A stretch of 64,000 nt of DNA from Candidatus Limnocylindria bacterium (GTDB taxonomy: Bacteria; Chloroflexota; Limnocylindria; Limnocylindrales; CSP1-4). How positions within the stretch are numbered: the first letter of the stretch is position 1; the number at the start of each line of letters is the position of its first letter. The stretch covers positions 10,460 to 74,459 of the forward strand of contig DATKBB010000021.1 of assembly GCA_035514295.1 (NCBI GenBank), written 5' to 3'. Under the pieces are notes generated by a model. The model saw only the letters and a list, made by a program, of their open reading frames with translations, did not search any database and was not told the DNA's origin. This document shows, one piece after another, positions 1-64,000 of the stretch. The position numbers were made by a program, and so were the translations under genes.

Positions 1-389
1 AGTCCGCGCGCGTTCAGCTCGAACCAGCGCAGGTGGGGCTCGGCCGACGTCCAGCGGAAGCTGTCGTCGTCGAGTCGGGCGATCGTGCCGTCGTCGACGA
101 CCTTGCCGTGCTCGTCGCACCAGGGCGTGTAGATCACCTGGCCGGGCCTGATCTTCGTGGCGTCGCGGGTAATGATCCGGTCGATGAGGCGAACGGCGTC
201 GCGGCCGCGCACGATGTACTTGTAGAGCGGCGAGACGTCGATCAGCGCGGCGGCGTGGCGGATCGCCGTGTACTCGGCCAGCTGGTGATCGTCGTAGGCG
301 CTGGCGGCCAGGTAGCCCGACCACTCGCGCCAGTTCTGCTTGCGATTGTGGGCCGCGGTGCGCTCGTGAAGCGCCGTCCCGACGCTCAC
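1..389 (-). CDS. aminomethyltransferase (GcvT-type, folate-dependent), N-terminal part; rest of gene lies beyond window start
   Basis: Absent from the ORF track because it runs off the window. Reverse translation from GTG at 389 gives VSVGTALHERTAAHNRKQNWREWSGYLAASAYDDHQLAEYTAIRHAAALIDVSPLYKYIVRGRDAVRLIDRIITRDATKIRPGQVIYTPWCDEHGKVVDDGTI..., a typical GcvT-family N-terminus. GTGA overlap with the stop of the upstream ORF at 386-389. Confidence 0.7.
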   Translation of the reverse strand, partial: MSVGTALHERTAAHNRKQNWREWSGYLAASAYDDHQLAEYTAIRHAAALIDVSPLYKYIVRGRDAVRLIDRIITRDATKIRPGQVIYTPWCDEHGKVVDDGTIARLDDDSFRWTSAEPHLRWFELNARG

Positions 390-712
390 AGGCGATCGAT
401 GATCTGCGTCCGTTTGGCTTCGTACTCCTCGGGCGAGATGAGGCCGTTGTCGCGCAGCCTCTTCAGCTCGGCCAGCGCCGACTCGGCCGACGCTGCCTGG
501 GCGGCGCCGCCCGGCTTTCGCCGAGCCGAGTAACGGTTGTAGCCAAAGCCGACCTTGATCAACAGGAACGTCACAAGTAGGACCGCGGCCGTCCACAGGC
601 TGGCATAGACCACCGCCGCGGGGAACGGATTGTTGACCACCAGCACCCACCAACCGCCGACGATGGCGACGACGGCCACCATGAAAAGCAGGATCCGCGT
701 CGACGCGTGCAT
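386..712 (-). CDS. SHOCT-domain membrane protein
   Basis: Two hydrophobic helices, then the C-terminal LAELKRLRDNGLISPEEYEAKRTQIIDRL, the SHOCT short C-terminal motif. ATG at 712 directly abuts the stop of the upstream gene (713). Confidence 0.7.
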   Translation of the reverse strand: MHASTRILLFMVAVVAIVGGWWVLVVNNPFPAAVVYASLWTAAVLLVTFLLIKVGFGYNRYSARRKPGGAAQAASAESALAELKRLRDNGLISPEEYEAKRTQIIDRL

Positions 713-1129
713 CTACGTATTCTCACCCATATCTGCTCCCCAGCTCGGCGGCGGCTCGCGCCTGCCCGCTATCCGATTCCAGGCGTCCCACTCGTCGACG
801 ACCAGGCCGTCGCCATCGAAGCGCAGGACGCTCACGCCGGCGTAGGTCATCTGCGCGCCGTCCTCGCGGAACGACGCCCGCCACTGGACGGCCGCTCGGT
901 CACCGTCGACGATCGGCTGGCCGAAGCGAGCTTTCACGTCGGCCTCCTCGGCGAAGACCGGCGTAAGGTAGGCGAGGGCTCCCGCCGGCCCCAGGTAGGG
1001 GTCCCTGAAGGGCTCGGTGGAGTAGACGGCCGAGGGTGCATACAGCGCCGCGACCGGCTCGGCCTCGCCGGCCTCCCACGACCGTTGCCACGTGTCCGCC
1101 CAGCGCCGCGCAGCAGTTCGAGTGTCCAC
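713..1129 (-). CDS. NTF2-like (SnoaL-like) family protein
   Basis: 138 aa. The pattern W..W....D...l..LYa.davy...pf......G..a...yl...f and a C-terminal ...vvdeWdaW is typical of SnoaL/NTF2-like folds. GTG start at 1129. Confidence 0.55.
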   Translation of the reverse strand: MDTRTAARRWADTWQRSWEAGEAEPVAALYAPSAVYSTEPFRDPYLGPAGALAYLTPVFAEEADVKARFGQPIVDGDRAAVQWRASFREDGAQMTYAGVSVLRFDGDGLVVDEWDAWNRIAGRREPPPSWGADMGENT

Positions 1130-1138
1130 GGAGCCATT

Positions 1139-1417
1139 CTACGGACGCCGGGCGCGCGGGTCGCTCACCTGACGCAATGGTGTCCACCGGCATGAGTCAA
1201 CAAGGCTCACACGATCGGTGCCAGGGGCCCGGAAAGAAATGAGCGCAGCCTGGTGCAGCGTTTCCTCGACCGGCTGGAAGTCAATGAGTGGCAGGAAGGC
1301 GTCAATCAGCCGCTCGACGGCCGCCCATCCTAGCCGGCGACCGATCAGCCCGGCCGAGCCCTTGCTTCTTCCCCGAACCTGCGCAACAAGGTACGCCATG
1401 ACCGGCACGGCAATCAC
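1139..1417 (-). CDS. hypothetical protein (92 aa)
   Basis: Its GTG at 1417 overlaps the MFS stop (GTGA, 1414-1417) and it ends 10 nt before the next gene, so it fits the operon packing. No family recognised. Confidence 0.4.
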   Translation of the reverse strand: MIAVPVMAYLVAQVRGRSKGSAGLIGRRLGWAAVERLIDAFLPLIDFQPVEETLHQAALISFRAPGTDRVSLVDSCRWTPLRQVSDPRARRP

Positions 1418-2622
1418 AGCGGCACAGTAGGCGGTACGCGAAGGTGTGAGCGGCGGAGTGACGGATCGGCCAGGGTCAGCATGCCGGCGATCGCCACGCC
1501 GCCCAGGCCCACGATGAGCGCTGCCTCAAAGCCGAACCTTTCTACGATGGGCGCGCCACCAATCGCACCCAGTGCGTTCGCGCCGCCGCTTATCACCGAG
1601 AAAAGCGCGAAGGCGCTGCCCCGGTCGGCGGTCGAGCTGCGCACGGTTAGCTCGAGCAGCATCGGTGACAGGATCAGTCCCGCCGACAGACCGGCCAAAA
1701 GCCCACCACCTACCAAAGTAGCGACTGTCGGTGTGAGCAGCAGCAATGCGATCGAGCCGACGCTGACGAGGAGCCCGGCGCCGACTAGCAGCCGCGCCTC
1801 GTGGCGATCGGCCAGCCAGCCGGTCGGGATGCGGGAGATGAGCACCGAGGCGCCGTAGCCAATGAAGAAGAAAGCCGAGCTTGTGCCAGCAAGCTCCGCT
1901 CTTGGCGGCAGATAGGTCAGCACGACACCCCAGTACGCAACGGCAAAGAGGGTGATCGCCAGCGGCACGGCCCACGCGCGCCGGAAGGCCAGACCCCACT
2001 GACGGCGGGCGGGCGACGCGATCACCATCGACGAGGAGCCGGCGCGCCCGGAGGCGAGAGTCGGCCGCGGTAGCCGGTTGGCGAGTAGCGCACCCAATAG
2101 GATCACGAGCGCAGCCGAGACGGCCACTCCGCGGAAGGAGCTCACCTCGAGGATGAACAACGAGGCCGCCGGGAGAACGGCCAAGGTCAGGTTCTGGGCG
2201 AGAAGCACGACCGACAACCAGAAGCCGCGCTGCGCCGCGTCGACGACCAAAGGCACCAACGTCAGAACGGCCGGAACGACGACCGCGAAGCCGATGCCTT
2301 GGAGCACTCGCGCAGTGAACAGGCCCAAGATCGGCTCGCTCGGGTCGAGCTCCGAGATGCCCAGCAGGAGTGTCGCAAGCAGGTAAGCCGCGACACCGAC
2401 GAGGAGCAGTCGGTAGGGCCCTGCACGGTCGATCAGTGCGCCAATCACCGGCGCGGCAAACATTTGGACCGTGAAGGCGGTCCCCACGATTAAGCCGATC
2501 TGGCCGTTGCTGTACGCCGCCGCGGCCAGCGCCACCGGCAGCGCGCCGGTGAAGCCGTGGAACCCGGCCTGGATTGCGAAGACAGCCGGTAGGAGCCTGA
2601 GCAGCGATCGGCTGTCGCTCAC
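1414..2622 (-). CDS. MFS transporter
   Basis: 402 aa, about 12 hydrophobic segments, Gly/Ala/Leu-rich. GTG start overlaps the stop of the upstream aldehyde dehydrogenase (GTGA, 2619-2622). Confidence 0.85.
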   Translation of the reverse strand: MSDSRSLLRLLPAVFAIQAGFHGFTGALPVALAAAAYSNGQIGLIVGTAFTVQMFAAPVIGALIDRAGPYRLLLVGVAAYLLATLLLGISELDPSEPILGLFTARVLQGIGFAVVVPAVLTLVPLVVDAAQRGFWLSVVLLAQNLTLAVLPAASLFILEVSSFRGVAVSAALVILLGALLANRLPRPTLASGRAGSSSMVIASPARRQWGLAFRRAWAVPLAITLFAVAYWGVVLTYLPPRAELAGTSSAFFFIGYGASVLISRIPTGWLADRHEARLLVGAGLLVSVGSIALLLLTPTVATLVGGGLLAGLSAGLILSPMLLELTVRSSTADRGSAFALFSVISGGANALGAIGGAPIVERFGFEAALIVGLGGVAIAGMLTLADPSLRRSHLRVPPTVPL

Positions 2623-4004
2623 CCTCGTCCGTGGATGAGCATCGTCCGAGTCCTGGTGTAGAACTCGCGCGCCGCGCGGCCCTGCTCACGTGGCCCGTAG
2701 CCCGACGCCTTGTCGCCACCGAATGGCGTGTAGTGCTCAACGCCGGTGGTTGGCGCGTTGACCCGCTGGATACCGGCGTCAAGCCGCTCGGCGAGCTGGC
2801 GGGCACGCTCAATGTCGGTCGAGAAGACACTCCCCGCAAGGCCGAAGCGGGTCGAGTTGGCCGCAGCAAGCGCCTGCTCGTCCGAGTCGGCGACCAGTAC
2901 CGCGACTGCCGGTCCGAAGGTCTCCTCCTGGGTGAACCGGTCGGAGGGGTCATCGACCTCGAGGATGGCCGGCTCGATGAACCAGCCCTCGCCGTCGGGG
3001 CGGTTGCCGCCGCTGAGCAGCCGCGCGCCGCGCGAGCGCGCGTCGGCGATCGCCTCTTCAACCATCGTGCGAGCGCCCTCGTTGATCAGCGGCCCGAGGT
3101 CCGCCGTCTCGTCGTCAGGCATCCCCACGCGCACCGCCCGGACGGCGTCGACGAGCAGCGGTACGAACGCCGGCGCGATGGCCGACGAGACGATCACCCG
3201 CCGCGTGGCGGTGCATTTCTGGCCGGCGAACTCCATCGCAGCCTTGGCGATAGTCGTCGCGGCGTGCAGCTGGTCGGCGTCGTCCAGCACGATCGAGGGG
3301 TTCTGGCCGCCCATCTCCGCCTGCACCGGCGCGCCGCGTGAGGCCACGCGACTGACTATCGCGCTGCCAACCGGCACCGAGCCCGTGAACGTGACCGCCG
3401 CGATGCGCGGGTCGTCCAGAATCGGATCGAGCGCGTCGGGCGCAGCCGGCACCAGCTCGAGCACGCCCGGCGGCAGCACCTCGCCGGCGGCCTCGGCCAG
3501 CAGATGGCCGATCGCCAGCGCGCTCGACGAGGGCTTGAACAGAACCGTGTTGCCGTAGGCCAACGCGGGCGCAATCTTCCAAGCCGGGATGGCCACGGGG
3601 AAGTTCCACGGGCAGATGGCGGCGACCACGCCAAGCGGCCGGCGGTGTACGCGCAGCTCGACATCGCGGCCGGCGCTCGGGAAGATCTCGCCGATCGGGT
3701 CGAAAGGGGCCTGCGCGTAGTAGCGCACGATGGCGACCGCCCGGCCAACCTCGGCGCGGCTCTCGCGCGGCGGCTTGCCCACCTCGCGAATGAGCAACCC
3801 AACCAGCTGCGGCGCGCGCCGGGCGATCGCCTCGGCCCAGCCGTGGAGTGCGGTCGCGCGGACCGCCGCGTCGGCGGCCCAGCCCGGGCCTGCTTCTTGG
3901 GCGGCGGCAATGCGCGCCACCACGGCGGCCCTGTCGAGCAGGCCGAACGTGCCAACGATTCGCTCCGGCCGAGCCGGCTCGCGCACGACGACGAGATCGG
4001 CCAC
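2619..4004 (-). CDS. aldehyde dehydrogenase family protein
   Basis: ALDH hallmarks PWNFP, FTGS...G, catalytic EMGGQNP and GQKCTA. GTG at 4004 is preceded by GAGAGGAAGG. Confidence 0.9.
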   Translation of the reverse strand: MADLVVVREPARPERIVGTFGLLDRAAVVARIAAAQEAGPGWAADAAVRATALHGWAEAIARRAPQLVGLLIREVGKPPRESRAEVGRAVAIVRYYAQAPFDPIGEIFPSAGRDVELRVHRRPLGVVAAICPWNFPVAIPAWKIAPALAYGNTVLFKPSSSALAIGHLLAEAAGEVLPPGVLELVPAAPDALDPILDDPRIAAVTFTGSVPVGSAIVSRVASRGAPVQAEMGGQNPSIVLDDADQLHAATTIAKAAMEFAGQKCTATRRVIVSSAIAPAFVPLLVDAVRAVRVGMPDDETADLGPLINEGARTMVEEAIADARSRGARLLSGGNRPDGEGWFIEPAILEVDDPSDRFTQEETFGPAVAVLVADSDEQALAAANSTRFGLAGSVFSTDIERARQLAERLDAGIQRVNAPTTGVEHYTPFGGDKASGYGPREQGRAAREFYTRTRTMLIHGRG

Positions 4005-4017
4005 GGCTGCCTTCCTC

Positions 4018-5376
4018 TCAGGCGGTGCGAGTGGAGGGATCAGCGGGGCGACGCGTGTGCCAGTCAGTCGCCTGCTCGTACGAGCGGGCGACCGTCAACA
4101 CCAGCGCATCGGCGCCGTAGGCACCGGCGACCTGCATGCCGATCGGCATGCCCGCGCCGTCGAAGCCGGCGGGCACGGACACGGCCGCGCCGCCGACGAT
4201 GTTGTGGATGCCGGTGAAGGGCGTCCGATGAGGAGGGTTGCGCTCGAAGTCGACCTTTTTCGGCGCGACCTGGAGGACGACCGGCGAGACCAGCACGTCG
4301 ACCGACCGATATAGCTCATCGAGCTGCGCAATGACCACGTCGCGCATGCGCAGGGCGTTGACGTAGTCGACGCCAGTGTACGCCAGGCCGGCCGACAGCC
4401 GCTCGCGTGCGCTGACGCCGAACTCGTCCGGCCGGTCGGCCAATGCGGGCAGATGGTTGGCCAGGCCCTCCGAGCCGATGATCGCCAGCAGCGTCGCCTC
4501 GGTCAGTGCCAGCTCGGGCAGCTCGACGGCCTGTAGCCTGGCGCCAAGGCTGCGCAGCACCGACGTGGCTTCGTCAAAGGCGCGGCCGATCGCCGGCTCC
4601 ATGTCGGTGCTGTCGATCAGGGCCTGGGGCGCGCCGATGCGCAGCCCGGCGATCGAATCGCCCAGCTCGACCGAGCTGCCGCTGGCGCCGGCGAGCAGCG
4701 CCGCAACGTCGTCCGCTGTCCGGCCCAGCGGACCGACGTGGTCAAGCGTCCACGACAGGGCCAGCACCCCACGCCGGCTGATCAGGTCGTAGGTCGGCTT
4801 CATGCCTACGACGCCGCAGTACGACGCCGGGCCGCGGATCGAGCCGCCCGTGTCCGTGCCATAGCTGCCGGCACACAGGCCGGTCAGCACCGCCACCGCC
4901 GAGCCGGAGCTCGAGCCGCCGGGAATGCGCTCGAGGTCCCACGGGTTGCGCGCCGGGACGGGCCATTCACCCGGCATCGGCAGGCCCATGCCCAGCTCGT
5001 AGAGGTTGTTCTTGCCGATGATCACCGCGCCGCCGGCGCGCAACTGGGCGACGATGTCGCTGTCGGCCGTGGCGATCACGTCGCGGTGATGCAGCGAGCC
5101 GCCGGTCGTCGCGACCCCTGCGACATCGATCAGGTCCTTGAGCGCAATCGGTATCCCGTCGAGTGGCCCGCGCCGACGGCCGGCGAAAAGCTCCTGCTCG
5201 GCACGCCGAGCCTCGTCGAGTGCCGAGTCGGCCAGCACGCTGATGTAGCTGAGCAGCTCCCCGTCCAGAGCGGCGATGCGATCGAGGGTCGCCTGCGTCA
5301 CCTCGACCGGCGACGCGCGCCGCTCATCGTATGCAGCCGACAGCCAGCCGATCGACCGCTGGGTCAGCTCGCTCAT
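4018..5376 (-). CDS. amidase (amidase-signature family, GatA/AtzE-like)
   Basis: AS-signature GGSSSGSAVAV...GTDTGGSIRGPAS. The first 117 aa of track ORF 4018..5727 are Arg-rich read-through. ATG at 5376 (MSELTQRSIGW...) overlaps the stop of the small upstream ORF (ATGA). Confidence 0.9.
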   Translation of the reverse strand: MSELTQRSIGWLSAAYDERRASPVEVTQATLDRIAALDGELLSYISVLADSALDEARRAEQELFAGRRRGPLDGIPIALKDLIDVAGVATTGGSLHHRDVIATADSDIVAQLRAGGAVIIGKNNLYELGMGLPMPGEWPVPARNPWDLERIPGGSSSGSAVAVLTGLCAGSYGTDTGGSIRGPASYCGVVGMKPTYDLISRRGVLALSWTLDHVGPLGRTADDVAALLAGASGSSVELGDSIAGLRIGAPQALIDSTDMEPAIGRAFDEATSVLRSLGARLQAVELPELALTEATLLAIIGSEGLANHLPALADRPDEFGVSARERLSAGLAYTGVDYVNALRMRDVVIAQLDELYRSVDVLVSPVVLQVAPKKVDFERNPPHRTPFTGIHNIVGGAAVSVPAGFDGAGMPIGMQVAGAYGADALVLTVARSYEQATDWHTRRPADPSTRTA

Positions 5377-5621
5377 CTCGAGCGCGAAGGAGTGGCGCGT
5401 GGGGGGATGGCCCGCAAGGGCTGGCCGCTCACCTCGCGCGCCAGCGTGGCCGTCGTTTGTTGGCTGCGTGCGACGAACGTGCCCACCTTGTCCCAATCGG
5501 TGTGCTCGGTGCGCATGCCGTAGACGGCCGCGCGAACAAGCACACGTTTGGTGATCGCAGCGGGGTCGGCCTCCGGAGGCGTGGCCGGCGTACTGGGCGG
5601 TGATGAGTTGCGCTCGGCCAT
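5373..5621 (-). CDS. small AtzG-like / DUF4089-like protein (putative amidase partner subunit)
   Basis: 82-aa ORF. Its ATG shares one base with the ALDH stop (TGATG at 5619-5623) and its TGA overlaps the amidase ATG (ATGA at 5373-5376). Core AAITKRVLVRAAVYGMRTEHTDWDKVGTFVARSQQTTATLAREV fits the helical pattern of GatC/AtzG-like partners. Confidence 0.5.
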   Translation of the reverse strand: MAERNSSPPSTPATPPEADPAAITKRVLVRAAVYGMRTEHTDWDKVGTFVARSQQTTATLAREVSGQPLRAIPPRATPSRSR

Positions 5622-7114
5622 CAGGCAAGTGCTGCGACGGTCTTGCGACGGGTGAAGAAGTCGACCGCGCCCGGCCCCTGCTCGCGGATGCCGTAACCCG
5701 ACGCCTTGGTGCCGCCGAATGGCGCATGGGCCTCCCAGCCGGCGCTGGTCACGTTGACTCCGGCACAGCCCACGTCGGCGCGGCGGACAAACTCGCCGGC
5801 CAGCTCCAGGCTGGCCGTGTGGATGACCGCAGCCAGGCCGTACGGCGTGCCATTGGTGATCGCGAGCGCCTGCTGAAACGTGTCACAGGCGAGCACGGCG
5901 AGCACCGGCCCGAAGATCTCCTCCTGTGCGACCGCCATGGCCGGCTCGACGTCGGCGAAGATCGTCGGCTCGAAGAAGTAACCCTCCTCGAAGCCCGGCG
6001 GGTTGCCGCGCGAGCCGCCGAACAGCAGCCGGGCGCCGTCGCGCAGCGCACGCTCGACGTAGTGTTCGCTCTTGGCCAGCGCGGCCTCATCGACGAGCGG
6101 GCCCATGAAGGTGTCCTCGGCGAGGGGGTCACCGACCTGGACTGACGTGGCCGCCTCGACCAGCGCCTCGGTGAAGCGGGGCAGGATGTGCCGCTGGACG
6201 ATGACCCGGCTGGTCGAGGTGCACTTCTGGCCGGCGGAGCGATAAGCGCCGTCGACGATCAGCGCGACGGCCCGCGCAAGGTTGGCGTCGTCCCAGACGA
6301 CGACCGCGTTCTTGCCGCCCATCTCGGCCTGGACGCCGGCACCGCGCGCACTGGCCGCCGCGACCGTCCGCCAGCCGACCTCGGTTGAGCCAGTGAAAGA
6401 GATCGCGGCCACCCGCCGGTCGGCGACGAGCGCCTGCCCGACTGCCTCGCCGTCGCCGGTCACGAGGTTGACCGCGCCCTCGGGCACGCCCGCCTCTAAC
6501 AGCAGCTCGACGATGCGTGCCGCCACTGCCGGTGCGCGCGACGCTGGCTTGAGCACGGCGCTGTTGCCGCAGGCCAGCGCCGCAGACAGCTTCTTGGTCG
6601 GGATCGAGATCGGGAAGTTCCACGGCGTGATCAAGCCAAGGACGCCGAGCGGCTCGCGCAGGGTTAGCAGGCTGACCCTGTCGCGAACCGAGCCGCCCAC
6701 CTCGCCGCCAAGGCGCGTGGCTTCGCCACCGAAGTACTCCAGGAAGGCGATCGCGGCACCAACCTCACCGCGTGCCTCGCCGATCGGCTTACCCATCTCG
6801 CGGCTGGCAAGCTGCGCGATCGACTCGGCCTGCTCGCGCATCAGCCGCCCGGCGGCGAAGAGGATCTCGGCGCGCCGCATGGGTGAGACGGCGGCCCAGT
6901 TGGGAGCGGCCTCGGCTGCGGCGGCAACCGCCGCCTCGACCTCGTCAGACCCGCATGCCGCGACCATGGCGACGAGCTCGCTCGGGCGAGCCGGGTTGAC
7001 GTCGTCGAAGGTGCCGCCAGAGCCACGTTCGCTGGTCGAGCCACCGATCCTGCTCGCGACTTTGAGGGGCTCGGCGTTGGCGGCAGGCTCGCGGGCGGCG
7101 ACGGGAGTGGTCAC
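5621..7114 (-). CDS. aldehyde dehydrogenase family protein
   Basis: PWNFP, FTGSTEVG, EMGGKNA and GQKCTS motifs. No ATG lies near the conserved N-terminus. GTG at 7114 (VTTPVAAREP...) overlaps the IclR stop (GTGA, 7111-7114) and gives about 497 aa, a typical ALDH length. Confidence 0.9.
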   Translation of the reverse strand: MTTPVAAREPAANAEPLKVASRIGGSTSERGSGGTFDDVNPARPSELVAMVAACGSDEVEAAVAAAAEAAPNWAAVSPMRRAEILFAAGRLMREQAESIAQLASREMGKPIGEARGEVGAAIAFLEYFGGEATRLGGEVGGSVRDRVSLLTLREPLGVLGLITPWNFPISIPTKKLSAALACGNSAVLKPASRAPAVAARIVELLLEAGVPEGAVNLVTGDGEAVGQALVADRRVAAISFTGSTEVGWRTVAAASARGAGVQAEMGGKNAVVVWDDANLARAVALIVDGAYRSAGQKCTSTSRVIVQRHILPRFTEALVEAATSVQVGDPLAEDTFMGPLVDEAALAKSEHYVERALRDGARLLFGGSRGNPPGFEEGYFFEPTIFADVEPAMAVAQEEIFGPVLAVLACDTFQQALAITNGTPYGLAAVIHTASLELAGEFVRRADVGCAGVNVTSAGWEAHAPFGGTKASGYGIREQGPGAVDFFTRRKTVAALA

Positions 7115-7989
7115 AGTGATTCCTTCTCTGCCTCCTCGGCTGTCCCGGGCTGGTGGGCCACGACGCGCTCGCGCAGGCGGATCAGCGCCTCCACGATGCG
7201 GTCCTCTTCGGCGCGGGTGTGGCCGGTGGCGGTCAGGGTGGTGCTCGCGGCGTAGCACAGTCCGGTGACCTGGAATAGCGCCACGCCGTAGCAACGCAGG
7301 CCGAGCCCGCTCTCCTCATCGTCGACGGCGAGGCCGTCGCGGGCGCGCACCTGCTGCAGTTCGGCCATCAGGCCCTGCAGCGTGCGGATACTGCGATGGG
7401 TCATCACGGGAAGCGTGCGCACCCCCCGGTAGCGGTGGTTGATCTCCTCGTCGGCGAGCATCGACAGGGCGGCCTTGCCCATTGCTGTCGTCGAGGCCGG
7501 TATGCGGGTGCCCACGCGTGAGGCGAGCTGGATCGTGCGCGTCCCGTCGAGCCGCGCGACGTAGACCACGTTCGTCCCCTCGAGTCGGCCGAGCTGGACG
7601 GTCTCGCCGGTCTCGGCGATGAACTGACGGGCAGCATCGATGAACAGCTCGTTGAGCGCGTCGCCTTCCAGGAAACGGACGGCCAGCTCGACAACGGCGC
7701 TGCCCAGCACGTACTCGCGCGTGGTGGTCAGTCGGTAGGCCAGCCCCGCCGCGGCGAGAGTGGACATCAGGCTGTGCGCCGAGCTCTTGGGTATGCCCGC
7801 CAGGCGGGCGAGCTCAGATACGCCCAGCGGCCGGCGGTGTCGGCTCAGGATGTCGAGCAGGGCGACGGCCTTGAGCACCGCCGGGCTACGCTCGCTGCCC
7901 GATCGGTGGCCATCGGTGGCGTCGTCGTCTTCGACGGCCGGGGCGAGCAACTCCGTGACCTGCAAGTCCGTGACCTGGTGATCGGTCAT
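7111..7989 (-). CDS. IclR family transcriptional regulator
   Basis: N-terminal wHTH (LKAVALLDILSRHRRPLGVSELARLAGIPKSSAHSLMSTL) plus a C-terminal IclR effector domain. ATG at 7989 (a TTG at 7995 is also possible). Confidence 0.85.
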   Translation of the reverse strand: MTDHQVTDLQVTELLAPAVEDDDATDGHRSGSERSPAVLKAVALLDILSRHRRPLGVSELARLAGIPKSSAHSLMSTLAAAGLAYRLTTTREYVLGSAVVELAVRFLEGDALNELFIDAARQFIAETGETVQLGRLEGTNVVYVARLDGTRTIQLASRVGTRIPASTTAMGKAALSMLADEEINHRYRGVRTLPVMTHRSIRTLQGLMAELQQVRARDGLAVDDEESGLGLRCYGVALFQVTGLCYAASTTLTATGHTRAEEDRIVEALIRLRERVVAHQPGTAEEAEKESL

Positions 7990-8007
7990 TGTCAAAAGTC
8001 CCCAATC

Positions 8008-8025
8008 CGTTCCCTATGTTGAACG
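8008..8025. promoter_or_regulatory. candidate operator CGTTC-N8-GAACG upstream of the iclR operon
   Basis: cgttccctatgttgaacg lies about 20 bp upstream of the iclR start. The same half-sites and spacing recur at 9408-9425. Confidence 0.3.
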
Positions 8026-8047
8026 TTATTACCGAATATCGAATCAG

Positions 8048-9370
8048 TCAAACGAGCGGCCCGCTTTTGACAAAGTCGGTCGCCGGCGTCCTGGGAGGGA
8101 TCGCCAGCGCGCTGGCCGCGATGAGCACGGCCAGCAGTGACAGGCTGAGCATGCCCAGCTCGAACGAGCCCGTCAGGTCGCGCAGGACACCCATCGCCAG
8201 CGGGCTGAGGCTGGCAACCACATAGCCAACACCAAAGATGACCGCGGTGCTGCGGCCGACCTCGGCGATGTCGGCGCCGAAGTCGAGCGCGATGACCAGC
8301 GTCACCGGCGCGATGAAGCCCATCGCCAGGCCGGCCACTATCGCCCAGCCATAGGCGAGACTTGGGTTCAGGACGAGCAACACGATCACCGCGCCCAGCA
8401 CCAGCCCGGGCACGATCAGGTAGTTACGCCGCTGCCCGAAGCGATCGGCGAGGTAGCCCGCCGCCAGCGTCCCGGGCACCTGCGCGAAGACCATCACCGC
8501 CAGCAGCTGGCCGGCATCAGCGGCTGACCAGCCAAGCTCGACGTACAGCGTGGGCAACCACGAGTTGAGGCCCTGGAAGAGCAGCACCAGCAGCGAGAAG
8601 ACGGTCACCGTCGCCGCCAGCAACCTCATCTTGGGCAACAACGATCCGGCTGATGAGCTCTCGACGACGGGCGCGTGGAGAGCCGCCGTCCGAGACTGAC
8701 TGCGACTGAGCACCAGCCAGGCAGCCACCGCGAGCGCGCTGAAGACGCCGATAGTCACGAAAGCCGGCCGCCAGCCGCCGGTGGCCACGGCCAGCGGCAC
8801 GGCCACGCTGGCCGTCAGCGCGCCACCCAGCTGCATGCCAACGGTGTAGACACCTGTCGCCGCTGCGGCAAGCCTGGCCGGCACCGTCGCCTTGACCAGC
8901 ATCGGCAGCAATACGCCCGCCACTCCAGCTCCCGCGCCGAGCGGCAGTGAGGCGAGCAGGATCCCTTCGATGCTGGGAAGGACCGCGCGCAACATGCCGG
9001 CGCCGACCATCAATCCGAGGGCGAGAGCGGCGGTCGGGCGCACGCCGAGGCGGCCAGCCAGCCACGGCGCAGCCAGCGACGCCAGCCCCAGGCAGAGCAC
9101 CGGCAGGCTGACCAGAAGCGAGGTCACCGCAAAGGTGGCCTCGAGCTCGGCCTGGACGTCGGGCAGGAGCGGGGTGACGCCGTAGATCAGCGGCCGGATG
9201 GCGATGGCCAGCAGGACCAGCGCTGCCCACGCTGCCAGGCCACCACGCCAGCCTGAGGCGTCCGTGGCCGGCGTGCCTGGATCTGTGCGCGCATCGGAAC
9301 CCGACGCGCCGCCACCCACAACCACTCCTGCGCCTCCCACTCGAGCGGGTCTTGACCTGGGCAAGCCCAC
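8048..9370 (-). CDS. MFS transporter (CynX/NimT-like)
   Basis: Multi-TM profile through the whole ORF. The N-terminal roughly 40 aa are Gly/Arg-rich, so the true start may be internal. Confidence 0.8.
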   Translation of the reverse strand: MGLPRSRPARVGGAGVVVGGGASGSDARTDPGTPATDASGWRGGLAAWAALVLLAIAIRPLIYGVTPLLPDVQAELEATFAVTSLLVSLPVLCLGLASLAAPWLAGRLGVRPTAALALGLMVGAGMLRAVLPSIEGILLASLPLGAGAGVAGVLLPMLVKATVPARLAAAATGVYTVGMQLGGALTASVAVPLAVATGGWRPAFVTIGVFSALAVAAWLVLSRSQSRTAALHAPVVESSSAGSLLPKMRLLAATVTVFSLLVLLFQGLNSWLPTLYVELGWSAADAGQLLAVMVFAQVPGTLAAGYLADRFGQRRNYLIVPGLVLGAVIVLLVLNPSLAYGWAIVAGLAMGFIAPVTLVIALDFGADIAEVGRSTAVIFGVGYVVASLSPLAMGVLRDLTGSFELGMLSLSLLAVLIAASALAIPPRTPATDFVKSGPLV

Positions 9371-9407
9371 GACCTATTATGGCCAAGCGTTCCATCTACA
9401 GGCTAGT

Positions 9408-9425
9408 CGTTCTGTATATCGAACG
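9408..9425. promoter_or_regulatory. candidate operator CGTTC-N8-GAACG in the divergent MFS / M19 intergenic region
   Basis: cgttctgtatatcgaacg lies about 20 bp upstream of the ATG at 9447. An extra CGTTCC half-site is at 9388-9393. Confidence 0.3.
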
Positions 9426-9446
9426 TATGCTGCGGATGGAGGGTTC

Positions 9447-10487
9447 ATGACCACCGACACGCTGCCCGGCATCGACCTCTCCCCAGCCCAGGAAGAGCGC
9501 GCCCGTGAGCTCCATGCCCGTGCTCTGGTCATCGATGGCAGCTCGGTCGTGATGCAGGAAGACGCTCACTTCGAGCGCGCCTTCGCCGGTGGCGTGACCG
9601 CGACCAACCATACCGTCACCCATCCACCGAGCGACTTCGAGACGGCGGTTCTCGACATGACGACCTGCCGCCACTGGGTCAGCCAGAACTCCGACAAGGG
9701 CCTGCTGACGCTGACCGTCGCTGACATCCAGCAGGCCAAGCAGGGCGGACGCGAGGCGATCATCTTCGGACCCCAGAACACCGAGTTCATCGGCACCGAG
9801 ATGGACAAGCTCGTCGCCGCCTACGAGCTCGGCGTGCGCGTGTTGCAGCTGACCTACCAGCGCCAGAACTGGGTCGGCGCCGGCTGTGGCGAGGCGAACG
9901 ACGGTGGGCTGAGCACCTTCGGCCGCGCGCTGGTCAAGCAGATGGACGAGCTGGGCATTGTCGTCGACCTCTCGCACTGCGGCGCCCAAACGTCGGCCCA
10001 GGCGATCGAGCTGTCAGCCAACCCGGTCATCTTCAGCCATGCCCATCCGTACGCCGTCACGCCCCACGTGCGAGCCAAGAGCGACGACCTGCTGCGCGCG
10101 CTTGCCGCCCGCGGCGGCGTCATCGGCATCACCGCCCTGTCGGCCTTCCTGGCCGACCCGGCGGAACCGCGCAAGCGAGCCGGGCTGGAGGCCTTCGCCC
10201 GGCACATGGAGTACCTGCTCAACCTGATCGGCGAAGACCACGTCGGCATCGGCCTCGACTTCGACGAGACGAACACGCCCGAGAAGTTTGCCGCCGCAAG
10301 ACGTGAGCACCCCGAGCTCGATACCGGCTTTGGCTGGGACGACAAGCGCATCCACGACCTGACCCACGCCGGCGAGGAGACGAACGTGACCCGTGTGCTC
10401 GTCTCCCTCGGGCTGTCCGACGAGGCAATCTTGAAGGTGCTCGGGGGCAACTTCCTGCGCGTCTTCGGCCAGGTCTGGAGAAGCTGA
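9447..10487 (+). CDS. M19 (renal/membrane dipeptidase)-like amidohydrolase, paralogue 1, non-canonical metal site
   Basis: DLSH, PVIFSHAH and GIGLDFDE blocks of peptidase M19. ATG at 9447 follows GGATGGAGGG. The track ORF from 9198 is upstream read-through. Confidence 0.85.
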   Translation: MTTDTLPGIDLSPAQEERARELHARALVIDGSSVVMQEDAHFERAFAGGVTATNHTVTHPPSDFETAVLDMTTCRHWVSQNSDKGLLTLTVADIQQAKQGGREAIIFGPQNTEFIGTEMDKLVAAYELGVRVLQLTYQRQNWVGAGCGEANDGGLSTFGRALVKQMDELGIVVDLSHCGAQTSAQAIELSANPVIFSHAHPYAVTPHVRAKSDDLLRALAARGGVIGITALSAFLADPAEPRKRAGLEAFARHMEYLLNLIGEDHVGIGLDFDETNTPEKFAAARREHPELDTGFGWDDKRIHDLTHAGEETNVTRVLVSLGLSDEAILKVLGGNFLRVFGQVWRS

Positions 10488-10526
10488 CCAGCCCAGGGCC
10501 AAGGGCCATCAACGCGAGGACGAGCG

Positions 10527-11618
10527 ATGTCGCCAGCCGCCCAGCACCCCTTCCTGACCCGCGAGCTGACCGCTGACGAGGAAGCGCGCGCTAGGGAGCT
10601 TCACGAGCGTGCGATCGTCATCGACACGCTGGGCGCGCTCCAGCCGACCGAGGAGTACATCAGCTCGGTCGAGGCCGGCGGCGTCGACGCGATCGGCCTG
10701 ACGCTCGTCGCCGAGCGGCACAACTTCCGCGACGCGATCGACTGGATCGTCTGGTGGAACCGCGAGCTGCGTCACTGGGAAAAGCGGCTCGTGCTGGCGA
10801 CCAGCGACGACGACATTCGGCAGGCCAAGGATGACGGCCGGATCGCGGTCATCTACCTGTTCCAGAGCGGCAAGCCGTTCGAGGATGAGGTCGGGCACGT
10901 CGAGCTGTTCCGCCAGCTGGGCGTCACCTCGAGCCAGATCACCTACAACATGCGCAACTTCCTGGGCGACGGTCACGTCGAGCCGGGCAACGCCGGCCTG
11001 AGCCTGCTCGGCCAGCAGGTCGTCGCCGAGATGAATCGGGTCGGCATGATGGTCGACCTGTCGCACGTCGGCGAGCGCACCTCGCAGGACGCCATCCGGG
11101 CGTCGGCCAGGCCGGTCTACTACTCACACGGCGGCGCCCAGTCGGTCTTCCAGACGGATCGCTTCGCGAGCGACGAAACGCTCGCCCTGCTACGCGAGAA
11201 CCGCGGCAACATCTCGGCCACCGGCCTATACCACACCAACGATGCGGCGGTCGAGCCGGTGCTGCGCAGCGTCATTGATCACGCGATGTACTGCATCGAC
11301 TTCCTGGGCGAGGACCACGTTTCGCTTTCGACCGACTTCCTCAAGGCGCCCGACTGGGTATACCGCAACGCCTTCGTCGACGCCGCCGGCTACCTCAACC
11401 TCGAGTACCCCGGCAAGCTGCTGCGCCAGCGCTACAACTGGACCGCCAAGGACAAGTTCCAGGGCTACCCCTGGTTCATCTACCCGCTCGGCATCCGGAC
11501 CTACGACGAGTACCCCAACCTCACCCGCGAGCTGGTCATCCGTGGCCTCACCGACGAGCAGATCCTGAAGATCCACGGCGAGAACTTCCTGCGCCTTTAC
11601 GGCGAAGTGGTGGGCTGA
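10527..11618 (+). CDS. M19-like amidohydrolase, paralogue 2 (divergent)
   Basis: MVDLSHVGE, PVYYSHGG and LSTDF blocks, with the same overall layout as paralogues 1 and 3. Confidence 0.8.
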   Translation: MSPAAQHPFLTRELTADEEARARELHERAIVIDTLGALQPTEEYISSVEAGGVDAIGLTLVAERHNFRDAIDWIVWWNRELRHWEKRLVLATSDDDIRQAKDDGRIAVIYLFQSGKPFEDEVGHVELFRQLGVTSSQITYNMRNFLGDGHVEPGNAGLSLLGQQVVAEMNRVGMMVDLSHVGERTSQDAIRASARPVYYSHGGAQSVFQTDRFASDETLALLRENRGNISATGLYHTNDAAVEPVLRSVIDHAMYCIDFLGEDHVSLSTDFLKAPDWVYRNAFVDAAGYLNLEYPGKLLRQRYNWTAKDKFQGYPWFIYPLGIRTYDEYPNLTRELVIRGLTDEQILKIHGENFLRLYGEVVG

Positions 11619-12665
11619 GTGAGCGCCACCTCCAACGGCTCGGTCAGCTTTCGCTACCTCAGCCAGGAGCAGGTCATCGACTTGGGTGGCCTCGACATGG
11701 CCAGCGCCGTCGACGATATCGAGGAGGTCTTCCGGCTCCACGCGACGGGCGACTACGTGCTCCCCAGCAAGGTCGTGCTGCGCTGGGGCGACCTCGATTC
11801 GGAGACCACCCGTGGCCGCATCAACGCCATGCCCGGCTATGTCGGTGGCCGCTTCGCGATGGCCGGCATGAAGTGGATCGCCAGCTTTCCCTCGAACATC
11901 CACCGCGGCATGCCGCGCGGCACGGGCGTGACCCTGCTCAACGACCCCGACACCGGCGTGCCGCTGGCGGTCATGGACGGCACGCTGATCAGCGCCATGC
12001 GGACCGGCGCCGTATCGGGCGTGGCGGCCCGCCACCTGGCCGGTCGGGACGCACGGACGGTGGGCATCATCGGCGCCGGGGTCCAGAGCCGGACCCAGCT
12101 GATGGCGGTGGCGGTCGCCCGGCCGGGCATCGAGCGTGTGCTGGTATATGACGTCGACGCGGCGCGTACCAGCGCGTGGTGCGCCGACATGGCCGAGCGC
12201 CTACCGCTGGACTACCTGGCGGCGACCTCGCCGCGTGAGCTGGTCGAGCAGTCCGACGTGCTCGTCTCGGCGACCACGGCCAGCGAGCCGATCGTGATGC
12301 CCGGCTGGGCGCCTCCTGGGCTGCTCTACCTGCAGGTCGGCGGGCGCGAGTGCGACCCGGCCGCGCTGGCCGACTTCGACCGGATCGTGGTCGACGACTG
12401 GGAGGAGATCAAGCACCGCGCCGCGCAGGCGCTGGCCCACGCGTTCGAGCTGGGCGTCATAGGCGACAACGACATCTCGGCCCACCTCGGCGAGATCGTC
12501 GTCGGCCGGCAGCCCGGTCGCGTCTCGGACGGCGAGCGGATCTACTTCTCGTCAGTGGGAATGGGTATCGAGGATGTCGCCATCGCCACGCGCATCCTGC
12601 GCACCGCCGAGGCGCGCGGCGTCGGCACCACGCTGCCGCTGTGGCAGTCACCGGTCTTCGCATGA
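11619..12665 (+). CDS. ornithine cyclodeaminase / mu-crystallin family protein
   Basis: ...INAMPGYV...GMKW....P.N...G.P...G...L.D..TG.P.A.MDG..I.A.RTGAVSGVAA..LA and the Rossmann GIIGAGVQ. GTG start abuts the previous stop. Confidence 0.85.
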   Translation: MSATSNGSVSFRYLSQEQVIDLGGLDMASAVDDIEEVFRLHATGDYVLPSKVVLRWGDLDSETTRGRINAMPGYVGGRFAMAGMKWIASFPSNIHRGMPRGTGVTLLNDPDTGVPLAVMDGTLISAMRTGAVSGVAARHLAGRDARTVGIIGAGVQSRTQLMAVAVARPGIERVLVYDVDAARTSAWCADMAERLPLDYLAATSPRELVEQSDVLVSATTASEPIVMPGWAPPGLLYLQVGGRECDPAALADFDRIVVDDWEEIKHRAAQALAHAFELGVIGDNDISAHLGEIVVGRQPGRVSDGERIYFSSVGMGIEDVAIATRILRTAEARGVGTTLPLWQSPVFA

Positions 12666-13852
12666 GCGGCGCGATGCCGCGGGCGATCGTCTGCGACCAG
12701 CTGCTTGACGGCACTGGTCGCGATCCAGTGCGGGATGCCGTCCTGCTGATCGAGGGCGACACGATCACTGCCGCGGGCCCGCGCGCGGACATCGCCATCC
12801 CAGACCGTGCCGAGGTGCTCGACTGGTCGGGCTCGACGGCGATGCCCGGCCTGATCGACTGCCACGAGCACCTGGGCCTGGACCTGGGCGACGAGGAGGG
12901 CCAGGCGGAGCAGCCCATCGAGTACACCGTCGCCCGCTGCGTGCGTACGGCGCGCAAGATCATCGGCTCGGGCATAACCACCATTCGCGACTGCGGCGAG
13001 CGGGGCATCGTGGGGCAGGTCATGAAGCGAGCCGTCGACGACGGCGTCGTGCCCGGCCCGCGCGTGCTGGCCGCCGGCCGCAACATCTGCCGCACCGGCG
13101 GTCACGGCTGGAAGATGGGTCGCGAGGCGGACGGTCCCGATGCCCTGCGCCAGGCCGTCCGGCTGAACGTCCGCGAGGGCGCCGACGTGATCAAGATCAT
13201 GGCCTCGGGCGGCATCTCGACCTTCGGCTCGACGGTCATGACGCCGGAGTTCACCGACGACGAGTTCCACGCCGTCATCGACGAGGGCCACCGGCGGGGC
13301 CGCAAGGTGGCCGCCCACGGCCACGGCGGACCAGGCGTGGCGGCGGCCGTGCGAGCCGGCGTCGACTCGATCGAGCACGGCCTGTTCCTGACCATGGACG
13401 ATGTCAGGCTGATGGTCGAGCACGGAACCTTCCTGGTAGTCACGGCCAAGTCGTTCTACGTCATCCGCGAGAGCCCGGCCGTGCCGCAGTTCCAAAAGGA
13501 CAAGGTCGGCAACGCCATCGATACCCACCGCGAGATGCTCGGCCGGACCGTCGGCAGCGGGCTCAAGGTCGCCGTCGGCACCGACGAATGCCACGGCCAG
13601 CTGTGGTTCGAGATGCAGCTTCTGCGCGAGGTCGGATACGACCCATTGACCGTCGTCTCAATCGCCACCTCGTCCGGCGCCGAGCTGCTCGGCCTGGCCG
13701 ACCGGCTGGGCACGCTCGAGGCTGGCAAGACGGCCGACGTGATCCGCGTGCCGGCAGACCCGCTGGCCGACTTTGCCGCGCTGCGCGGCGTGTCCGCCGT
13801 GCTCAAGGCCGGCGTTGCCCAGCCGCTTGACGGCCGCGACCTGGAGTGGTGA
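12662..13852 (+). CDS. amidohydrolase family protein (metal-dependent hydrolase, COG1228-like)
   Basis: MPGLIDCHEHLG (HxH motif), ...KIMASGG..., ...AHGHG... ATG at 12662 overlaps the OCD stop (ATGA). The track ORF from 12350 is read-through. Confidence 0.85.
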   Translation: MSGAMPRAIVCDQLLDGTGRDPVRDAVLLIEGDTITAAGPRADIAIPDRAEVLDWSGSTAMPGLIDCHEHLGLDLGDEEGQAEQPIEYTVARCVRTARKIIGSGITTIRDCGERGIVGQVMKRAVDDGVVPGPRVLAAGRNICRTGGHGWKMGREADGPDALRQAVRLNVREGADVIKIMASGGISTFGSTVMTPEFTDDEFHAVIDEGHRRGRKVAAHGHGGPGVAAAVRAGVDSIEHGLFLTMDDVRLMVEHGTFLVVTAKSFYVIRESPAVPQFQKDKVGNAIDTHREMLGRTVGSGLKVAVGTDECHGQLWFEMQLLREVGYDPLTVVSIATSSGAELLGLADRLGTLEAGKTADVIRVPADPLADFAALRGVSAVLKAGVAQPLDGRDLEW

Positions 13853-13859
13853 TCGACAG

Positions 13860-14270
13860 GTGAAAGAGCCGCATGTGCTGCACGACATCCCCGAGCACCT
13901 GGCCCTGCTGCGTGCCCTGTCACGGCTGGACTTCCAGTTCGACCGGCCGGCTGGCCGGCGCAGCGCGCAGCTTGTCCGGGGCTTCGCGCCGGAGAGTGTG
14001 GTCGAGGTCGTGGAGGGTCCGCCGCTGACCGTCTCGCTGCTCTTCAGCGCCAGCCCCGACCAGCCCAGCCTGGTCTGCTCGACGATGAGCCTGGTCACCT
14101 TGTCGCGGGTGCTGAGCATCGACTTCACCGACTGGCTGGCTCGCCAGATCTCACGCCGCGGCCTTGGCACGCCGTGGGCGGCCAGCCGCCGCTTCGGCAC
14201 GCGCCAGGTTGCCGCCGAGCTCCTCGGTAGCGACGCGATCCTGCTCACGATCACCGCGGCGCGCCGATGA
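13860..14270 (+). CDS. hypothetical protein
   Basis: In-frame GTG at 13860 lies 8 nt after the previous stop. No family recognised and the start is uncertain. Confidence 0.35.
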   Translation: MKEPHVLHDIPEHLALLRALSRLDFQFDRPAGRRSAQLVRGFAPESVVEVVEGPPLTVSLLFSASPDQPSLVCSTMSLVTLSRVLSIDFTDWLARQISRRGLGTPWAASRRFGTRQVAAELLGSDAILLTITAARR

Positions 14271-14376
14271 GCCTCACAAGTGTCAAAAACTCGCCTCTCC
14301 TTTTGCCGCAGGGCCGTCCGCTGGCCTTACTATTTGCGACGACCAAACTCGTTGCCGCGGACGATTGGAGAGTTGG

Positions 14377-14988
14377 ATGTCTGATCACCAGCCCAAGGTG
14401 TCACCCGTCCCAGCACGGCGCGTCGAGCCGACGCCCACGTCTTCCTCCGCGTCGGGTGGTAGGCGCGTCCTTCGCCTTCGGCTCGACGCGCCCCGCTGGG
14501 CGGCCATCGAGCAGCTGGCCGAAGATGCCGGCACGTCAGTCGAGCAGCTCGCCTCGATCTGGCTGCGCGAGCGGCTCAACGAGCGCGCCGCAGCGGCCGC
14601 CCTGGCCAAGACGGCTGACGAGCTGGGTGCCATCCGCGCCGAGCTGGCCCGGCTGATCGCGGTGCAGCGCGGCGGGGACAGCCAGAGCGACGCCACCACC
14701 CGCACCGCCTCGAGTCGGCGCTCGGCCCGCGAGCGCGACGGCGACTCGGGCGGCCCGCGCAGCAGCCTGCACAAGGAGATCGTCGCCGTCCTGCAGGAGC
14801 ATGGCGGTCCGCTTTCGGCCGGCGAGATCGCCGCGGCCATTCGCCAGCGCGGCCAATATGCCGCGCCGCGCAGCAGCCAGCCGATCTCGGGTGCGACGGT
14901 CAGCCGGCGAATTGCCAATCCCTACTACCGCTCTCTCTTCGAGCGCCGTGGCCGGCGCGTCGGACTGACCCGAAAGCCGGCACGCTGA
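14377..14988 (+). CDS. hypothetical DNA-binding-like protein (RHH-like N-terminus, winged-helix-like C-terminus)
   Basis: ATG at 14377 follows GGAGAG. The N-terminus (RVLRLRLDAPRWAAIEQLAEDAGTSVEQLASIWLRERL) looks like a CopG/RHH strand-helix-helix. The C-terminus (LHKEIVAVLQEHGGPLSAGEIAAAIRQRG...) looks like an Mrr_N/HARE-type wHTH. Confidence 0.45.
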   Translation: MSDHQPKVSPVPARRVEPTPTSSSASGGRRVLRLRLDAPRWAAIEQLAEDAGTSVEQLASIWLRERLNERAAAAALAKTADELGAIRAELARLIAVQRGGDSQSDATTRTASSRRSARERDGDSGGPRSSLHKEIVAVLQEHGGPLSAGEIAAAIRQRGQYAAPRSSQPISGATVSRRIANPYYRSLFERRGRRVGLTRKPAR

Positions 14989-15032
14989 GCGTCCATGGCG
15001 CGGGTGAGGGGCCTGCCCGGGGCTGACCGACC

Positions 15033-15953
15033 GTGATCGGCTACGCACTGCGCCGGCTGGTGTACGGCGTGATCGCCCTCTTCGGCGTGTCGGTAATCAC
15101 CTTCCTGACCGTCTTCGCCGCGGGCGATCCGACGCTGCTCATCCTGCCGCCCGGCTCGCACTCGCCCGAGGAGATCGCCATAGCGCGGGCCGCGCTGGGC
15201 CTCGACCGGCCGCTGCCGGTGCAGTACTTCGAGTTCATCACTCGCGCGCTGCAGGGCGACTTCGGCCGCTCGCTGCGCTTCTCGATCCCCTCGATGCAGC
15301 TGGTCATGGAACGTTTGCCGAACACGGTCCTGCTGGCCACCAGCGCGGTCGTGCTGGCTTCGGTCATCGGCATCCCGCTGGGCGTCCTGAGCGCGCTGCG
15401 CAAGGGCTCAAAGCTCGACGACCTGGTGGTCACCATCTCGAGCCTGGGCCTGGCCGCCCCGTCGTTCTGGATCGGGACGATGCTGATCATCATCTTTGCC
15501 GTCCACTTCCGCTGGTTCCCGCCGTCGGGCACGGGCTCGTGGCAGCACCTCGTGCTGCCCATGGTCACCCTCGCCGCCGCACCGATACCGGTGCTCGTCC
15601 GCTTCACGCGGGCGGGCATGATCGACGTCCTCTCGCGCGAGTACATCACCACCGCCCACGCCAAGGGACTGCACCCGCGGACAGTCCTCTACCGGCATGC
15701 CCTGCGCAACACGCTGATCCCGGTGATCACGATCCTCGGCCTCGAGATGGGCGCGCTGCTCGGCGGCGCAGTGGTGACCGAGAACGTCTTCGGCTGGCCG
15801 GGCATCGGCCAGCTGGTCGTCAGCTCGGTGACCGGCCGCGACCTGCCGGTGGTCGTGACGGTGGTGATGGTCGGCTCGGCGATCTTCATCGTGGCCAACC
15901 TGATCGTCGACCTGCTTTACGTCTACATCAACCCCACGATCAGGGTCCGATGA
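15033..15953 (+). CDS. ABC transporter permease (DppB/OppB type)
   Basis: Typical N-terminus MIGYALRRLVYGVIALFGVSVITF and a binding-protein-dependent transport signature region. Confidence 0.9.
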   Translation: MIGYALRRLVYGVIALFGVSVITFLTVFAAGDPTLLILPPGSHSPEEIAIARAALGLDRPLPVQYFEFITRALQGDFGRSLRFSIPSMQLVMERLPNTVLLATSAVVLASVIGIPLGVLSALRKGSKLDDLVVTISSLGLAAPSFWIGTMLIIIFAVHFRWFPPSGTGSWQHLVLPMVTLAAAPIPVLVRFTRAGMIDVLSREYITTAHAKGLHPRTVLYRHALRNTLIPVITILGLEMGALLGGAVVTENVFGWPGIGQLVVSSVTGRDLPVVVTVVMVGSAIFIVANLIVDLLYVYINPTIRVR

Positions 15954-16867
15954 GCGCGCCGCCGCTGACGCTCATCGGACGCCTCAACCCGCTGGCCTGG
16001 CTGCGCGGTGCGCGGCGCTACGGCATCGGCAGCAGCCGCCTGCTGGTGATCGGCATCGTTATCGTCTCGATCGCCATCCTGACCGCCATCTTCGGGCCGT
16101 TGCTGGCACCGTACGACCCGGTCGCCGTTTCGCTGCGCGACCGGCTGGTACCGCCCAGCCCGGAGCACCTGCTGGGGACCGACCAGCTGGGCCGCGACAT
16201 CTTCAGCCGGATCCTGCACGCCGGCCGGGTGACGATCTCGATCGCGCTCGTGGCGATGGTCGTGTCGGCCGGGATCGGCATCAGCGTCGGCATCGTGTCG
16301 GGCTACTTCGGCGGGCGGGTCGACATGATCACCCAGCGCATCGTCGACATTCAGCTCGCCTTCCCGACCATCCTGCTGGCGATCACCGTCGTCGCGGTGC
16401 TCGGCTCGTCGGTGCCGATCCTGATCGCCGTCTTCGTCTTCGCCGGCTGGGCGAGGTACGTGCGGGTCATCCGCGCCCAGACGCTCGTCGTGCGCGAGAC
16501 GCAGTACGTAGAAGCGGCGCGGGCGATGGGTGCGACCCGGCGGCACATCCTGCTGCGTTACGTGGCGCCCAACCTGCTTACCGAGATCATCGCCCTGATG
16601 AACCTCGAGGTGGCGCGCATCGTGCTCCTCGAGTCGGGCCTCAGCTACCTCGGGCTGGGCGTCCAGCCGCCGCTGCCGACGTGGGGAAACATGCTCTCCG
16701 ACGGCCGGCTCTACCTGACCTCGGCCTGGTGGTTCGTCACCTTCCCGGGCCTCGCCATCATGGCCGTCGTGCTGGGCATGAACCTGCTAGCCGAGGGCCT
16801 GCGCGCTTTCTATGACCCCCGCGAGCGGCGTTTCGCGGAAGCCACCGTCAGCAGCTCGCAGGGATGA
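15950..16867 (+). CDS. ABC transporter permease (DppC/OppC type)
   Basis: ATG at 15950 overlaps the previous stop (ATGA). LLGTDQLGRDIFSRILHG motif. The track ORF from 15539 is read-through. Confidence 0.9.
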   Translation: MSAPPLTLIGRLNPLAWLRGARRYGIGSSRLLVIGIVIVSIAILTAIFGPLLAPYDPVAVSLRDRLVPPSPEHLLGTDQLGRDIFSRILHAGRVTISIALVAMVVSAGIGISVGIVSGYFGGRVDMITQRIVDIQLAFPTILLAITVVAVLGSSVPILIAVFVFAGWARYVRVIRAQTLVVRETQYVEAARAMGATRRHILLRYVAPNLLTEIIALMNLEVARIVLLESGLSYLGLGVQPPLPTWGNMLSDGRLYLTSAWWFVTFPGLAIMAVVLGMNLLAEGLRAFYDPRERRFAEATVSSSQG

Positions 16868-16898
16868 GCGCCCTGACGGCCCAGCGAAAGGAGCCCCA

Positions 16899-17951
16899 GT
16901 GAGCACGGCCATCGACACCCGCGGCATCAGCCTGAGCGCCGAGCAGGAGGAGCGCGCCCGCCGCCTCCACGGCGAGGCGATCGTGATCGACTGCAGCTCG
17001 GTCGTGAAGCAGGAGCCATCGCACATCGAGCGCGCCCGGGCGGGCGGCGTGACCGCCACCAACCACACCGTCACGCGGCCGATGAGCGACCTGCCGACCG
17101 CCCTCGCCGAGCTCAACTCGTGCCGGCGCTGGATCGACCAGCATCCGGACGACGTGCTCCTCGGCACTAGCGTGGATGACATCGACGAGGCCAAGCGCAC
17201 GAACCGCGAGGCGATCATCTTCGGGCCCCAGAACACCGAGTTCATCGGCACTGACCTGAACGTGCTCGGCACGGCGTACGACCTGGGCGTGCGTATCCTC
17301 CAGCTGACCTACCAGCGCCAGAACTGGGTCGGCTCGGGCTGCGGCGAGCGACGCGATGCCGGGCTGTCGATGTTCGGCCGCGAGCTCGTGAGTGAGATGA
17401 ACGAGCTGGGCATCGTCGTCGACGTCTCACACTGTGGCCAGGTCACCGGCGCCGACGCGATCGAGGTCTCGCGCACGCCGGTGGTGGTCAGCCACGGCCA
17501 CCCCAGCCGTGTCGCGCCGCATGCCCGAGCGAAGGACGACGACCTGCTCCGCGCACTCGCCGCCGCCGGCGGCGTGATCGGCGTGACGGCGATCTCGATG
17601 TTCCTCTACGACTTAACCGAGCAGGACGTGCGCCCGGGCCTGCGCGACCTCGCCCGCCACCTGGAATACCTGATCGACCTGATCGGCGTCGACCACGTCG
17701 GGATTGGGCTCGACTTCGACGAGACGAACACGCCCGAGAAGTACGCCGCCGATGCCGCCGCCCATCCGGAGATCTACACGCAGACGGCCCGCTTCGGCTG
17801 GGACGACAAGCGCATCCACAAGCTGACCAGCGCTGCCGAGGAGCTGTCGGTAACGAATGCGCTGGTCTCGCTCGGGCTATCCGACGAGGACGTGCTGAAG
17901 GTCCTCGGCGGCAACTGGCTGCGCATCTTCAAGGAGGTCTGGCGCTCGTGA
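16899..17951 (+). CDS. M19-like amidohydrolase, paralogue 3 (close paralogue of 9447..10487)
   Basis: GTG at 16899 follows AAAGGAG. The protein is collinear with paralogue 1 and shares long identical blocks (AIIFGPQNTEFIGT, LQLTYQRQNWVG, GIGLDFDETNTPEK). Confidence 0.85.
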   Translation: MSTAIDTRGISLSAEQEERARRLHGEAIVIDCSSVVKQEPSHIERARAGGVTATNHTVTRPMSDLPTALAELNSCRRWIDQHPDDVLLGTSVDDIDEAKRTNREAIIFGPQNTEFIGTDLNVLGTAYDLGVRILQLTYQRQNWVGSGCGERRDAGLSMFGRELVSEMNELGIVVDVSHCGQVTGADAIEVSRTPVVVSHGHPSRVAPHARAKDDDLLRALAAAGGVIGVTAISMFLYDLTEQDVRPGLRDLARHLEYLIDLIGVDHVGIGLDFDETNTPEKYAADAAAHPEIYTQTARFGWDDKRIHKLTSAAEELSVTNALVSLGLSDEDVLKVLGGNWLRIFKEVWRS

Positions 17952-18994
17952 CCAGTGCTCCCCCGGGCCTCGACCCGGCGTCCGCGGCCAGCGGCGCAGC
18001 GTTCGACATCCTGCTCGACGTGCAGGACCTCGAGACGGTCTTCGCTGGCGCCGATGGCGTGGTCCACGCGGTCGATCACGTTTCGTTCCAGCTGCGCCGC
18101 GGTGAGGTCCTCGGGCTGGTCGGCGAGTCAGGCTGCGGGAAGAGCGTCAGCGCCCTGTCGATCATGCGCCTGCTGCCCTCCCCGCCGGCGCGCGTGCGCG
18201 GCCGCGTGCTGTTCGACGGGCGCGACCTCCTGACGCTATCCGATTCCGAGATGCGCGCTGTGCGGGGCAACCAGATCGCGATGATCTTCCAGGACCCCAT
18301 GACCTCGCTCAACCCGGTACTGCCCATCGCCACGCAGATCATCGAGTCGATCCAGCTTCACATGGGCCTGGGCCAGCGGGCGGCGCGCGCCAGGGCAGCC
18401 GAGCTGCTGGCCTTGGTCGGCATCCCTAACGCCAAGGACCGCCTGAACGACTACCAGCACCAGTTCTCGGGAGGGATGCGCCAGCGGGTGATGATCGCCA
18501 TGGCACTCAGCTGCGACCCCAAGCTGCTCATCGCCGACGAGCCCACGACAGCCCTCGACGTGACCATCCAGGCCCAGATCCTCGACCTGATGCGGCGCCT
18601 GCGCGACCAGCTCGGGATGGCGATGATCCTGATCACCCACGACCTCGGCGTGGCCGCGGGCACGTGCGACCGGATCAACGTGATGTATGCCGGACGGATC
18701 GTCGAGACCGGACCGGTGGACACTGTCTTCGAACAGCCCCGGATGCCGTACTCGTGGGGCCTGCTCGAATCGATGCCGCGGCTGGACCACGTTGCGGGCA
18801 GCCTGCTGGCGACGATCGAGGGCGCACCGCCCGAGCTGACCGACACCACCGAGCGCTGCCGCTTCGCGCCGCGCTGCAGCTACGTTCGCGACGTCTGCCG
18901 CGAGCGGGAGCCTGTGCTCAGCCCGCGCGGCTCGTCGATCCACCTCGCGCGTTGCTTCGGGACCGAGCCCGATGGCTGGATCGAGCGTGCCTGA
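17948..18994 (+). CDS. ABC transporter ATP-binding protein (DppD/OppD type)
   Basis: Walker A GESGCGKS, signature FSGGMRQR, Walker [17 protein letters not shown] overlap with the previous gene. Confidence 0.9.
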
Positions 18995-20072
18995 CAACGG
19001 CACCTCGACCGCGCTGGTCGAGGTGCGCGACATGAAGGTCCACTTCCCTGTCCGCTCGGGCCTGCTGCTGCGCCAAACGGGCAGCGTCCGCGCGGTGGAC
19101 GGGGTGAGCCTGCACATCGAGCCGGGCGAGACGCTCGGTCTGGTCGGCGAATCGGGCTGCGGCAAGACGACGACAGGTCGCGCCCTGCTGCGCCTGACCA
19201 AGCCGACCAGCGGGCGGGTCTTCTTCGACGGCCAGGACATCACTGCATTGGACGACAGCGCGCTGCGGCGCGCGCGCCGCAACATGCAAATGATCTTTCA
19301 GGACCCCTACGGCAGCCTCAACCCGCGGATGCGCGTCGAGGACATCGTCGGCGACCCGCTGTCGGTCCACGGCATCGCCCGCGGCCAGGTGCGGCGTAAG
19401 CGCGTTGGTGAGCTGCTCGAGATGGTCGGCCTCAGCGCCACCTTTGCGCGCCGCTTCCCGCACGAGTTCTCGGGTGGCCAGCGCCAGCGCATCGGCATCG
19501 CCCGCGCGCTGTCGACCGAGCCGAAGTTCATAATCTGCGACGAGCCGGTCTCGGCGCTCGACGTGTCGATCCAGGCACAGGTGCTCAACGTGCTGATCAG
19601 CCTGCGCGACCGGCTCAACCTGACCTACCTGTTCATCGCCCACGACCTTGCCGTCGTGCGTCACTTCAGCGATCGGGTCGCGGTGATGTACCTGGGCAAG
19701 ATCGTCGAGGTCGGCCCGCCATCAGCGGTCTACGACGGCGCCGTCCATCCGTACACGCAGGCGCTGCTGTCGGCCATCCCGGTGCCCGATCCAAAGACCG
19801 AGCGCAGGCGCCGCCGGATCATCCTGACTGGCGAAGTGCCGTCACCCGACGCGCCGCCGCCGGGCTGCCGCTTCCACAATCGCTGCTGGCTGTACCAGAA
19901 GCTCGACCAGCCCGAACGCTGCCTGACCGAGGAGCCGCCGCTTTTGACAGTCGTCGGCGACCATCAGGCCGCCTGCCACTTCCCTGCCGAGGCGCGTGCC
20001 GCGGCGAGCACACCGGACAACTCCAACGCCAACCCCGTCAAACCGGCGCGTTTGGACACAGAAAAGCGTTGA
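18972..20072 (+). CDS. ABC transporter ATP-binding protein (DppF/OppF type)
   Basis: Walker [10 protein letters not shown], signature FSGGQRQR, Walker [13 protein letters not shown]. Start is ATG 18972 or GTG 18987. Confidence 0.9.
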
Positions 20073-20222
20073 AATTGGAGGAGTCAACGCTGGTATTGGG
20101 CATCATTTGGGATATCATTTGAATGGGCCGTCGTTTGGAAAGCCAGTCCTTTGGATTGGCCGGCGCTGCGTCATTGGGGGCAGCCACCGAGCCAAGGCCC
20201 CACACAAGGAGAGAGGAGGCTC
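20073..20222 (+). promoter_or_regulatory. AT-richer leader or internal promoter region ahead of the binding-protein gene, with reiterated TTGG/TTGGA motifs
   Basis: aaattggagg, tattggg, catttggg, catttgaatggg, cgtttggaaag, cctttggattgg and cattgggg occur within 150 nt. It ends in the strong RBS GGAGAGAGGAGG. Confidence 0.3.
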
Positions 20223-21866
20223 ATGAAGACCAAGCGCTGGGTACTACCCGCGATTGCGCTGGTGTCGGTCCTGGTGTTCACCTCGTGCACGGCAGCGCCG
20301 CAGCAGACGGTGGCTCCGGGCGCCACCGATCCGCCGACCGCCACTGCCACCCCCGCCCAGCCCGGGGCCACGCCGACCGCCGGCGGAGCGACGGCTGAGC
20401 CAACGGCAGAACCAACCGGGTCTGTCGACGAGCCGAGTGGCACGCTGACCGTCGCCCAGCAGGCCATCCTGCCGCGACCCGATCCCTACGCGCTGACGAC
20501 GAACATGGAGCACAGCATCGTGCTGGCCATGTACGACCCGCTCAGCCGCGTCAACGAGCAGGGCGAGCTGACCTACTACCTCGCGCGCGAGTGGGAGCCA
20601 GAGACAGAGACCAGCTGGATCCTGCACCTCAAGGAAGGCGTGATGTGGTCCGACGGAACCGAGTTCACGTCGGAGGACGTCGTCTTCACCATCGAGCGCA
20701 TGCAGGACCCGGACACCGGCACGATCTGGACGGCCGTCTACTCCTACATCGAGAGCGCCGAAGCGATCGACCGCTACACGGTGCGCATCAACACCACCCG
20801 CCAGGTGGTGGCCCTGCCGCAGGACTACGGCCGCCTGTCGATGATGCCAAAGGCCGCCTTTGAGAGCATGGGCGCCGACGCCTTCTTTGCCAACCCGGTG
20901 ACCAGCGGTCCGTTCAAGTTCGTCGAGATGGTCGCGGGCGAGCGCATCGTTCTCGAAGCGAACATGGATTACCACCTTGGCCCGCCGAAGGTTCAAACGC
21001 TGATCTTCAAGCAGGTGCCCGACGCGTCGACGCGGGTCGCCGAAGCCGAGACCGGCGCCTCAGACATTGTCTTCGATATTCCGCCGACCGAGATCGACCG
21101 AATCAACAACAGCGGTGTCGCCGAAGTTCTCGCCTACCCGGGGGTGGGACGCATCGTGCTTGAGTTCGCCATCGCCACCACGCCTGAGCTGGAGGACGTC
21201 CGCGTCCGCGAGGCGGCCTTTCTAGCAATCGACGCCGACGCGATCAACGATGCCATCTATGGCGGCGCCGGCGGCAACCAAACCGGCTGGTTCGACCGGA
21301 ACACTTTCGGCAAGAACCAGGACATCCAGTCGCACGGGTACAACCCTGAGCGAGCGCGTGAGTTGCTCGCTGAGGCCGGATTCCCCGATGGCCTGCCCAT
21401 CGATTTCACGATCCGCACGCCCGATGGGCTGCTGACCGAGGACGTTGGGCTGGTCATTAACGACATGCTCAACGCCGCCGGCTTCGTCACCAACTTCCAG
21501 GTCCTCGAGGCAGCCGAGTTCGTGACTCGGACCAACGACCAGGCCCACACGGGGCTTTACCTGCGCGGCTCGCGCAACAGCACGGGCGACCCCGACCAGA
21601 TTCTCCGCGCATACGATCCCAAGCGCGAAGACAAGTACATCCTCGACCCGACGCTCGAGGCCATGATCGACGCCCAGGCGAGCGAGCCTGATCCCGAGGC
21701 CCGCGCCGCCCTGGTCGCCGATGTTGATCAGTACATCCACGACAACTTCCTTGGCTACAACGTCCTGACGTGGCCGGGCATCGAATCCGTCAACAACCGT
21801 GTTGAAGGCTTCATTCCCAGTCCGTTCGAGGTTCGTTGGTTCCACGAGGTGAGCGTCTCCGAGTAG
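20223..21866 (+). CDS. ABC transporter substrate-binding lipoprotein (family 5, peptide/nickel/opine type)
   Basis: ATG at 20223 follows GGAGAGAGGAGG. Signal peptide plus lipobox (MKTKRWVLPAIALVSVLVFTSC), then a Thr/Pro/Ala linker and an SBP_bac_5-like body. Confidence 0.9.
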   Translation: MKTKRWVLPAIALVSVLVFTSCTAAPQQTVAPGATDPPTATATPAQPGATPTAGGATAEPTAEPTGSVDEPSGTLTVAQQAILPRPDPYALTTNMEHSIVLAMYDPLSRVNEQGELTYYLAREWEPETETSWILHLKEGVMWSDGTEFTSEDVVFTIERMQDPDTGTIWTAVYSYIESAEAIDRYTVRINTTRQVVALPQDYGRLSMMPKAAFESMGADAFFANPVTSGPFKFVEMVAGERIVLEANMDYHLGPPKVQTLIFKQVPDASTRVAEAETGASDIVFDIPPTEIDRINNSGVAEVLAYPGVGRIVLEFAIATTPELEDVRVREAAFLAIDADAINDAIYGGAGGNQTGWFDRNTFGKNQDIQSHGYNPERARELLAEAGFPDGLPIDFTIRTPDGLLTEDVGLVINDMLNAAGFVTNFQVLEAAEFVTRTNDQAHTGLYLRGSRNSTGDPDQILRAYDPKREDKYILDPTLEAMIDAQASEPDPEARAALVADVDQYIHDNFLGYNVLTWPGIESVNNRVEGFIPSPFEVRWFHEVSVSE

Positions 21867-21890
21867 GCGATTCACCACGCAGAGCGATTC

Positions 21891-21924
21891 TGAGGGGGCA
21901 GTCGGCAGCGCGGCTGCCCCCTCA
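21891..21924 (+). terminator. stem-loop after the binding-protein gene
   Basis: tgagggggcag-tcggcagcgcgg-ctgccccctca is a perfect 11-bp GC-rich stem 25 nt after the stop. There is no T-tract. Confidence 0.45.
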
Positions 21925-21952
21925 GCCACTTCTGGAAGGAGACGACCTCGAA

Positions 21953-22912
21953 GTGCTGTCAGTGCTGCTCGCCCGGATTGTCGAAGACGAACAGGTCGAG
22001 GCGCTGGACGCCCGATTCGCCGGCCGCGCCCGTTTCGAGCGCTTGCCCCAGAGCGGCGAGGTGCCGGCCGATGCGACCGACGCCGAGGTGCTATTCCGCT
22101 GCGCGATGTCGAAATCAGAGTTCTCGCGCGCTATCGCCGAGTCGCCGTCGCTGCGCTGGGTTCACACTTGCTCGGCCGGCTTCGATCAGCTGCTGGTCCC
22201 CGAAATCACCGACCGCGGTCTACTTGTGACACGGAGTGCGGCGACTCATCACATCCCGATCAGCGAATGGGTCATCGGCTACATGTTCATGATGGCCAAG
22301 CGCTTCCCCGACCTGATGCGGGCCCAAAGTGACCATGTCTGGGCGCCACCAGAAACGACCGAGCTCGGCGGCGCGACCGTAGGCATCGTGGGCGCCGGCG
22401 CGATCGGCGGACAGGTTGCTCGCCGGGCCCGCGCGCTAGGCATGCGGGTCATCGCCACGAAGCGCGAGCCTGAACCGCTGCCCGACTACGACGAGGTCAT
22501 GCCCGGCGTCGAGTTGGCCAGGTTGCTCGCGGAATCCGACTACGTCGTGCTGGCTTGCCCGCTGACCAGCGAGACGCGCGACATGATCGGCGAGCGGGAA
22601 CTGCGGACGATGAAGCCAACCGCCTACCTCCTCAACATAGCGCGCGGCGGGCTGATCGTCGACGAGGAACTGGTCCGCGCGCTCAACGAGGGCTGGATCG
22701 CTGGCGCATGCCTCGACGCCTTCCGCCAGGAGCCGCTACCCGCCGAGAGTCCCCTGTGGGATGTGCCGAACCTGTTCATCACGCCGCACGCGTCGTACAA
22801 GTCGCCGCGCTTCCTCGAGCGATCCACGGCCGAGTTCGCGGGCAACCTCGAGCGCTACCTGGCAGGTGAGCCACTACACAATACGCTGCGCGACGCAGCG
22901 CTGGGCTACTGA
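21953..22912 (+). CDS. D-isomer-specific 2-hydroxyacid dehydrogenase family protein
   Basis: GTG at 21953 follows GGAAGGAGA. NAD-binding GIVGAGAIGGQVARRARALGMRV, ...LLNIARGGLIVDEELVRAL..., ...ITPHAS. Confidence 0.85.
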   Translation: MLSVLLARIVEDEQVEALDARFAGRARFERLPQSGEVPADATDAEVLFRCAMSKSEFSRAIAESPSLRWVHTCSAGFDQLLVPEITDRGLLVTRSAATHHIPISEWVIGYMFMMAKRFPDLMRAQSDHVWAPPETTELGGATVGIVGAGAIGGQVARRARALGMRVIATKREPEPLPDYDEVMPGVELARLLAESDYVVLACPLTSETRDMIGERELRTMKPTAYLLNIARGGLIVDEELVRALNEGWIAGACLDAFRQEPLPAESPLWDVPNLFITPHASYKSPRFLERSTAEFAGNLERYLAGEPLHNTLRDAALGY

Positions 22913-22918
22913 CCAAAG

Positions 22919-24004
22919 GTGACTGCGTTGAACATCTTCGATCGTCTTGCCGACGTGCCGACCACTCCTGGCCGCCACGTGGCGCGCATCCCGGTCACCG
23001 TCGAGCTGAGTGGCCAAGAGGTCGCCATCTGGACGCACGTGCTGGTCGGCCGGCATGCGGGCCCGACGCTCGTCCTGCTCTCCGGCGCCCATGGCAACGA
23101 GTGGGGTCACATCGAGTTCATGCACCGCTTCGTGCGCGAGTTCGACCCGTCGGTGGTACGCGGCACGCTGTTTGTTGTGCCGCAGGCCAATCCCCCCGCA
23201 TTGGGCGCGCTGAGCCGGGCCATGCCCGACGACTCCGACCAGCCGGATGTGAACCGCTCTTACCCCGGCGGCGACCGGCGCTTCACCTGGCTGGCCGAAC
23301 AGATCGCGACCACGCTGGCGACCGAGATCATCCCGCGCGCCGATGCGCTCATAGAGTTTCACGTCGGGATCTGGGGCTCGGCGATGGGCTCCTCGATCGT
23401 GGGCAGCGATTACAGCAATGAAGAGATGCGCAAGCAGTGCCTCGATTTGGCGCTGATTTTCGGCGTGCCATTGATCTTCACGACTTGCGCCGTGGGCGGG
23501 TTCCCGGGCCCGCGGTCACTGCTCGGCTACGCTGGCGAGAGGGCGGGCGTGCCGACCACGGGCAGCATGATCGGCGGCAGCGGCTTCGAGCGCTCGACGG
23601 AGCTGCGCTGGCAGCACGCGAACGAGCGCGGAATCGCCAACGTCATGCGCTACATGGGCATGCTTCGCGGCGAGCCGGAGCTGCCAGCCTCGTACCTCGT
23701 CTACCAGACCGTCGAGCGGGTCAATCCGCGCAACGGCGGGCTGCTTCTCCCGGCGCGAGCGAGGGAGGAGTTCGGTAGGCCGGTCACCGCCGGCGAAGTC
23801 TTGGGCACGGTCGTCAGCCCGTACAGTCTCGAGGTGATCGAGACGCTTGTCTCGCCGAGCGACGGCTTCTTGGCTTACTGGGCGCGCGATTATCCAGTGC
23901 ACCCCGGTGACTGGTCCTTCGGGGTCATTCCAGCGGGCCACCCAGGCACGCGAACTGTGTCGATAAGAGACGAGCGGCCCCGGCCCTGGGCGGGTCGCGG
24001 CTAG
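22919..24004 (+). CDS. succinylglutamate desuccinylase / aspartoacylase (AstE/AspA) family deacylase
   Basis: Zn-site motif LLSGAHGNEWGH, NRSYPG, ...IEFHVG. Confidence 0.8.
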   Translation: MTALNIFDRLADVPTTPGRHVARIPVTVELSGQEVAIWTHVLVGRHAGPTLVLLSGAHGNEWGHIEFMHRFVREFDPSVVRGTLFVVPQANPPALGALSRAMPDDSDQPDVNRSYPGGDRRFTWLAEQIATTLATEIIPRADALIEFHVGIWGSAMGSSIVGSDYSNEEMRKQCLDLALIFGVPLIFTTCAVGGFPGPRSLLGYAGERAGVPTTGSMIGGSGFERSTELRWQHANERGIANVMRYMGMLRGEPELPASYLVYQTVERVNPRNGGLLLPARAREEFGRPVTAGEVLGTVVSPYSLEVIETLVSPSDGFLAYWARDYPVHPGDWSFGVIPAGHPGTRTVSIRDERPRPWAGRG

Positions 24005-24025
24005 CGCAGGCTTCGCACCACGTTC

Positions 24026-25432
24026 GTGTCGGCGGCGGCTGAGACCGACCCAGTGACCGGCGAACTTCTCCACGAGCTTCGGGCCGTCGTCGGCGCCGAG
24101 CATCTGCTTACGGACCGCGCAGTCCTGGCATCGTACGAGACCGATTGGACGCGCCGCTGGAAGGGCAGGGCAACCGCGGTTGTGAGACCAGGATCCACCG
24201 ACGAGGTGGCCCGCGTCCTCGCGGCCTGCAATAGGGCCGCGATAGGAGTTGTACCCCAGGGCGGCAACACGGGCATGGTCGGCGGCGGCGTACCGCGCGC
24301 TGGGGAGGTGGTGATCAGCACGACTCGCCTGCGTGACCTAGAGCCCGTCGACGACGCCGGCGAGGTGACGGTCGGCGCCGGCGTCACTCTGGCCAGCGTC
24401 CAGGCCCATGTCCGCGCGGCTGGCTGGGACATCGGCATCGACTTCGGCTCGCGCGATAGCGCCACAATCGGCGGCATGGTCGCGACCAATGCCGGCGGCA
24501 TCCGCGTGCTCCGCTACGGGCCGATGCGCGGCCAGCTGCGCGGGCTGGAGGCGATCCTCGCCGACGGCCGGATCGTGCGGCGGCTCCCGGGCCTTGTCAA
24601 GGACAACACCGGCCTGCATCTGCCGTCCCTGTTGGCCGGCAGCGAGGGCACACTCGCGGTAGTCACTCGCGTGCGCCTGGCATTGGTTCCGCAGATCCAA
24701 CGGAGCGCGGTGGCTTTGATCGGGCTGCCCAGCCTGCGCGAGGCCGCGGCACTGGGCAATCGGTTGCGCCGTCGGCTGGCGACCCTGATGGCGGCGGAGG
24801 CCTTCACCACCGACGGGCTGAAGCTAGTCATCGAGCACCTTCACGCGCAAGCGCCGTTCACCACATTCCACGGCGCTTACCTACTTGTGGAATGTGCCGC
24901 TGCGCGCGACCCGCTCGACGATCTCGAGCAATCGCTTGCAGAGGAGGGTCCGACAGACGTGGTCGCCGGCGAGGACGAAGGCACCCGGCGCCGTCTGTGG
25001 CGCCTCCGCGAGGGGCTCACCGAGGCGATCGCGTTCGCGGGCATTCCGCACAAGCTTGACGTGGCCGTGCCGATCGGACGGATCGGAGACCTGGCCGAGC
25101 AAGTGCCCGAGCTGGTGACGAGTCTCTCGCCGGCGGCGCGCTGCGTGATCTACGGGCACGTCGGCGATGGAAACCTGCATATCAACGTGCTTGGCCTTCC
25201 CCCAGACGACGAGGCAGTGGACGATGCGATCCTCCGTCTGACTATCGCCCTGGGTGGCAGCATCAGCGCCGAGCACGGGGTTGGCGTGGCCAAGGCGCGC
25301 TGGCTCGAAGCGGACCGCGGGCCGGTGGCGGTTGCGATGACGCGCGCGATCAAGGCTGCGCTGGATCCCAAGGGTATACTCAACCCGGGCGTGATACTGC
25401 CGCTGCGCCCAGGGGCGCCCGGCCGGCGCTAG
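24026..25432 (+). CDS. FAD-binding oxidoreductase (FAD-linked oxidase; GlcD / D-2-hydroxyacid dehydrogenase-like)
   Basis: VVRPGSTDEVARVLAACN...VVPQGGNTGMVGG (FAD_binding_4) and a C-terminal FAD-oxidase_C-like ...SAEHGVGVAKA...LDPKGILNPG. Confidence 0.85.
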   Translation: MSAAAETDPVTGELLHELRAVVGAEHLLTDRAVLASYETDWTRRWKGRATAVVRPGSTDEVARVLAACNRAAIGVVPQGGNTGMVGGGVPRAGEVVISTTRLRDLEPVDDAGEVTVGAGVTLASVQAHVRAAGWDIGIDFGSRDSATIGGMVATNAGGIRVLRYGPMRGQLRGLEAILADGRIVRRLPGLVKDNTGLHLPSLLAGSEGTLAVVTRVRLALVPQIQRSAVALIGLPSLREAAALGNRLRRRLATLMAAEAFTTDGLKLVIEHLHAQAPFTTFHGAYLLVECAAARDPLDDLEQSLAEEGPTDVVAGEDEGTRRRLWRLREGLTEAIAFAGIPHKLDVAVPIGRIGDLAEQVPELVTSLSPAARCVIYGHVGDGNLHINVLGLPPDDEAVDDAILRLTIALGGSISAEHGVGVAKARWLEADRGPVAVAMTRAIKAALDPKGILNPGVILPLRPGAPGRR

Positions 25433-25565
25433 GGCCATTAGCGCGGACGCCGTCACGCAACGGCTACAGCTGTCGCGCGTGTAGGGTTTACGAGCCTCCA
25501 ACGATGGCAGCGCCTGCCCTCGACAGGAGGAGAATTCGCGTTGAACGATGCATCTTCGCAGGACC

Positions 25566-25958
25566 TCAGGACCAAGATCTATCGTCGCGCCGCTCAGCGA
25601 ACAATCGATGGTGAGTGACGCGAAGGCCCTCGAGCACCGCCCGGAGACGCGGCCGATCTGGACTGCTCTCGGGTAGCTCGCTCAGCTCGCGCTCCGCGGC
25701 GCGCCACGACTCAAGGAGAGCGCTGATCCGGACCATCGCCCCAGCGTGCCTGGCCACCCGTGGAGATGCCGGGCGCGCGGCGACGAGGCCGACTGACCTG
25801 ATCGCGTCCAGCATGCGCTGCTGGCCCAGTTCCGCTCGGGCAGCGGCCCACTGGTCCTGCGGTTGGCCGGTTCGGGCGGTGCCCAGCAGGCCCCACTCCC
25901 CGCGATCGAGTCCCGTGCCGGCCTCAGCAGCGGGAAGTGTCATCTCAGGCTGCGCCAT
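25566..25958 (-). CDS. hypothetical protein
   Basis: 130-aa ORF downstream of the response regulator on the same strand. Only a C-terminal helical LLESWRAAERELSEL... segment is distinctive. Confidence 0.35.
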   Translation of the reverse strand: MAQPEMTLPAAEAGTGLDRGEWGLLGTARTGQPQDQWAAARAELGQQRMLDAIRSVGLVAARPASPRVARHAGAMVRISALLESWRAAERELSELPESSPDRPRLRAVLEGLRVTHHRLFAERRDDRSWS

Positions 25959-26092
25959 GGCGACGGACTCCTACCACCGGTGCCTCAAGCCTGGCACCCA
26001 TCACGTGACTCACCCCAACGGTCGACGTAACCGTTCCCAGTCAAGAGTCCGCTATTGCCAGGGTGTCGTCATGACGGTCCGTAATCCGGCGA

Positions 26093-26881
26093 TCAGTGGC
26101 TCGCGGCGGCATCCCGGTCGCCCTCGTCCTCCGTCGTCCAGCCCTGATTGGAGAACGTCGGGATGAAGCGGTAGCCCTTGCCCGGAACGGTGGCAATGAA
26201 GCGCGGCTGGCGGTAGTCGTTCTGCAGCTTGACGCGCAGGCCGCGAATGTGGCGATCCACGACGTTGCTCTCGGCGACGAAGTCCATGCCCCACACTCCG
26301 TCCAGGATCTCGTCTCGCGAAACGACGCGCCCACTTCGACTGGCGAGCAGGTAGAGGAGGCTCTGCTCGATGCTGCTCAGATGCACGACGGAGTCTCCCG
26401 TCCTGACCTCCCGGCGGAGGATGTCGATCTCCATCTCGCCCAGCCTGATGGTGGGGACGATGGGTCGATCAACGCCCGACGCGCGACGTGTGACGACAAT
26501 TGCTCGGGCGAGCAGCTCTTCGGGCGAGAAGGGAAGGGTCAGGATGTCGTCGACGCCAAGGTCGAACGCCTGCAGCTTGGTCGGCAGGTCGCCGCGGCGG
26601 GTCAGGCCCAGGACAGGAGTGGTGCTGGCCGTCAGGCTGTTGGAGGCGCCCAGGCGCTGGAGAAGTTCGGTGCTGTCGTCGTGGTCCATGTCGACCACCG
26701 CCAGGTGCGGACCCCAGTCGCCGAGGATCCTTTCCGCCTCGCGAAGGTCAGGCGCCGCACGGACGACGAACATGCCGTGGTTGAGGGTCAGCTCAACAAG
26801 GTCAATGACGATTGGCCGATCAAGGAGCAGGAGTGCACGGCGTGCATCCTTCGGTGCTGCCTGCTCGTCGTGGACCCTCAT
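26093..26881 (-). CDS. OmpR/PhoB-type response regulator, atypical receiver, orphan (no kinase nearby)
   Basis: C-terminal winged helix (LSSIEQSLLYLLASRSGRVVSRDEILDGVWG...VDRHIRGLRVKL...I.TVPGKGYRF). ATG at 26881 follows GGGAGG-N7. The receiver keeps the phospho-Asp position (LAVVDMD) but reads LLLLDR in place of the DD pair and TLPF in place of KPF. Confidence 0.8.
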   Translation of the reverse strand: MRVHDEQAAPKDARRALLLLDRPIVIDLVELTLNHGMFVVRAAPDLREAERILGDWGPHLAVVDMDHDDSTELLQRLGASNSLTASTTPVLGLTRRGDLPTKLQAFDLGVDDILTLPFSPEELLARAIVVTRRASGVDRPIVPTIRLGEMEIDILRREVRTGDSVVHLSSIEQSLLYLLASRSGRVVSRDEILDGVWGMDFVAESNVVDRHIRGLRVKLQNDYRQPRFIATVPGKGYRFIPTFSNQGWTTEDEGDRDAAASH

Positions 26882-27039
26882 CGCGTGGCCTCCCATGACA
26901 TGCACACCCTCTCACGGCCATTTTAGCGGGTCTCGCCACCACTCCTAGGGTACCGATACGCTGGCGCGATCGAAGGATCGCTCGGGATACACTCGGACCG
27001 ATCGAGCAAAGCACTCGACAGGTAGCCGCACGAGGGTCA

Positions 27040-28644
27040 ATGGCGCAGAGGTACGACGCCGTCATAGTCGGTGGCGGGCACAACGGGCTGACCTGCGCCG
27101 CCTACCTGGCCCGCGCCGGCTGGAGCGTGCTGCTGCTCGAGCGCCGCCACGTGCTGGGCGGGGCGACTGTCACGGAGGAGGTTTTCCCCGGCTTCAAGTT
27201 CAGCGTTGCGTCCTACGTCGTCAGCCTGCTGCGCCCGCAGATCATCCGCGAGCTTGAGCTGCCCCGCCACGGGCTGGAGGTGCTGCCCGTCAACGGCACG
27301 CTCACGCCGCTCGGCGACGACTACCTCTGGCGCACGGACGACCACGGCCGGACCGTGCGCGAGCTGCGCCGCTGGTCGAAGCGCGACGCGGAGGCCTACG
27401 AGGAGTACGCGCTGCTGATGGCCGAAATGGCCCGCTTCGTGCAACCCCTGCTGGACGACGGCCCGCCCCGCCTGGCCGGCCTGGATCCGCGCGGCCTGCT
27501 CGACCTGGCCGGGCTCGCCCGACGCTTCGCCGCGCTGCCCGAGCCCCAGCAGACGGCCTTCATCCAACTGCTGACCATGAGCTCGGCCGACTTCGTCAGC
27601 CAGTGGTTCGAGACCGAGCCGCTGCGGGCCACGATCGCGGCGTCGGGGATCATCGGGACCTTCCTGGGCGTGCGCTCGCCCGGCTCGGCCTACGTCCTGC
27701 TGCACCACTACATGGGCGAGGTGGACGGCGAGTACCGCGCGTGGGGCCTGCCCCGCGGAGGAACGGGCGCGGTGAGCGGCGCGATCGCGGCCGCGGCGCG
27801 CGAGGCCGGCGCCGAGCTGCGGGTGGAGTCGCCCGTCGCCCGGATCACCACCCGCGACGGTCGAGCGACCGGCGTGGTGCTGGAGTCCGGCCAGGAGATC
27901 GAGGCCGGCGCGGTGCTCTCCTCGGCCGACGTGCGCACCACGCTGCTGGGCCTGCTGGAACCGGGCACGCTGCTGGCTGAAGATGAGGTGGCCGTGCGGC
28001 GCTACAAGTTCCGCGGCTCATCCGGCAAGGTCAACTTCGCCCTCGGCGGGCTACCCGAGTTCAGCTGCCTGCCGGCCGGTACGACGGAGCACTACCGCGG
28101 GATGGTCTCGATCTCGCCCTCGGTCGAATACCTCGAGCGCGCCTACGACGACGCGGTAGAAGGCCGCTTCAGCGCCGAGCCCTACATCGACATCGGCTTT
28201 CCGAGCGCGATCGATCCGTCGGTGGCGCCGCCCGGCAAGCACGTTATGGCTTGCTTCGTGCAGTACGCGCCGTACGAGTTGGCTGACGGGACGTGGGACG
28301 ACCACCGCGAGGCCTTCGGCGACACCGTCCAGCGCACTATCGCCCGCCATGCGCCCAACCTCGATTCGCTTGTCCTGCACCGCCAGGTACTCACGCCGCT
28401 GGACATCGAGCGCACGTTCGGCCTGTCCGAGGGCAACATCTTCCAGGGCGAACTGCTGCTCGAGCAGCTGTTCAGCAACCGCCCGCTGCCCGGCAGCGGC
28501 TACCGCACGCCCGTGGCGGACCTGTGGATATGCGGCTCGTCGGCTCATCCGGGCGGGGCCATCTCCGGCGCGCCCGGGCGCAACGCGGCGCTGGAACTGC
28601 TGGGCTCGCGGCGGGCAGTGGGCCGGGCCGAGCGCGTCGCGTGA
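27040..28644 (+). CDS. NAD(P)/FAD-dependent oxidoreductase (phytoene desaturase / PYROXD2-like, COG1233)
   Basis: YDAVIVGGGHNGLTCAAYLARAGWSVLLLERRHVLGG dinucleotide-binding N-terminus and a C-terminal ...WICGSSAHPGGAISGAPG. Confidence 0.85.
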   Translation: MAQRYDAVIVGGGHNGLTCAAYLARAGWSVLLLERRHVLGGATVTEEVFPGFKFSVASYVVSLLRPQIIRELELPRHGLEVLPVNGTLTPLGDDYLWRTDDHGRTVRELRRWSKRDAEAYEEYALLMAEMARFVQPLLDDGPPRLAGLDPRGLLDLAGLARRFAALPEPQQTAFIQLLTMSSADFVSQWFETEPLRATIAASGIIGTFLGVRSPGSAYVLLHHYMGEVDGEYRAWGLPRGGTGAVSGAIAAAAREAGAELRVESPVARITTRDGRATGVVLESGQEIEAGAVLSSADVRTTLLGLLEPGTLLAEDEVAVRRYKFRGSSGKVNFALGGLPEFSCLPAGTTEHYRGMVSISPSVEYLERAYDDAVEGRFSAEPYIDIGFPSAIDPSVAPPGKHVMACFVQYAPYELADGTWDDHREAFGDTVQRTIARHAPNLDSLVLHRQVLTPLDIERTFGLSEGNIFQGELLLEQLFSNRPLPGSGYRTPVADLWICGSSAHPGGAISGAPGRNAALELLGSRRAVGRAERVA

Positions 28645-30290
28645 CGGGAGGCGGCAGCCGCTACGACGCGATCGTCGTGGGCGGCGGTCACAACGGCCTT
28701 GTCTGCGCGGCGTACCTGGCTCTGGACGGGCTGCGCACCGTCGTCCTGGAGCGCCGCCGGGAGGTGGGCGGCATGGCCGCCACGCACGAGCTGCTGCCCG
28801 GCGTGCGCGTTCCAGCCCTGGCCCACACCCTCGGCCGGCTGCGGCCGTCCATCGTCCGCGACCTGCACCTGCGCGAGCACGGCCTGGCGCTGGTGCAGCC
28901 TGAGGTCCGCGCCTGGGCTCCCCAGCCCGACGGACGCTCGCTGACGCTCTGGGGCGACGCCGAGCGCACGGCGGCCCACCTAGCCGACAGCGGGCTGGTG
29001 TCGGCGGCCGACGCCCGGGCCTACGCCGACAACGACGGCCGACTGCGGGCGCTGGGCTCGGCCATCGCCGTGCTCATGTCGCGCCCACCGCCCGACATCA
29101 CGCACGCCGGCCTGGGCGACGCGCTCGACGGCCTGCGTGCCGGCCTGGCCGCCCGAGCTCGCGCTCGATCAGAGCCTGGCGGCCTGCTGCGTGTGACCCC
29201 CATGTCCGTCGCGGACCTGCTGGCCGAGTGGTTCGCGAGCGACGCCCTGCGCGCGGTGGTTGCGGCGCGAGCGCTCCAGTACACCTCTTGGGAGCCGCGC
29301 AACCCGGGCACGGCGGCCCTGTTGCTCACGGATACGGCGGGCAACGACGGCGGCATGGCCGGCCAGACGGTCTACGCCCGAGGAGGTCCCGGGGCGCTGG
29401 GGCAGGCGCTGGAGTCGGCCGCCAGGGCGCTGGGCGCGGAGGTACGCACCGGGGCGGAGGTGGTCGCGGTGCGGCGGTCGGGGGAAGCCGTGTGCGGCGT
29501 CGCGCTTGCCTCGGGCGAGGAGGTCGACGCGCCGGTGGTGGTTTCCGGGCTGGATCCACGGCAGACACTGCTGCGCCTGCTGGAGCCGGAGGTGCTCGGG
29601 CCGCGCCTTGGCTGGCGGGCGGGCAACATCCGCCAGCGCGGCGCGACGGGCAAGGTCAACCTGGCCCTGGGCGCTCTGCCGGCCTTCCGCGGGCTGGACG
29701 GCAACGGCACAGATCCACGTTTGCGGGGGCGCATCGTCATCGCGCCGACTACGACGTACGTCGAGCAGGCGGCGCGTGCGGGCAAGTACGACCGGCTGGC
29801 CGACGCACCCGTGCTGGAGGCGACCATCCCCAGCCTGGTGGACCCCGGCCTGGTCGACACACGCCGGCGCAGGCGGAAGGCGGCCCACGTCGTGAGCGTC
29901 ATCGTCCAACCGGCACCGTACGAGCTGCGTGACGCGGGCTGGGACGCTCAGCGCCAGACCCTTGGTCACGGCGTGCTGCGCACTCTGGACGCGTACGCGC
30001 CGGGCATCGCCGAGCTGGTCGAGGAGATGCAGGTCATCACGCCGCTCGACATCGAGAGCGAGTGGGGCGCGACGGAGGGCCATGCGCTCCACGCCGAGGC
30101 CGGCCTCGACCAGTGGTTCGCCTGGCGCCCGCTGCACGGCTACGGCCGCTACCGGCTCCCGCTGGAGGGTCTGTACCTGTGCGGCTCGGGCGCCCACCCG
30201 GGAGGCGGCGTTACCGGTGGCCCCGGCCAGCTCGCCGCGCGCGAGGTCCTCGCCGACTGGGCACGCCGCAGAGACAGGTCGCACGCCTGA
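28641..30290 (+). CDS. NAD(P)/FAD-dependent oxidoreductase (COG1233), tandem paralogue
   Basis: GTG at 28641 overlaps the previous stop (GTGA). YDAIVVGGGHNGLVCAAYLALDGLRTVVLERRREVGG ... LYLCGSGAHPGGGVTGGPG. The track ORF from 28293 is read-through. Confidence 0.85.
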   Translation: MTGGGSRYDAIVVGGGHNGLVCAAYLALDGLRTVVLERRREVGGMAATHELLPGVRVPALAHTLGRLRPSIVRDLHLREHGLALVQPEVRAWAPQPDGRSLTLWGDAERTAAHLADSGLVSAADARAYADNDGRLRALGSAIAVLMSRPPPDITHAGLGDALDGLRAGLAARARARSEPGGLLRVTPMSVADLLAEWFASDALRAVVAARALQYTSWEPRNPGTAALLLTDTAGNDGGMAGQTVYARGGPGALGQALESAARALGAEVRTGAEVVAVRRSGEAVCGVALASGEEVDAPVVVSGLDPRQTLLRLLEPEVLGPRLGWRAGNIRQRGATGKVNLALGALPAFRGLDGNGTDPRLRGRIVIAPTTTYVEQAARAGKYDRLADAPVLEATIPSLVDPGLVDTRRRRRKAAHVVSVIVQPAPYELRDAGWDAQRQTLGHGVLRTLDAYAPGIAELVEEMQVITPLDIESEWGATEGHALHAEAGLDQWFAWRPLHGYGRYRLPLEGLYLCGSGAHPGGGVTGGPGQLAAREVLADWARRRDRSHA

Positions 30291-30300
30291 CGCCTAGCCT

Positions 30301-30470
30301 GATTGCGAGTTTGTCTCAAAAGTCGCAACTAGCGACAGCGTCTCGCCCGGCACCGTCCATTTCGCCGCATTTGTCGCTGCGAGCCACTTCTGCGACGAAG
30401 TGGGCCGCGAAATCGGCCCATCGCGCGCAACGGTGTCGCCATCTGCGACTTCCGCGACAAAGCGCGGCCT
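30301..30470. other. lower-GC convergent intergenic region packed with GTCGC / GCGAC motifs and small hairpins
   Basis: GTCGC-N5-GCGAC at 30322-30336 and 30435-30449. TTTGTCGC at 30370-30377 with its complement GCGACAAA at 30454-30461. 7-bp stem hairpin ccacttc-tgcgac-gaagtgg at 30384-30403. Confidence 0.3.
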
Positions 30471-30477
30471 CCCCATG

Positions 30478-31446
30478 CTAGCGACGCTCCTCCTCGGGCT
30501 CGACCTGGGACGTGACGATCTCGTCCATGCGAGCCTCTTCGCGCGTGGCAGGCTCGGCGGCGGCTGGCACGGGCTCGCCAGCCGGGGTCAGGTCCCAGTC
30601 CCAGCTGTTGAGGCGGCCAAGCAGGCGCTTGGCAGTCAGGTCGAGCTGGATGGGAGTGATCGCGATTCGTCGGTTGACAACGGCGTAGAAGTCGGTGCCC
30701 GGCTCGGCCAGGCCCGACGGCGGCGGGCCCCCGATCCAGTAGTAGGGGATGCCGCGCGGATCCAGTCGCTCCAGCAGCTCGTCCTGGTAGACCCGCTTGC
30801 CCATGCGCGTGACCTCGACGCCCTCGCATTCGTCCGCGCGCAGGGCGGGCACGTTGATGTTGATCAGCTCGCCCGGACCGAGGCCGTTCTCGAGGATGTT
30901 GACCGCCGCGACGTAGGCGATGCGCGCGGCCAGGGTGAAATCGGGGTGCTCGTAGTACTCCTGCGAGACGGCGAAGGCCGGGCAGTTGCTGAGCACGGCC
31001 TCCATTGCCGCGCTGACCGTGCCCGAGTAGGTGATGTCGTCGCCCAGGTTGGCGCCGTAGTTGATGCCCGAGGCGACGAGGTCGAAGCCGTGATCGAAGT
31101 ACCCCAGGAAGGCCAGGCTGACGGCGTCCGTCGGCGAGCCGTCGACCGACCAGCCCAGCGTGCCGTCGGCCAGCGTCCTCTCGCGCACCCGCAAGGGCCG
31201 CATGAACGTCTTGGTGTGGCCCACGGCCGACTGATTGGTCTCGGGGGCCAAAACGTACACGTCGCCCAGCGGCTCGAGCGCCTGCTTGAGGGCCAGCAGT
31301 CCGCGCGATTCGATGCCGTCGTCGTTGGTCACCAGGATCCGCGGGCGGCCCTCCCACTCGCCCAGCGGCCTGGCCCGGCGCGGCGTTGCGCGTGGCTGGA
31401 CGCGCCGCTCGCCGGCAGCCAGTGGCTCGCCGCGTTCACGGTCCAC
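30478..31446 (-). CDS. surE: 5'/3'-nucleotidase SurE
   Basis: RILVTNDDGIESRGL...SGINYGANLGDDITYSGTVSAAMEA, the canonical SurE core. It is only the C-terminal third of track ORF 30478..32727. No ATG/GTG/TTG sits just upstream of RILVTNDDG; the nearest in-frame start is GTG 31446 and the start is uncertain. Confidence 0.8.
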   Translation of the reverse strand: MDRERGEPLAAGERRVQPRATPRRARPLGEWEGRPRILVTNDDGIESRGLLALKQALEPLGDVYVLAPETNQSAVGHTKTFMRPLRVRERTLADGTLGWSVDGSPTDAVSLAFLGYFDHGFDLVASGINYGANLGDDITYSGTVSAAMEAVLSNCPAFAVSQEYYEHPDFTLAARIAYVAAVNILENGLGPGELININVPALRADECEGVEVTRMGKRVYQDELLERLDPRGIPYYWIGGPPPSGLAEPGTDFYAVVNRRIAITPIQLDLTAKRLLGRLNSWDWDLTPAGEPVPAAAEPATREEARMDEIVTSQVEPEEERR

Positions 31447-31592
31447 GTCCCGCCGCTCCGTCCGGTCGGCCTCGCGCGGGCCCTCGCCGGCATTCCGGTA
31501 GCGTGGATCGGCCAGGCGGCGATCGGGCTGGGGGCTGCCCCGCCGGCCGTTGTCGGAGGAATTCGACGGGCGGCCGCGCGTGGACCTGCGCT

Positions 31593-32873
31593 TCACGCTC
31601 CGGGCTCCGCCGAGCCGGGAGCCGGCTCGGGCCCCGGCCTGCGCCGGCGCGGGCGAGGTGCTGCCTCGGTCCCGCCGCTCCCGCTGGCGCCGCCGCTGCC
31701 ACCGGGCGGCGCGGCCGGCACGGGTGGTGCTGTGGGCACGCGCACGGCTCGGCCCTCGCGTTCGCCTACCCTGCGCGCCGCGCGCGATGCCACATCGCGC
31801 GGTCCGCTCCCGCTCCGATCGAGGAAGTGGTGGAAGAAGGCGGCCATGACCGCGGTGAAGGGCAGAGCGAAGATGGCCCCGGCAATGCCGGCAATCTTCA
31901 GTCCCACCAACACGGATACCAGCACGGCCACGGGGTTTATGCCCACCGCGCTGGCCATCACCCGCGGCTGGACGATGTTCATGACCACGAACCAGCCGAT
32001 GGCCATCACGATGAAGGTCGGCAGGGCCATGTCCGGCTTGGTCAGGAGCGCCACTACAACGGGCGGCGCCCAGGACAGGAAAGGCCCGAAGAAGGGGATC
32101 GCCTGAAGCACTCCGGCGAGCGCGGCGGAGGCGGGCAGGAACTCCAGTCCGAAGGCCAGGTGGGCGACGATGGCCACGGCGGCGTAGATGACGCCCTGGA
32201 TGGCCTGCCCGCGGATGAAGCCGCCAAAGGAGCTCGCCACGCTGGTCTCGAAGAGGCGTGCCTCTTCGCTGTAGCGCGGCGGCACGAGCCGATTGAGGTA
32301 GGCGATGATTCGGTCCTTGTCGAGCACGATGAAAAGCGACAGGAAGACCACGATCAGCAGACTGGCCAGCATGCCCAGGCTGGCCAAAGCAAGGTCGGTC
32401 AGCGGCCCGACCAGGTCGTCGCCCAGGCCGGCCAGAACGCGCAGCGCCTCGTCCGCAGCGGCAACGAGATCCACCCCCAAACCGATCGACTGTAGCCACG
32501 ACTGGATGGGTGCCACAAGTTCGGGCAGGCGAGCCTGGAGATTGGGCAGCTCGTTGATGAAGTTGCCGATCGACCCGGCCAGGCTGCCCGCCACGACGAG
32601 GGTGATGGCGGAGAGGCCCAGGAACAGCACGGTGTAGATCCCACCCACGACGAGCACCCTCGGCGCAAAGGGCACCGCGCGCAGGGTCAGGTTCACCAGC
32701 GGCGAGATCATGAAGGCCAGCAGCCAAGCCAGCAGCAGCACCAGCAAGAGGTCGCTGAAGAACACCAGGATCTCGGCCACCAGCCCGAGCAGGATCAGGC
32801 CGAGCACCAGCGTGCCCAGCACGAGCGCCGCGTGGAGCCAGCGCCTGTCGGACTCCGAGAGGTGAACCTCCAT
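31593..32873 (-). CDS. AI-2E family transporter (PerM/UPF0118)
   Basis: Multi-TM protein with a typical AI-2E layout (...FGGFIRGQAIQG..., ...IPFFGPFLSW.P..., ...IAGIAGAIFALP...). Low-complexity Pro/Gly/Arg tail. Confidence 0.85.
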   Translation of the reverse strand: MEVHLSESDRRWLHAALVLGTLVLGLILLGLVAEILVFFSDLLLVLLLAWLLAFMISPLVNLTLRAVPFAPRVLVVGGIYTVLFLGLSAITLVVAGSLAGSIGNFINELPNLQARLPELVAPIQSWLQSIGLGVDLVAAADEALRVLAGLGDDLVGPLTDLALASLGMLASLLIVVFLSLFIVLDKDRIIAYLNRLVPPRYSEEARLFETSVASSFGGFIRGQAIQGVIYAAVAIVAHLAFGLEFLPASAALAGVLQAIPFFGPFLSWAPPVVVALLTKPDMALPTFIVMAIGWFVVMNIVQPRVMASAVGINPVAVLVSVLVGLKIAGIAGAIFALPFTAVMAAFFHHFLDRSGSGPRDVASRAARRVGEREGRAVRVPTAPPVPAAPPGGSGGASGSGGTEAAPRPRRRRPGPEPAPGSAEPGA

Positions 32874-32914
32874 GATCGTCGGAGTCTACTGCCGGACGAT
32901 ACTCCGCCGACAGA

Positions 32915-33934
32915 TCAGGGCTGGCCCAGACCCATGCGAGCGTGCACTTCGGCCATAGTCTCGCGCGCCATGGGGGCGAGGCGTTCGGCGCCGGCGCGCA
33001 GCACCTCCTCCACGAGGCCGGGTTGGGCGGCCAGCTCGCGGCGCCGCTCGCGGGCCTCCGCGAACGTCGTGAGGATGCGCTCGTAGAGCAGTTGCTTGGT
33101 GTCGACGCAGCCGGTCCGCGCCGTGCGCTCGCCTTTCCAGATGGTCTCGTAGTCGGGGCTGACGAAGCGGTGCATCTGGCAGACGTTGCAGACCTCCGGC
33201 CGGCCAGGGTCGGTGCGCAGGATGCGCTGGGTGTCGGTGACCATGCTCATGACCTGCTTCCGCAGCACGCTCTCGTCGGCGAAGATCTCGACTACGTTGC
33301 CCAGCGACTTGCTCATCTTGTTGACGCCGTCTGTCCCCTTGACGATGGGTGAATCGGTGAAGACCGCCTCCGGCTCGACGAAGACGTTGCCGTAGCGCGA
33401 GTTGAAAGCGCGCACGATCTCCCGCGCGAGCTCGAGGTGGGCAGCCTGGTCCTTGCCCACCGGCACGTAGCGCGCCTTGTAGATCGCGATGTCGGCCGTC
33501 TGGAGCACGGGGTAGGTCAGAAGGGCGTGGTTGATGTCGTCGGGCTGGGTGCGCTTCTTCTCCTTGAAAGAGGGCGTGCGCTCGACCCAACTGACGGGCA
33601 CGACGGTCGAGAGCAGGTAGGCCAGCTCGGCGTGCTCGGGGCGGTCCGACTGGCGGAAGAGGATCGCCTTCTCGGGATCCAACCCCAGCGCCAGCAGGCC
33701 GAGTGCCATCTCGTAGGTATTGGTCCGGATGAGCTCGGAGTCGTGGGTGGAGGTCAGCGCGTGGTAGTCGACGATGCAGTAGATCGCGTTGCCCGTTTCC
33801 TGGAGGGCGATGTAATTGCGGAAGGCGCCCAGGTAGTTGCCCAGGTGGGGCAGGCCGGACGGCTGCACGCCCGAGAAGACCCGCTCTCCCGCGGCGACTG
33901 GATTGGCGACTGGGCTGCTGGTGGGTGAGGACAT
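32915..33934 (-). CDS. trpS: tryptophan--tRNA ligase
   Basis: Class I motifs SGVQPSGLPHLGNYLG (HIGH-type) and KMSKS (VNKMSKSLGN). 339 aa. Confidence 0.95.
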   Translation of the reverse strand: MSSPTSSPVANPVAAGERVFSGVQPSGLPHLGNYLGAFRNYIALQETGNAIYCIVDYHALTSTHDSELIRTNTYEMALGLLALGLDPEKAILFRQSDRPEHAELAYLLSTVVPVSWVERTPSFKEKKRTQPDDINHALLTYPVLQTADIAIYKARYVPVGKDQAAHLELAREIVRAFNSRYGNVFVEPEAVFTDSPIVKGTDGVNKMSKSLGNVVEIFADESVLRKQVMSMVTDTQRILRTDPGRPEVCNVCQMHRFVSPDYETIWKGERTARTGCVDTKQLLYERILTTFAEARERRRELAAQPGLVEEVLRAGAERLAPMARETMAEVHARMGLGQP

Positions 33935-33953
33935 GGACCGGAGTGTAAGCGGC

Positions 33954-34015
33954 GCGGCCGAGGCCCCTCCGCTCAGTCGGCGGAGCGGCCGAGGCCCCTC
34001 CGCTCAGTCGGCGGT
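33954..34015. repeat. perfect tandem duplication (about 31-bp period, 2 copies) between the LLM gene stop and the trpS start
   Basis: cggccgaggcccctccgctcagtcggcg occurs at 33955-33982 and again at 33986-34013. Each copy carries the hairpin ctccgc-N7-gcggag. Confidence 0.85.
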
Positions 34016-34017
34016 AG

Positions 34018-34830
34018 TCAGGCGCTTGGCGGGCCGGCAGCGATCCGATCGCGCAGCCGCATGACCGTGCCGCGCTCCCAGTCCGACTCGATCCACCACG
34101 TCGCGCCGGCCTCAACCCAGGGCGCCACCGCCGCACCCGCAGCCTGGGGGTCGTCCACAGTCACGCCCTCGACACAGATGTCGAAGCCGTCCAGGGAACG
34201 GCGCTCGGCGATCCAGTCGCGCATCCTGGCCAGCAGCGGCGGGCCCCACTCGTGCCCGGGCAGGGCGTGGGGCAGCAGCCCGTCCCAGCGCGCGGCGGGG
34301 CCCATCGAGCGCTCGCTGGGCCAGGCGCCCACGACCCAGACCGGGACGCGCGGCCGCTGTACAGGCGTCGGCCGGAAGGTCATCTTGCCGAAGCGGAAGT
34401 GGTGGCCTGAGTAGGCGAATGGGTCGCCGCTCCACAGCCCGGCCAGGATGGCCAGCGTCTCGTCCAGGCGCTCGGCTCGCTCGCGCCGCTCCGTAGCCTC
34501 GCCAACGTTGCCGAAACCGCTGTCGTCCGGCGCTCCCAGCCCCACGGGCAGCACGAGCCGGCCACCCGATAGCACGTCCAAGCTGGCCGTCTCGCGGGCC
34601 AGCTTCCACGGCCGGCGCCGCGAGGGAGGCGTGACGATCGCGCCCAATCTCACGCGCGAGGTGGTCATCGCCATCGCCGCCATAGTCACCCACGGGTCGT
34701 ACGTGTCCATGCTGCCGACCGCGATGCCGTCCCAGGTGAAGACGCCGTCCCAGCCCGCTCGCTCCGCCTCCGCCGCCAGCTCGGCTGCCTCGAGCGGGCT
34801 GCCGCTGGTCAGGATGATGCCGAACTTCAC
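34018..34830 (-). CDS. LLM-class (luciferase-like) flavin/F420-dependent oxidoreductase
   Basis: VKFGIIL...AE.AGWDGVF.WD...., ...RL.LPVGLG... GTG at 34830 overlaps the stop of the upstream YjbR-family gene (GTGA). Confidence 0.8.
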   Translation of the reverse strand: MKFGIILTSGSPLEAAELAAEAERAGWDGVFTWDGIAVGSMDTYDPWVTMAAMAMTTSRVRLGAIVTPPSRRRPWKLARETASLDVLSGGRLVLPVGLGAPDDSGFGNVGEATERRERAERLDETLAILAGLWSGDPFAYSGHHFRFGKMTFRPTPVQRPRVPVWVVGAWPSERSMGPAARWDGLLPHALPGHEWGPPLLARMRDWIAERRSLDGFDICVEGVTVDDPQAAGAAVAPWVEAGATWWIESDWERGTVMRLRDRIAAGPPSA

Positions 34831-35165
34831 CGCGTTGCCGATACCACGCGGTAGGCGTCCGTCACCAGGCCCTCCACCACCGACCAGTGGACCGGCACGT
34901 CCAGATAGACGCCCAGCCAGCCCCGATGACCGACATACGGCGGCCGGAAGAAGCGTTTGGCTCCGACCCCACGAGCACCTCCTGCGCTCCCGGCGGTGCC
35001 GCGCACCAGAAGGCCAGCCGGTCGTCGTGGTTGTGATTTCGCGTAGGTCACGAAGGTCGTCCGGTCGTGGTAGAACCAGGTCGGTTCGCCGTGGCTGAGC
35101 CTCTCCGAGGCGTGGGGCAGGGCCAGGCAGATGCGGCGCAGCCGCGGCAACGGATCGTCAGTCAC
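34827..35165 (-). CDS. MmcQ/YjbR family protein; ORF is open but an internal block appears to be read out of frame (compensated +1/-1 indels)
   Basis: GTG at 35165, 112 aa. The flanks LSHGEPTWFYHDRTTFVTYA and KRFFRPPYVGHRGWLGVYLDVPV are classic YjbR-family. The expected middle block NHNHDDRLAFWCAAPPGAQEVLVGSEP is encoded in another frame between about 34960 and 35037. Confidence 0.7.
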   Translation of the reverse strand: MTDDPLPRLRRICLALPHASERLSHGEPTWFYHDRTTFVTYAKSQPRRPAGLLVRGTAGSAGGARGVGAKRFFRPPYVGHRGWLGVYLDVPVHWSVVEGLVTDAYRVVSATR

Positions 35166-35244
35166 TCGCGGTCGATCCGCTCCCGGGTAAGCCGGTCTAC
35201 GACCGTGCGGTCCATCGCTCGATGATACGGGGCACAATCCGGCG

Positions 35245-36450
35245 ATGAGGGTGGCACTCCTGGGCCTTGGCACGGTCGGCGGCGCGGTGGCCAGCCGGCT
35301 GCTCGACGACGGCTGGCGGGCCGATGTTGAGGCTCGCGGCCTCCGACCCCCTGCGCTGGTGGCCGTCGGCGTGCGTGAGCCGGGTCGGCAGCGGGCGGTC
35401 GAGGTGCCGAAGTCGGTCGATCGGACGGACGACCTGGCCGCCCTCGTAGTCCGCGATGACATCGACGTCGTCGTCGAATTGATCGGTGGGCTGGAGCCGG
35501 CAGGGGAGCTGGTCGAGAGAGCGCTGGAGGCCGGAAAGTCGGTCGTCACGGCCAACAAGGCGCTGCTGGCGGAGCTGGGCCCCGCCCTCGAGCGCCTGGC
35601 TCGGCGGAGCCTCGTCGCACTGCGCTTCGAGGCGGCGGTCGCCGGCGGCATTCCAGTCCTGTCGCCTCTTGCGCGCGACCTCGCCTCCACGCGCATCAAC
35701 GCGGTCCGCGGCATCGTCAACGGCACGACCAACTTCATCCTCAGCGCGATGTCGGATGGCGGCCGCGCCTACGAGGAGGTCCTGGCCGACGCGCAGTCTC
35801 GCGGCTACGCAGAGGCCGATCCCAGCGGCGACGTCGAGGGACGGGACGCGGCGCACAAGCTGGTGCTGCTGGCGCGGCTGGCCTTTGGGGTCTGGCCGCA
35901 GCCATCCGGTCTGCGGCGGGCGCCGGCCAAGGTCGGTGGCGACGGCAGTCCGGGCATAACCGGCGTGTCGGCAGCGGACATCGGTGCTGCCGCCGAGCGC
36001 GGACACGCGATCAAGCTGATCGCGTTTGCCGGCCGGCCGCGGGGGGAGGCGGCTGGCCGGTTGGTCGGCTGGGTGGAGCCCTGCGCCGTGTCGCAGAGCT
36101 CGCTGCTCGGCTCGACGGATGGTGTCCTCAATGCCGTGGAGGTGCTCGGTTGGCCGCTGGGACGGCTGGCGCTACAGGGCCCGGGGGCCGGTGCCGACGC
36201 GACGAGCAACGCCGTGCTGGCCGACCTGTTGGCATTGGTCCGCGGCGAGGGCTCCACCTGGGCCGCTCTACCCGAGGCGCTGCCGCTGGGCGAGCTCGAC
36301 GCCGGCCATGGCCAGCCGGTACGCTGGTTCTGGCGCGAGGGAGGCCGCGGCTGCCTGAGCGAGCCGCTCACGCTCGACGACGCGCGCGCCTCGCTGGCCG
36401 ACCGCCTGCCCGCCGACACGACCCTCTACCGCGTCCTGGAGGCCGACTGA
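35245..36450 (+). CDS. hom: homoserine dehydrogenase
   Basis: MRVALLGLGTVGG..., ...VVTANKALLA..., ...GIVNGTTNFILS.M..., ...AEADPS.DVEG.DAAHKL. Confidence 0.9.
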   Translation: MRVALLGLGTVGGAVASRLLDDGWRADVEARGLRPPALVAVGVREPGRQRAVEVPKSVDRTDDLAALVVRDDIDVVVELIGGLEPAGELVERALEAGKSVVTANKALLAELGPALERLARRSLVALRFEAAVAGGIPVLSPLARDLASTRINAVRGIVNGTTNFILSAMSDGGRAYEEVLADAQSRGYAEADPSGDVEGRDAAHKLVLLARLAFGVWPQPSGLRRAPAKVGGDGSPGITGVSAADIGAAAERGHAIKLIAFAGRPRGEAAGRLVGWVEPCAVSQSSLLGSTDGVLNAVEVLGWPLGRLALQGPGAGADATSNAVLADLLALVRGEGSTWAALPEALPLGELDAGHGQPVRWFWREGGRGCLSEPLTLDDARASLADRLPADTTLYRVLEAD

Positions 36451-36453
36451 GTC

Positions 36454-37569
36454 ATGCGCATGAGCGACGTGCTCCGCCAACTGCGTCAGCAGCACACCAT
36501 GGCCGACGCCCGGCCGCGGCTGCTCCAGCGCTACGCGGCTTTCCTGCCGGTGAGCGAGGCCACTCCGCCCTTGTCGCTGGGCGAGGGCTACACGCCGCTG
36601 GTCCACGCACGCAACCTGGGCCGGGCCATTGGCTGTCCGCTGCTGCACCTCAAGGTGGAGGGCAACAACCCCACCGGCTCCTTCAAGGACCGCGGCATGG
36701 TGCTGGCCGTGGCCAAGGCGCTGGAGGAAGGCGCCGATGCGGTCGTTTGCGCCTCGACCGGCAACACGGCCGCCTCGGCGGCAGCATACGGCGCGGCGGC
36801 CGACCTGGAGGTCGTGGTCGTGCTGCCCAGGGGCCAGATTGCGCTCGGCAAGCTGCTCCAGGCGCAGATGGCCGGCGCGCGGGTGGTCGCCGTGGACGGT
36901 AATTTTGACGATGCGCTGCGAGTCGTGCGCGGGCTCGTAGAGGAGGGCTCCGACGGACGGCGGGTGGCTCTCGTCAACTCGGTCAACCCCTACCGCATCG
37001 AGGGCCAGAAGACCGCCGCCTTCGAGGTCTGCGAGGACCTGGGCGGTGCGCCCGATTACCTGGCCATCCCCGTCGGCAACGCCGGCAACATCACCGCCTA
37101 CTGGCGTGGTTTCGGCGAGTACCTGAAGGCCGGCCTGGTCGAGGCCCGGCCGCGGATGCTGGGCTTCCAGGCGGAAGGGGCAGCGCCGCTTGTCGTGGGC
37201 CGGCGAGTGGAGCGGCCGGAGACCATCGCCACGGCCATCCGAATCGGCGATCCGGCCAGCGGCGAGGGGGCGCTGCGGGCGCGCGACGAGTCGGGCGGGG
37301 TGATCGAGGCGGTCAGCGACGACGAGATCCTGTCCGCCTACCGCGACCTGGCCCGGCTGGAGGGCATCTTCGTCGAGCCGGCCAGCGCTGCTTCGGTGGC
37401 CGGCGTGCGCAAGCTGGCCGCCGCCGGCCACATCGACCCGGGCGCGACAATCGTGTGCGTGCTGACCGGGCACGGACTGAAGGATCCGGACAGTGCCGGT
37501 CGGAACGTGCTGCCCGTGCTCGAGGCTGGGCCGGGAGTGGAGAAGATACGCAAGGTGCTGGGCTGGTGA
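36454..37569 (+). CDS. thrC: threonine synthase
   Basis: PLP-lysine motif [23 protein letters not shown] and ...[13 protein letters not shown]. Confidence 0.9.
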
Positions 37570-38480
37570 AGGTCGCCGTCGAGGTCCCTGCCAGCAGCGC
37601 CAACCTGGGCGTGGGCTTCGACGCGCTGGCCATGGCCTTGGAGCTGACCCTGCGCGTCGACGTCGAGGCGCTGCCCGGCGATTTGAGCGAGCTGCAGGTC
37701 GTGGGCGAGGGCACCGGGCGGCTGGGGCTGAACGACGCCAATCGATTCGTTGCCGGCTTGCGCCGCGGCCTGCAGGAGCTGGGCGCGGCCGACGAGCAGT
37801 CGGCCTGGCGGATCGAGATGTTCAACGACATCCCTGTGGGCCGGGGCCTGGGCTCGTCTGCCGCGGCGGTGATCGGGGGGCTGCTCTGCGCCGAAGGCCT
37901 GGCCCAGCGTGAGCTCGGCCGGGAGCGGCTGCTGGCGCTGGCAGTCGAGATCGATGGCCATCCCGACAACGTGGCGGCCGCCCTGCTGGGCGGTTTCGTG
38001 ATCGTCACCGCCGGCGCCGAGTCCGGCACGTGGCAGGTGCTGCGCCTCGACACGCCGGCCGAGTTGCGCGCCGTCGTCTTCATCCCCGAGCGCGAGCTGC
38101 CCACCAGCCGCATGCGCGCCGCGCTGCCGGACAGCGTGCCGCGCTCTGACGCGGTGCACAACGTGGGTCGCGCCGCGCTGCTGGTGGCGGCCATCGCGCG
38201 CGGGGAGTTGGAGTTGCTCAGCGCGATGTGCCAGGACCGCCTGCACGAGCCGTACCGGGCGGCCATCTACCCCGAGTTCCCGGCGCTCGAGCGCGCCGCG
38301 CTGGAGGCCGGCGCCCTCGGGGCGGCGCTTTCGGGGGCAGGCTCGACGGTGATCGCGCTGTGTCGCGCCGCCGAAGCCGGCCTCGTCGCCGCGGCCATGG
38401 AGAGCGCGGCTGGGCGGCTGGGCCTGCGCGGTCTCGCCCGCGACCTTGCGCCGCGTGGCGCCGGTGGCCGCCTTGTCTAG
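37566..38480 (+). CDS. thrB: homoserine kinase
   Basis: GTG at 37566 overlaps the thrC stop (GTGA). [13 protein letters not shown] and the GHMP motif [12 protein letters not shown]. Confidence 0.9.
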
Positions 38481-39732
38481 CCTCGTCGTCCAGAAGTACG
38501 GCGGCTCGTCGCTGGCCGGCGCGGAACGTATCCGTCACGTGGCCGGCCGCATCGCCGAGCGGCGCGCGGAGGGGGCGGACCTGGTCGTGGTGGTCAGCGC
38601 CATGGGCGACACCACCGACGACCTGATCACGCTGGCCCGGCAGATCACCGATGAGCCCGATCCGCGTGAGCTCGACCTGCTGCTGGCCACCGGCGAGCAC
38701 ATGAGCGGCACGCTCGTGGCGATGGCGCTGCACGCTGTGGGCCAGCCGGCGATTTCGCTGACCGGCGCGCAGGCGGGGATCCGCACGGATGCCAGCCACG
38801 GCCGGGCGCGCATCGCCAACGTGGACCCGCTGCGCGTCCAGCAGGAGCTCGAGCGTGGGCGGGTCGTGATCGTGGCCGGCTTCCAGGGCGCAACGGATGA
38901 GTCGATGCTAACCGGCGAGGTCACCACGCTCGGCCGGGGAGGCTCTGACACCACCGCCGTGGCGCTTGCCGCCCGGCTGTCGGCACAGCGCTGCGAGATC
39001 TACACGGACGTGGAGGGCATCTTCACCGCCGACCCGCGGCTGGTCCCGGACGCGCGTCTGCTGCCGGTGATCGGCTACGAGGAGATGCTCGAGCTGGCCA
39101 TCCAGGGCGCGCAGGTGATGCAGACGCGCGCCGTCGAGCTCGGCTGGGTCAACGGCGTCGAGATCGCAGTGCGCTCCACGTTCAGCGACAATCCCGGCAC
39201 GGTCATCAGGGAGGTCGCCGGAGTGGAGCAACGCAACAAGGTCCGCGGCCTGGCCACGGATCGCAACGTGGCCAAGCTGACGCTGGTCGCCGTGCCGGAC
39301 CGGCCCGGCGTGGCGCGGGCCGTCTTCGCGCCGCTGGCCGAGGCCGGCATAAACGTCGACATGATCGTCCAGAACATCGGCCATGCCGGCGCGACGGACC
39401 TGTCGTTCACAGTCAACTCGGCCGACCTTGCCGCCGCCCGTCGCGCGCTTGGGCCGGTCGTCGCGGAGCTTGGCGCCCAGGAACTGACTACGGCCGCTGA
39501 CGTTGGCAAGGTCTCCATCGTGGGCACGGGCATCCAGAACGCGCCGGGTTACGCGGCGCGGATGTTCGGCGCGCTGGCCGAGGCGGGCATCAACATCGAG
39601 ATGATCTCCACCTCGGACATCCGCATCACCTGCATCATCGACGAGGCCGAGCTGGAGCGGGCCGCGCGCGCGCTGCACGCCGCCTTCCAGCTCGAGCAAC
39701 CGGAGCCGGTGCTGGGTGAGGTGGCGGGATAG
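38464..39732 (+). CDS. lysC: aspartate kinase
   Basis: [10 protein letters not shown]..., ...[13 protein letters not shown]-terminal ACT repeats. The start is ambiguous among TTG 38446, GTG 38455, GTG 38464 and TTG 38473. It overlaps the thrB end. Confidence 0.9.
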
Positions 39733-39777
39733 CAGCGCCCCGCAGCGAGGTGCTTTCCTGCCAGATGTCGCCTGAGC

Positions 39778-39895
39778 CAACGTTACGCGGGACTTGGGCA
39801 CGCTTCGGCGCGCTCGCTGGTAACGATCGCGCTTGGCGTGCCGTTGAGACGCCCGCCCAGACTCGCCGGCTGGGTCGTCGACTAGCGTAACGTTG
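39778..39895. other. 118-bp element closed by a perfect 11-bp inverted repeat with nested hairpins (candidate structured RNA, paired operator or MITE-like relic)
   Basis: CAACGTTACGC (39778-39788) pairs with GCGTAACGTTG (39885-39895). The inner repeat GGCACGC (39797-39803) pairs with GCGTGCC (39836-39842). A second hairpin is cccag-N9-ctggg (39856-39874). Confidence 0.3.
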
Positions 39896-39981
39896 AGTAG
39901 GCCGCACATCTGACGGGAGCTACGCTCCTGCAGGCCCATTGTGCTGATCCACGCAACAACTGACAGGAACAACACCAGGCA

Positions 39982-40794
39982 GTGACCGCGCCCACCTTCC
40001 TGAGCCGTCTCGAGCGCTTCGAGACCGTCGATTCCACCCAACGCGTGGTGCGTGAGTGGCTGGACGCCGGGACGCCGGAGGTGGCCGTGGCGGTGGCCGC
40101 CCACCAGAGCGCCGGACGCGGCCGGCAGGGGAGGAGCTGGAGCGCTCCCGGGGGTGCGGCGCTGCTGCTCTCGGCCGGCTTCCGGCCCACGACCCTCCTT
40201 GCCCACCATGGCTGGCGGCTGGCGGCCACGCTCTCGCTGGCCATGCTGGATGCGGCCGAGGAGGCAGCCGGCCTGAAGGACGACACGCTCTGGCTGAAGT
40301 GGCCCAACGACATCGTCGCCGATGCCTCGGACGGCCGGCTGGTCAAGGTCGCCGGCGTGCTGGGCGAGGCGGCAGGTGAAGCAGAGCGCGTCGAATCGGC
40401 CGTGGTGGGCATCGGCGTCAACACCGACTGGCCGGCCGAGCTCTTCCCGCCCGAGCTGGCGCCGTCGATGTCCAGCCTGCGCGAGGTGGCCGGCGGGCGC
40501 CCCATCGACAACGAGCAGCTGCTGGAGTCGTTCCTGGACCGCCTCGAGCCGCGCTACGAGGCACTCCGCACAGGCAGCTTTGATGCCGGCGGATGGTCGC
40601 GCCGCCAGCGCACGACAGGACGGCAGGTCGAGGTGGAGAGCGGCGCTGAGGTGCTGCGCGGGGAGGCGCTCGGGGTGGACCCGGAGTCCGGCGCGCTGAT
40701 CGTGCAGCACGAGGGAGGCCGGCGGCACGTAGCCAGCGGCGAGGTACTGCGCTGCCGGATCATCGCGGGATTGCCCACGACGCGTAACGGATAG
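39982..40794 (+). CDS. birA: biotin--[acetyl-CoA-carboxylase] ligase (group I, no N-terminal HTH)
   Basis: ...ETVDSTQRV..., GRGRQGRSW motif, 270 aa, no DNA-binding domain. Confidence 0.85.
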   Translation: MTAPTFLSRLERFETVDSTQRVVREWLDAGTPEVAVAVAAHQSAGRGRQGRSWSAPGGAALLLSAGFRPTTLLAHHGWRLAATLSLAMLDAAEEAAGLKDDTLWLKWPNDIVADASDGRLVKVAGVLGEAAGEAERVESAVVGIGVNTDWPAELFPPELAPSMSSLREVAGGRPIDNEQLLESFLDRLEPRYEALRTGSFDAGGWSRRQRTTGRQVEVESGAEVLRGEALGVDPESGALIVQHEGGRRHVASGEVLRCRIIAGLPTTRNG

Positions 40795-40804
40795 ACTTCC
40801 CCTG

Positions 40805-41401
40805 GTGTTGAGGAGAGGGAAGGAGCAGGCGGAAGGCCGCCTGGTCCAATTTGACGCTGACCGTCCCGCCGTGGAGGCGGCCAAGCGTGATGCGCGCCGC
40901 TTCGAGGCGCTCTACCGGAAGTACGTGGCCCAGGTGTACAGCTTCGCTCTCTATGAAACACGCGATCACCACTCGGCGCAGGACGTGACCTCGCTCGTCT
41001 TCCTGCGCGCGCTGTCCGGCCTGCACGGCTTTCGCGAGCAGGCTCAGCCGCCGGATAGCAGCTTCAGGGTGTGGCTCTTCCAGATCGCGCGCAACACGCT
41101 CAGCAACGAGCGCCGCCGTGAGCGCCGCCATCCCGAGGCGCCGCTCGACCTGGCGGCCCACTTCCCGGCGAAGCAGGACGTGGAGCAGACTGCCGTCTCG
41201 CGCGACGAGCTGGTCCGTGCCTGGCAGGTCATCGAGGAGCTACCGCCCGACCGGCGGCGGGCGCTGGTCCTTCGTTTCGTGGAGGAGATGAGCGCGGCGG
41301 AGATCGGCGCGGTGTTGGGCCGCTCGGAGGGCGCAGTGCGCGTGCTGATCCACCGCGCCGTGCGGAGCGTGGCCCAGCACCTGGGCCACCGGTCCGACTG
41401 A
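40805..41401 (+). CDS. RNA polymerase sigma factor, ECF (sigma-70 group 4) family
   Basis: Region 2 (FEALYRKYVAQVYSFALYETRDHHSAQDVTSLVFLRAL..., WLFQIARNTLSNERRR) and region 4 (LPPDRRRALVLRFVEEMSAAEIGAVLGRSEGAVRVLIHRA). Exact start is uncertain. Confidence 0.85.
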   Translation: MLRRGKEQAEGRLVQFDADRPAVEAAKRDARRFEALYRKYVAQVYSFALYETRDHHSAQDVTSLVFLRALSGLHGFREQAQPPDSSFRVWLFQIARNTLSNERRRERRHPEAPLDLAAHFPAKQDVEQTAVSRDELVRAWQVIEELPPDRRRALVLRFVEEMSAAEIGAVLGRSEGAVRVLIHRAVRSVAQHLGHRSD

Positions 41402-41421
41402 TGGACGGCCCGGACTGACCC

Positions 41422-41868
41422 ATGCGCGGCCAGGAAGAAGAGGCACTCCTCACCGACGCCTACATCGACGCGCTCCTCGCGGCACATGCCGGCGCGGAGC
41501 CGGCGCTTGCACCGCCCGACCTTCCGGCTGACAGCCTGCTGCGCCGGACGATCGAGGTGCTCGAGGCAGGCCTGCCCCGCTTCCATCCCAGTTTTCTGTT
41601 CGAGGAGGCTCTCGCCGCTCGCCTGCGGGCGGCGGCGCTGGGCGCGCGCCCCTCATCGACCCACGACCCGCTGGCTGCCGAGCTCATTCATCTGCCTGTC
41701 GCGGCGACCGGCGGCCTGTCCGTCGTCGCCGTCGACCGGCGGCTGCTGGTGGGCGGGGCCATCGCCTCGGGCGTCTCGCTGGCCGGGGCGGCGATGCTGG
41801 CCTGGCGCCGCCGCGAGCGTGACCGTGAGCGGCCGAGCCTCGGCGGCCGGCGCAGGTGGCTTGCCTGA
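41422..41868 (+). CDS. putative anti-sigma factor / tail-anchored membrane protein
   Basis: Immediately downstream of the ECF sigma gene. Single C-terminal TM (LLVGGAIASGVSLAGAAMLAW). No HxxxCxxC zinc motif. Its stop overlaps the accD ATG (TGATG, 41866-41870). Confidence 0.45.
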   Translation: MRGQEEEALLTDAYIDALLAAHAGAEPALAPPDLPADSLLRRTIEVLEAGLPRFHPSFLFEEALAARLRAAALGARPSSTHDPLAAELIHLPVAATGGLSVVAVDRRLLVGGAIASGVSLAGAAMLAWRRRERDRERPSLGGRRRWLA

Positions 41869-42794
41869 TGCCCATCAATCTGCCCTTCGGGCCCCGCCGC
41901 CAGTCATTCCCGCCCGACCTGTGGACGCAGTGCCCGGGCTGCGGCGAGATGCTCTACAACAAGCAGCTCGAGAAGAGCCGGCGCGTCTGCCCGCGCTGCG
42001 GTCACCACCTGCGCCTGCGCGTCGACGCCCGGCTGGCGCTCCTGCTCGACCGCGACAGCTTCGAGGAGCACGACGCCAACCTGGAGTCCGTGGACGCGCT
42101 GGGCTTCGTCGACCATAAACCCTACCCCGAGCGGCTTGAGGCGGCGCAGGTCGCCACCGGCATTCGCGACGCGGCGGTGTGGGGCACGGGCAGGATCGGC
42201 GGCACCCCGGTGGTGCTGTGCGTGATGGACTTCGCTTTCATGGGCGGTTCGATGGGCTCGGTCGTGGGCGAGAAGGTGACCCGCGCCGCGGAGGCGGCAC
42301 TGGCCCAGCGCCTGCCGCTGATCGTCATCTCTGCCTCGGGCGGGGCGCGCATGCAGGAGGGCACGCTGGCGCTGATGCAGCTGGCCAAGACCTGCGCCGC
42401 GCTGGGGCGGCTGGCCGACGCCGGCGTGCCCTACATCAGCGTGATGACGGACCCGACCACGGGCGGCGTGTTCGCCTCCTTCGCCGCGCTGGGCGACGTC
42501 AACCTGGCCGAGCCCAACGCCTTGATCGGCTTCGCCGGTGCGCGCGTGGCGGCGGGCACCATCGCCGAGTCGCTGCCCGACGGCTTCCAGCGCGCCGAGT
42601 TCCTGTTCGAGCACGGGTTCGTGGACCGCGTCGTGCCTCGCGGTGAGCTGCGCGATGCGCTGATCGGCCTGCTGCGTTACCTGCGTCCTGCGCCGCTGCC
42701 AGAGCGCGGCAACGGCAACGGTGCCGCGCCGCTGGAGCGTTCGCTCAACTATCTCGAGAGCATCGCCCGGGGCGAGGGCAGCGGGCGTGGCTGA
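41868..42794 (+). CDS. accD: acetyl-CoA carboxylase carboxyltransferase subunit beta
   Basis: N-terminal Zn ribbon CPGCGEMLY...CPRCGHH, then the carboxyltransferase body (...MDFAFMGGSMGSVVGEK...). Confidence 0.9.
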   Translation: MPINLPFGPRRQSFPPDLWTQCPGCGEMLYNKQLEKSRRVCPRCGHHLRLRVDARLALLLDRDSFEEHDANLESVDALGFVDHKPYPERLEAAQVATGIRDAAVWGTGRIGGTPVVLCVMDFAFMGGSMGSVVGEKVTRAAEAALAQRLPLIVISASGGARMQEGTLALMQLAKTCAALGRLADAGVPYISVMTDPTTGGVFASFAALGDVNLAEPNALIGFAGARVAAGTIAESLPDGFQRAEFLFEHGFVDRVVPRGELRDALIGLLRYLRPAPLPERGNGNGAAPLERSLNYLESIARGEGSGRG

Positions 42795-43866
42795 GGCGGT
42801 CGAGGTCGAGTTGCAGGAGCAGCCGCAGCCGGACGCGCAGCCGCGGGTCGACGCGGATGCCCTGCGTGCCGCCGTCTGGGCGCGCGTGCAGCTGGCCCGC
42901 AACGTGCGCCGGCCGCACACCCTCGAGTTGGTGCAGGCGATGGCCACCGACGTCATCGAGCTGCACGGCGACAGGCTCTACCGCGACGACCCGGCCATCT
43001 GTGGCGGCTTCTGCCGGCTGGACGGCCGGCGGGTCGTTTTCGTGGGCCACCAGAAAGGCGCGGAGACGGACGAGAACGTGCGGCGCAACTTCGGTATGCC
43101 CCATCCGGAGGGCTATCGCAAGGCGATGCGCCTCTTCGCGCTGGCCGAGCGCCTGCAGCTGCCCGTGGTGACCTTCATCGATACGCCGGGCGCCTTCCCC
43201 GGACCGGCCTCGGAGGAGCGCGGCGTGGCCGAGTCGATCGCCCGCTCGATCATGGTCATGACGCGCCTGCGTACGCCGGTCGTCACCGTGATCACCGGCG
43301 AGGGCGGCTCGGGCGGGGCGCTGGCAATTGCCGTGGGCGACATCGTGCTGGCCCTCGAGAACGCGATCTACTCGGTGATCAGCCCGGAGGGCTGCGCGAG
43401 CATCCTCTGGCGGGCGCCCGAGCGGGCGCAGGAGGCGGCCGTGGCGATGCGCCTGACCGCGCGCGAGCAGCAGGCGTTGGGCGTCATCGACGACGTCATT
43501 CCCGAGCCGGGCGAGGGCGCCCACCAGGATCCGGCCGAGACGGCCCGGCGCATCCGCGAGCGGATCGTACCGCTGCTCGACGCGCTGGCCGGCCGCGACC
43601 GGAGTGCCCTGGTCGAGGCACGTTACGCGCGCTACCGGCGCATGGGCGAGTTCGCCACCCTCGCACCAAGCTCGACGGCCCGCCCGGAGCGTGGTGGGCT
43701 GGCCGAGCGCCTGCGGGCCCTGCTGGAGAGCGGCCGCGCCGCATTGGGCGGCCCTGACGGTGCGCCGCTGCGCCCTGACGGTGCGCCGCTGCGCCCTGAC
43801 GGTGCGCCGCTGCGCCCTGACGTTGCCCAGGCGGACGACGATCCGCCGCTGCGCGAGGACGTCTGA
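42787..43866 (+). CDS. accA: acetyl-CoA carboxylase carboxyltransferase subunit alpha, with a repeat-containing C-terminal tail
   Basis: GTG at 42787 overlaps the accD end. ...ELHGDRLYRDDPAICGGF.RLDGR.V.FVGHQKG..., ...FIDTPGAFPG..AEERG. Confidence 0.9.
   Translation: MAEAVEVELQEQPQPDAQPRVDADALRAAVWARVQLARNVRRPHTLELVQAMATDVIELHGDRLYRDDPAICGGFCRLDGRRVVFVGHQKGAETDENVRRNFGMPHPEGYRKAMRLFALAERLQLPVVTFIDTPGAFPGPASEERGVAESIARSIMVMTRLRTPVVTVITGEGGSGGALAIAVGDIVLALENAIYSVISPEGCASILWRAPERAQEAAVAMRLTAREQQALGVIDDVIPEPGEGAHQDPAETARRIRERIVPLLDALAGRDRSALVEARYARYRRMGEFATLAPSSTARPERGGLAERLRALLESGRAALGGPDGAPLRPDGAPLRPDGAPLRPDVAQADDDPPLREDV
43752..43822 (+). repeat. perfect 21-bp tandem repeat, 3 full copies plus a partial one, in frame inside the accA tail
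   Basis: ccctgacggtgcgccgctgcg occurs at 43752, 43773 and 43794, with a partial copy from 43815. It encodes (PDGAPLR)x3. Confidence 0.9.
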
Positions 43867-44479
43867 TGGGCACCGACGAACAGCTGGGCGCCCAGCCGGC
43901 CAACGGCACCGCACCGGCCGACGGCCTACCCGACGACGAAGGGCGGCGAGTGCTCTCCCGGCTGGCCGACGAGTTGCTGCCCGTGCTGATCGCCCGCCTC
44001 GAGGCGAGCAACCTGGGCGAGCTGGAGCTGCGCCAGGAAGGCTGGCGGGTGCGGCTGCGCCGGCCGCTCCCCGTTAACGGCGTGGTGGGCGGAGCGTCTG
44101 CCCCGGCCCTGCCGCACGCTCAGGGCCAGCCGGCGACGGGCGCCAGCCGGCACGCAGCCGCCACGGCAACGGCTGCGCAGGCCGCCGCCGGCGCCTCGCC
44201 TGACAGCCGCCCGGCGGCTGCGGGCCGGGCCGAGCGCCAGCGCCTGACGGTCACCTCACCGGCAGTCGGCTATTTCGTGCCGCGCGACGGGATGGGCCCG
44301 GGCAGCAGCCTGCGCAACGGTGACCCGCTGGGCCACATCGACGTGCTCGGCGTGCGCCAGGAGGTCGTGGCACCGGCCGACGGCATCCTGTCGCGGCTCG
44401 AGGCTGAGGCCGGCCAGGCCGTGGAGTACGGCCAGACGATTGCCCGGCTTGATCCAGACACGCGCGAGAGCCGCGGCTG

Positions 44480-44480
<1 letters not shown>
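43866..44480 (+). CDS. BCCP-like protein lacking the biotinyl-lysine (no lysine anywhere in the protein)
   Basis: Full BCCP architecture: N-terminal helical segment, Ala/Pro-rich linker, C-terminal biotinyl-domain-like SPAVGYF...GDPLGHIDVLGVRQEVVAPADGIL...GQAVEYGQTIARL. DVLGV replaces EAMKM. TGATG coupling to accA (43864-43868) and accC (44478-44482). Confidence 0.75.
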
Positions 44481-45841
<1,361 letters not shown>

Positions 45842-45857
45842 GCTATCCGGAGGACCA

Positions 45858-46340
45858 ATGACCGAAGTGGCAGACGCCCTGCGCACCCCCGGCGTCGTGC
45901 TCAGCACGCGCGAGATCGAGCGGCTCATACCGCACCGCTGGCCGTTCCTGCTGGTCGACCGGATCGTCGAGTACGACCCGGGGCGCGGCTACCTTCGGGG
46001 CGAGAAGGGCGTAACCGCCACGGAGTGGTTCTTCCAGGGCCACTTCCCGGGCCTGCCGGTCATGCCCGGTGTGATGCAGGTCGAGGCCCTGGCGCAGACG
46101 ATGGCCGTGTACGTCGCGCAGCAGGACGGTTTCGGCGACCGCCTGGGCTTGTTTGCCGGTATCGAGGAGTGCCGCTTCAAGCGCGTCGTTCAGCCCGGCG
46201 ACCGGCTCAGCCTGGAAGTGACCATGGAGAAGCTCGGTCGTCGCTTTGGTCGGGGACGGGGCGTGGCCAGCGTGGACGGCGAGGTCGCCTGCGAGGCGCT
46301 GATCTCGTTCGTCATCCCGGCTGCGGGGGTGGTGCGCTGA
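45858..46340 (+). CDS. fabZ: 3-hydroxyacyl-ACP dehydratase FabZ
   Basis: ATG at 45858 follows GGAGGA. LIPHRWPFLLVDRI..., FFQGHFPG.PVMPGV...EALAQ. Confidence 0.9.
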   Translation: MTEVADALRTPGVVLSTREIERLIPHRWPFLLVDRIVEYDPGRGYLRGEKGVTATEWFFQGHFPGLPVMPGVMQVEALAQTMAVYVAQQDGFGDRLGLFAGIEECRFKRVVQPGDRLSLEVTMEKLGRRFGRGRGVASVDGEVACEALISFVIPAAGVVR

Positions 46341-47104
46341 TGGCCCAGCGGTTGGCCGTCCTGTCGGACATCCACGGCAACGTGGCCGCACTAGAGGCTG
46401 CGCTGAAGGACATCAAGCGCCACAAGCCGGACCGCCTATTGATCTGCGGCGACCTGGTGATGAACGGTCCTCGCCCACGCGAGGTCGTCCAGCGCGTGCG
46501 CGAGCTCGAGGCCGACGGCGCGCTGGTGGTGCAGGGCAACACGGACATCGCGGTCGCCGACTTCGACTTCGCGGCAGCCTTCCCGTGGCTGGAGGAGGTG
46601 CCGGCAGCCCAGCGGGCGGCGGCCGAGTGGACCCACGACGAGCTGGCCGACGACGAGCTGGACTACCTGCGCCGGCTGCCGGCCGAGCGGCGGCTGTGGG
46701 CGGCCGACTCGTTGGTGCTGACCTGTCACGGCTCACCCGGCAGCCAGACCAACGGCCTGCCGCTCGACCTGGACCCCAGCGTGACCGTCGAGCGCGTGAC
46801 CCGCACCGACGCGCGGGTCATCGCCTGCGGTCACACGCACGTCGCCGATGTCCGAGAGCTGGGTCGCAAGCTGATCGTCAACCCGGGCTCGTGCGGTTAC
46901 GCCTTCGATGGAGATCCGGCGGCGTGCTGGGCGCTGCTCACGCTGCCCGACTCCGACGTTCAGGGAGACGACGACCAGCCATCCGCCGAGCTCTACCGGC
47001 CGGCCTATGACGCGCAGGCTGTAGCCGAGGAGGTCTCTGCCCGCGGCGTTGCCGGCGACGTCTATCGGGCCGCCACTATTCGCACGGGCCGGCTGGTGCG
47101 ATGA
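46340..47104 (+). CDS. metallophosphoesterase family protein (YfcE/MJ0936-like)
   Basis: ATG at 46340 overlaps the fabZ stop (TGATG). LAVLSDIHGN, ICGDLV, QGNTD, ACGHTH motifs. Its stop overlaps the fabF ATG (ATGA). Confidence 0.8.
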   Translation: MAQRLAVLSDIHGNVAALEAALKDIKRHKPDRLLICGDLVMNGPRPREVVQRVRELEADGALVVQGNTDIAVADFDFAAAFPWLEEVPAAQRAAAEWTHDELADDELDYLRRLPAERRLWAADSLVLTCHGSPGSQTNGLPLDLDPSVTVERVTRTDARVIACGHTHVADVRELGRKLIVNPGSCGYAFDGDPAACWALLTLPDSDVQGDDDQPSAELYRPAYDAQAVAEEVSARGVAGDVYRAATIRTGRLVR

Positions 47105-48363
47105 GCCGGCGACGGCGGGTGGTGGTGACGGGCATGGGCTGCGTCACGCCGCTGGGCAACGACGTGCCGACCTTCTGGGCAGGCCTGGTCGAGGGCCGGT
47201 CCGGCGTGCGCCCCACCCAGTCGTTCGATCCGGCCCGGATCACCAGCCGCATCGCCGGCGAGGTGCAGGACTTCGACGCTTCGGCCGTGCTGGATCGCAA
47301 GGAGCTGCGGCGCAACGATCGCTACACACAGTTCGCACTGGTGGCCGCGCGCGAGGCGCTGGATTCGGCGGGCTTGCCGGAGCGGCTCGAAGGCGAGCTG
47401 GCCGAGGCGACCGGCGCGATCGTCGCCTCCGGGCTCGGTGGCACGGGCACGCTCATCGAGCAGATCAGCATCAGCGCGACACGCGGGCCGGACCGCGTCT
47501 CGCCCTTCTTCGTGCCTATGGGCATCGCCAACATGGCCTCCGGCCAGGTGGCCATCTCGTTCGGCGCCCAAGGGCCCAACTTCTCGACCGTCAGCGCCTG
47601 CGCCAGCGGTGGCCACGCCCTGGGCGAGGCGGCCGAGACGATCCTGCGCGGCGACGCCGAGATGATGCTCGCCGGGGGTTCGGAGACACCCGTGTACGAG
47701 GCGCTGGTCGCCGGTTTCGCAGCGATGCGCGCACTCTCCACGCGCAACGACGACCCCAGCGGCGCCAGCCGGCCCTTCGACGAGGGCCGCGACGGCTTCG
47801 TGATTGCCGAGGGCGCCGGCGTGCTCGTGCTGGAGGAGCTGGGCCATGCCCAGCGCCGCGACGCGCCCGTCCTGGCCGAGCTGCTGGGCTACGGCGCCAC
47901 GGCCGACGCCGTGCACATCACGCTGCCCGCCCCGGGCGGCATGGGCGGCGTCCGCGCCGCGCGGCGCGCACTGGCCAAGGCGGGCATCGGCGCCGACGAA
48001 GTCGATCACGTCAACGCCCATGCCACGGCGACGCCGGAGGGCGACCCGGCCGAGCTGAGCGCCTTCCAGACCATCTTCGGCGAGCACGCCGCCAGGGTCA
48101 GCATCACGGCCACCAAGGGCGCCATCGGGCACACGCTGGGCGCGGCGGGCGCGCTTGGCTCCATCGCGGCCATCTGCGCCATGCGCGACGGCTGCGTGCC
48201 GCCCACGCTGAACCTGACCGACCCGTCGCCGGCCGTGGGTGAGCTCGACTGCACGCCGCTGGTGGCCAAGCGCCGTTCGTTGGACACGGCGCTGGTCAAC
48301 GCGTTCGGCTTCGGCGGCCAGAACTCGGCGCTGCTGCTGCGCCGCTGGGCGAACGGGGCGTGA
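47101..48363 (+). CDS. fabF: beta-ketoacyl-ACP synthase II
   Basis: RRVVVTGMG..TPLG, active-site ...STVSACASG..., ...NAHATATPEGD..., ...GHTLGAAG..., NAFGFGGQNS. Confidence 0.9.
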   Translation: MSRRRRVVVTGMGCVTPLGNDVPTFWAGLVEGRSGVRPTQSFDPARITSRIAGEVQDFDASAVLDRKELRRNDRYTQFALVAAREALDSAGLPERLEGELAEATGAIVASGLGGTGTLIEQISISATRGPDRVSPFFVPMGIANMASGQVAISFGAQGPNFSTVSACASGGHALGEAAETILRGDAEMMLAGGSETPVYEALVAGFAAMRALSTRNDDPSGASRPFDEGRDGFVIAEGAGVLVLEELGHAQRRDAPVLAELLGYGATADAVHITLPAPGGMGGVRAARRALAKAGIGADEVDHVNAHATATPEGDPAELSAFQTIFGEHAARVSITATKGAIGHTLGAAGALGSIAAICAMRDGCVPPTLNLTDPSPAVGELDCTPLVAKRRSLDTALVNAFGFGGQNSALLLRRWANGA

Positions 48364-48830
48364 TGACCGACGAAGCGCAGCCGCAGGGCATGGAATTGCT
48401 CGAGCTGATCGACCGCCTGGAGCAGCTGCTGCTGCGCTCCGAGCTTGACGAGCTGGAGGTGGAGGCGGCGGGCATCGGCCTGCTGCTGCGCAGTCCTTCG
48501 GCCGTGGCGGCGATGATGCCCGCCGGGGGCCCGTCGGCCGCCGCCGGCGGGGGGGTTGCCCAAGCTGCCGAGCCGGAGCCGGAGTCGGCGCGCAGCCATG
48601 CCGTGCTGGCGCCGCTGACCGGCCTCTTCTACACCGCCCCCTCGCCCGGCGCCGAACCGTACGTGCGGGAGGGGGCCGAAATTCACGTCGGCCAGGTAAT
48701 CGGGCTGATCGAGGCGATGAAGCTGTTCAACGAGATCAAGAGCGACATAGCCGGCCGCGTGGTGCGCTACTGCGTCGAGACGGGCGCCCTGGTGAAGGCC
48801 AAGCAGCCGCTCATCGAGGTGGAGCCATGA
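48360..48830 (+). CDS. accB: acetyl-CoA carboxylase biotin carboxyl carrier protein (canonical, with biotinyl-Lys)
   Basis: C-terminal ...VGQVIGLIEAMKLFNEIKSDIAGRVV... with the EAMK motif. GTG 48360 or ATG 48363 overlaps the fabF stop. Confidence 0.9.
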   Translation: MMTDEAQPQGMELLELIDRLEQLLLRSELDELEVEAAGIGLLLRSPSAVAAMMPAGGPSAAAGGGVAQAAEPEPESARSHAVLAPLTGLFYTAPSPGAEPYVREGAEIHVGQVIGLIEAMKLFNEIKSDIAGRVVRYCVETGALVKAKQPLIEVEP

Positions 48831-50008
48831 ACCCCAAGAGCGTGCGCATCAGCGGCTGGGGCATGTACGCGCCGGAGCGCGTGCTGACCAACGCCGAGCT
48901 GGAGCGCGTAGTCGACACGAACGACGAGTGGATCCGCCAGCGCACGGGCATCCGCGAGCGGCGCATCGCCGCGCCGCACGAGACCACAGCCACGCTGTCG
49001 GCGATTGCCGGCAAGCGGGCCATCGCCGTGGCCGGCCTCCAGCCGGACGACATCGACGTCATCCTGGTGGCGACGCTCACGCCCGACTACTGGATGCCCT
49101 CGACCGGCGCGCTGGTCAAGGAGGCCATCGGTAACACGACCGCCGCCGCCATGGACGTCATGGCCGCCTGCTCCGGGTTCGTCTACGCGTACTCGGCGGC
49201 CGACGCTTACCTCCGCTCGGGCATGTTCAAGCATGCGCTGGTCATCGGCGCCGAGACGCTCTCCCGCTTCCTCGACTTCTCGGATCGCTCGACCTGCATC
49301 CTGTTCGGGGACGGGGCAGGCGCGGTGGTGCTCTCCGCCTCCGACGAGGAGGGCGGCGGCATGGCCGGCCTGCACATGACCACCGATCCCGACGGCGCCT
49401 ACATGATCTGGCTGCCCTCGGGCGGCGCGCGCTCGCCGGTCTCCGGTCAGACGCTGGCCCGTGGCGAGCACTTCGTACGCATGGAAGGGAAAGAGACGTA
49501 CCGCTACGCCACCAAGACGCTGGCCTCGACGGCGCTGAAGGCGATCGAGCGGGCCGGCTGGCAGCCGGGCGACATCGACCTGTTCATCCCCCACCAGGCC
49601 AACGTGCGCATCATCGAGTCGGTGGCCAAGGGCCTCGACCTGCCGATGGACAAGATGTTCGTCAACGTCGATCGCTACGGGAATACGTCTGCCGCGTCGG
49701 TGGGCATCGCGCTGGCCGAGGCGGTCGACTCGGGGCGCATCAAGGTTGGTGACAAGATCGTGCTGGTCGCCTTCGGGGCCGGGCTGACCAGCGGCGCGGT
49801 GGCGCTGGAGTGGACGGCCGATCCGCGCTGCGGCGAGCGGGCGCTGGCCGTTGAGCCGCGGGCCAGCGTGCGGGAGCCCGTCGACTGGAGCTCTGTCGAT
49901 CCGATTCCCGATCGGCTGAAGCAGGTCCTGGAGGGTGGCCCGCCGACGCCGCTGGACGACGTCGTGCCGGGCGAGCCCCAGCCCGCCTCGCGCGAGATCC
50001 CGGCCTGA
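48827..50008 (+). CDS. fabH: beta-ketoacyl-ACP synthase III, with a roughly 60-aa C-terminal extension
   Basis: ATGA overlap with accB. ...TNDEWIRQRTGIRERR..., active-site AACSGF, ...IPHQANVRII..., ...YGNTSAAS.... Confidence 0.9.
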   Translation: MNPKSVRISGWGMYAPERVLTNAELERVVDTNDEWIRQRTGIRERRIAAPHETTATLSAIAGKRAIAVAGLQPDDIDVILVATLTPDYWMPSTGALVKEAIGNTTAAAMDVMAACSGFVYAYSAADAYLRSGMFKHALVIGAETLSRFLDFSDRSTCILFGDGAGAVVLSASDEEGGGMAGLHMTTDPDGAYMIWLPSGGARSPVSGQTLARGEHFVRMEGKETYRYATKTLASTALKAIERAGWQPGDIDLFIPHQANVRIIESVAKGLDLPMDKMFVNVDRYGNTSAASVGIALAEAVDSGRIKVGDKIVLVAFGAGLTSGAVALEWTADPRCGERALAVEPRASVREPVDWSSVDPIPDRLKQVLEGGPPTPLDDVVPGEPQPASREIPA

Positions 50009-50036
50009 GCGCCGTCCAGCCGCGCTTCCGCCACTT

Positions 50037-50837
50037 GGTGGGCTGTGTCGACGTTACGCCGGGCGGAGGGCGCGCTGGCTGTCGCGTCGCCGCTCAAGAG
50101 CCTACGACCGAGCGTGGACGCGGCTTGCGCACGCGCCGAACGGCTGACGGATTGCGCGTAGTGCCGGTGGGCCCGACACCTGATAGAAACCAGATGCCGC
50201 CGATGGGCTCGGCGGGGTCGCGTAGCCAAGCCCGCAACCGGAGCGACCTCGCCGGGAGTGCCGCGCTCAGCGCCTGCATGTGGCGCTCGACAGCCCGCCG
50301 CGCCGTACGGTCGTCGGGCAGGACGAGCATCCGGCCGACGGGATCGCGGCTGCCAGCCGAAACGCTCTCGCGCGAGCTTGGGCGCTAACCGGCATTTGAT
50401 GTCCAACGGCCGCAGCGTCCCCTCGATCGAGCCCAGCTCCGACTTCACCTCGACCACGAGCAAGGCCCGAAACGCCGGGTGCCAGGCGAGGATGTCGATC
50501 GAACCTCGTTTACCGTACTCGGAGAACGACACTTCGACGCGTACCTCCCAGCCGTAGCGGCGGAGCAGGGCAACGAGCAGCGCCACCAGCCTAGCGTGCT
50601 GTTCGTCTAGCAGCCGGTCGCCCGCCGCGCCGTGATGTCGGGCCGACACGACCGGCCGCGCGTCGAGCGCCGCGAGGCAGTTCTCCACTTCGCCGACGCG
50701 AAGGTGCGATAGCTCGCCTGCCTCCACTTGCCTATCTTCCAGCGGCCCACTCCGCTCGACGCAGCTAGTTCGGCCTGCGTCATCTGCGAGCGATGGCGCA
50801 GCATCCGAAGCATTCGCCCGACCCTTCGGCCGTACAT
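50037..50837 (-). pseudogene. decayed XRE-HTH / endonuclease-like regulator gene (two frameshifts, probable premature stop)
   Basis: The protein is recoverable from three reverse frames: MYGRRVGRMLRMLRHRSQMTQAELAASSGVGRWKIGK | VEAGELSHLRVGEVENCLAALDARPVV...YGWEVRVEVSFSEYGKRGSIDILAWHPAFRALLVVEVKSELGSIEGTLRPLDIKCRLAPKLARERFGWQP | VGRMLVLPDDRTARRAVERHMQALSAALPARSLRLRAWLRDPAEPIGGIWFLS... The frame changes are near 50728 and 50355. Confidence 0.65.
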
Positions 50838-50919
50838 CGTCCGATGATGCGTTGAGGCACTTGCCCACGACTTACGTGCGGTGTGTTCCCGGGAGGGGCG
50901 TCGTGGTGTCTGTTGGGCG

Positions 50920-51110
50920 TCACTTTGTGTCACTTGTCGGCTGGGTCGACCTTACGCGGGTCTGAACGCCGGATGGGGTCGCGCCGCCGCTCACAGCGCG
51001 GCCACCTGAGCGTGGATGTCCCTGCCACAGCCGCTGAAACGCTGACGGATCCGGCTTAGTGCCGGTGGAGCCGACACCTGACACAAATGAAACCCGGCGG
51101 GTGCCGCAGT
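50920..51110 (-). pseudogene. 3'-terminal remnant of a second copy of the same gene family (direct repeat of 50037..50215)
   Basis: DNA blocks are shared with 50037-50215 (gtcgac.ttacgc, gagcgtgga, gctgacggat, tagtgccggtgg.gcccgacacctga). It encodes ...VSFVSGVGSTGTKPDPSA...STQPT, against ...IWFLSGVGPTGTTRNPSA...STQPT in the first copy. Confidence 0.4.
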
Positions 51111-51183
51111 GCGCGAGTGCCGCCCATGGAGGATGGCCGCTGAAGTCGGTCACGCGGCGTTCGTGCTCGCTAAACTCGCGGGC

Positions 51184-51933
51184 ATGATCGACTTATCGGG
51201 CAAGTCCGCTCTGGTCACCGGCGGCTCGCGCGGAATAGGCCGAGCCATCGTGCTCCGCCTGGCCCAGCAGGGCGCGGACGTCTGCTTCTCGTACCGTGGC
51301 AATGCTGCCGCGGCCGAGGAGACGGCCGGCCAGGTCACCGCGCTCGGTCGCAGGGCCCTCGCCGAGCAGGCCGACGTGACCGACCCCGAGGCGGCCGAAC
51401 GGCTGGTCAAGGCGGCCCTGGAGGCCTTCGGCAAGGTAGACATCCTGGTCAACAATGCGGGCATCACGCGCGACGATCTGATCATGCGCATGACCCCCGA
51501 GAAGTGGCGCGAGGTGCTCGAGACGAACCTGTTCGGCGCCTTCTACACGCTCAAGGCGGTTACCCGCCCGATGCTCCGCGCCAAGAGCGGGCGGATCATC
51601 AATATCACTTCGGTCTCTGGGCAGGCGGGCCAGGAGGGACAGGCGAATTATTCGTCGGCCAAGGCAGGGCTGATCGGCCTGACGAAGGCCTCCGCGCGCG
51701 AGCTGGCCTCGCGCGGCATAACCGTCAATGCGGTCGCGCCGGGCTTCGTGCTGACCGAGCTCACCCAGGAGCTCCCCGAGCGGTTGCTGGACATGGTCAA
51801 GGAACGAACGCCGCTGGGCCGCTTCGGGACGCCTGAAGAGGTCGCCCAGGCGGTCGCGTTCCTGGCCTCCGACGAGGCCGCTTACATCACCGGCCAAGTG
51901 CTCGCCGTCGACGGCGGCCTGGTCATGATGTGA
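51184..51933 (+). CDS. fabG: 3-oxoacyl-ACP reductase FabG
   Basis: ATG at 51184. KSALVTGGSRGIGRAI, NNAG, catalytic S...YSSAKAG, ...GITVNAVAPGF. Confidence 0.9.
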   Translation: MIDLSGKSALVTGGSRGIGRAIVLRLAQQGADVCFSYRGNAAAAEETAGQVTALGRRALAEQADVTDPEAAERLVKAALEAFGKVDILVNNAGITRDDLIMRMTPEKWREVLETNLFGAFYTLKAVTRPMLRAKSGRIINITSVSGQAGQEGQANYSSAKAGLIGLTKASARELASRGITVNAVAPGFVLTELTQELPERLLDMVKERTPLGRFGTPEEVAQAVAFLASDEAAYITGQVLAVDGGLVMM

Positions 51934-51949
51934 TCCCTGCCCAACCCCG

Positions 51950-52522
51950 TCAGACGGCGCCCCGCACACCCGCGACGTGGTCGAGGACCGTCCGGGCGTT
52001 CTGCTCGACCGTCCGGCCGACCGTCTCCAGGCTCAGCTCAGGGGAGAGCGGCGGCTCGTAGGGATCCGCCACGCCGGTCATGCGCTCGACCTCGCCGCGT
52101 GCCGAGGCGGCGTAGAGGCCCTTGACGTCGCGCTCCCTGACGACGTCGAGCGGCGTGTCCACGAAGATCTCGACGAAGGCTCCCTCGCCGCCGGCCGCGT
52201 CGACCAGCGCACGCACCTCGTCGCGCGTGGCGCGGTAAGGGCTGACCAGCGCGCAGACCACCGTGCCGCCGTGGCGGACGACCTCCGCGGCGACGAAACC
52301 CACGCGTCGAACGTTCTCGTCACGGTCCTCGCGGCTGAAGCCAAGGCCTCTCGAGAGGTGCGTGCGGACGACGTCGCCGTCGAGCACCGTGACGGCCTCA
52401 CCCTCGCTCTCGAGCAACTCGACGAGCCGCTGCGCAGTGGTCGTCTTGCCCGAGCCCGAGAGACCGGTGAACCAGACGCACACGCCTCGCCTGCGGCGCT
52501 GAGCGTGAGAGTGGGAGGTCAC
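51950..52522 (-). CDS. cysC: adenylyl-sulfate (APS) kinase
   Basis: GTG at 52522. WFTGLSGSGKTT P-loop, LDGDVVR..L...LGFS.EDR.ENVRR. It is only the C-terminal part of track ORF 51950..52912. Confidence 0.85.
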   Translation of the reverse strand: MTSHSHAQRRRRGVCVWFTGLSGSGKTTTAQRLVELLESEGEAVTVLDGDVVRTHLSRGLGFSREDRDENVRRVGFVAAEVVRHGGTVVCALVSPYRATRDEVRALVDAAGGEGAFVEIFVDTPLDVVRERDVKGLYAASARGEVERMTGVADPYEPPLSPELSLETVGRTVEQNARTVLDHVAGVRGAV

Positions 52523-52564
52523 GGGCAGGCAGTCTATCAGCCGTGCGCTGCTATTCTCGGCCCG

Positions 52565-53974
52565 ATGGAGCTGCGCCAGTACGTGATCAAGGGGCTGGGC
52601 CACATCAGCGCCCTGATCGCAGACGACGCGGCCGGCATGGCCGCCGTCGTGGACCCGCGACGCGACGTCGACATCTACCTGCGCGAGACCGGCGAGTCCG
52701 GCCTGCGCATCAGCCACGTCGTCGAGACGCACCTGCACAACGACTATGTGTCGGGCGCGCGCGAGCTGGCCGCGCTGACCGGCGCGCGCCACGTCATTGG
52801 TGCCGGCGCGGAGTTGGGCCACGAGCACGAGGGCCTGCGCCACGGCGCCGAGTTCGACGTGGGCCCCTTGCGCTTCCGCGCACTGGACACGCCCGGCCAC
52901 ACGCCCGAGCACGTGGCCTACTCGGTCGCCGACCGCAGCCGCGCGGACGAGCCGGCACTGCTCTTCACGGGCGGCTCACTGCTCGTCGGCGCAGTTGGCC
53001 GGACCGATCTGCTGGGCGCCGAGAGGGCCGAGGAGTACGCCCGCCAGATGCACGGCTCGCTCCACGAACACTTGCTGGTCCACGAGGACTACGTCGGCGT
53101 GCTGCCCACCCACGGCGGCGGCTCGCTCTGCTCAAAGGACATCTCGACCACGCCCAGCAGCACGCTGGGCTACGAGCGCCGGCACAACGGCCTGCTGGGC
53201 ATCTCGGAGGTGGAGGACTTCGTGCGCGCGCTGTTGCAGGATCAGCCGGCCTATCCGCGCTACTTCGCCCGCATGCGACCGATCAACAAGGCCGGCCCGG
53301 CGCCGCTGGGCAGCATCTCGCCGCCTGTGCCCATGAGCGCCGGCGAGGCGCGCGCGCTGCTGGCCGAGGGCGGCCTGGCCGTCGACCTGCGTGCTTACGG
53401 CGAGTACGCCCAGGCTCACTTGCCGGGCGCCCTCTCCATCCCGGCAGGCAGCTCGTTCGGGACCTGGCTGGGCTGGGTCGTGCCCCACGACCGCCCGCTC
53501 CTGCTGGTGCTGCGCGGCCCCGAGCAATGGGACGACGCCCTGCGTCAGGCATTGCGTATAGGCCACGAGAACGTGCGCGGCTACCTGCACGGCGGCATGG
53601 CCGCCTGGCTGGACGCCGGCGGCGAGGTGGAGCACAGCGGCACGGCGACCGTGGGCCAGCTGGGCGAGTGGCTGGCGGCACGAAACGGGAAGCGCGGCGC
53701 CGGGCCGCCCCTTGTCATCGACGTGCGCCAGCGCGACGAGTACGAGCGCGGGCACGTGCCGGGCGCGCTGCACATCATGGCCGGCGAGCTGCCCCAGCGG
53801 CTGGCCGAGCTGCCCCGCGATCGGCCGTTGGTGACGATCTGTGCGGCCGGCTACCGCAGCGGCGTGGCAGCCGGCCTGCTGCGCCAGGCCGGCTTCGAGG
53901 ACGTCACGTCGGTGGCCGGCGGCGTGCCTGCCTGGCGCGCGGCCGGCCTGCCCACCGAGCGAGGCACGGAATAA
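52565..53974 (+). CDS. MBL-fold metallo-hydrolase fused to two rhodanese-like domains
   Basis: ATG at 52565. ETHLHNDYVSG, DTPGHTPEH, then two rhodanese-like modules, the second with the active-site loop ICAAGYRSG. Confidence 0.85.
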   Translation: MELRQYVIKGLGHISALIADDAAGMAAVVDPRRDVDIYLRETGESGLRISHVVETHLHNDYVSGARELAALTGARHVIGAGAELGHEHEGLRHGAEFDVGPLRFRALDTPGHTPEHVAYSVADRSRADEPALLFTGGSLLVGAVGRTDLLGAERAEEYARQMHGSLHEHLLVHEDYVGVLPTHGGGSLCSKDISTTPSSTLGYERRHNGLLGISEVEDFVRALLQDQPAYPRYFARMRPINKAGPAPLGSISPPVPMSAGEARALLAEGGLAVDLRAYGEYAQAHLPGALSIPAGSSFGTWLGWVVPHDRPLLLVLRGPEQWDDALRQALRIGHENVRGYLHGGMAAWLDAGGEVEHSGTATVGQLGEWLAARNGKRGAGPPLVIDVRQRDEYERGHVPGALHIMAGELPQRLAELPRDRPLVTICAAGYRSGVAAGLLRQAGFEDVTSVAGGVPAWRAAGLPTERGTE

Positions 53975-54072
53975 CCGGCCCGGGGGGCGTGCCGGAGCGG
54001 TGCGCGGGCGCCGCCGGACTGGTACCAATGGTCCTCGACAAGGTCCACGCCCTGCAGCGATCCTAGCCGGCC

Positions 54073-55311
54073 ATGGCTGAGCAACTACGCCCGCCGCCGG
54101 AGCAATCGCCCGAAGTACTCGCCGAGCAGCAGCTGGGCCGGGCCCGCCTGGCGGCCTCCATCGCACTCTTCGTGCTGGCCGCCGGCGTGGTGACGGCACT
54201 CCTTCGCCAGCCGGGTGATGGGCTGGTGCTGGTGCAGGTCGTGGCGCTGGCCGCCTTCGCCGCCGCGCTGGGCGTACAGGTGATCATCGGCCGGCGGCTG
54301 GCCCGCCGGCGCGACGCCCGTGAGCAGGGCTTCACGCGCATGCTCCAGGGCCTGTCGCGCTCGCTCTCTGCCGAGGCGATCGTGCAGGCCATCGTCGACG
54401 AGCTGCGCCGTGCCGCGGACGCCGACCACGTCATCGTCGCGCGCGTCCGGCCGGCGGAGCGGGTGGTCGAGACGACGCTGGTCTCGAGCAGCGCACAGGT
54501 GCCGACATCGCGCACGATCCTGCCGCTCAGCGTGCTCGATCCGGCGGCTGCCAGCAGCGGCCGGCGGTCGGGATCGGCGCGCGGCCGATCGCCCGAGCAG
54601 ATGGTGGCCGACGAGCTCGCTGCCCGGCTGCGCCGCGCCTACGGCCTGCCGCGCACGCTTGCCTCGCCGCTGGTGGCCGACGAGCGTATCGTCGGCGCGC
54701 TGATGCTCTCGCGCCGCCAGGAGCGGCCCTGGACGGCCGCCGACCGGAGACTGCTGAGCTGGTCGGCGCACGAGTTGTCGGCGGCCCTGGCCCGCGCCTA
54801 CGCCTTCGAGGAGGCGGAGAGCCGGGCCAACATCGACGCGCTCACCGGCCTGCCCAATCGGCGCTATCTCGAGGAGCTCATCGCGGTTGTCGAGCCGCGC
54901 CGCCGGGCCGGCGATAGCGTGGGTGCGCTGATGATCGACATCGACCACTTCAAGCGGCTCAACGACCGCTACGGTCACGCGACCGGCGACCAGGTGCTGC
55001 GCGCCGTGGGCGAGCAGATCCAGGCCGCCGTGCGAACGGAGGACACGCCCGCCCGCTACGGCGGCGAAGAGTTTGCCGTCGTGCTGCGCCGGGCGAACGC
55101 CGAACAGGCTCTGGAGGTGGCCGAGCGAGTCCGGCAGGCCATCGCCGGCATTCCGCCGCGCGAGCTGGGCACGCGCGATCCCATCAGCGTGTCGGTCGGG
55201 GTGGCGGTCTCCGGCGCGCAGGACGGCGACGTGGGCGCACTGCTCCAGTCGGCCGACGCCGCGCTCTACCGCGCCAAGCGCTACGGCCGAAACCGCGTCG
55301 TTCTGGCCTGA
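54073..55311 (+). CDS. diguanylate cyclase (2 TM segments, GAF-like domain, GGDEF domain)
   Basis: DALTGLPNRRYL..., ...DIDHFKRLND.YGH..GD.VL, active site RYGGEEF. No RxxD I-site motif seen 5 residues upstream of GGEEF (the sequence is EDTPARYGGEEF). Confidence 0.85.
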   Translation: MAEQLRPPPEQSPEVLAEQQLGRARLAASIALFVLAAGVVTALLRQPGDGLVLVQVVALAAFAAALGVQVIIGRRLARRRDAREQGFTRMLQGLSRSLSAEAIVQAIVDELRRAADADHVIVARVRPAERVVETTLVSSSAQVPTSRTILPLSVLDPAAASSGRRSGSARGRSPEQMVADELAARLRRAYGLPRTLASPLVADERIVGALMLSRRQERPWTAADRRLLSWSAHELSAALARAYAFEEAESRANIDALTGLPNRRYLEELIAVVEPRRRAGDSVGALMIDIDHFKRLNDRYGHATGDQVLRAVGEQIQAAVRTEDTPARYGGEEFAVVLRRANAEQALEVAERVRQAIAGIPPRELGTRDPISVSVGVAVSGAQDGDVGALLQSADAALYRAKRYGRNRVVLA

Positions 55312-55327
55312 CGGGCATCATTCAGGC

Positions 55328-57313
55328 GTGAGCCCACGCAGATCTGCGCCGCCCCGGCCAAAGCGCGTGGCCGACGCTCCGCCGCCTGAGCACGATCAGG
55401 CCGGCCCGGCCGACGACGAGCCGGAGACCGAAGCCGACACGCCGGCGCCGGCGCTCGGTGAGCGGATCGCCCTCGACCCAGACGAGCCGCCCTACGAGCA
55501 GCGGCCGCGCCACTCGCGCGGCGACGACGTGCCGCAGCTGGGCAACGATGAGCTGGCGCGAGTCTTCTACGAGATCGGCGACATGCTCGAGATCCAGGGC
55601 GAGGTGCCCTTCAAGGTGGGCGCCTACCACCGCGCGGCGGAATCTATCGCGCATTCGCCGCTCGACGTGGCGCGCGCCTACCGGGACGGCTCGCCGCCAC
55701 GCCTGCCCGGCGTGGGCAAGGCCATCGACGAGAAGCTGGCCGAGCTGGCCGACACCGGCCGCCTGCGCTACTACGAGCGGCTGCGCCGGAACGTTCCGCC
55801 CAGCGTGGTCACGCTGCTGCAGGTGCCCGGCCTGGGTCCGCGCACGGCGGGCGGCCTGTGGCGCGGCGCCGGCATCGACTCGCTGGAGGCACTCGAGGCG
55901 GCCGCGCGTGCCGGGCGGTTGCGCCAATTGAAGGGCATCAGCGCGCGCACTGAGCAGCGCCTGCTTGAGGGCCTGGCCAACCTGCGCCGCCGGCCGCCCC
56001 ACAGGATGCGCCTGGGCACGGCGGCGGACATCGTCGAGCGGGTCGTCCGCGGCCTGAGCGACACGCCCGACGTCGGGCGCATCGAGCCGGCCGGCTCGTT
56101 TCGCCGCCGGCGCGAGACAGTCGCCGACATCGACATCCTCGTCGAGACCGATCAGCCGGCGGCGGTCATCGAGCAGCTGCACAACTCGGCCTGGGTCGAG
56201 CAGGTGGGCGGCCATGGCGGGCGGACCGGCGCGCACCGCACCACCGTCCAACTCTTGCGCGGGCCGCAGGTCGACCTGATGGCCATGCCCGCCGGCTCGA
56301 CCGGCACCTACCTCGTCCACTTCACCGGCTCGGCCGAGCACAACGTCCGCCTCCGCGCGATGGCCCGCGACAAGGGCTGGAGCCTTTCCGAACACGGCCT
56401 GGTGCGCCTGGGGGACGACGGCGAGCCCCTCCGCGGGCAGCAGTCGGAGCGCCTGACCTTCGCCACCGAGGAAGAGGTCTACGCCTTCCTGGGCCTGCCC
56501 TTCATCCCACCCGAGTTGCGCGAGGACCGCGGCGAGATCGAGGCCGGCCTGGCCGGCCGGCTGCCGGCGCCGGTCGAGCTGGACGACCTGCAGGGCGATT
56601 GCCACACCCATAGTGAATGGTCGGACGGCCATTACTCGATCGAGCGGATGGCCCGCGAGGCGATCTCGCGCGGGTTGCGCTGGCAGGTTCTGACCGATCA
56701 CTCGCAGAGCCTGACCATCGCCCGCGGCCTGACCCCCGAGCGCGTCGAGCAGCAGCGCCGGATCATCAGCAAGCTCAACCAGAGCTTTGCGCGCGAGGGC
56801 ACCGACTTCCGGCTGCTGCACGGCTGCGAGATGGAGATCAGGATCGACGGCCGGCTGGACTACGACGATGCGCTGCTGGCCCGCTTCGACGTGGTGGTGG
56901 CCTCACTGCATGTCGGCCGACGGCAACCGCGCAGCCAGCTGATGGAGCGCTACCGGGTGGCGCTGCGCAACCGGCACGTCGACATCATCGCGCACCCGTC
57001 GGGCCGCAAGATCGGCCTGCGCGACGACCTGGACCTGGAGTGGGACGCCTTCTATCGCGAGGCGGCCGAGACGGGCACGCTGCTCGAGCTGAACGGCTCG
57101 GACGAGCGGCTCGACCTGGACGACCGCCGAGCCCGTGCCGCGCTGGAAGCAGGCAACCGTTTCGTGGTCGACTCGGACGCCCATTACCTGCACGAATTCG
57201 AAAACCTGGGCTGGGGCGTCTCGCAGGCCCGGCGAGCGTGGCTCGAGAAGAAGGACGTCATGAACGCGCTGCCCGTGGAGCAGTTCCTGGCGCTGATCGC
57301 CGACAGGGGCTAG
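55328..57313 (+). CDS. polX: DNA polymerase/3'-5' exonuclease PolX (family X polymerase plus PHP domain)
   Basis: NDELARVFYEIGDMLEIQGEVPFKVGAYHRAA, HhH LPGVGKAI and VPGLGPRTA, catalytic ...ADIDILV..., PHP CHTHSEWSDG. Start is GTG 55328 (the G/C third-position bias continues) or GTG 55529. Confidence 0.85.
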   Translation: MSPRRSAPPRPKRVADAPPPEHDQAGPADDEPETEADTPAPALGERIALDPDEPPYEQRPRHSRGDDVPQLGNDELARVFYEIGDMLEIQGEVPFKVGAYHRAAESIAHSPLDVARAYRDGSPPRLPGVGKAIDEKLAELADTGRLRYYERLRRNVPPSVVTLLQVPGLGPRTAGGLWRGAGIDSLEALEAAARAGRLRQLKGISARTEQRLLEGLANLRRRPPHRMRLGTAADIVERVVRGLSDTPDVGRIEPAGSFRRRRETVADIDILVETDQPAAVIEQLHNSAWVEQVGGHGGRTGAHRTTVQLLRGPQVDLMAMPAGSTGTYLVHFTGSAEHNVRLRAMARDKGWSLSEHGLVRLGDDGEPLRGQQSERLTFATEEEVYAFLGLPFIPPELREDRGEIEAGLAGRLPAPVELDDLQGDCHTHSEWSDGHYSIERMAREAISRGLRWQVLTDHSQSLTIARGLTPERVEQQRRIISKLNQSFAREGTDFRLLHGCEMEIRIDGRLDYDDALLARFDVVVASLHVGRRQPRSQLMERYRVALRNRHVDIIAHPSGRKIGLRDDLDLEWDAFYREAAETGTLLELNGSDERLDLDDRRARAALEAGNRFVVDSDAHYLHEFENLGWGVSQARRAWLEKKDVMNALPVEQFLALIADRG

Positions 57314-58635
57314 AGACCCAGCACGATCCTGGCCACCAGGAAGTACACGACGAGTCCCGCCGCGTCGACAAGGGCCGTGATGAGGGGAACGCTCATGACC
57401 GCCGGGTCGACGCCGATGCGCTTGGCCACGAGTGGCAGCATGGAGCCCAGCACTGACGCGAGGGTGCAGGCGATGACCAGAGTGATCGATACGACTGCCG
57501 CTATCCCGCCATCGGTGAAGAGCGCGATCGGCCCGAACGCGATTGTGGCGAGCACGGCGCCGAGGAACAACCCGGCCACGCTCTCGCGGCTGAGCACCGG
57601 CAGGAGGTCCGCCATGCGGACCTCGCCGACGGCCAGCGCACGCGTGACGGTTGTCGCCGACTGCGCGCCGGTGTTGCCCGCGGTGCCGATGACCAGCGGG
57701 ACGAAGAAAGCCAGAGCCACGGCCGTTGACAGCGTTGCCTCGAACACCGACAAGACGTTGACGGTTATGGCGCCGGCGGCGAGGAACACCAGCAGCCAGA
57801 CGATCCGGCTGCGCGCGATGCCCAGGATCGAAACCGACAGGTAGGGGTGGGCCAGCGGCTCGGCGCCGCCGGCACGCGCGACGTCCTCGGTCTGCTCCTC
57901 TTCCAGGATCTCCATGGCGTCGTCGACGGTCACCACGCCGACCAGTCGGCCCTCCGTGTCGACGACGGGCAGCGCCAGCAGGTCGGCCTCCTGCATCAGC
58001 CGGGCCACCTGCTCCTGGTCCTCGTCGACGCGGGCCGAGTAGACCTCGCGGTCCATCAGCTCGCCGACCTTCTCGTCCGGCTCGGCCAGCACAAGGTCGC
58101 GCAGACCCAGCGCGCCCACCAACCGGCGGCTCTCGTCGGTCACGGGCAGGCCGTAGATCGTCTCGGCCTTGCGGCCGATCCGGCGCAGGCGGGCCAGCGC
58201 CTCGGCCACGGTCTGGTTGGCGCGCAGGTTGACCACCTCGGGCGACATCACGCGGCCCGCCGAGTTCTCCGGGTAGCCCAGCAGCGTGGCAGTCAGCGCG
58301 CGCTCGTGGGGCGAGAGCCCTGCGAGCAGGCGCTTGGCCACCTTGGCCGGCATCTCGTCGACCAGCCGGGCGCGGTCGTCGGGATCCATCTCCTCGAAGA
58401 GCTGGCGCACGCTGGCCTCGCGCAGTCCCTCCAGCAGCTCCTGCTGGTGAAGTGGGTCGAGGGCCTCGAAGATCTCCAGCGCGCGGTCCTTGGGCAGCAG
58501 CCGGAAGGGGATGGCGCGGTCGGCCGGATCGAGGCGGGCCAGCTCTTCGGCCACCTCGAGCGTGCCGGCTTCGGCCAGCCAGTCGTTCAGCGCCTCCATG
58601 TCGCGCGTGGCGACAAGTTCGGGCATCGTCGTCAA
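57310..58635 (-). CDS. mgtE: magnesium transporter MgtE
   Basis: MgtE_N, tandem CBS domains and a 5-TM C-terminal domain (...IVWLLVFLAAGAI..., ...GNTGAQSAT...). TTG at 58635 follows GGGAGG-N9. Confidence 0.9.
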   Translation of the reverse strand: MTTMPELVATRDMEALNDWLAEAGTLEVAEELARLDPADRAIPFRLLPKDRALEIFEALDPLHQQELLEGLREASVRQLFEEMDPDDRARLVDEMPAKVAKRLLAGLSPHERALTATLLGYPENSAGRVMSPEVVNLRANQTVAEALARLRRIGRKAETIYGLPVTDESRRLVGALGLRDLVLAEPDEKVGELMDREVYSARVDEDQEQVARLMQEADLLALPVVDTEGRLVGVVTVDDAMEILEEEQTEDVARAGGAEPLAHPYLSVSILGIARSRIVWLLVFLAAGAITVNVLSVFEATLSTAVALAFFVPLVIGTAGNTGAQSATTVTRALAVGEVRMADLLPVLSRESVAGLFLGAVLATIAFGPIALFTDGGIAAVVSITLVIACTLASVLGSMLPLVAKRIGVDPAVMSVPLITALVDAAGLVVYFLVARIVLGL

Positions 58636-58860
58636 GGCGACGCGCCTCCCATGGGATGTCGGGTTGATGCAGGTCGGACGGATTGAGCGAGGCGGGCGGG
58701 CCGCGGGCGATCCGCAGGCAGCATGCTAGGGCACGACGCCCCCGTCAACCAATGTCGCCGAGCGTCCGCCCCGGGTGCTGGCGCCCGCCGTCGATCGGGC
58801 AGCTGCCCGGGCGCCCGCCGCAATGAGTCCTCAGGGACCTGGCCTTCGTCGCCTGGGGTG
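58636..58860 (-). promoter_or_regulatory. GC-rich structured leader / promoter region upstream of mgtE (weak M-box-like traits, unverified)
   Basis: 14-bp palindrome CGGGCAGCTGCCCG (58796-58809) flanked by direct repeats GGCGCCCGCCG (58780-58790 and 58810-58820). Reverse-strand segments UGAGGACUC, GACGCUCGGCGACAUUGGUUGACGG and CCCUAGCAUGCUG loosely recall M-box blocks. Confidence 0.25.
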
Positions 58861-59028
58861 TGGCGATGATCGCGGTCGGCTGGCTGATGGTGCGGCCGTC
58901 GAGCGACCGGACCGGCCACGTTTGACACCTCATCGAGCGGGTGGTACAAGACTTGTGACCCCAAAGGACCCGCCAACGCGGTCGCCGTCGCGCGCCGCCC
59001 AGCACAGCCCACACCGCGAAGGACACGC

Positions 59029-59889
59029 ATGAGCTTTTCCATCACCGAGGGCGGCCCGTCGCCCAGCGTCAACGCAACACGCCTCAAGCGCCAGCTCGTC
59101 GAGCAGGCCATCGCCGCGGCCACCGCCGCCGACTGGCAGGCTGCCGCCGACCTCAACCGGCGCATCCTGGAGCTGGGCCCAGACGGCGAGGCTGAGAACC
59201 GGCTGGCCAAGTCGCTGTGGGAGCTGGGCGAGCTCGCCTCGGCGCGGGAGCACTACCAGGCCGCACTCGCCCTGGATCCCACCAACCGCATCGCCGAGCG
59301 CAACATCAACCGCCTGCGCATGCTGCTCGCCGAGGCCGGCAAGAAGACCGTCGCCGCCCAGCCCGGCAGCAAGGCGCCGGTCAGCATCTTCGTCGAGGAG
59401 ACCGGCAAGACCGGCTTTGCCCACCTCGTCGACCTGGCCAGCCCCAAGCAGCTGGCCCAGGTCAATCCCGGCGACGCGGTCGACCTCAAGCCGGAAGGAC
59501 CACGCCTGAAGGCGTGGTCGAACGGCGTGGAGATCGGTGTGGTCGAGCCGCGCGTCGCGGCCCGCCTGCTCAAACTGATCGCCGAGGGCAACAAGTACGC
59601 CGCCGGCGTGACCAGCCTGGGTGAGCGCGACGTGCGCATCATCATCCGCGAGGTTTACCAGGACCCGGCCAATTACGGCAAGGTTTCCTTCCCCACGGCG
59701 GCCAAGGTCAGTGACATGCGTCCCTACACCAAGGGCACGCTCGTGCGCGAGGAAATGGAGCTGGAGGAGGATCTCGAGCTCGACGAAGAGGACGACGAGA
59801 TCGAGGACATCGGCCGCATCCTGCCCGCCGAGGTCACCGAGGACGAAGCCTTCGTCGACGAGTCCGACGAGGAGGAAGAGGAGGACTAG
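59029..59889 (+). CDS. TPR-containing protein with a central beta-rich domain and a poly-acidic C-terminal tail
   Basis: The N-terminal roughly 100 aa are TPR-like (W..A..LN.RILELGPD...AE..LAKSLWELGEL..A.EHYQAALALDP.N..A). The tail is EEMELEEDLELDEEDDEIEDIG...EDEAFVDESDEEEEED. Confidence 0.6.
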   Translation: MSFSITEGGPSPSVNATRLKRQLVEQAIAAATAADWQAAADLNRRILELGPDGEAENRLAKSLWELGELASAREHYQAALALDPTNRIAERNINRLRMLLAEAGKKTVAAQPGSKAPVSIFVEETGKTGFAHLVDLASPKQLAQVNPGDAVDLKPEGPRLKAWSNGVEIGVVEPRVAARLLKLIAEGNKYAAGVTSLGERDVRIIIREVYQDPANYGKVSFPTAAKVSDMRPYTKGTLVREEMELEEDLELDEEDDEIEDIGRILPAEVTEDEAFVDESDEEEEED

Positions 59890-59913
59890 GCGGAGGCCCC
59901 GCAGGGCTCTCTC

Positions 59914-59932
59914 CAGGCGAGCGGCTCGCCTG
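59914..59932 (+). terminator. hairpin after the TPR/acidic-tail gene
   Basis: caggcgagc-g-gctcgcctg is a near-perfect palindrome 25 nt after the stop. Confidence 0.35.
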
Positions 59933-59960
59933 TCGGTCCGTCCGACGTACACTCGACCCA

Positions 59961-62825
59961 GTGTCGGACCCGCTCTCTTCGCTCATCAGGCAGAGCTCCA
60001 CTCCGCTGCTGCCTGCCTTCGAGCGGCTGGCCCCCCCGCCGCCCGAGAACCTGATCGCCGCCGAGCTGACCGCCCGCACGACGGCCGGCGACGTGGTGCT
60101 GGACCTGCACGCCCGCGGCGGCTGGATCGCGCGCAGTGCGATCAGTGCGCTACGGCGCATCTACACCTGCGAATCGTCGGCACTGACCAAGCTGCAGGCC
60201 GAGGTCCTCCTGCGGCCGCCCGACCTGCGCCACTTCGACGCCGCCATTGCCACGCTTGCCGCTCACCCGCGCGGCGACGTAGCCCTGCGCGATGCCCTCA
60301 GTGAGCCGTTCGCCTCGCGCTGCACGGTCTGCGGCCGCCCGATCGTCGTGGACGAGTTCATCTGGGAGGGTGACGCGGCGGCACCGGCGCGCAAGGTCTA
60401 CCGCTGCGCTTACTGCCGCCTCCAATCGCGCGGGCCGGAGCAGCGCAACGTGCCGGTGGACGAGGAGGACGTTGAGCGGGCGACCTCGATGGAGACCCCC
60501 GAGCGCGTGCTGATTGCCCTGCGCGGCCGCTTTCCCGTGCGCGAGGCAGGCCGCGAGCTGCCCGATGAGCTGCTCAACCTCTACACGCCGCGTACGCTGG
60601 TGGCCCTCGAGGCGATCATCGCCCGGCTGGAGAACGACCTGCGCGCGGCGCCTCTCACGGCCGCCCTGCGTCTGGGCCTGGTCTCGAGCATCCTGCCCAC
60701 CAGCAAGTTGAACAGCTATCCCGGCCGGGTGGCGGCGCTGCGCATCCAGCACGGCCGAGTCCGTCCGCCAGGCGAGCGGCAGTGGCGCGAGCGCAACCCG
60801 TGGCTGGTCTTCGAAGAAGGCTGCCGGCAGGTACGGTCTTTCGTGCAACGCGTCGAGTCCAACGCGGCCAGCTTCCAGCCGCGCCTTGGCGAGGAGCTCG
60901 AGGCGCTCATCGACGGCAGCGCCAACATGGTCCTGCGCAGCGGCAGCGCGGCCCTGCCGGCCAATCGGCCCTTCATCTCCGAGCGGCGCACGACCCAGTT
61001 CGGACGGCCCGACCCGCGCGGGCGCGTGCGCCTGGTGCTGACCCAGCCGCCGATCCGCTGGACGACCGAGAACCTCTCCTTCGCCTACCTGGCCAGCTCG
61101 CTGGCGCTGGGCCCCGAAGCGGCGGCCGAGCTGCCCCTGGAGTGGCTCCTCGGCACGCCGCCGCGCAACGAGCGCGGCCGTGAGGCAACCGCCCTGCGCC
61201 GCTCGCTGCTGGCCGTCGAGCCCGTGCTCTCGCCCGACGCCTCGGCCGTCGTGCTGCTCGATCGGGGCGGGCCGGAGGGGTTGGTGGCCGGCGTGCTGGG
61301 CGGCGTGGGCGCCGGCTTCCGCCTGACCTCGGCCCTTCTGAGCGAGGTGGGCGAGGAGATGGAGGGCGTGCTGGAGTTCAGCCTGCGCCCGCCGACGCAG
61401 GACCAGGCGGCCGAGCATCCCGAGCTGGCCGGCTTGACGCCCGCCGCCGTCGACGGTCCGTTCGAGCTGGCCGATGTCGAGCGCGCCGTCCGGGAAGTTG
61501 CCGTGGCCGTGCTCAAGGCGCGCGGCGAGCCGGCCCGTTTCGAGCGGCTCCTGGGCGAGGTTCTCATCGGGCTGGACCGCCTGGGCCACCTGCGCCGGCT
61601 GGTGGGCACGGAGACCTTCAGCCAGACCGAGGCACGGGTGGTCGCCGAGCTCGCCCAAGCGGAGGCCGGCCCAGGTCGGCCGCCGGCGGAGACCCCGACC
61701 GAAGGCGTGGCGGATGCCGAGGCGGATTCGGGCGCGGAACCCGAGGCGGATTCGGACGCGGAACCGGAGGTGGACACGCAACCTGCGGGACGGGCGCGCC
61801 GCTGGCTCTTCGAGCAAGCCCAGCAGGCTGGCGCGCCGCCCGGCATGGACGCCGACCCGGACGCCTCTCCGGAGGGGGAGGAGGAGCACACGCCGGCCTG
61901 GGCGCTGGGCTCGGGCTCGGCCACCGATCACGTCAAGCTGTTCATGGAGCTGGTCATGTCAGAGCTGCGCCGCCCGGACCACCCGCGCCTCACCGAGCTT
62001 GAACCGGGTCGCTGGTGGCTGCGCGACCAGCAGGACCTGGAGGAGGCGCGCCCGCCTCTCTCCGACCGTATCGAGTGGGCCATCTTCGGGCTTCTCTCGA
62101 CGGCGCGCAGCATCGACGAGAACGCCTTCTTCGACCGCGTCGCGCGCATGTTCCGCGGTCACGACGCGCCCGACGAAGAGCTCGTGCGGGCCATCCTGGA
62201 GAGCTATCGCGATCCCGAGGCGACGGAAGGATTGCTCAGCCCGCGCGATGACCTGGCCGGCCGCCATGCCGAGCACGGCACGCTGGTGGGCATGCTGGTC
62301 GAGTACGGACACCGGCTGGGCCTGCGCTGCTGGGCCGCGCCCCGCGAACAACGGCGCGCCTACCGCGAGGGCACGGTGGGCGACCTGCTGACCGAGGAAG
62401 AGCAGCGCGTCTACCTGCCGCTGGTCGTGCCCGGTGAGCCCGAGACGCTGGAGACCACGGACTGCATCTGGTACCTGCGCGGCCGCGCGGCGTTCCTCTT
62501 CGAAGTGGAGTGGACGGCGATGGTCAGCGACGTGCTGCTGCGGCGCGGGCCGCGCATCCCCACCTCAGATTCGCTCGTCCGTTTCCTGGTAGTACCGCCC
62601 GAGAGAGCCGAGCTGCTGCGCCTCAAGCTGGCCCGTTCGCCGCTGCTGCGCGAGGCCCTCGACAACGACAACTGGCATATTCTCAAGTCCGATCAGCTGC
62701 GCCGCCTGTTTGCGGCCGAGGAGGCCAGCCTCGACGCGCTGGGGCCTCTGCTGGGGCTCGATCCGGAGGTCGAGCGCCAGGCGGAGCAGCTCAACCTGTT
62801 CATGGACGAAGGAGCCCCCGCTTGA
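59961..62825 (+). CDS. large Zn-ribbon methyltransferase-like protein with degenerate catalytic motifs, an acidic repeat linker and a C-terminal endonuclease-like domain
   Basis: 954 aa, GTG start. VVLDLHARGGW sits where motif I (DPFxGxG) would be. Cys4 ribbon CTVCGRP...YRCAYC. LVLTQPPI sits where (D/N/S)PPY would be. C-terminus ...TDCIWYLRGRAAFLFEVEWT...RFLVVPPERAELL...NWHILKSDQLRRL. Confidence 0.65.
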   Translation: MSDPLSSLIRQSSTPLLPAFERLAPPPPENLIAAELTARTTAGDVVLDLHARGGWIARSAISALRRIYTCESSALTKLQAEVLLRPPDLRHFDAAIATLAAHPRGDVALRDALSEPFASRCTVCGRPIVVDEFIWEGDAAAPARKVYRCAYCRLQSRGPEQRNVPVDEEDVERATSMETPERVLIALRGRFPVREAGRELPDELLNLYTPRTLVALEAIIARLENDLRAAPLTAALRLGLVSSILPTSKLNSYPGRVAALRIQHGRVRPPGERQWRERNPWLVFEEGCRQVRSFVQRVESNAASFQPRLGEELEALIDGSANMVLRSGSAALPANRPFISERRTTQFGRPDPRGRVRLVLTQPPIRWTTENLSFAYLASSLALGPEAAAELPLEWLLGTPPRNERGREATALRRSLLAVEPVLSPDASAVVLLDRGGPEGLVAGVLGGVGAGFRLTSALLSEVGEEMEGVLEFSLRPPTQDQAAEHPELAGLTPAAVDGPFELADVERAVREVAVAVLKARGEPARFERLLGEVLIGLDRLGHLRRLVGTETFSQTEARVVAELAQAEAGPGRPPAETPTEGVADAEADSGAEPEADSDAEPEVDTQPAGRARRWLFEQAQQAGAPPGMDADPDASPEGEEEHTPAWALGSGSATDHVKLFMELVMSELRRPDHPRLTELEPGRWWLRDQQDLEEARPPLSDRIEWAIFGLLSTARSIDENAFFDRVARMFRGHDAPDEELVRAILESYRDPEATEGLLSPRDDLAGRHAEHGTLVGMLVEYGHRLGLRCWAAPREQRRAYREGTVGDLLTEEEQRVYLPLVVPGEPETLETTDCIWYLRGRAAFLFEVEWTAMVSDVLLRRGPRIPTSDSLVRFLVVPPERAELLRLKLARSPLLREALDNDNWHILKSDQLRRLFAAEEASLDALGPLLGLDPEVERQAEQLNLFMDEGAPA
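61720..61776 (+). repeat. 24-bp tandem repeat (about 2.3 copies) in the acidic linker of the 954-aa gene
   Basis: gaggcggattcgggcgcggaaccc / gaggcggattcggacgcggaaccg / gaggtggac encodes EADSGAEP-EADSDAEP-EVD. Confidence 0.8.
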
Positions 62826-64000
62826 CGGACACAGCCCTGACCAGCCCTGTGCGCGAGCTGGCCGACCGATTCTGGAGCTACTTCCTTGAGCGCCAGCCGA
62901 TCTACGCAACTGCGCTGGGTTACGAGCGCTACGACGACAGGCTGCCCGATCCTTCGCCGGACGGCCGCGCAGGCGAGGTCGCCGAGCTGCGCCGGCTGCT
63001 GGACGACGCGGCGGCCATCGAGCGCGACCCGCTCGACGTGGAAGACACGATCACCCTGGACATGCTGGAAGTGGTGGCCCGCATCCAGCTTCGCCAGCAC
63101 GAGCACGAAATCCACCACGTCGAGGCGATGGACGCGATGGCCGGCCCGCAGACGACGCCGGGCGACCTGTCGCGCTACCAGCGCGTGGACAGCCCGGAGC
63201 GGCTGGAGCGCCTGATCCGCCGGCTCGAGGGCTTCCCGGCCTATCTGGCCGCCCACCGGGCCAACCTCGAAGAGGGCCTGCGCGCGGGTCGCACGGCGGC
63301 GCGGCCGGTCGTCGCCCGCGTTCTGGAGCAGACGCGCCGGCTGGTCGAGACGCCGCTCGAGAGCGAGCCCTTGATCGCGGCCCATCCGGAGCTGGACGGC
63401 GACGCGCGCCGGCGGCTGCAGGACGCCGTCGCCCACCACGTCAGGCCCGCCCTGACCGACTACCTCGCCGCCCTGGAGGCCTACGCGCCGGGCGCCCGCG
63501 AGGGCGACGGTCTGTGGGCGCTGCCCGGCGGCGTGGAACTGTACGAGACGCTCATCCTGGCCTCGACCACCATCGAGGCCAGGCCCCGCGAGCTGCACGA
63601 TTACGGCCTCGAACAGCTCGAGCGTATTCGCGAGGAGCAGGGGGTCGCGGCGCGCGAGCTTGGATTCGCCGACGTTGCGGGGATGCGCGCGGCGCTGGAC
63701 AGTGATCCATCGAACGCGACCAGCCGGCGCGAGGACATCGTCGAGCTGGCCGAGCGCCAGATCGAGCGGGCCAGTGCAGTCGCGCCGCGCTACTTCGGGC
63801 GGCTGCCCAGGGCCGCCGTTGTCGTGCGCCAAGTGGAGAGCTTCCAGGAAGCCGAGGCGCCGCCCGCCTTTTACCTGCCTCCACCGCCGGACGGATCACG
63901 GCCGGGCGTCTACTACGTCAACACTTACGAGCCGCAGGGACGCCCGCTGCATCGCCTGGCCGCGGCCACCTTCCACGAGGCGGTGCCCGGGCACCACTTC
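62822..64000 (+). CDS. DUF885 family protein, N-terminal about 390 aa; 3' end lies beyond the window
   Basis: Absent from the track because there is no stop in the window. TTG at 62822 overlaps the previous stop (TTGA). LTDTALTSPVRELADRFWSYFLERQPIYATALGYERYDDRLPD... ends at the family motif FHEAVPGHHF. Confidence 0.8.
   Translation, partial: MTDTALTSPVRELADRFWSYFLERQPIYATALGYERYDDRLPDPSPDGRAGEVAELRRLLDDAAAIERDPLDVEDTITLDMLEVVARIQLRQHEHEIHHVEAMDAMAGPQTTPGDLSRYQRVDSPERLERLIRRLEGFPAYLAAHRANLEEGLRAGRTAARPVVARVLEQTRRLVETPLESEPLIAAHPELDGDARRRLQDAVAHHVRPALTDYLAALEAYAPGAREGDGLWALPGGVELYETLILASTTIEARPRELHDYGLEQLERIREEQGVAARELGFADVAGMRAALDSDPSNATSRREDIVELAERQIERASAVAPRYFGRLPRAAVVVRQVESFQEAEAPPAFYLPPPPDGSRPGVYYVNTYEPQGRPLHRLAAATFHEAVPGHHF

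Follow-up and report, generated by a model that had tools for sequence, protein, structure and literature searches.

[quoted passage not shown] Without this lysine, X is most likely, as read from its sequence, a non-catalytic helper or brake of acetyl-CoA carboxylase (ACC). We give about an even chance to the more specific reading that X is a non-biotinylatable, BCCP-derived, non-catalytic subunit of ACC which keeps the structural role of AccB, and that a separate, fabF-linked copy carries the biotin. Heteromeric ACC is the committed and regulated step of bacterial fatty-acid synthesis and a target for antibiotics and engineering. The part of BCCP in assembly, as opposed to biotin carrying, is still debated: in recent filament structures of the E. 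coli enzyme BCCP rests at a non-catalytic site, and plant researchers are divided on whether BADC, a lysine-less BCCP homologue, is an inhibitor or a glue. A role like that of X has so far been described only in plant chloroplasts. If the structural reading is correct, the two roles of BCCP are distributed over two genes, i.e., a lysine-less, thumb-less AccB in accD-accA-X-accC and a true carrier in fabF-BCCP-fabH, which would amount to a natural separation-of-function experiment, and BADC-like subunits would not be plant-only.

The genes and signals of the cluster are as follows.

39982..40794, forward strand: birA, biotin-protein ligase, 270 residues (PF03099, PF02237; TIGR00121, 133 bits)
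41856..42794, forward strand: accD, carboxyltransferase beta, with Zn ribbon (TIGR00515, 367 bits, above cutoff)
42721..43866, forward strand: accA, carboxyltransferase alpha (NF004344, 377 bits)
43855..43859, forward strand: Shine-Dalgarno-like GAGGA, inside accA, 7 nt upstream of the X start
43866..44480, forward strand: X, lysine-less BCCP-type protein, 204 residues; its ATG (43866-43868) overlaps the accA stop TGA (43864-43866) and its stop TGA (44478-44480) overlaps the accC ATG (44480-44482), each time as TGATG
44480..45841, forward strand: accC, biotin carboxylase (NF006367, 643 bits)
46025..47104, forward strand: YfcE-type metallophosphoesterase (PF12850, TIGR00040)
47101..48363, forward strand: fabF (TIGR03150, 533 bits); its stop overlaps the start of the true BCCP (GTGATG)
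48360..48830, forward strand: genuine BCCP with EAMKLFNEI (PF00364, 45.8 bits; NF005457, 88 bits against a cutoff of 87; TIGR00531, 96.8 bits)
48827..50008, forward strand: fabH (TIGR00747, 402 bits); its start overlaps the BCCP stop

The reading frame of X is real and contains no lysine at all, and its GC3 of 0.88 is typical of the genes in the window. The last codons of accA hold its ribosome-binding site, and all 35 of the 35 clean orthologous loci have a GAGG/GGAG-type motif 5-12 nt ahead of the X start. In most of the orthologous loci the gap from accA to X is −4 to +5 nt and that from X to accC is −4 to +3 nt. The true start of accA is probably the GTG at 42787, which overlaps the accD stop (GTGgcTGA, 42787-42794), and through these overlapping stop and start codons X is predicted to be made in step with AccD, AccA and AccC. 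A promoter scan found no sigma-70-like promoter in the cluster, a terminator scan of the cluster picked up nothing terminator-like between accC and the gene that follows, and no structured RNA or tRNA was found in the window. The overlaps at both ends of X, together with birA upstream, accC downstream and the true carrier between fabF and fabH, had been noticed in a preliminary description of this DNA, and all are borne out, coordinates included.

The true BCCP carries its biotinyl-lysine at Lys121 (codon AAG, 48720-48722), and possesses both the thumb and the N-terminal alpha/beta/beta motif, with a topology predicted in an AF2 model (H9-25, E30-35, E38-43) which is the same as that of the X N-terminus. 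It falls below the TIGR00531 cutoff (115.2 bits) but passes NF005457. Its GLIEAMKLFNE motif is invariant across orthologous loci, and a true AMK carrier (EAMKLFNE) lies downstream of X in all 38 loci long enough to show one. The birA gene, which in the window encodes a ligase without the N-terminal DNA-binding domain, is upstream of X in most related loci, where the neighborhood is conserved, and the YfcE-type metallophosphoesterase gene is likewise kept between accC and fabF in most of them.

X was previously said to have the complete layout of a BCCP, and this is upheld by PF00364, the TIGR00531 alignment, profile–profile comparison and the AlphaFold model of its C-terminal domain. Its parts are as follows.

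43932..44060, forward strand: helix 23-47 and beta-hairpin 52-57, 60-65 (residues 23-65; AF2 pLDDT about 85), the alpha/beta/beta motif of the AccB N-terminus
44061..44240, forward strand: linker, residues 66-125, Ala/Pro/Gly-rich (of its 60 residues, 20 are Ala, 7 Pro and 7 Gly) and disordered (pLDDT below 50)
44241..44453, forward strand: biotinyl-type barrel-sandwich domain, residues 126-196 (pLDDT about 97; Foldseek against 5GUA, 1BDO and 4HR7)
44340..44354, forward strand: hairpin tip D159-V-L-G162-V163 in place of E-A-M-K-M, Gly162 (GGC, 44349-44351) replacing the biotinyl-lysine

PF00364 matches X with 25.3 bits (gathering score 22.1), and the TIGR00531 BCCP model aligns to it over positions 9-152 of 156, but with 40.4 bits against the cutoff of 115.2. 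The X family profile matches full-length E. coli BCCP (4HR7_B) with E=1e-13, and in a profile–profile comparison with canonical BCCPs it reaches 99.3% probability and E=2e-20, with an alignment that spans the N-terminal motif as well as the C-terminal domain. Judged from these comparisons, the likeness of X to BCCP is far beyond chance. The N-terminal motif, which in AccB is used in oligomerization and in association with biotin carboxylase (BC), aligns to the N-termini of E. coli and canonical BCCPs, and P39, L41, R44, E52, E54, W60, R63 and R65 are invariant in it. The linker varies among homologues in both sequence and length. The C-domain model superposes on the solved biotinyl domains 5GUA, 1BDO and 4HR7 with target-normalized TM scores of 0.81-0.91. 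An identity as an HlyD/RND membrane-fusion adaptor was considered and rejected: PF13437 covers only 33 residues and scores 18.9 bits, below its gathering score of 22.2, the model has no other adaptor domain and no signal or transmembrane segment, and the gene belongs to an ACC operon.

In comparison with canonical AccB/BCCP (E. coli AccB; 1BDO, 4HR7, 8UXZ), X shares the three-part layout, the fold, the place immediately before accC, the N-terminal hairpin with E-x-E / R-x-R and the GQ(A/P)VE(Y/F) motif; the widespread surface motif GQAVEYGQ is kept in X and lost in the co-resident carrier. It differs in having Gly for the biotinyl-lysine and Leu for Met at −1, in its score far below the TIGR00531 cutoff, and in the absence of the thumb, i.e., the loop between beta2 and beta3, opposite which (E. 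coli SPDAKAF) two independent alignments show a 6-residue gap in X. This thumb loop is typical of ACC-type BCCPs.

The loss of the lysine was followed through 260 homologues, with loci from about 50 Chloroflexota (Limnocylindria-type) species-level genomes, all X orthologues coming from metagenome-assembled genomes. Glycine occupies the biotinyl-lysine column in 260 of 260 homologues (including 143 representatives of 50%-identity clusters), and leucine occupies the −1 column in 261 of 261 residues present. Thus, the D-V-L-G-V reading and the K-to-G substitution described earlier are confirmed, by a PF00364 match above the gathering score and by alignment with BCCPs; X is not biotinylatable at the canonical site and, having no biotinyl-lysine, cannot serve as a carboxyl carrier. 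The absence of lysine from the whole protein, to which the preliminary description had also drawn attention, is not general among the homologues, which carry 0-4 lysines elsewhere and are always lysine-free at the biotinyl site alone, so that the complete absence in the X of the window is incidental. L161 and G162 of the tip are among the most conserved positions of X, so the tip is still under selection. Its conservation would suit a plug that inhibits no less than a scaffold.

About 50 Limnocylindria-type genomes share the order accD-accA-X-accC...fabF-BCCP-fabH, and the expectation that accA-X-accC would be kept holds except in one subclade, where fabD stands between X and accC and the X stop overlaps the fabD start, showing that direct X–accC coupling is dispensable. 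Purifying selection on X is clear: its dN/dS is about 0.07-0.5, mostly 0.12-0.28, with a median near 0.23; the true BCCP has 0.10-0.28 and accC about 0.1. The N-terminal AccB motif is equally conserved in X and in the true BCCP (mean identity 56% vs. 54%), and the C-terminal domain of X, including the hairpin tip, is at least as conserved as its N-terminal motif.

The slot directly upstream of accC is the place of accB in most bacteria. The earlier wording, a paralogue wedged between accA and accC, needs changing: on present sequence comparisons, X is better seen as an accB that has diverged in its usual place than as a paralogue inserted there. A recent duplication from the co-resident BCCP is not supported, since X is closer to the BCCPs of other bacteria, both in C-domain identity (32%, vs. 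25% to Limnocylindria BCCPs) and in C-domain HMM score (36 bits against a model of other-bacteria BCCPs, vs. 22 bits against a Limnocylindria BCCP model). In a neighbor-joining tree of X, local BCCPs and other BCCPs, in which bootstrap support is weak and some distances are saturated, X was monophyletic in 9 of 60 replicates and grouped with the local BCCPs in 0 of 60; the origin of X is argued here from the distances and HMM scores and not from this topology.

The preliminary description took X for a possible ACC modulator or scaffold, which is still a putative role. How a carrier protein that cannot carry might serve ACC can be considered in light of the E. coli enzyme. There, an alpha/beta/beta motif formed by the N-terminal ~30 residues of BCCP has been modeled as a beta-barrel oligomer, the BCCP C-domain is also seen resting at a non-catalytic site on BC and the AccD N-terminus, and about twice as much BCCP is made as of the catalytic subunits (PMC11160672). 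By the structural reading, X would join, through its own alpha/beta/beta motif, an assembly with AccC and the true carrier, in the state known for E. coli BCCP, i.e., an N-terminal beta-barrel bound to BC. The conserved, thumb-less C-domain may then dock on the BC and carboxyltransferase surfaces normally touched by the BCCP domain. The labor would thus be divided, with X performing the anchoring and assembly half of the AccB job and the fabF-linked EAMK protein performing the biotin shuttling, and a side effect of the split would be that less biotin is needed per complex. The AccC/true-carrier assembly is accordingly a predicted set of binding partners for X, and as to the sign of its effect on ACC activity, we infer assembly or activation in preference to inhibition. 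Counted against this structural-subunit reading are the fabD subclade, a lysine-less family in Ktedonobacteria that has no acc gene nearby, and a hairpin tip whose conservation would equally suit an inhibitor.

The nearest known likeness is BADC of plants and algae (biotin attachment domain-containing proteins, Arabidopsis BADC1-3; non-catalytic in the heteromeric plastid ACCase), which was also the analogy drawn in the preliminary description. Summaries of the plant work state that BADC can bind BC and BCCP and promote sub-complex assembly (Shivaiah 2020, via PMC11926652 and PMC10440990), which fits the structural reading of X. Both BADC and X are BCCP homologues with about 25-30% identity to the true carrier and no biotinylation motif, both occur beside a true BCCP in organisms whose ACC is heteromeric (AccA/B/C/D-type), and both share their expression with ACC and FAS genes, as is predicted for X from its operon. 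We note two differences. First, X is bacterial, operon-encoded and coupled to accA and accC, and occurs in Chloroflexota rather than in plastid-bearing eukaryotes. Second, for BADC the BC/BCCP interaction and an effect on activity have been demonstrated, whereas X is likened to it from genes and a predicted monomer structure. To our knowledge, BADC is absent from prokaryotes, and a literature search found no report of a bacterial counterpart. The analogy is apt, and the earlier remark that no bacterial equivalent is known stands; the lysine-less condition is wider than this lineage, as described below. In a paper of 2025, BADC is termed 'unique to the plant htACCase' (PMC11926652), and an editorial summary of Conrado et al. 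(2024) discusses the ACCase regulatory network genes, BADC among them by title, as arising in autotrophic eukaryotes. Together with the taxonomic pattern and the position of X nearest to generic bacterial accB, this suggests that X most likely originated independently of plant BADC.

Actinobacterial epsilon subunits (AccE/PccE) are another point of comparison, being small, non-catalytic proteins encoded beside carboxylase genes which 'glue' the holoenzyme and stimulate its activity. They are not known to be related to BCCP in sequence or fold, and their targets are carboxylases of alpha/beta type, with BC and BCCP fused, rather than four-subunit ACC. Such epsilon subunits have been cited as a bacterial analogue of the glue role of BADC (PMC11926652).

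The main rival, to which we assign a distinctly minor share of the probability, is that X is a BADC-type decoy or conditional negative regulator, which would bind AccC, could not be carboxylated, and would compete with the true BCCP and lower ACC flux, possibly on pH, PII or acyl-ACP signals. A BCCP architecture without the lysine is what such a decoy would share, the active site of BC or of the carboxyltransferase could be plugged by the invariant tip of the hairpin, and plant BADC competes with BCCP for BC and is called a 'conditional inhibitor', yet is co-expressed with FAS genes. However, the obligatory, near-1:1 co-translation with accA and accC predicted for this operon would leave no independent control of the inhibitor dose, no regulatory domain or sensor is visible, no PII gene was found among the annotated open reading frames of the window, and the inhibitor model is contested even for plant BADC (PMC11926652).

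Other bacteria also contain lysine-less accB-like genes. A Ktedonobacteria family, including cultured Dictyobacter and Ktedonosporobacter, has K->N (I-Q-S-L-N-V), an Armatimonadota-like family has K->G (x-V/A-F/L-G-I), and single K->R and K->H cases were found. These genes occupy classical accB slots, i.e., after efp or before accC; the Ktedonobacteria gene is flanked by efp and xseA, far from any acc gene in its neighborhood, and one locus (L072) reads pepP, the K->R gene, xseA. Like X, these proteins are full-length and AccB-type, with the carrier lysine replaced and the replacement motif conserved; unlike X, they have other replacement residues and other neighbors, and the Ktedonobacteria form keeps a loop of thumb length and has no adjacent acc gene. 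HMM scores suggest that the Ktedonobacteria family, at least, lost its lysine independently. Its gene order indicates that lysine-less proteins can persist unlinked to ACC genes, so their role may be another or a wider one that does not depend strictly on AccC. We tentatively propose, at somewhat less than an even chance, that lysine-less AccB-type proteins form an unrecognized class of non-catalytic partners for biotin-dependent carboxylases in bacteria, a class that recurs, having become fixed on separate occasions in Limnocylindria (K->G), Ktedonobacteria (K->N) and the Armatimonadota-like group (K->G), and in which an essential, biotin-independent structural role of BCCP has been split onto its own gene, as a convergent, biotin-sparing counterpart of plant BADC. 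The K->N proteins of cultured Ktedonobacteria make the idea directly testable.

Lysine-less families that are strongly conserved without acc neighbors, as in Ktedonobacteria and at L072, give some weight to the unlikely alternative that X is unrelated to ACC catalysis, serving as the partner of another enzyme or process, and that its place beside accC is a historical remnant of the accB locus. The conservation of the accA–X junction and its Shine-Dalgarno motif across Limnocylindria argues otherwise, as does an N-terminal AccB motif no less conserved than that of the true BCCP. We see only a slim chance that X chiefly autoregulates the acc operon, keeping the N-terminal repressor function of AccB with its C-domain along for the ride: residues 1-68 of E. 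coli AccB alone repress accBC (PMC11160672) and the N-terminal motif of X is strongly conserved, but its C-domain is conserved at least as well, and the true BCCP keeps the N-terminal motif too, so a dedicated regulator is not obviously needed. Finally, a functionless, decaying duplicate, or a lysine lost by sequencing or assembly artefact, could be read into the low score against the curated BCCP model (40 bits vs. 115) and the very variable linker, but is effectively refuted, as the preliminary description had anticipated in holding X to be no stray fragment, by a frame that is intact in dozens of genomes and has dN/dS well under 1, by the invariant motif in 260 sequences from independent samples, by the synteny and the typical GC3, and by the three base changes that separate GGC from AAG, such that no single sequencing error could conceal a lysine; the frameshifted X loci are confined to five long-read MFD assemblies, in which accC, accA, fabF and fabH are fragmented as well. 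Frameshifts and a lack of conservation, which the preliminary description had named as grounds against its own reading, were looked for and did not refute it.

On the practical side, public annotation (IMG and NCBI) names X-type and other lysine-less proteins as ordinary ACC biotin carboxyl carrier protein, and thus labels as biotin carriers proteins that are unable to hold biotin.

The preliminary description had taken X, the lysine-less BCCP-type protein, for a real gene, and this holds: the ORF is intact, its ATG has one base in common with the accA stop (TGATG, 43864-43868) and its TGA has one in common with the accC ATG (TGATG, 44478-44482). Family scans also agree with the identities proposed for the neighbours, listed here with X.

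39982-40794: birA
41856-42794: accD
42721-43866: accA
43866-44480, + strand: X, 204 residues, zero lysine
44480-45841: accC
46025-47104: YfcE-type metallophosphoesterase, 359 aa
47101-48363: fabF
48360-48830: lysine-bearing BCCP, EAMKLFNEI
48827-50008: fabH

The fabF/BCCP overlap reads GTGATG and that of accD/accA probably GTGgcTGA, and the overlapping stops and starts thus define two gene strings, accD to accC and phosphoesterase to fabH, separated by a 184-nt gap in which no terminator-like site was found. The GC3 of X (0.88) is usual for the genes of the window (70% G+C). The phosphoesterase, which has about 100 extra N-terminal residues and a stop overlapping the fabF start, keeps its place between accC and fabF in most of the related loci. 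In FabH (393 aa) the Pfam KAS III domains reach to about residue 329 and are followed by about 60 more residues; this C-terminal extension is alignable in orthologous loci.

X scores above the Pfam Biotin_lipoyl threshold (25.3 bits vs. 22.1) and aligns over essentially all of the TIGR00531 BCCP model, scoring 40 bits against an equivalog cutoff of 115 bits. A profile from 32 X-family members matches full-length E. coli BCCP (4HR7_B, from the BC–BCCP crystal structure) at E = 1e-13, and profile–profile comparison with 44 canonical BCCPs gave 99.3% probability (E = 2e-20); this alignment begins at the N-terminal helix, reaches the C-terminus and has a single gap, of 6 residues, which coincides exactly with the 'thumb'. 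AlphaFold2 predicts a helix (23-47) and a β-hairpin (52-57 and 60-65) with pLDDT ~85, a disordered Ala/Pro/Gly linker (66-125) and a β domain (126-196, pLDDT ~97), the model of which gives target-normalised TM scores of 0.80-0.91 against biotinyl domains of known structure (P. horikoshii BCCP, E. coli 1BDO and 4HR7, Arabidopsis BCCP1). The window's genuine BCCP, modelled likewise, shows the elements in this order too (H9-25, E30-35, E38-43, disorder, β domain). The complete BCCP layout proposed earlier is thus borne out, as is the substitution itself: the hairpin tip D159-V-L-G162-V163 (nt 44340-44354) lies opposite E-A-M-K-M, with Gly162 at the lysine position. X shares with AccB its fold, layout and gene position; in function it does not belong to AccB, because it has neither the acceptor lysine nor the thumb and stays below the curated cutoff.

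A word-indexed search with X gave, among 8,000 scored candidates, 2,442 matches at E ≤ 1e-3, a set whose weak end must include ordinary BCCPs; the lysine column is Gly in all of the best 120 of these 2,442 matches (46-65% identity). When 1.84 billion cluster representatives were searched exhaustively with a profile, 145 clusters came up at E < 1e-30, and the biotinyl-lysine column is Gly in 260/260 sequences with a residue there (of 263 including listed representatives). The Leu at −1 is as invariant as this Gly, and few positions of X other than L161 and G162 are conserved to at least 95%. The dN/dS of X (Nei–Gojobori, 14 pairs of related genomes) is ~0.07-0.5, mostly 0.12-0.28, compared with 0.10-0.28 for the true BCCP and ~0.1 for accC. 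Mean identity in the N-terminal motif is 56% within the X family and 54% for the true BCCPs of the same genomes, the C-domain values being 54% and 64%, respectively. The X orthologues are all from metagenome assemblies; those apparently frameshifted come from five long-read MFD assemblies in which accC, accA, fabF and fabH are fragmented too, and the frameshifts are therefore read as assembly errors. Judged by its sequences, X is a conserved family and not a relic, in keeping with the earlier view that it is no stray fragment.

With one genome scanned per GTDB species, X turned up at about 50 loci. Almost all of them carry the label Chloroflexota or Candidatus Limnocylindria, and the common gene order is birA...accD-accA-X-accC-(phosphoesterase)-fabF-BCCP-fabH. 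In most clean loci the X start lies −4 to +5 nt from the accA stop and the accC start −4 to +3 nt from the X stop, and a GAGG/GGAG-type ribosome-binding motif precedes X by 5-12 nt in 35/35 clean loci. All 38 Limnocylindria-type loci that extend downstream of X by 5.6 kb or more hold a second, AMK-bearing BCCP, in which GLIEAMKLFNE is invariant. Across the orthologues, Gly occupies the lysine column throughout, and the accA-X-accC slot is kept in most loci but not all: in one Limnocylindria subclade the phosphoesterase is absent and fabD, its start overlapping the X stop, intervenes between X and accC.

L033 (a related locus from another genome) 7441-8400: subclade fabD, 319 aa, GHSVGEYAAL; also in L027, L029, L031, L034-L037, L039, L042 and L043

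A recent copying of X from the neighbouring BCCP is not supported: identity of the X C-domain is 25% to Limnocylindria BCCPs vs. 32% to those of other phyla, and X scores 22 vs. 36 bits with the corresponding HMMs. The widespread GQAVEYGQ motif is kept in X, whereas the local BCCP has GALVKAKQ instead. Of the two copies, the K-bearing one has the conservative sequence, with a score of 102 bits to the generic model. The genuine BCCP lacks the C-terminal GQ(A/P)VE(Y/F)GQ and scores 96.8 with TIGR00531 (cutoff 115.2). In other bacteria accB immediately precedes accC and, in Lachnospiraceae loci, lies between fabF and accC; thus, each Limnocylindria copy keeps one classical neighbour. A bootstrapped neighbour-joining tree of X and BCCPs was weak and added nothing on origin beyond the distance and HMM comparison.

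The weaker matches uncovered further AccB-type proteins without the biotinyl-lysine, in the following loci.

L051 6905-7315 and 7312-7770; L081 5575-6407; L082 488-1272: Armatimonadota-like K-less gene region with small ORF
L084 617-1072: EVMGV (K→G), otherwise very canonical, single case, efp-EVMGV gene-accC
L073 6821-7324: EAMHL (K→H), single case, upstream of accC
L072 ~6800-7276: EVLRM (K→R), single case, between pepP and xseA
L085 9001-9519 (Dictyobacter kobayashii); L086 9001-9510 (Ktedonosporobacter rubrisoli): Ktedonobacteria K→N gene

The small Armatimonadota-like family is thumb-less, with the tips SVFGI, TVFGI, NALGI and TALGL (K→G), and its gene order is K-less gene, small ORF, accC, nusB, folD; the small conserved ORF, always 3′ of the K-less gene, encodes 126-152 aa without Pfam hits, with a hydrophobic helix in L051. 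The large Ktedonobacteria family (~170 aa), with cultured Dictyobacter species and Ktedonosporobacter rubrisoli among its members, has I-Q-S-L-N-V (Lys→Asn) in 120/120 sequences (P0358-P0477); efp and xseA flank its gene, and no acc gene is close by. HMM scores place this family closer to generic accB than to X, so that at least the Ktedonobacteria lysine loss looks independent of that in X. Public annotation names proteins of the X and Ktedonobacteria families 'biotin carboxyl carrier protein', 'biotin/lipoyl-containing protein' or 'hypothetical'.

Published work gives BCCP two roles, carrier and structural. As a carrier, BCCP moves its biotinyl-lysine between BC and CT. Structurally, the first ~30 residues of BCCP in E. 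coli ACC filaments form an α/β/β motif modelled as an oligomeric β-barrel, the C-domain is parked at a non-catalytic site of BC and the AccD N-terminus, and the BCCP level in E. coli is ~2x that of the catalytic subunits (PMC11160672). We infer that X is equipped for the whole structural job of BCCP and for none of the carrier job. X would be synthesised in lock-step with AccA and AccC, and the true carrier in lock-step with FabF and FabH. Because X keeps the structural features, has lost the carrier ones and would be made separately from the carrier, we favour, with about even confidence, a sub-functionalisation in which X would anchor or assemble ACC as a non-catalytic subunit and the fabF-linked BCCP would be the mobile biotin carrier. 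Such a division would halve the biotin need per BCCP-type chain.

The main rival, which we consider unlikely, is that X acts as a BADC-style decoy competing with BCCP for BC. A plug would fit the conserved hairpin tip, and in plants the BADC proteins, as 'conditional inhibitors', are likewise expressed together with FAS genes; however, the stoichiometry of X is fixed by the operon, so that the cell would lack a separate handle on its dose. Less likely than either an anchoring subunit or a decoy are a role unrelated to ACC, prompted by the Ktedonobacteria gene context and in our judgement improbable, and an autoregulator of the type of the AccB N-terminus, which alone represses accBC in E. coli (PMC11160672) and which we would call quite improbable for X. 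Given the invariant Gly, low dN/dS and conserved context, a relic or artefact, likewise below these two, is barely credible.

Among known systems, X would by analogy work most like the plant BADC, a non-catalytic ACCase subunit homologous to BCCP (25-30% identity) but devoid of the AMKL motif. BADC binds both BC and BCCP, and whether it is an inhibitor or an assembly 'glue' is disputed (PMC11926652, PMC10440990). X likewise has no biotinylation motif and occurs alongside a true BCCP and a heteromeric ACC; in contrast, BC and BCCP binding is described for BADC, whereas X is known here from sequence and predicted structure. Common descent of X with BADC is unlikely, and the actinobacterial epsilon subunits are functional analogues of X only. 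BADC subunits were called 'unique to the plant htACCase' in 2025 (PMC11926652). Full-text searches for bacterial Lys-less BCCP homologues gave only plant papers, which accords with the preliminary description, where no characterised bacterial equivalent was known, and does not prove that no report exists.

Immediately upstream of birA lies a threonine-pathway cluster, hom-thrC-thrB-lysC (35245-39732), whose lysC encodes an aspartokinase with ACT domains. The interval between birA and accD holds an ECF-type sigma factor gene (40805-41401) and, at 41422-41868, an ORF of 148 aa that has no Pfam hits, may encode an anti-sigma factor and overlaps the accD start with its end. The 1.1 kb between fabH and a fabG-like SDR gene (51109-51933) holds no convincing + strand gene at 50010-51100, and a minus-strand ORF without a Pfam hit (N-terminal part of 49675-50868) falls in this interval. 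Further downstream, a 954-aa ORF (59961-62825) has no Pfam match and a typical coding GC3 of 0.89.

Follow-up and report, generated by a model that had tools for sequence, protein, structure and literature searches.

Genomic context of a conserved 954-residue protein

The window analyzed here, a stretch of 64,000 nucleotides from a genome of the Chloroflexota class Limnocylindria, contains an open reading frame that starts with GTG and encodes a protein of 954 residues. The neighboring genes encode PolX (with HHH_8, thumb, and PHP domains), MgtE (on the minus strand), and a TPR protein with an acidic tail, and a DUF885 gene lies downstream, with its start overlapping the stop codon of the 954-residue frame in the sequence TTGA at 62822-62825. 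The features of the locus are collected in Table 1.

The frame is confirmed as a real gene. More than 1100 full-length homologues were found, 1506 cluster representatives at 50% identity matched the family (E ≤ 1e-3), and motif residues were conserved, and the frame is therefore not a chance one. Homologues have their first residue at the corresponding alignment position (MAEPLSSLIR versus VSDPLSSLIR). No match was obtained when the window protein was scanned directly against Pfam, NCBIfam, PADLOC, and PDB sequences, and its homology was detectable only by way of family profiles or more distant members. The family is without a characterized member and is absent from the literature searched. 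The AF2 model of the full protein had a pLDDT of 86.9 and a pTM of 0.84; an earlier model that drew on 23 close sequences was of low quality (pLDDT 61), and a Foldseek search with it was uninformative. Residue conservation counts given throughout refer to an alignment of 46 family sequences.

Table 1. Location of the features discussed, in window coordinates, with the basis of each assignment.
Feature	Coordinates	Strand	Basis
TPR protein, poly-acidic C-terminal tail, 286 aa	59029..59889	+	Pfam TPR; constant upstream neighbor in the class
Whole gene, 954 aa	59961..62825	+	ORF call; full-length homologues
Methyltransferase core, first part (motif X helix, β1, β2), aa 24-85	60030..60215	+	Profile-to-PDB alignment to M.RsrI and TTHA0409; AF2
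Degenerate motif I, DLHARGG, aa 48-54, on β1	within 60030..60215	+	AF2 strand 45-51
Motif II acid E71, end of β2	within 60030..60215	+	AF2 strand 66-71; E/D in 36/46
TRD-like α+β insert after core strand 2, aa 86-322	60216..60926	+	AF2; 46/46 invariance; PglXI profile on distant members
Cys4 zinc ribbon, aa 118-155	60312-60425	+	C121/C124/C149/C152 in 46/46 sequences
E277-x-N279-x-W281 (ERNPW, aa 277-281)	60783-60803	+	Invariant, 46/46
Methyltransferase core, second part (β3 to β7), aa 323-475	60927..61385	+	AF2 strands 323-327, 356-361, 428-433, 454-463, 466-474
Degenerate motif IV, TQPPI, aa 361-365	61041-61055	+	Weak profile alignment of LvltqPPv to LVVTSPPY
Helical domain, aa 480-570, near-invariant R521-G-E523-P524	61398..61670	+	AF2; conservation
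Disordered Asp/Glu/Ala/Pro linker, aa 571-655, length variable	61671..61925	+	pLDDT <50 at aa 572-653; alignment gaps
24-bp tandem repeat in acidic linker, 2.7 copies, score 95	61710-61774	+	TRF
Helical/winged-helix-like region, aa 656-760, invariant E705 and Y749	61926..62240	+	AF2; weak Stork_head winged-helix matches on homologues
NmeDI_C / PD-(D/E)xK-like domain, aa 761-920	62241..62720	+	AF2; PF27126 on homologues; PADLOC; MmcB-like matches; conservation
QLNLF (Q-L-x-L-F type), putative clamp motif, aa 943-947	62787..62801	+	Conservation; tail pLDDT about 50
C-terminal tail peptide with the putative clamp motif, ERQAEQLNLFMDE			

Within Limnocylindria, the gene was present in 148 of 151 genomes, including 109 of the 110 of high quality, as a single copy that was retained even in reduced genomes of 1.0-1.4 Mb. 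The family also occurs in some Anaerolineae-type Chloroflexota. In each of the 35 Limnocylindria loci having upstream DNA, the TPR gene directly precedes the gene of the 954-residue protein, as it also does at locus L098, and its product is a likely partner of that protein. PolX and DUF885, named with the TPR gene as neighbors in a preliminary description of this DNA, are indeed adjacent, but the co-occurrence check proposed there held only for the TPR gene, which is constant within the class. At more distant loci, PolX and DUF885 were both lost while the TPR gene stayed, and a functional link to either was discarded in favor of local synteny. No conserved operon partner was found at the Anaerolineae-type loci, and no neighbor was conserved outside Limnocylindria.

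The neighborhoods of family loci that were examined held housekeeping genes and no restriction-modification, BREX, or defense partners, nor did any of the loci examined have an adjacent cognate methyltransferase. The preliminary description had favored an uncharacterized defense or repair protein. The defense flavor of that proposal was not supported, as the gene belongs to the vertically inherited, single-copy, near-universal core and is without such partners. A role in genome maintenance appears likelier than one in phage defense because of the core status of the gene, its housekeeping context, and the putative clamp motif described below.

A methyltransferase-like N-terminal half with degenerate catalytic motifs

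A family profile searched against PDB sequences aligned over motifs X, I, and II with the β-class N6A/N4C DNA methyltransferases TTHA0409 (E=1.6e-6) and M.RsrI (E=9e-6). A separate search matched a Pandoravirus N4C methyltransferase (E=1.2e-4). Distant members of the family matched Pfam N6_N4_Mtase and the PADLOC models PglXI (E about 1e-10), MTase_II (E 1.5e-16), and mad2. In the AF2 model, a complete class-I methyltransferase sheet is interrupted by an insert after β2, in which R190 and R211 were invariant (46/46). Judged from these matches, the N-terminal half is homologous to the zinc-ribbon PglXI/DUF1156-type DNA N6/N4 methyltransferases, and the COG1743-type ancestry that had been proposed earlier was borne out by the PDB profile, Pfam, and PADLOC alike. 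DUF1156 itself was not matched in Pfam by the window protein or by distant members; the protein begins approximately 25 residues before motif X, and its motif I falls at about positions 121-230 when aligned to the PglXI and DUF1156_antiphage models. The motifs listed in the preliminary description were all present, but the spacing from CTVCGRP to YRCAYC is 19 residues rather than 20.

Motif IV, which had been called degenerate from this one sequence, proved to be so across the family, where it reads x-P-P-x with Q, S, A, E, V, or R at the first position and an aromatic residue at the fourth in only 1 of 46 sequences. The second proline, P364, was kept in 44. We checked whether this copy is merely decaying and found the same degeneracy throughout the family. 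The acid of motif I (D/E48) was retained in 43/46 and that of motif II (E/D71) in 36/46. The loop of motif I reads GRGG in Limnocylindria and is occupied by bulky residues in Anaerolineae-type members; with the acids and some glycines persisting in Limnocylindria, the protein could still bind SAM there. Since the catalytic (D/N/S)PP(Y/F/W) signature has been lost and the glycine-rich SAM loop largely so, the N-terminal module is most likely a reader of DNA that does not methylate it. The label "site-specific DNA-methyltransferase" that PGAP places on some distant members is probably wrong, and annotators should treat such labels on the family with caution.

A linker and a nuclease-like C-terminal domain

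The acidic linker with its tandem repeat, noted in the preliminary description, was confirmed by TRF and is disordered in the AF2 model. Beyond the winged-helix-like region, residues 761-920 adopt in that model the topology α(765-785)-β(789-792)-β(835-839)-β(843-849)-α(856-865)-β(872-878). The Pfam domain NmeDI_C (PF27126), which is not mentioned in the literature searched, was precomputed on many homologues of 53-79% identity and on C-terminal fragments. The PADLOC model REase_II (PDLC03534) matched distant members with E values of 8.7e-5 to 8e-4, over approximately positions 170-296 of its 351. A Foldseek search of the model gave weak matches to MmcB-like folds (probability 0.94, E 0.13), while the full-length model had nothing below E=0.01 against the PDB. 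A profile of the C-terminal domain found no match among PDB sequences and, in a set of 5.8 billion proteins, returned fragments of the same family only. The nuclease-like character that had been assigned to the C terminus was upheld by NmeDI_C, REase_II, the AF2 topology, and the weak MmcB-like matches together.

Candidate site residues are E771, D834, E848, E850, R882, K889, and K909, and the D834-x13-E848-V-E850 core and the NWHILK segment (aa 904-909) are both present. Among the 46 sequences, D834 was retained in 45, E/D850 in 37, and E771 in 36, and E848 was variable. In most lineages, the acidic cluster of E771, D834, and E848/E850 is compatible with the predicted metal-dependent cleavage. 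The position of the canonical (D/E)xK lysine holds E or T, and K889 or K909 might substitute. In one clade (8/46), neither the motif II acid nor E850 remains, yet the tail motif persists together with the residues of the TRD, and catalysis may for that reason not be the conserved core function of the family.

A candidate sliding-clamp-binding tail

The protein ends in a flexible tail bearing QLNLF, and the clamp-binding consensus is QLxLF (PMC4549789). A Q[LM]x[LM]F motif was present in 116 of 121 close homologues, mostly one residue from the C terminus, and was kept in most distant relatives at about 25-30% identity. Of the 8590 open reading frames of the source genome, only 3 end in a similar QLxLF tail. 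One of the other two encodes a family-4 uracil-DNA glycosylase (UDG4), whose orthologues across the class retained Q[LM]xLF in 20/22 cases with the preceding tail otherwise unconserved. The conservation of this short motif suggests that the tail would dock the protein on the β sliding clamp. The preliminary description had missed the motif, which shifts the probable reading toward replication-coupled genome maintenance.

Comparison with known systems

The nearest relatives of the N-terminal half are PglXI/BrxXI of type-3 BREX and the DUF1156-type methyltransferases ("BR", Mad2-like; COG1743). As in these enzymes, a class-I core with motifs X, I, and II first is followed by a large Cys4-ribbon TRD insert after strand 2 and then by motif IV; the TRD insert of type-3 BREX/BR methyltransferases lies at the equivalent position, after core strand 2 (PMC12839542). 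Unlike them, the 954-residue protein is without the N-terminal DUF1156/α+β extension, its motif IV has neither the D/N/S nor the aromatic residue, it carries an additional REase-like domain and the clamp motif, and its gene is a core gene rather than an island-borne one and is free of BREX/BR partners. With the β-class N6_N4_Mtase enzymes (M.RsrI, TTHA0409, MboIIA, PvuII, and CcrM) it shares sequence similarity in motifs X, I, and II, but the motif order is circularly permuted, motif I here preceding motif IV, and the catalytic motif is degenerate.

The C-terminal approximately 300 residues carry NmeDI_C, precomputed on homologues, as does the type II restriction endonuclease R.NmeDI, a protein of 351 residues (PMC2095814). 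R.NmeDI stands alone as a restriction enzyme whose cleavage is proven and which has a cognate methylase, whereas the domain is here fused to an apparently dead methylase, has no cognate methyltransferase nearby, and does not display the canonical lysine. The mobile, patchy distribution expected of a restriction system contrasts with that of this near-universal, single-copy gene of Limnocylindria.

NucS/EndoMS, the MutL endonuclease, and UDG4 resemble the 954-residue protein in joining a nuclease or repair domain to a short C-terminal clamp peptide on a flexible tail, and UDG4 of the same lineage has the same QxxLF tail. The recognition module is, however, a derivative of a methylase and not a mismatch sensor, and Pfam and NCBIfam scans of the protein found no homology with NucS, with domain I of MutS, or with the C-terminal domain of MutL. 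METTL14 is a pseudo-methyltransferase with EPPL in place of DPPW, and it is likewise a methyltransferase fold that was kept as a scaffold for nucleic acid binding after the chemistry of motif IV was lost. It differs in lineage and substrate, which for METTL14 is eukaryotic mRNA, and in having neither a nuclease nor a clamp module.

Discussion

The reading we favor, with a probability of about 50%, is that the protein is a domesticated restriction-modification fusion that acts as a clamp-recruited DNA-recognition and nuclease factor of genome maintenance. The ancestor would have been a single-chain restriction-modification enzyme. Its methyltransferase module would have kept the fold and the DNA-recognition insert (zinc ribbon, R190, R211, and ExNxW) and would now read DNA, with the acidic disordered linker connecting it to the winged-helix-like region and the NmeDI_C-type PD-(D/E)xK-like domain. 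By docking the flexible QLxLF tail on the β clamp, the protein could be brought to replication forks or repair patches, where it would recognize DNA and probably cut it. In Limnocylindria, it may work together with the upstream TPR/acidic-tail protein.

A possible alternative, to which we give about half that weight, is a non-catalytic clamp-associated protein that binds DNA or regulates, in which both ancestral active sites are relics and the conserved functions are recognition by the zinc ribbon and TRD and scaffolding on the clamp. Such a protein could resemble a replication-coupled regulator, a chromosome organizer, or a recruiter, for example of the TPR partner, and its logic would be similar to that of pseudo-methyltransferases such as METTL14. 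The positions without variation among the 46 sequences fall in the TRD-like insert, in the RGEP helix domain, and at structural tryptophans, outside both catalytic pockets, the canonical nuclease lysine is absent, and the clade without the motif II acid and E850 still has the tail motif. Set against this is the retention of D834 (45/46), E/D850 (37/46), and E771 (36/46), which is more than would be expected of a relic site at approximately 25% identity.

That a clamp-tethered nuclease replaces post-replicative mismatch repair in Limnocylindria by incising the strand is an unlikely reading, though several observations fit it. MutS_I and MutL_C were each found in 0 of 31 genomes of the class, which also had no bona fide NucS, with controls positive, and the gene is universal there (148/151). 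NucS likewise uses a C-terminal clamp motif. However, MutS_I was present in 34 of the 34 non-class Chloroflexota carriers of the family that were sampled, and the protein has no recognizable mismatch-sensing module. The family did not arise as a mismatch repair substitute, since all 34 of those carriers have MutS_I, and MutS1 in these genomes rules out substitution as a general explanation of the family. We regard as similarly doubtful, and offer as speculation, a more specific scheme in which the family would be a replication-coupled DNA-processing enzyme that had gone unrecognized, and in which the dead methylase would read a base, modification, or lesion by base-flipping and steer the clamp-tethered nuclease to incise behind the fork, supplying with the TPR partner the post-replicative error or strand discrimination that Limnocylindria are missing.

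It is very unlikely that the protein is an active anti-phage enzyme with unusual motifs, be it a single-chain restriction-modification enzyme (type IIG/IIC-like) or one of another sort, such as a solo BREX-like component. Both halves are of restriction-modification or BREX-like ancestry and PGAP names some distant members as methyltransferases, but the gene is a single-copy core gene in conserved synteny, is without partner genes or a defense-island context, and encodes an unconserved catalytic motif IV, and the window protein had no PADLOC match. Least probable of all is a still-active methyltransferase using a non-canonical motif IV on DNA or another substrate, for although motif I (43/46), motif II (36/46), and P364 (44/46) are largely retained, as is the GRGG loop in Limnocylindria, the two catalytic positions on either side of PP vary and are non-aromatic, and bulky residues replace the G-loop in Anaerolineae-type members.

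If the reading of a domesticated, clamp-recruited factor is right, a restriction-modification enzyme was drawn into core chromosome biology, its methylase turned into a reader, its nuclease kept or repurposed, and a clamp peptide added. The family would then represent a new type of clamp client and would be a candidate for the unexplained genome-maintenance capacity of Limnocylindria, a class widespread in soil and freshwater that has no recognizable mismatch repair. As a separate observation, genomes of the class also contain MutS_V matches of about 115 bits, which are probably MutS2.

Sequence and predicted fold of the 954-aa protein

The preliminary description had presented the 954-aa protein as an inactivated Zn-ribbon methylase-like protein fused to an endonuclease-like C-terminus, and its account of the ORF, motifs, repeat, neighbors, and stop overlap was borne out. 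The ORF is the longest frame at the site, and its GTG start lines up with the ATG start of homologues in the alignment. Every quoted motif was found in its place, except that CTVCGRP and YRCAYC of the Cys4 ribbon are separated by 19 residues rather than 20. At the protein level, the 2.7 copies of the 24-bp tandem repeat give an acidic octapeptide repeat within a disordered linker, which varies widely in length and sequence among homologues. The stop codon overlaps the TTG opening the DUF885 frame, the apparent start of that gene.

Table. Features of the 954-aa locus, of a reduced-genome locus, and of the UDG4 gene
Feature	Source	Coordinates	Strand
GGDEF protein	window		
PolX	window		
MgtE	window		minus
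TPR protein with poly-acidic tail	window	59029-59889	plus
954-aa gene	window	59961-62825	plus
24-bp tandem repeat	window	61710-61774	
TTGA overlap	window	62822-62825	
DUF885 frame	window	62822-64000	
TPR gene	L098 (G065:C4:85000-93500)	5442-6341	minus
Methylase-like gene	L098	3083-5416	minus
DUF885 gene	L098	1335-3062	minus
UDG4 gene	L100 (own-genome contig C30)	~5379-7105	

The protein itself had no match in Pfam, NCBIfam, or PDB sequences. Full-length homologues (more than 1100, at 53-79% identity) occur in Chloroflexota and Candidatus Limnocylindria MAGs, and 1506 family members, down to ~25% identity, were recovered when 1.84 billion cluster representatives were searched with a profile. 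When compared with the PDB, a 60-sequence family profile matched beta-class N6A/N4C DNA methyltransferases over motifs X-I-II, with TTHA0409 (E=1.6e-6), M.RsrI (9e-6), and MboIIA (1e-3) followed by PvuII and CcrM; the family's LvltqPPv aligned weakly with LVVTSPPY. The N-terminus of distant members matched Pfam N6_N4_Mtase (30 bits for the representative P0181 against a gathering cut-off of 26.7), and such members also matched PADLOC MTase_II (E 1.5e-16), mad2, PADLOC PglXI across insert and core (E ~1e-10), and, weakly, NCBIfam DUF1156_antiphage. These matches uphold a methylase ancestry for the N-terminal half. Nuclease ancestry of the C-terminus is likewise sustained by the precomputed Pfam annotation of the protein collection, which places PF27126 (NmeDI_C) on the C-terminal third of homologues, and by distant members matching the 351-position PADLOC type II REase model from about position 170 to 296 (E 8.7e-5 to 8e-4). 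R.NmeDI is a 351-aa enzyme (PMC2095814).

An AlphaFold2 model built from a diverse alignment was confident (mean pLDDT 86.9, pTM 0.84). The modeled N-terminus forms a complete class-I methyltransferase sheet with a ~240-aa alpha+beta insert, bearing the Cys4 ribbon, after strand 2, exactly the position of the insert in type-3 BREX and DUF1156 'BR' methylases (2026 comparative study, PMC12839542). There follow a helical domain, the disordered linker (aa 572-653), a helical/winged-helix-like region, and an alpha-beta-beta-beta-alpha-beta unit (aa 765-878) in which D834 opens the second strand and E848/E850 lie on the third, before a flexible tail. Foldseek with the full-length model returned only weak class-I methyltransferase matches in the PDB (best E 0.014); in BFVD it matched an N4-cytosine DNA methylase of Pandoravirus (E 1.2e-4) and, weakly, MmcB-like PD-(D/E)xK proteins (probability 0.94, E 0.13).

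A clamp-like C-terminal tail

The extreme C-terminus reads Q-[LM]-x-[LM]-F in 116 of 121 close homologues, mostly one residue before the end, and QLAFF, QLSFF, or QLALP in the other five; members at ~25-30% identity end in QLSLF, QIPLF, QLPLL, and similar. By sequence, the tail matches the bacterial beta-clamp-binding consensus QLxLF, which is typically C-terminal (PMC4549789). Among 8590 stop-to-stop ORFs (at least 150 aa) of the same genome, three have such an ending: the 954-aa protein, one probable chance case, and a family-4 uracil-DNA glycosylase (UDG4). The latter carries a long Pro/Ala-rich tail ending ENQMELF, and is probably a bacterial UDG4 that binds the clamp. Clamp-like tails appear to be kept on repair enzymes of the Limnocylindria lineage, because across the class the Pro/Ala-rich tails of UDG4 orthologues are unconserved, yet 20/22 end in Q[LM]xLF or QxTLF. 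The genome-reduced family (1.0-1.4 Mb) has lost the canonical tail from UDG4 and the 954-aa homologue alike.

Motif states across the family

Conservation was counted in 46 clean sequences. All retain the four Cys, R190, R211, E277, W281, E705, Y749, W837, R882, and W905, and near-invariant are N279 and D834 (45/46 each) and R521-G-E-P. Judged by conservation, the putative recognition insert is the most constrained region of the protein. Motif IV keeps its prolines alone, preceded by Q, S, A, E, V, or R and followed by an aromatic residue in a single sequence. The glycine-rich loop of motif I is GRGG in Limnocylindria, whereas Anaerolineae-type members show DPFCR and then bulky residues. An acid stands at the motif II position in 36 sequences and at position 850 (E/D) in 37; eight sequences, all from one clade, lack both. 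Given these states of motif IV, loop, and acids, methylase chemistry looks lost in the whole family, and the degeneracy first remarked in the window's copy is family-wide. Most lineages, not all, retain the nuclease-like acidic cluster, and the canonical lysine is absent.

The protein is most simply read as a single-chain R-M enzyme that has been domesticated: a PglXI/DUF1156-type methylase would remain in it to read DNA, most lineages would keep a nuclease-like domain of NmeDI type, and a clamp-docking peptide would couple it to replication or to repair synthesis. The function of the protein, as regards clamp binding, SAM binding, and cleavage, is what we infer from these comparisons; a literature search found no paper describing the family. 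The strongest rival holds that the protein is non-catalytic and, in association with the clamp, binds DNA or acts as a regulator; the clade that lacks both acidic sites favors it.

Mismatch repair

Second in weight is a lineage-specific mismatch repair (MMR)-like role. With positive controls working, MutS domain I and the MutL C-terminal domain were each found in 0/31 class genomes, and genuine NucS was also missing; MutS_V matched in 41/41 (~115 bits), in proteins that are probably MutS2. From these searches, no known post-replicative MMR system is recognizable in Limnocylindria. The family as a general MMR substitute was rejected, since MutS_I, found in 256 of 301 phylum genomes, co-occurs in all 34 non-class carriers. 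A role confined to Limnocylindria is possible, and unsupported.

Distribution and genomic context

A single copy of the gene is present in 148/151 class genomes (109/110 of high-quality ones), and in the 301-genome phylum sample full-length copies occur in 35/35 class members and 34 others of seven families. Named records come from Anaerolineae, Anaerolineales, Caldilineae, and Dehalococcoidales MAGs. Loci outside the class show no conserved neighbor and adjoin unrelated housekeeping genes. No sign of a defense island or mobility was seen at the loci examined. A genuine defense enzyme, third among the rivals, fits poorly with housekeeping neighbors and a near-universal single-copy gene. Within the class, all 35 loci with sequence upstream have the TPR gene directly before the gene. 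PolX and DUF885 persist in nearer relatives only; DUF885 is adjacent in close relatives and the reduced-genome lineage but not in most of the class. The ancestry and degenerate motifs of the earlier interpretation stand, while its defense context and PolX/DUF885 linkage fall. Least probable is a non-canonical active methylase, considering the motif states.

Reduced genomes (1.0-1.4 Mb) of the same order retain the TPR, methylase-like, DUF885 order (L098). The 777-aa copy there is strongly degenerate, with motif IV PP, W837, E850, and K909 gone and QLDLTSL 21 aa before its end.

In the public protein set, many of the family's cluster representatives (P0152, P0153, P0159, P0165, P0169, P0176, P0184, P0187, P0189, P0193, P0221, P0225, and P0250) are chimeras of correct and out-of-frame (Arg/Pro/Ala-rich) translation, from which alignments suffer unless they are removed; presumably they stem from frameshifted MAG assemblies of high-GC DNA. 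The TPR protein is more conserved than the 954-aa protein (80-93% identity among relatives); beyond one or two TPR units it consists of a beta-rich central domain and a poly-Asp/Glu tail, for which no known family gave a match.
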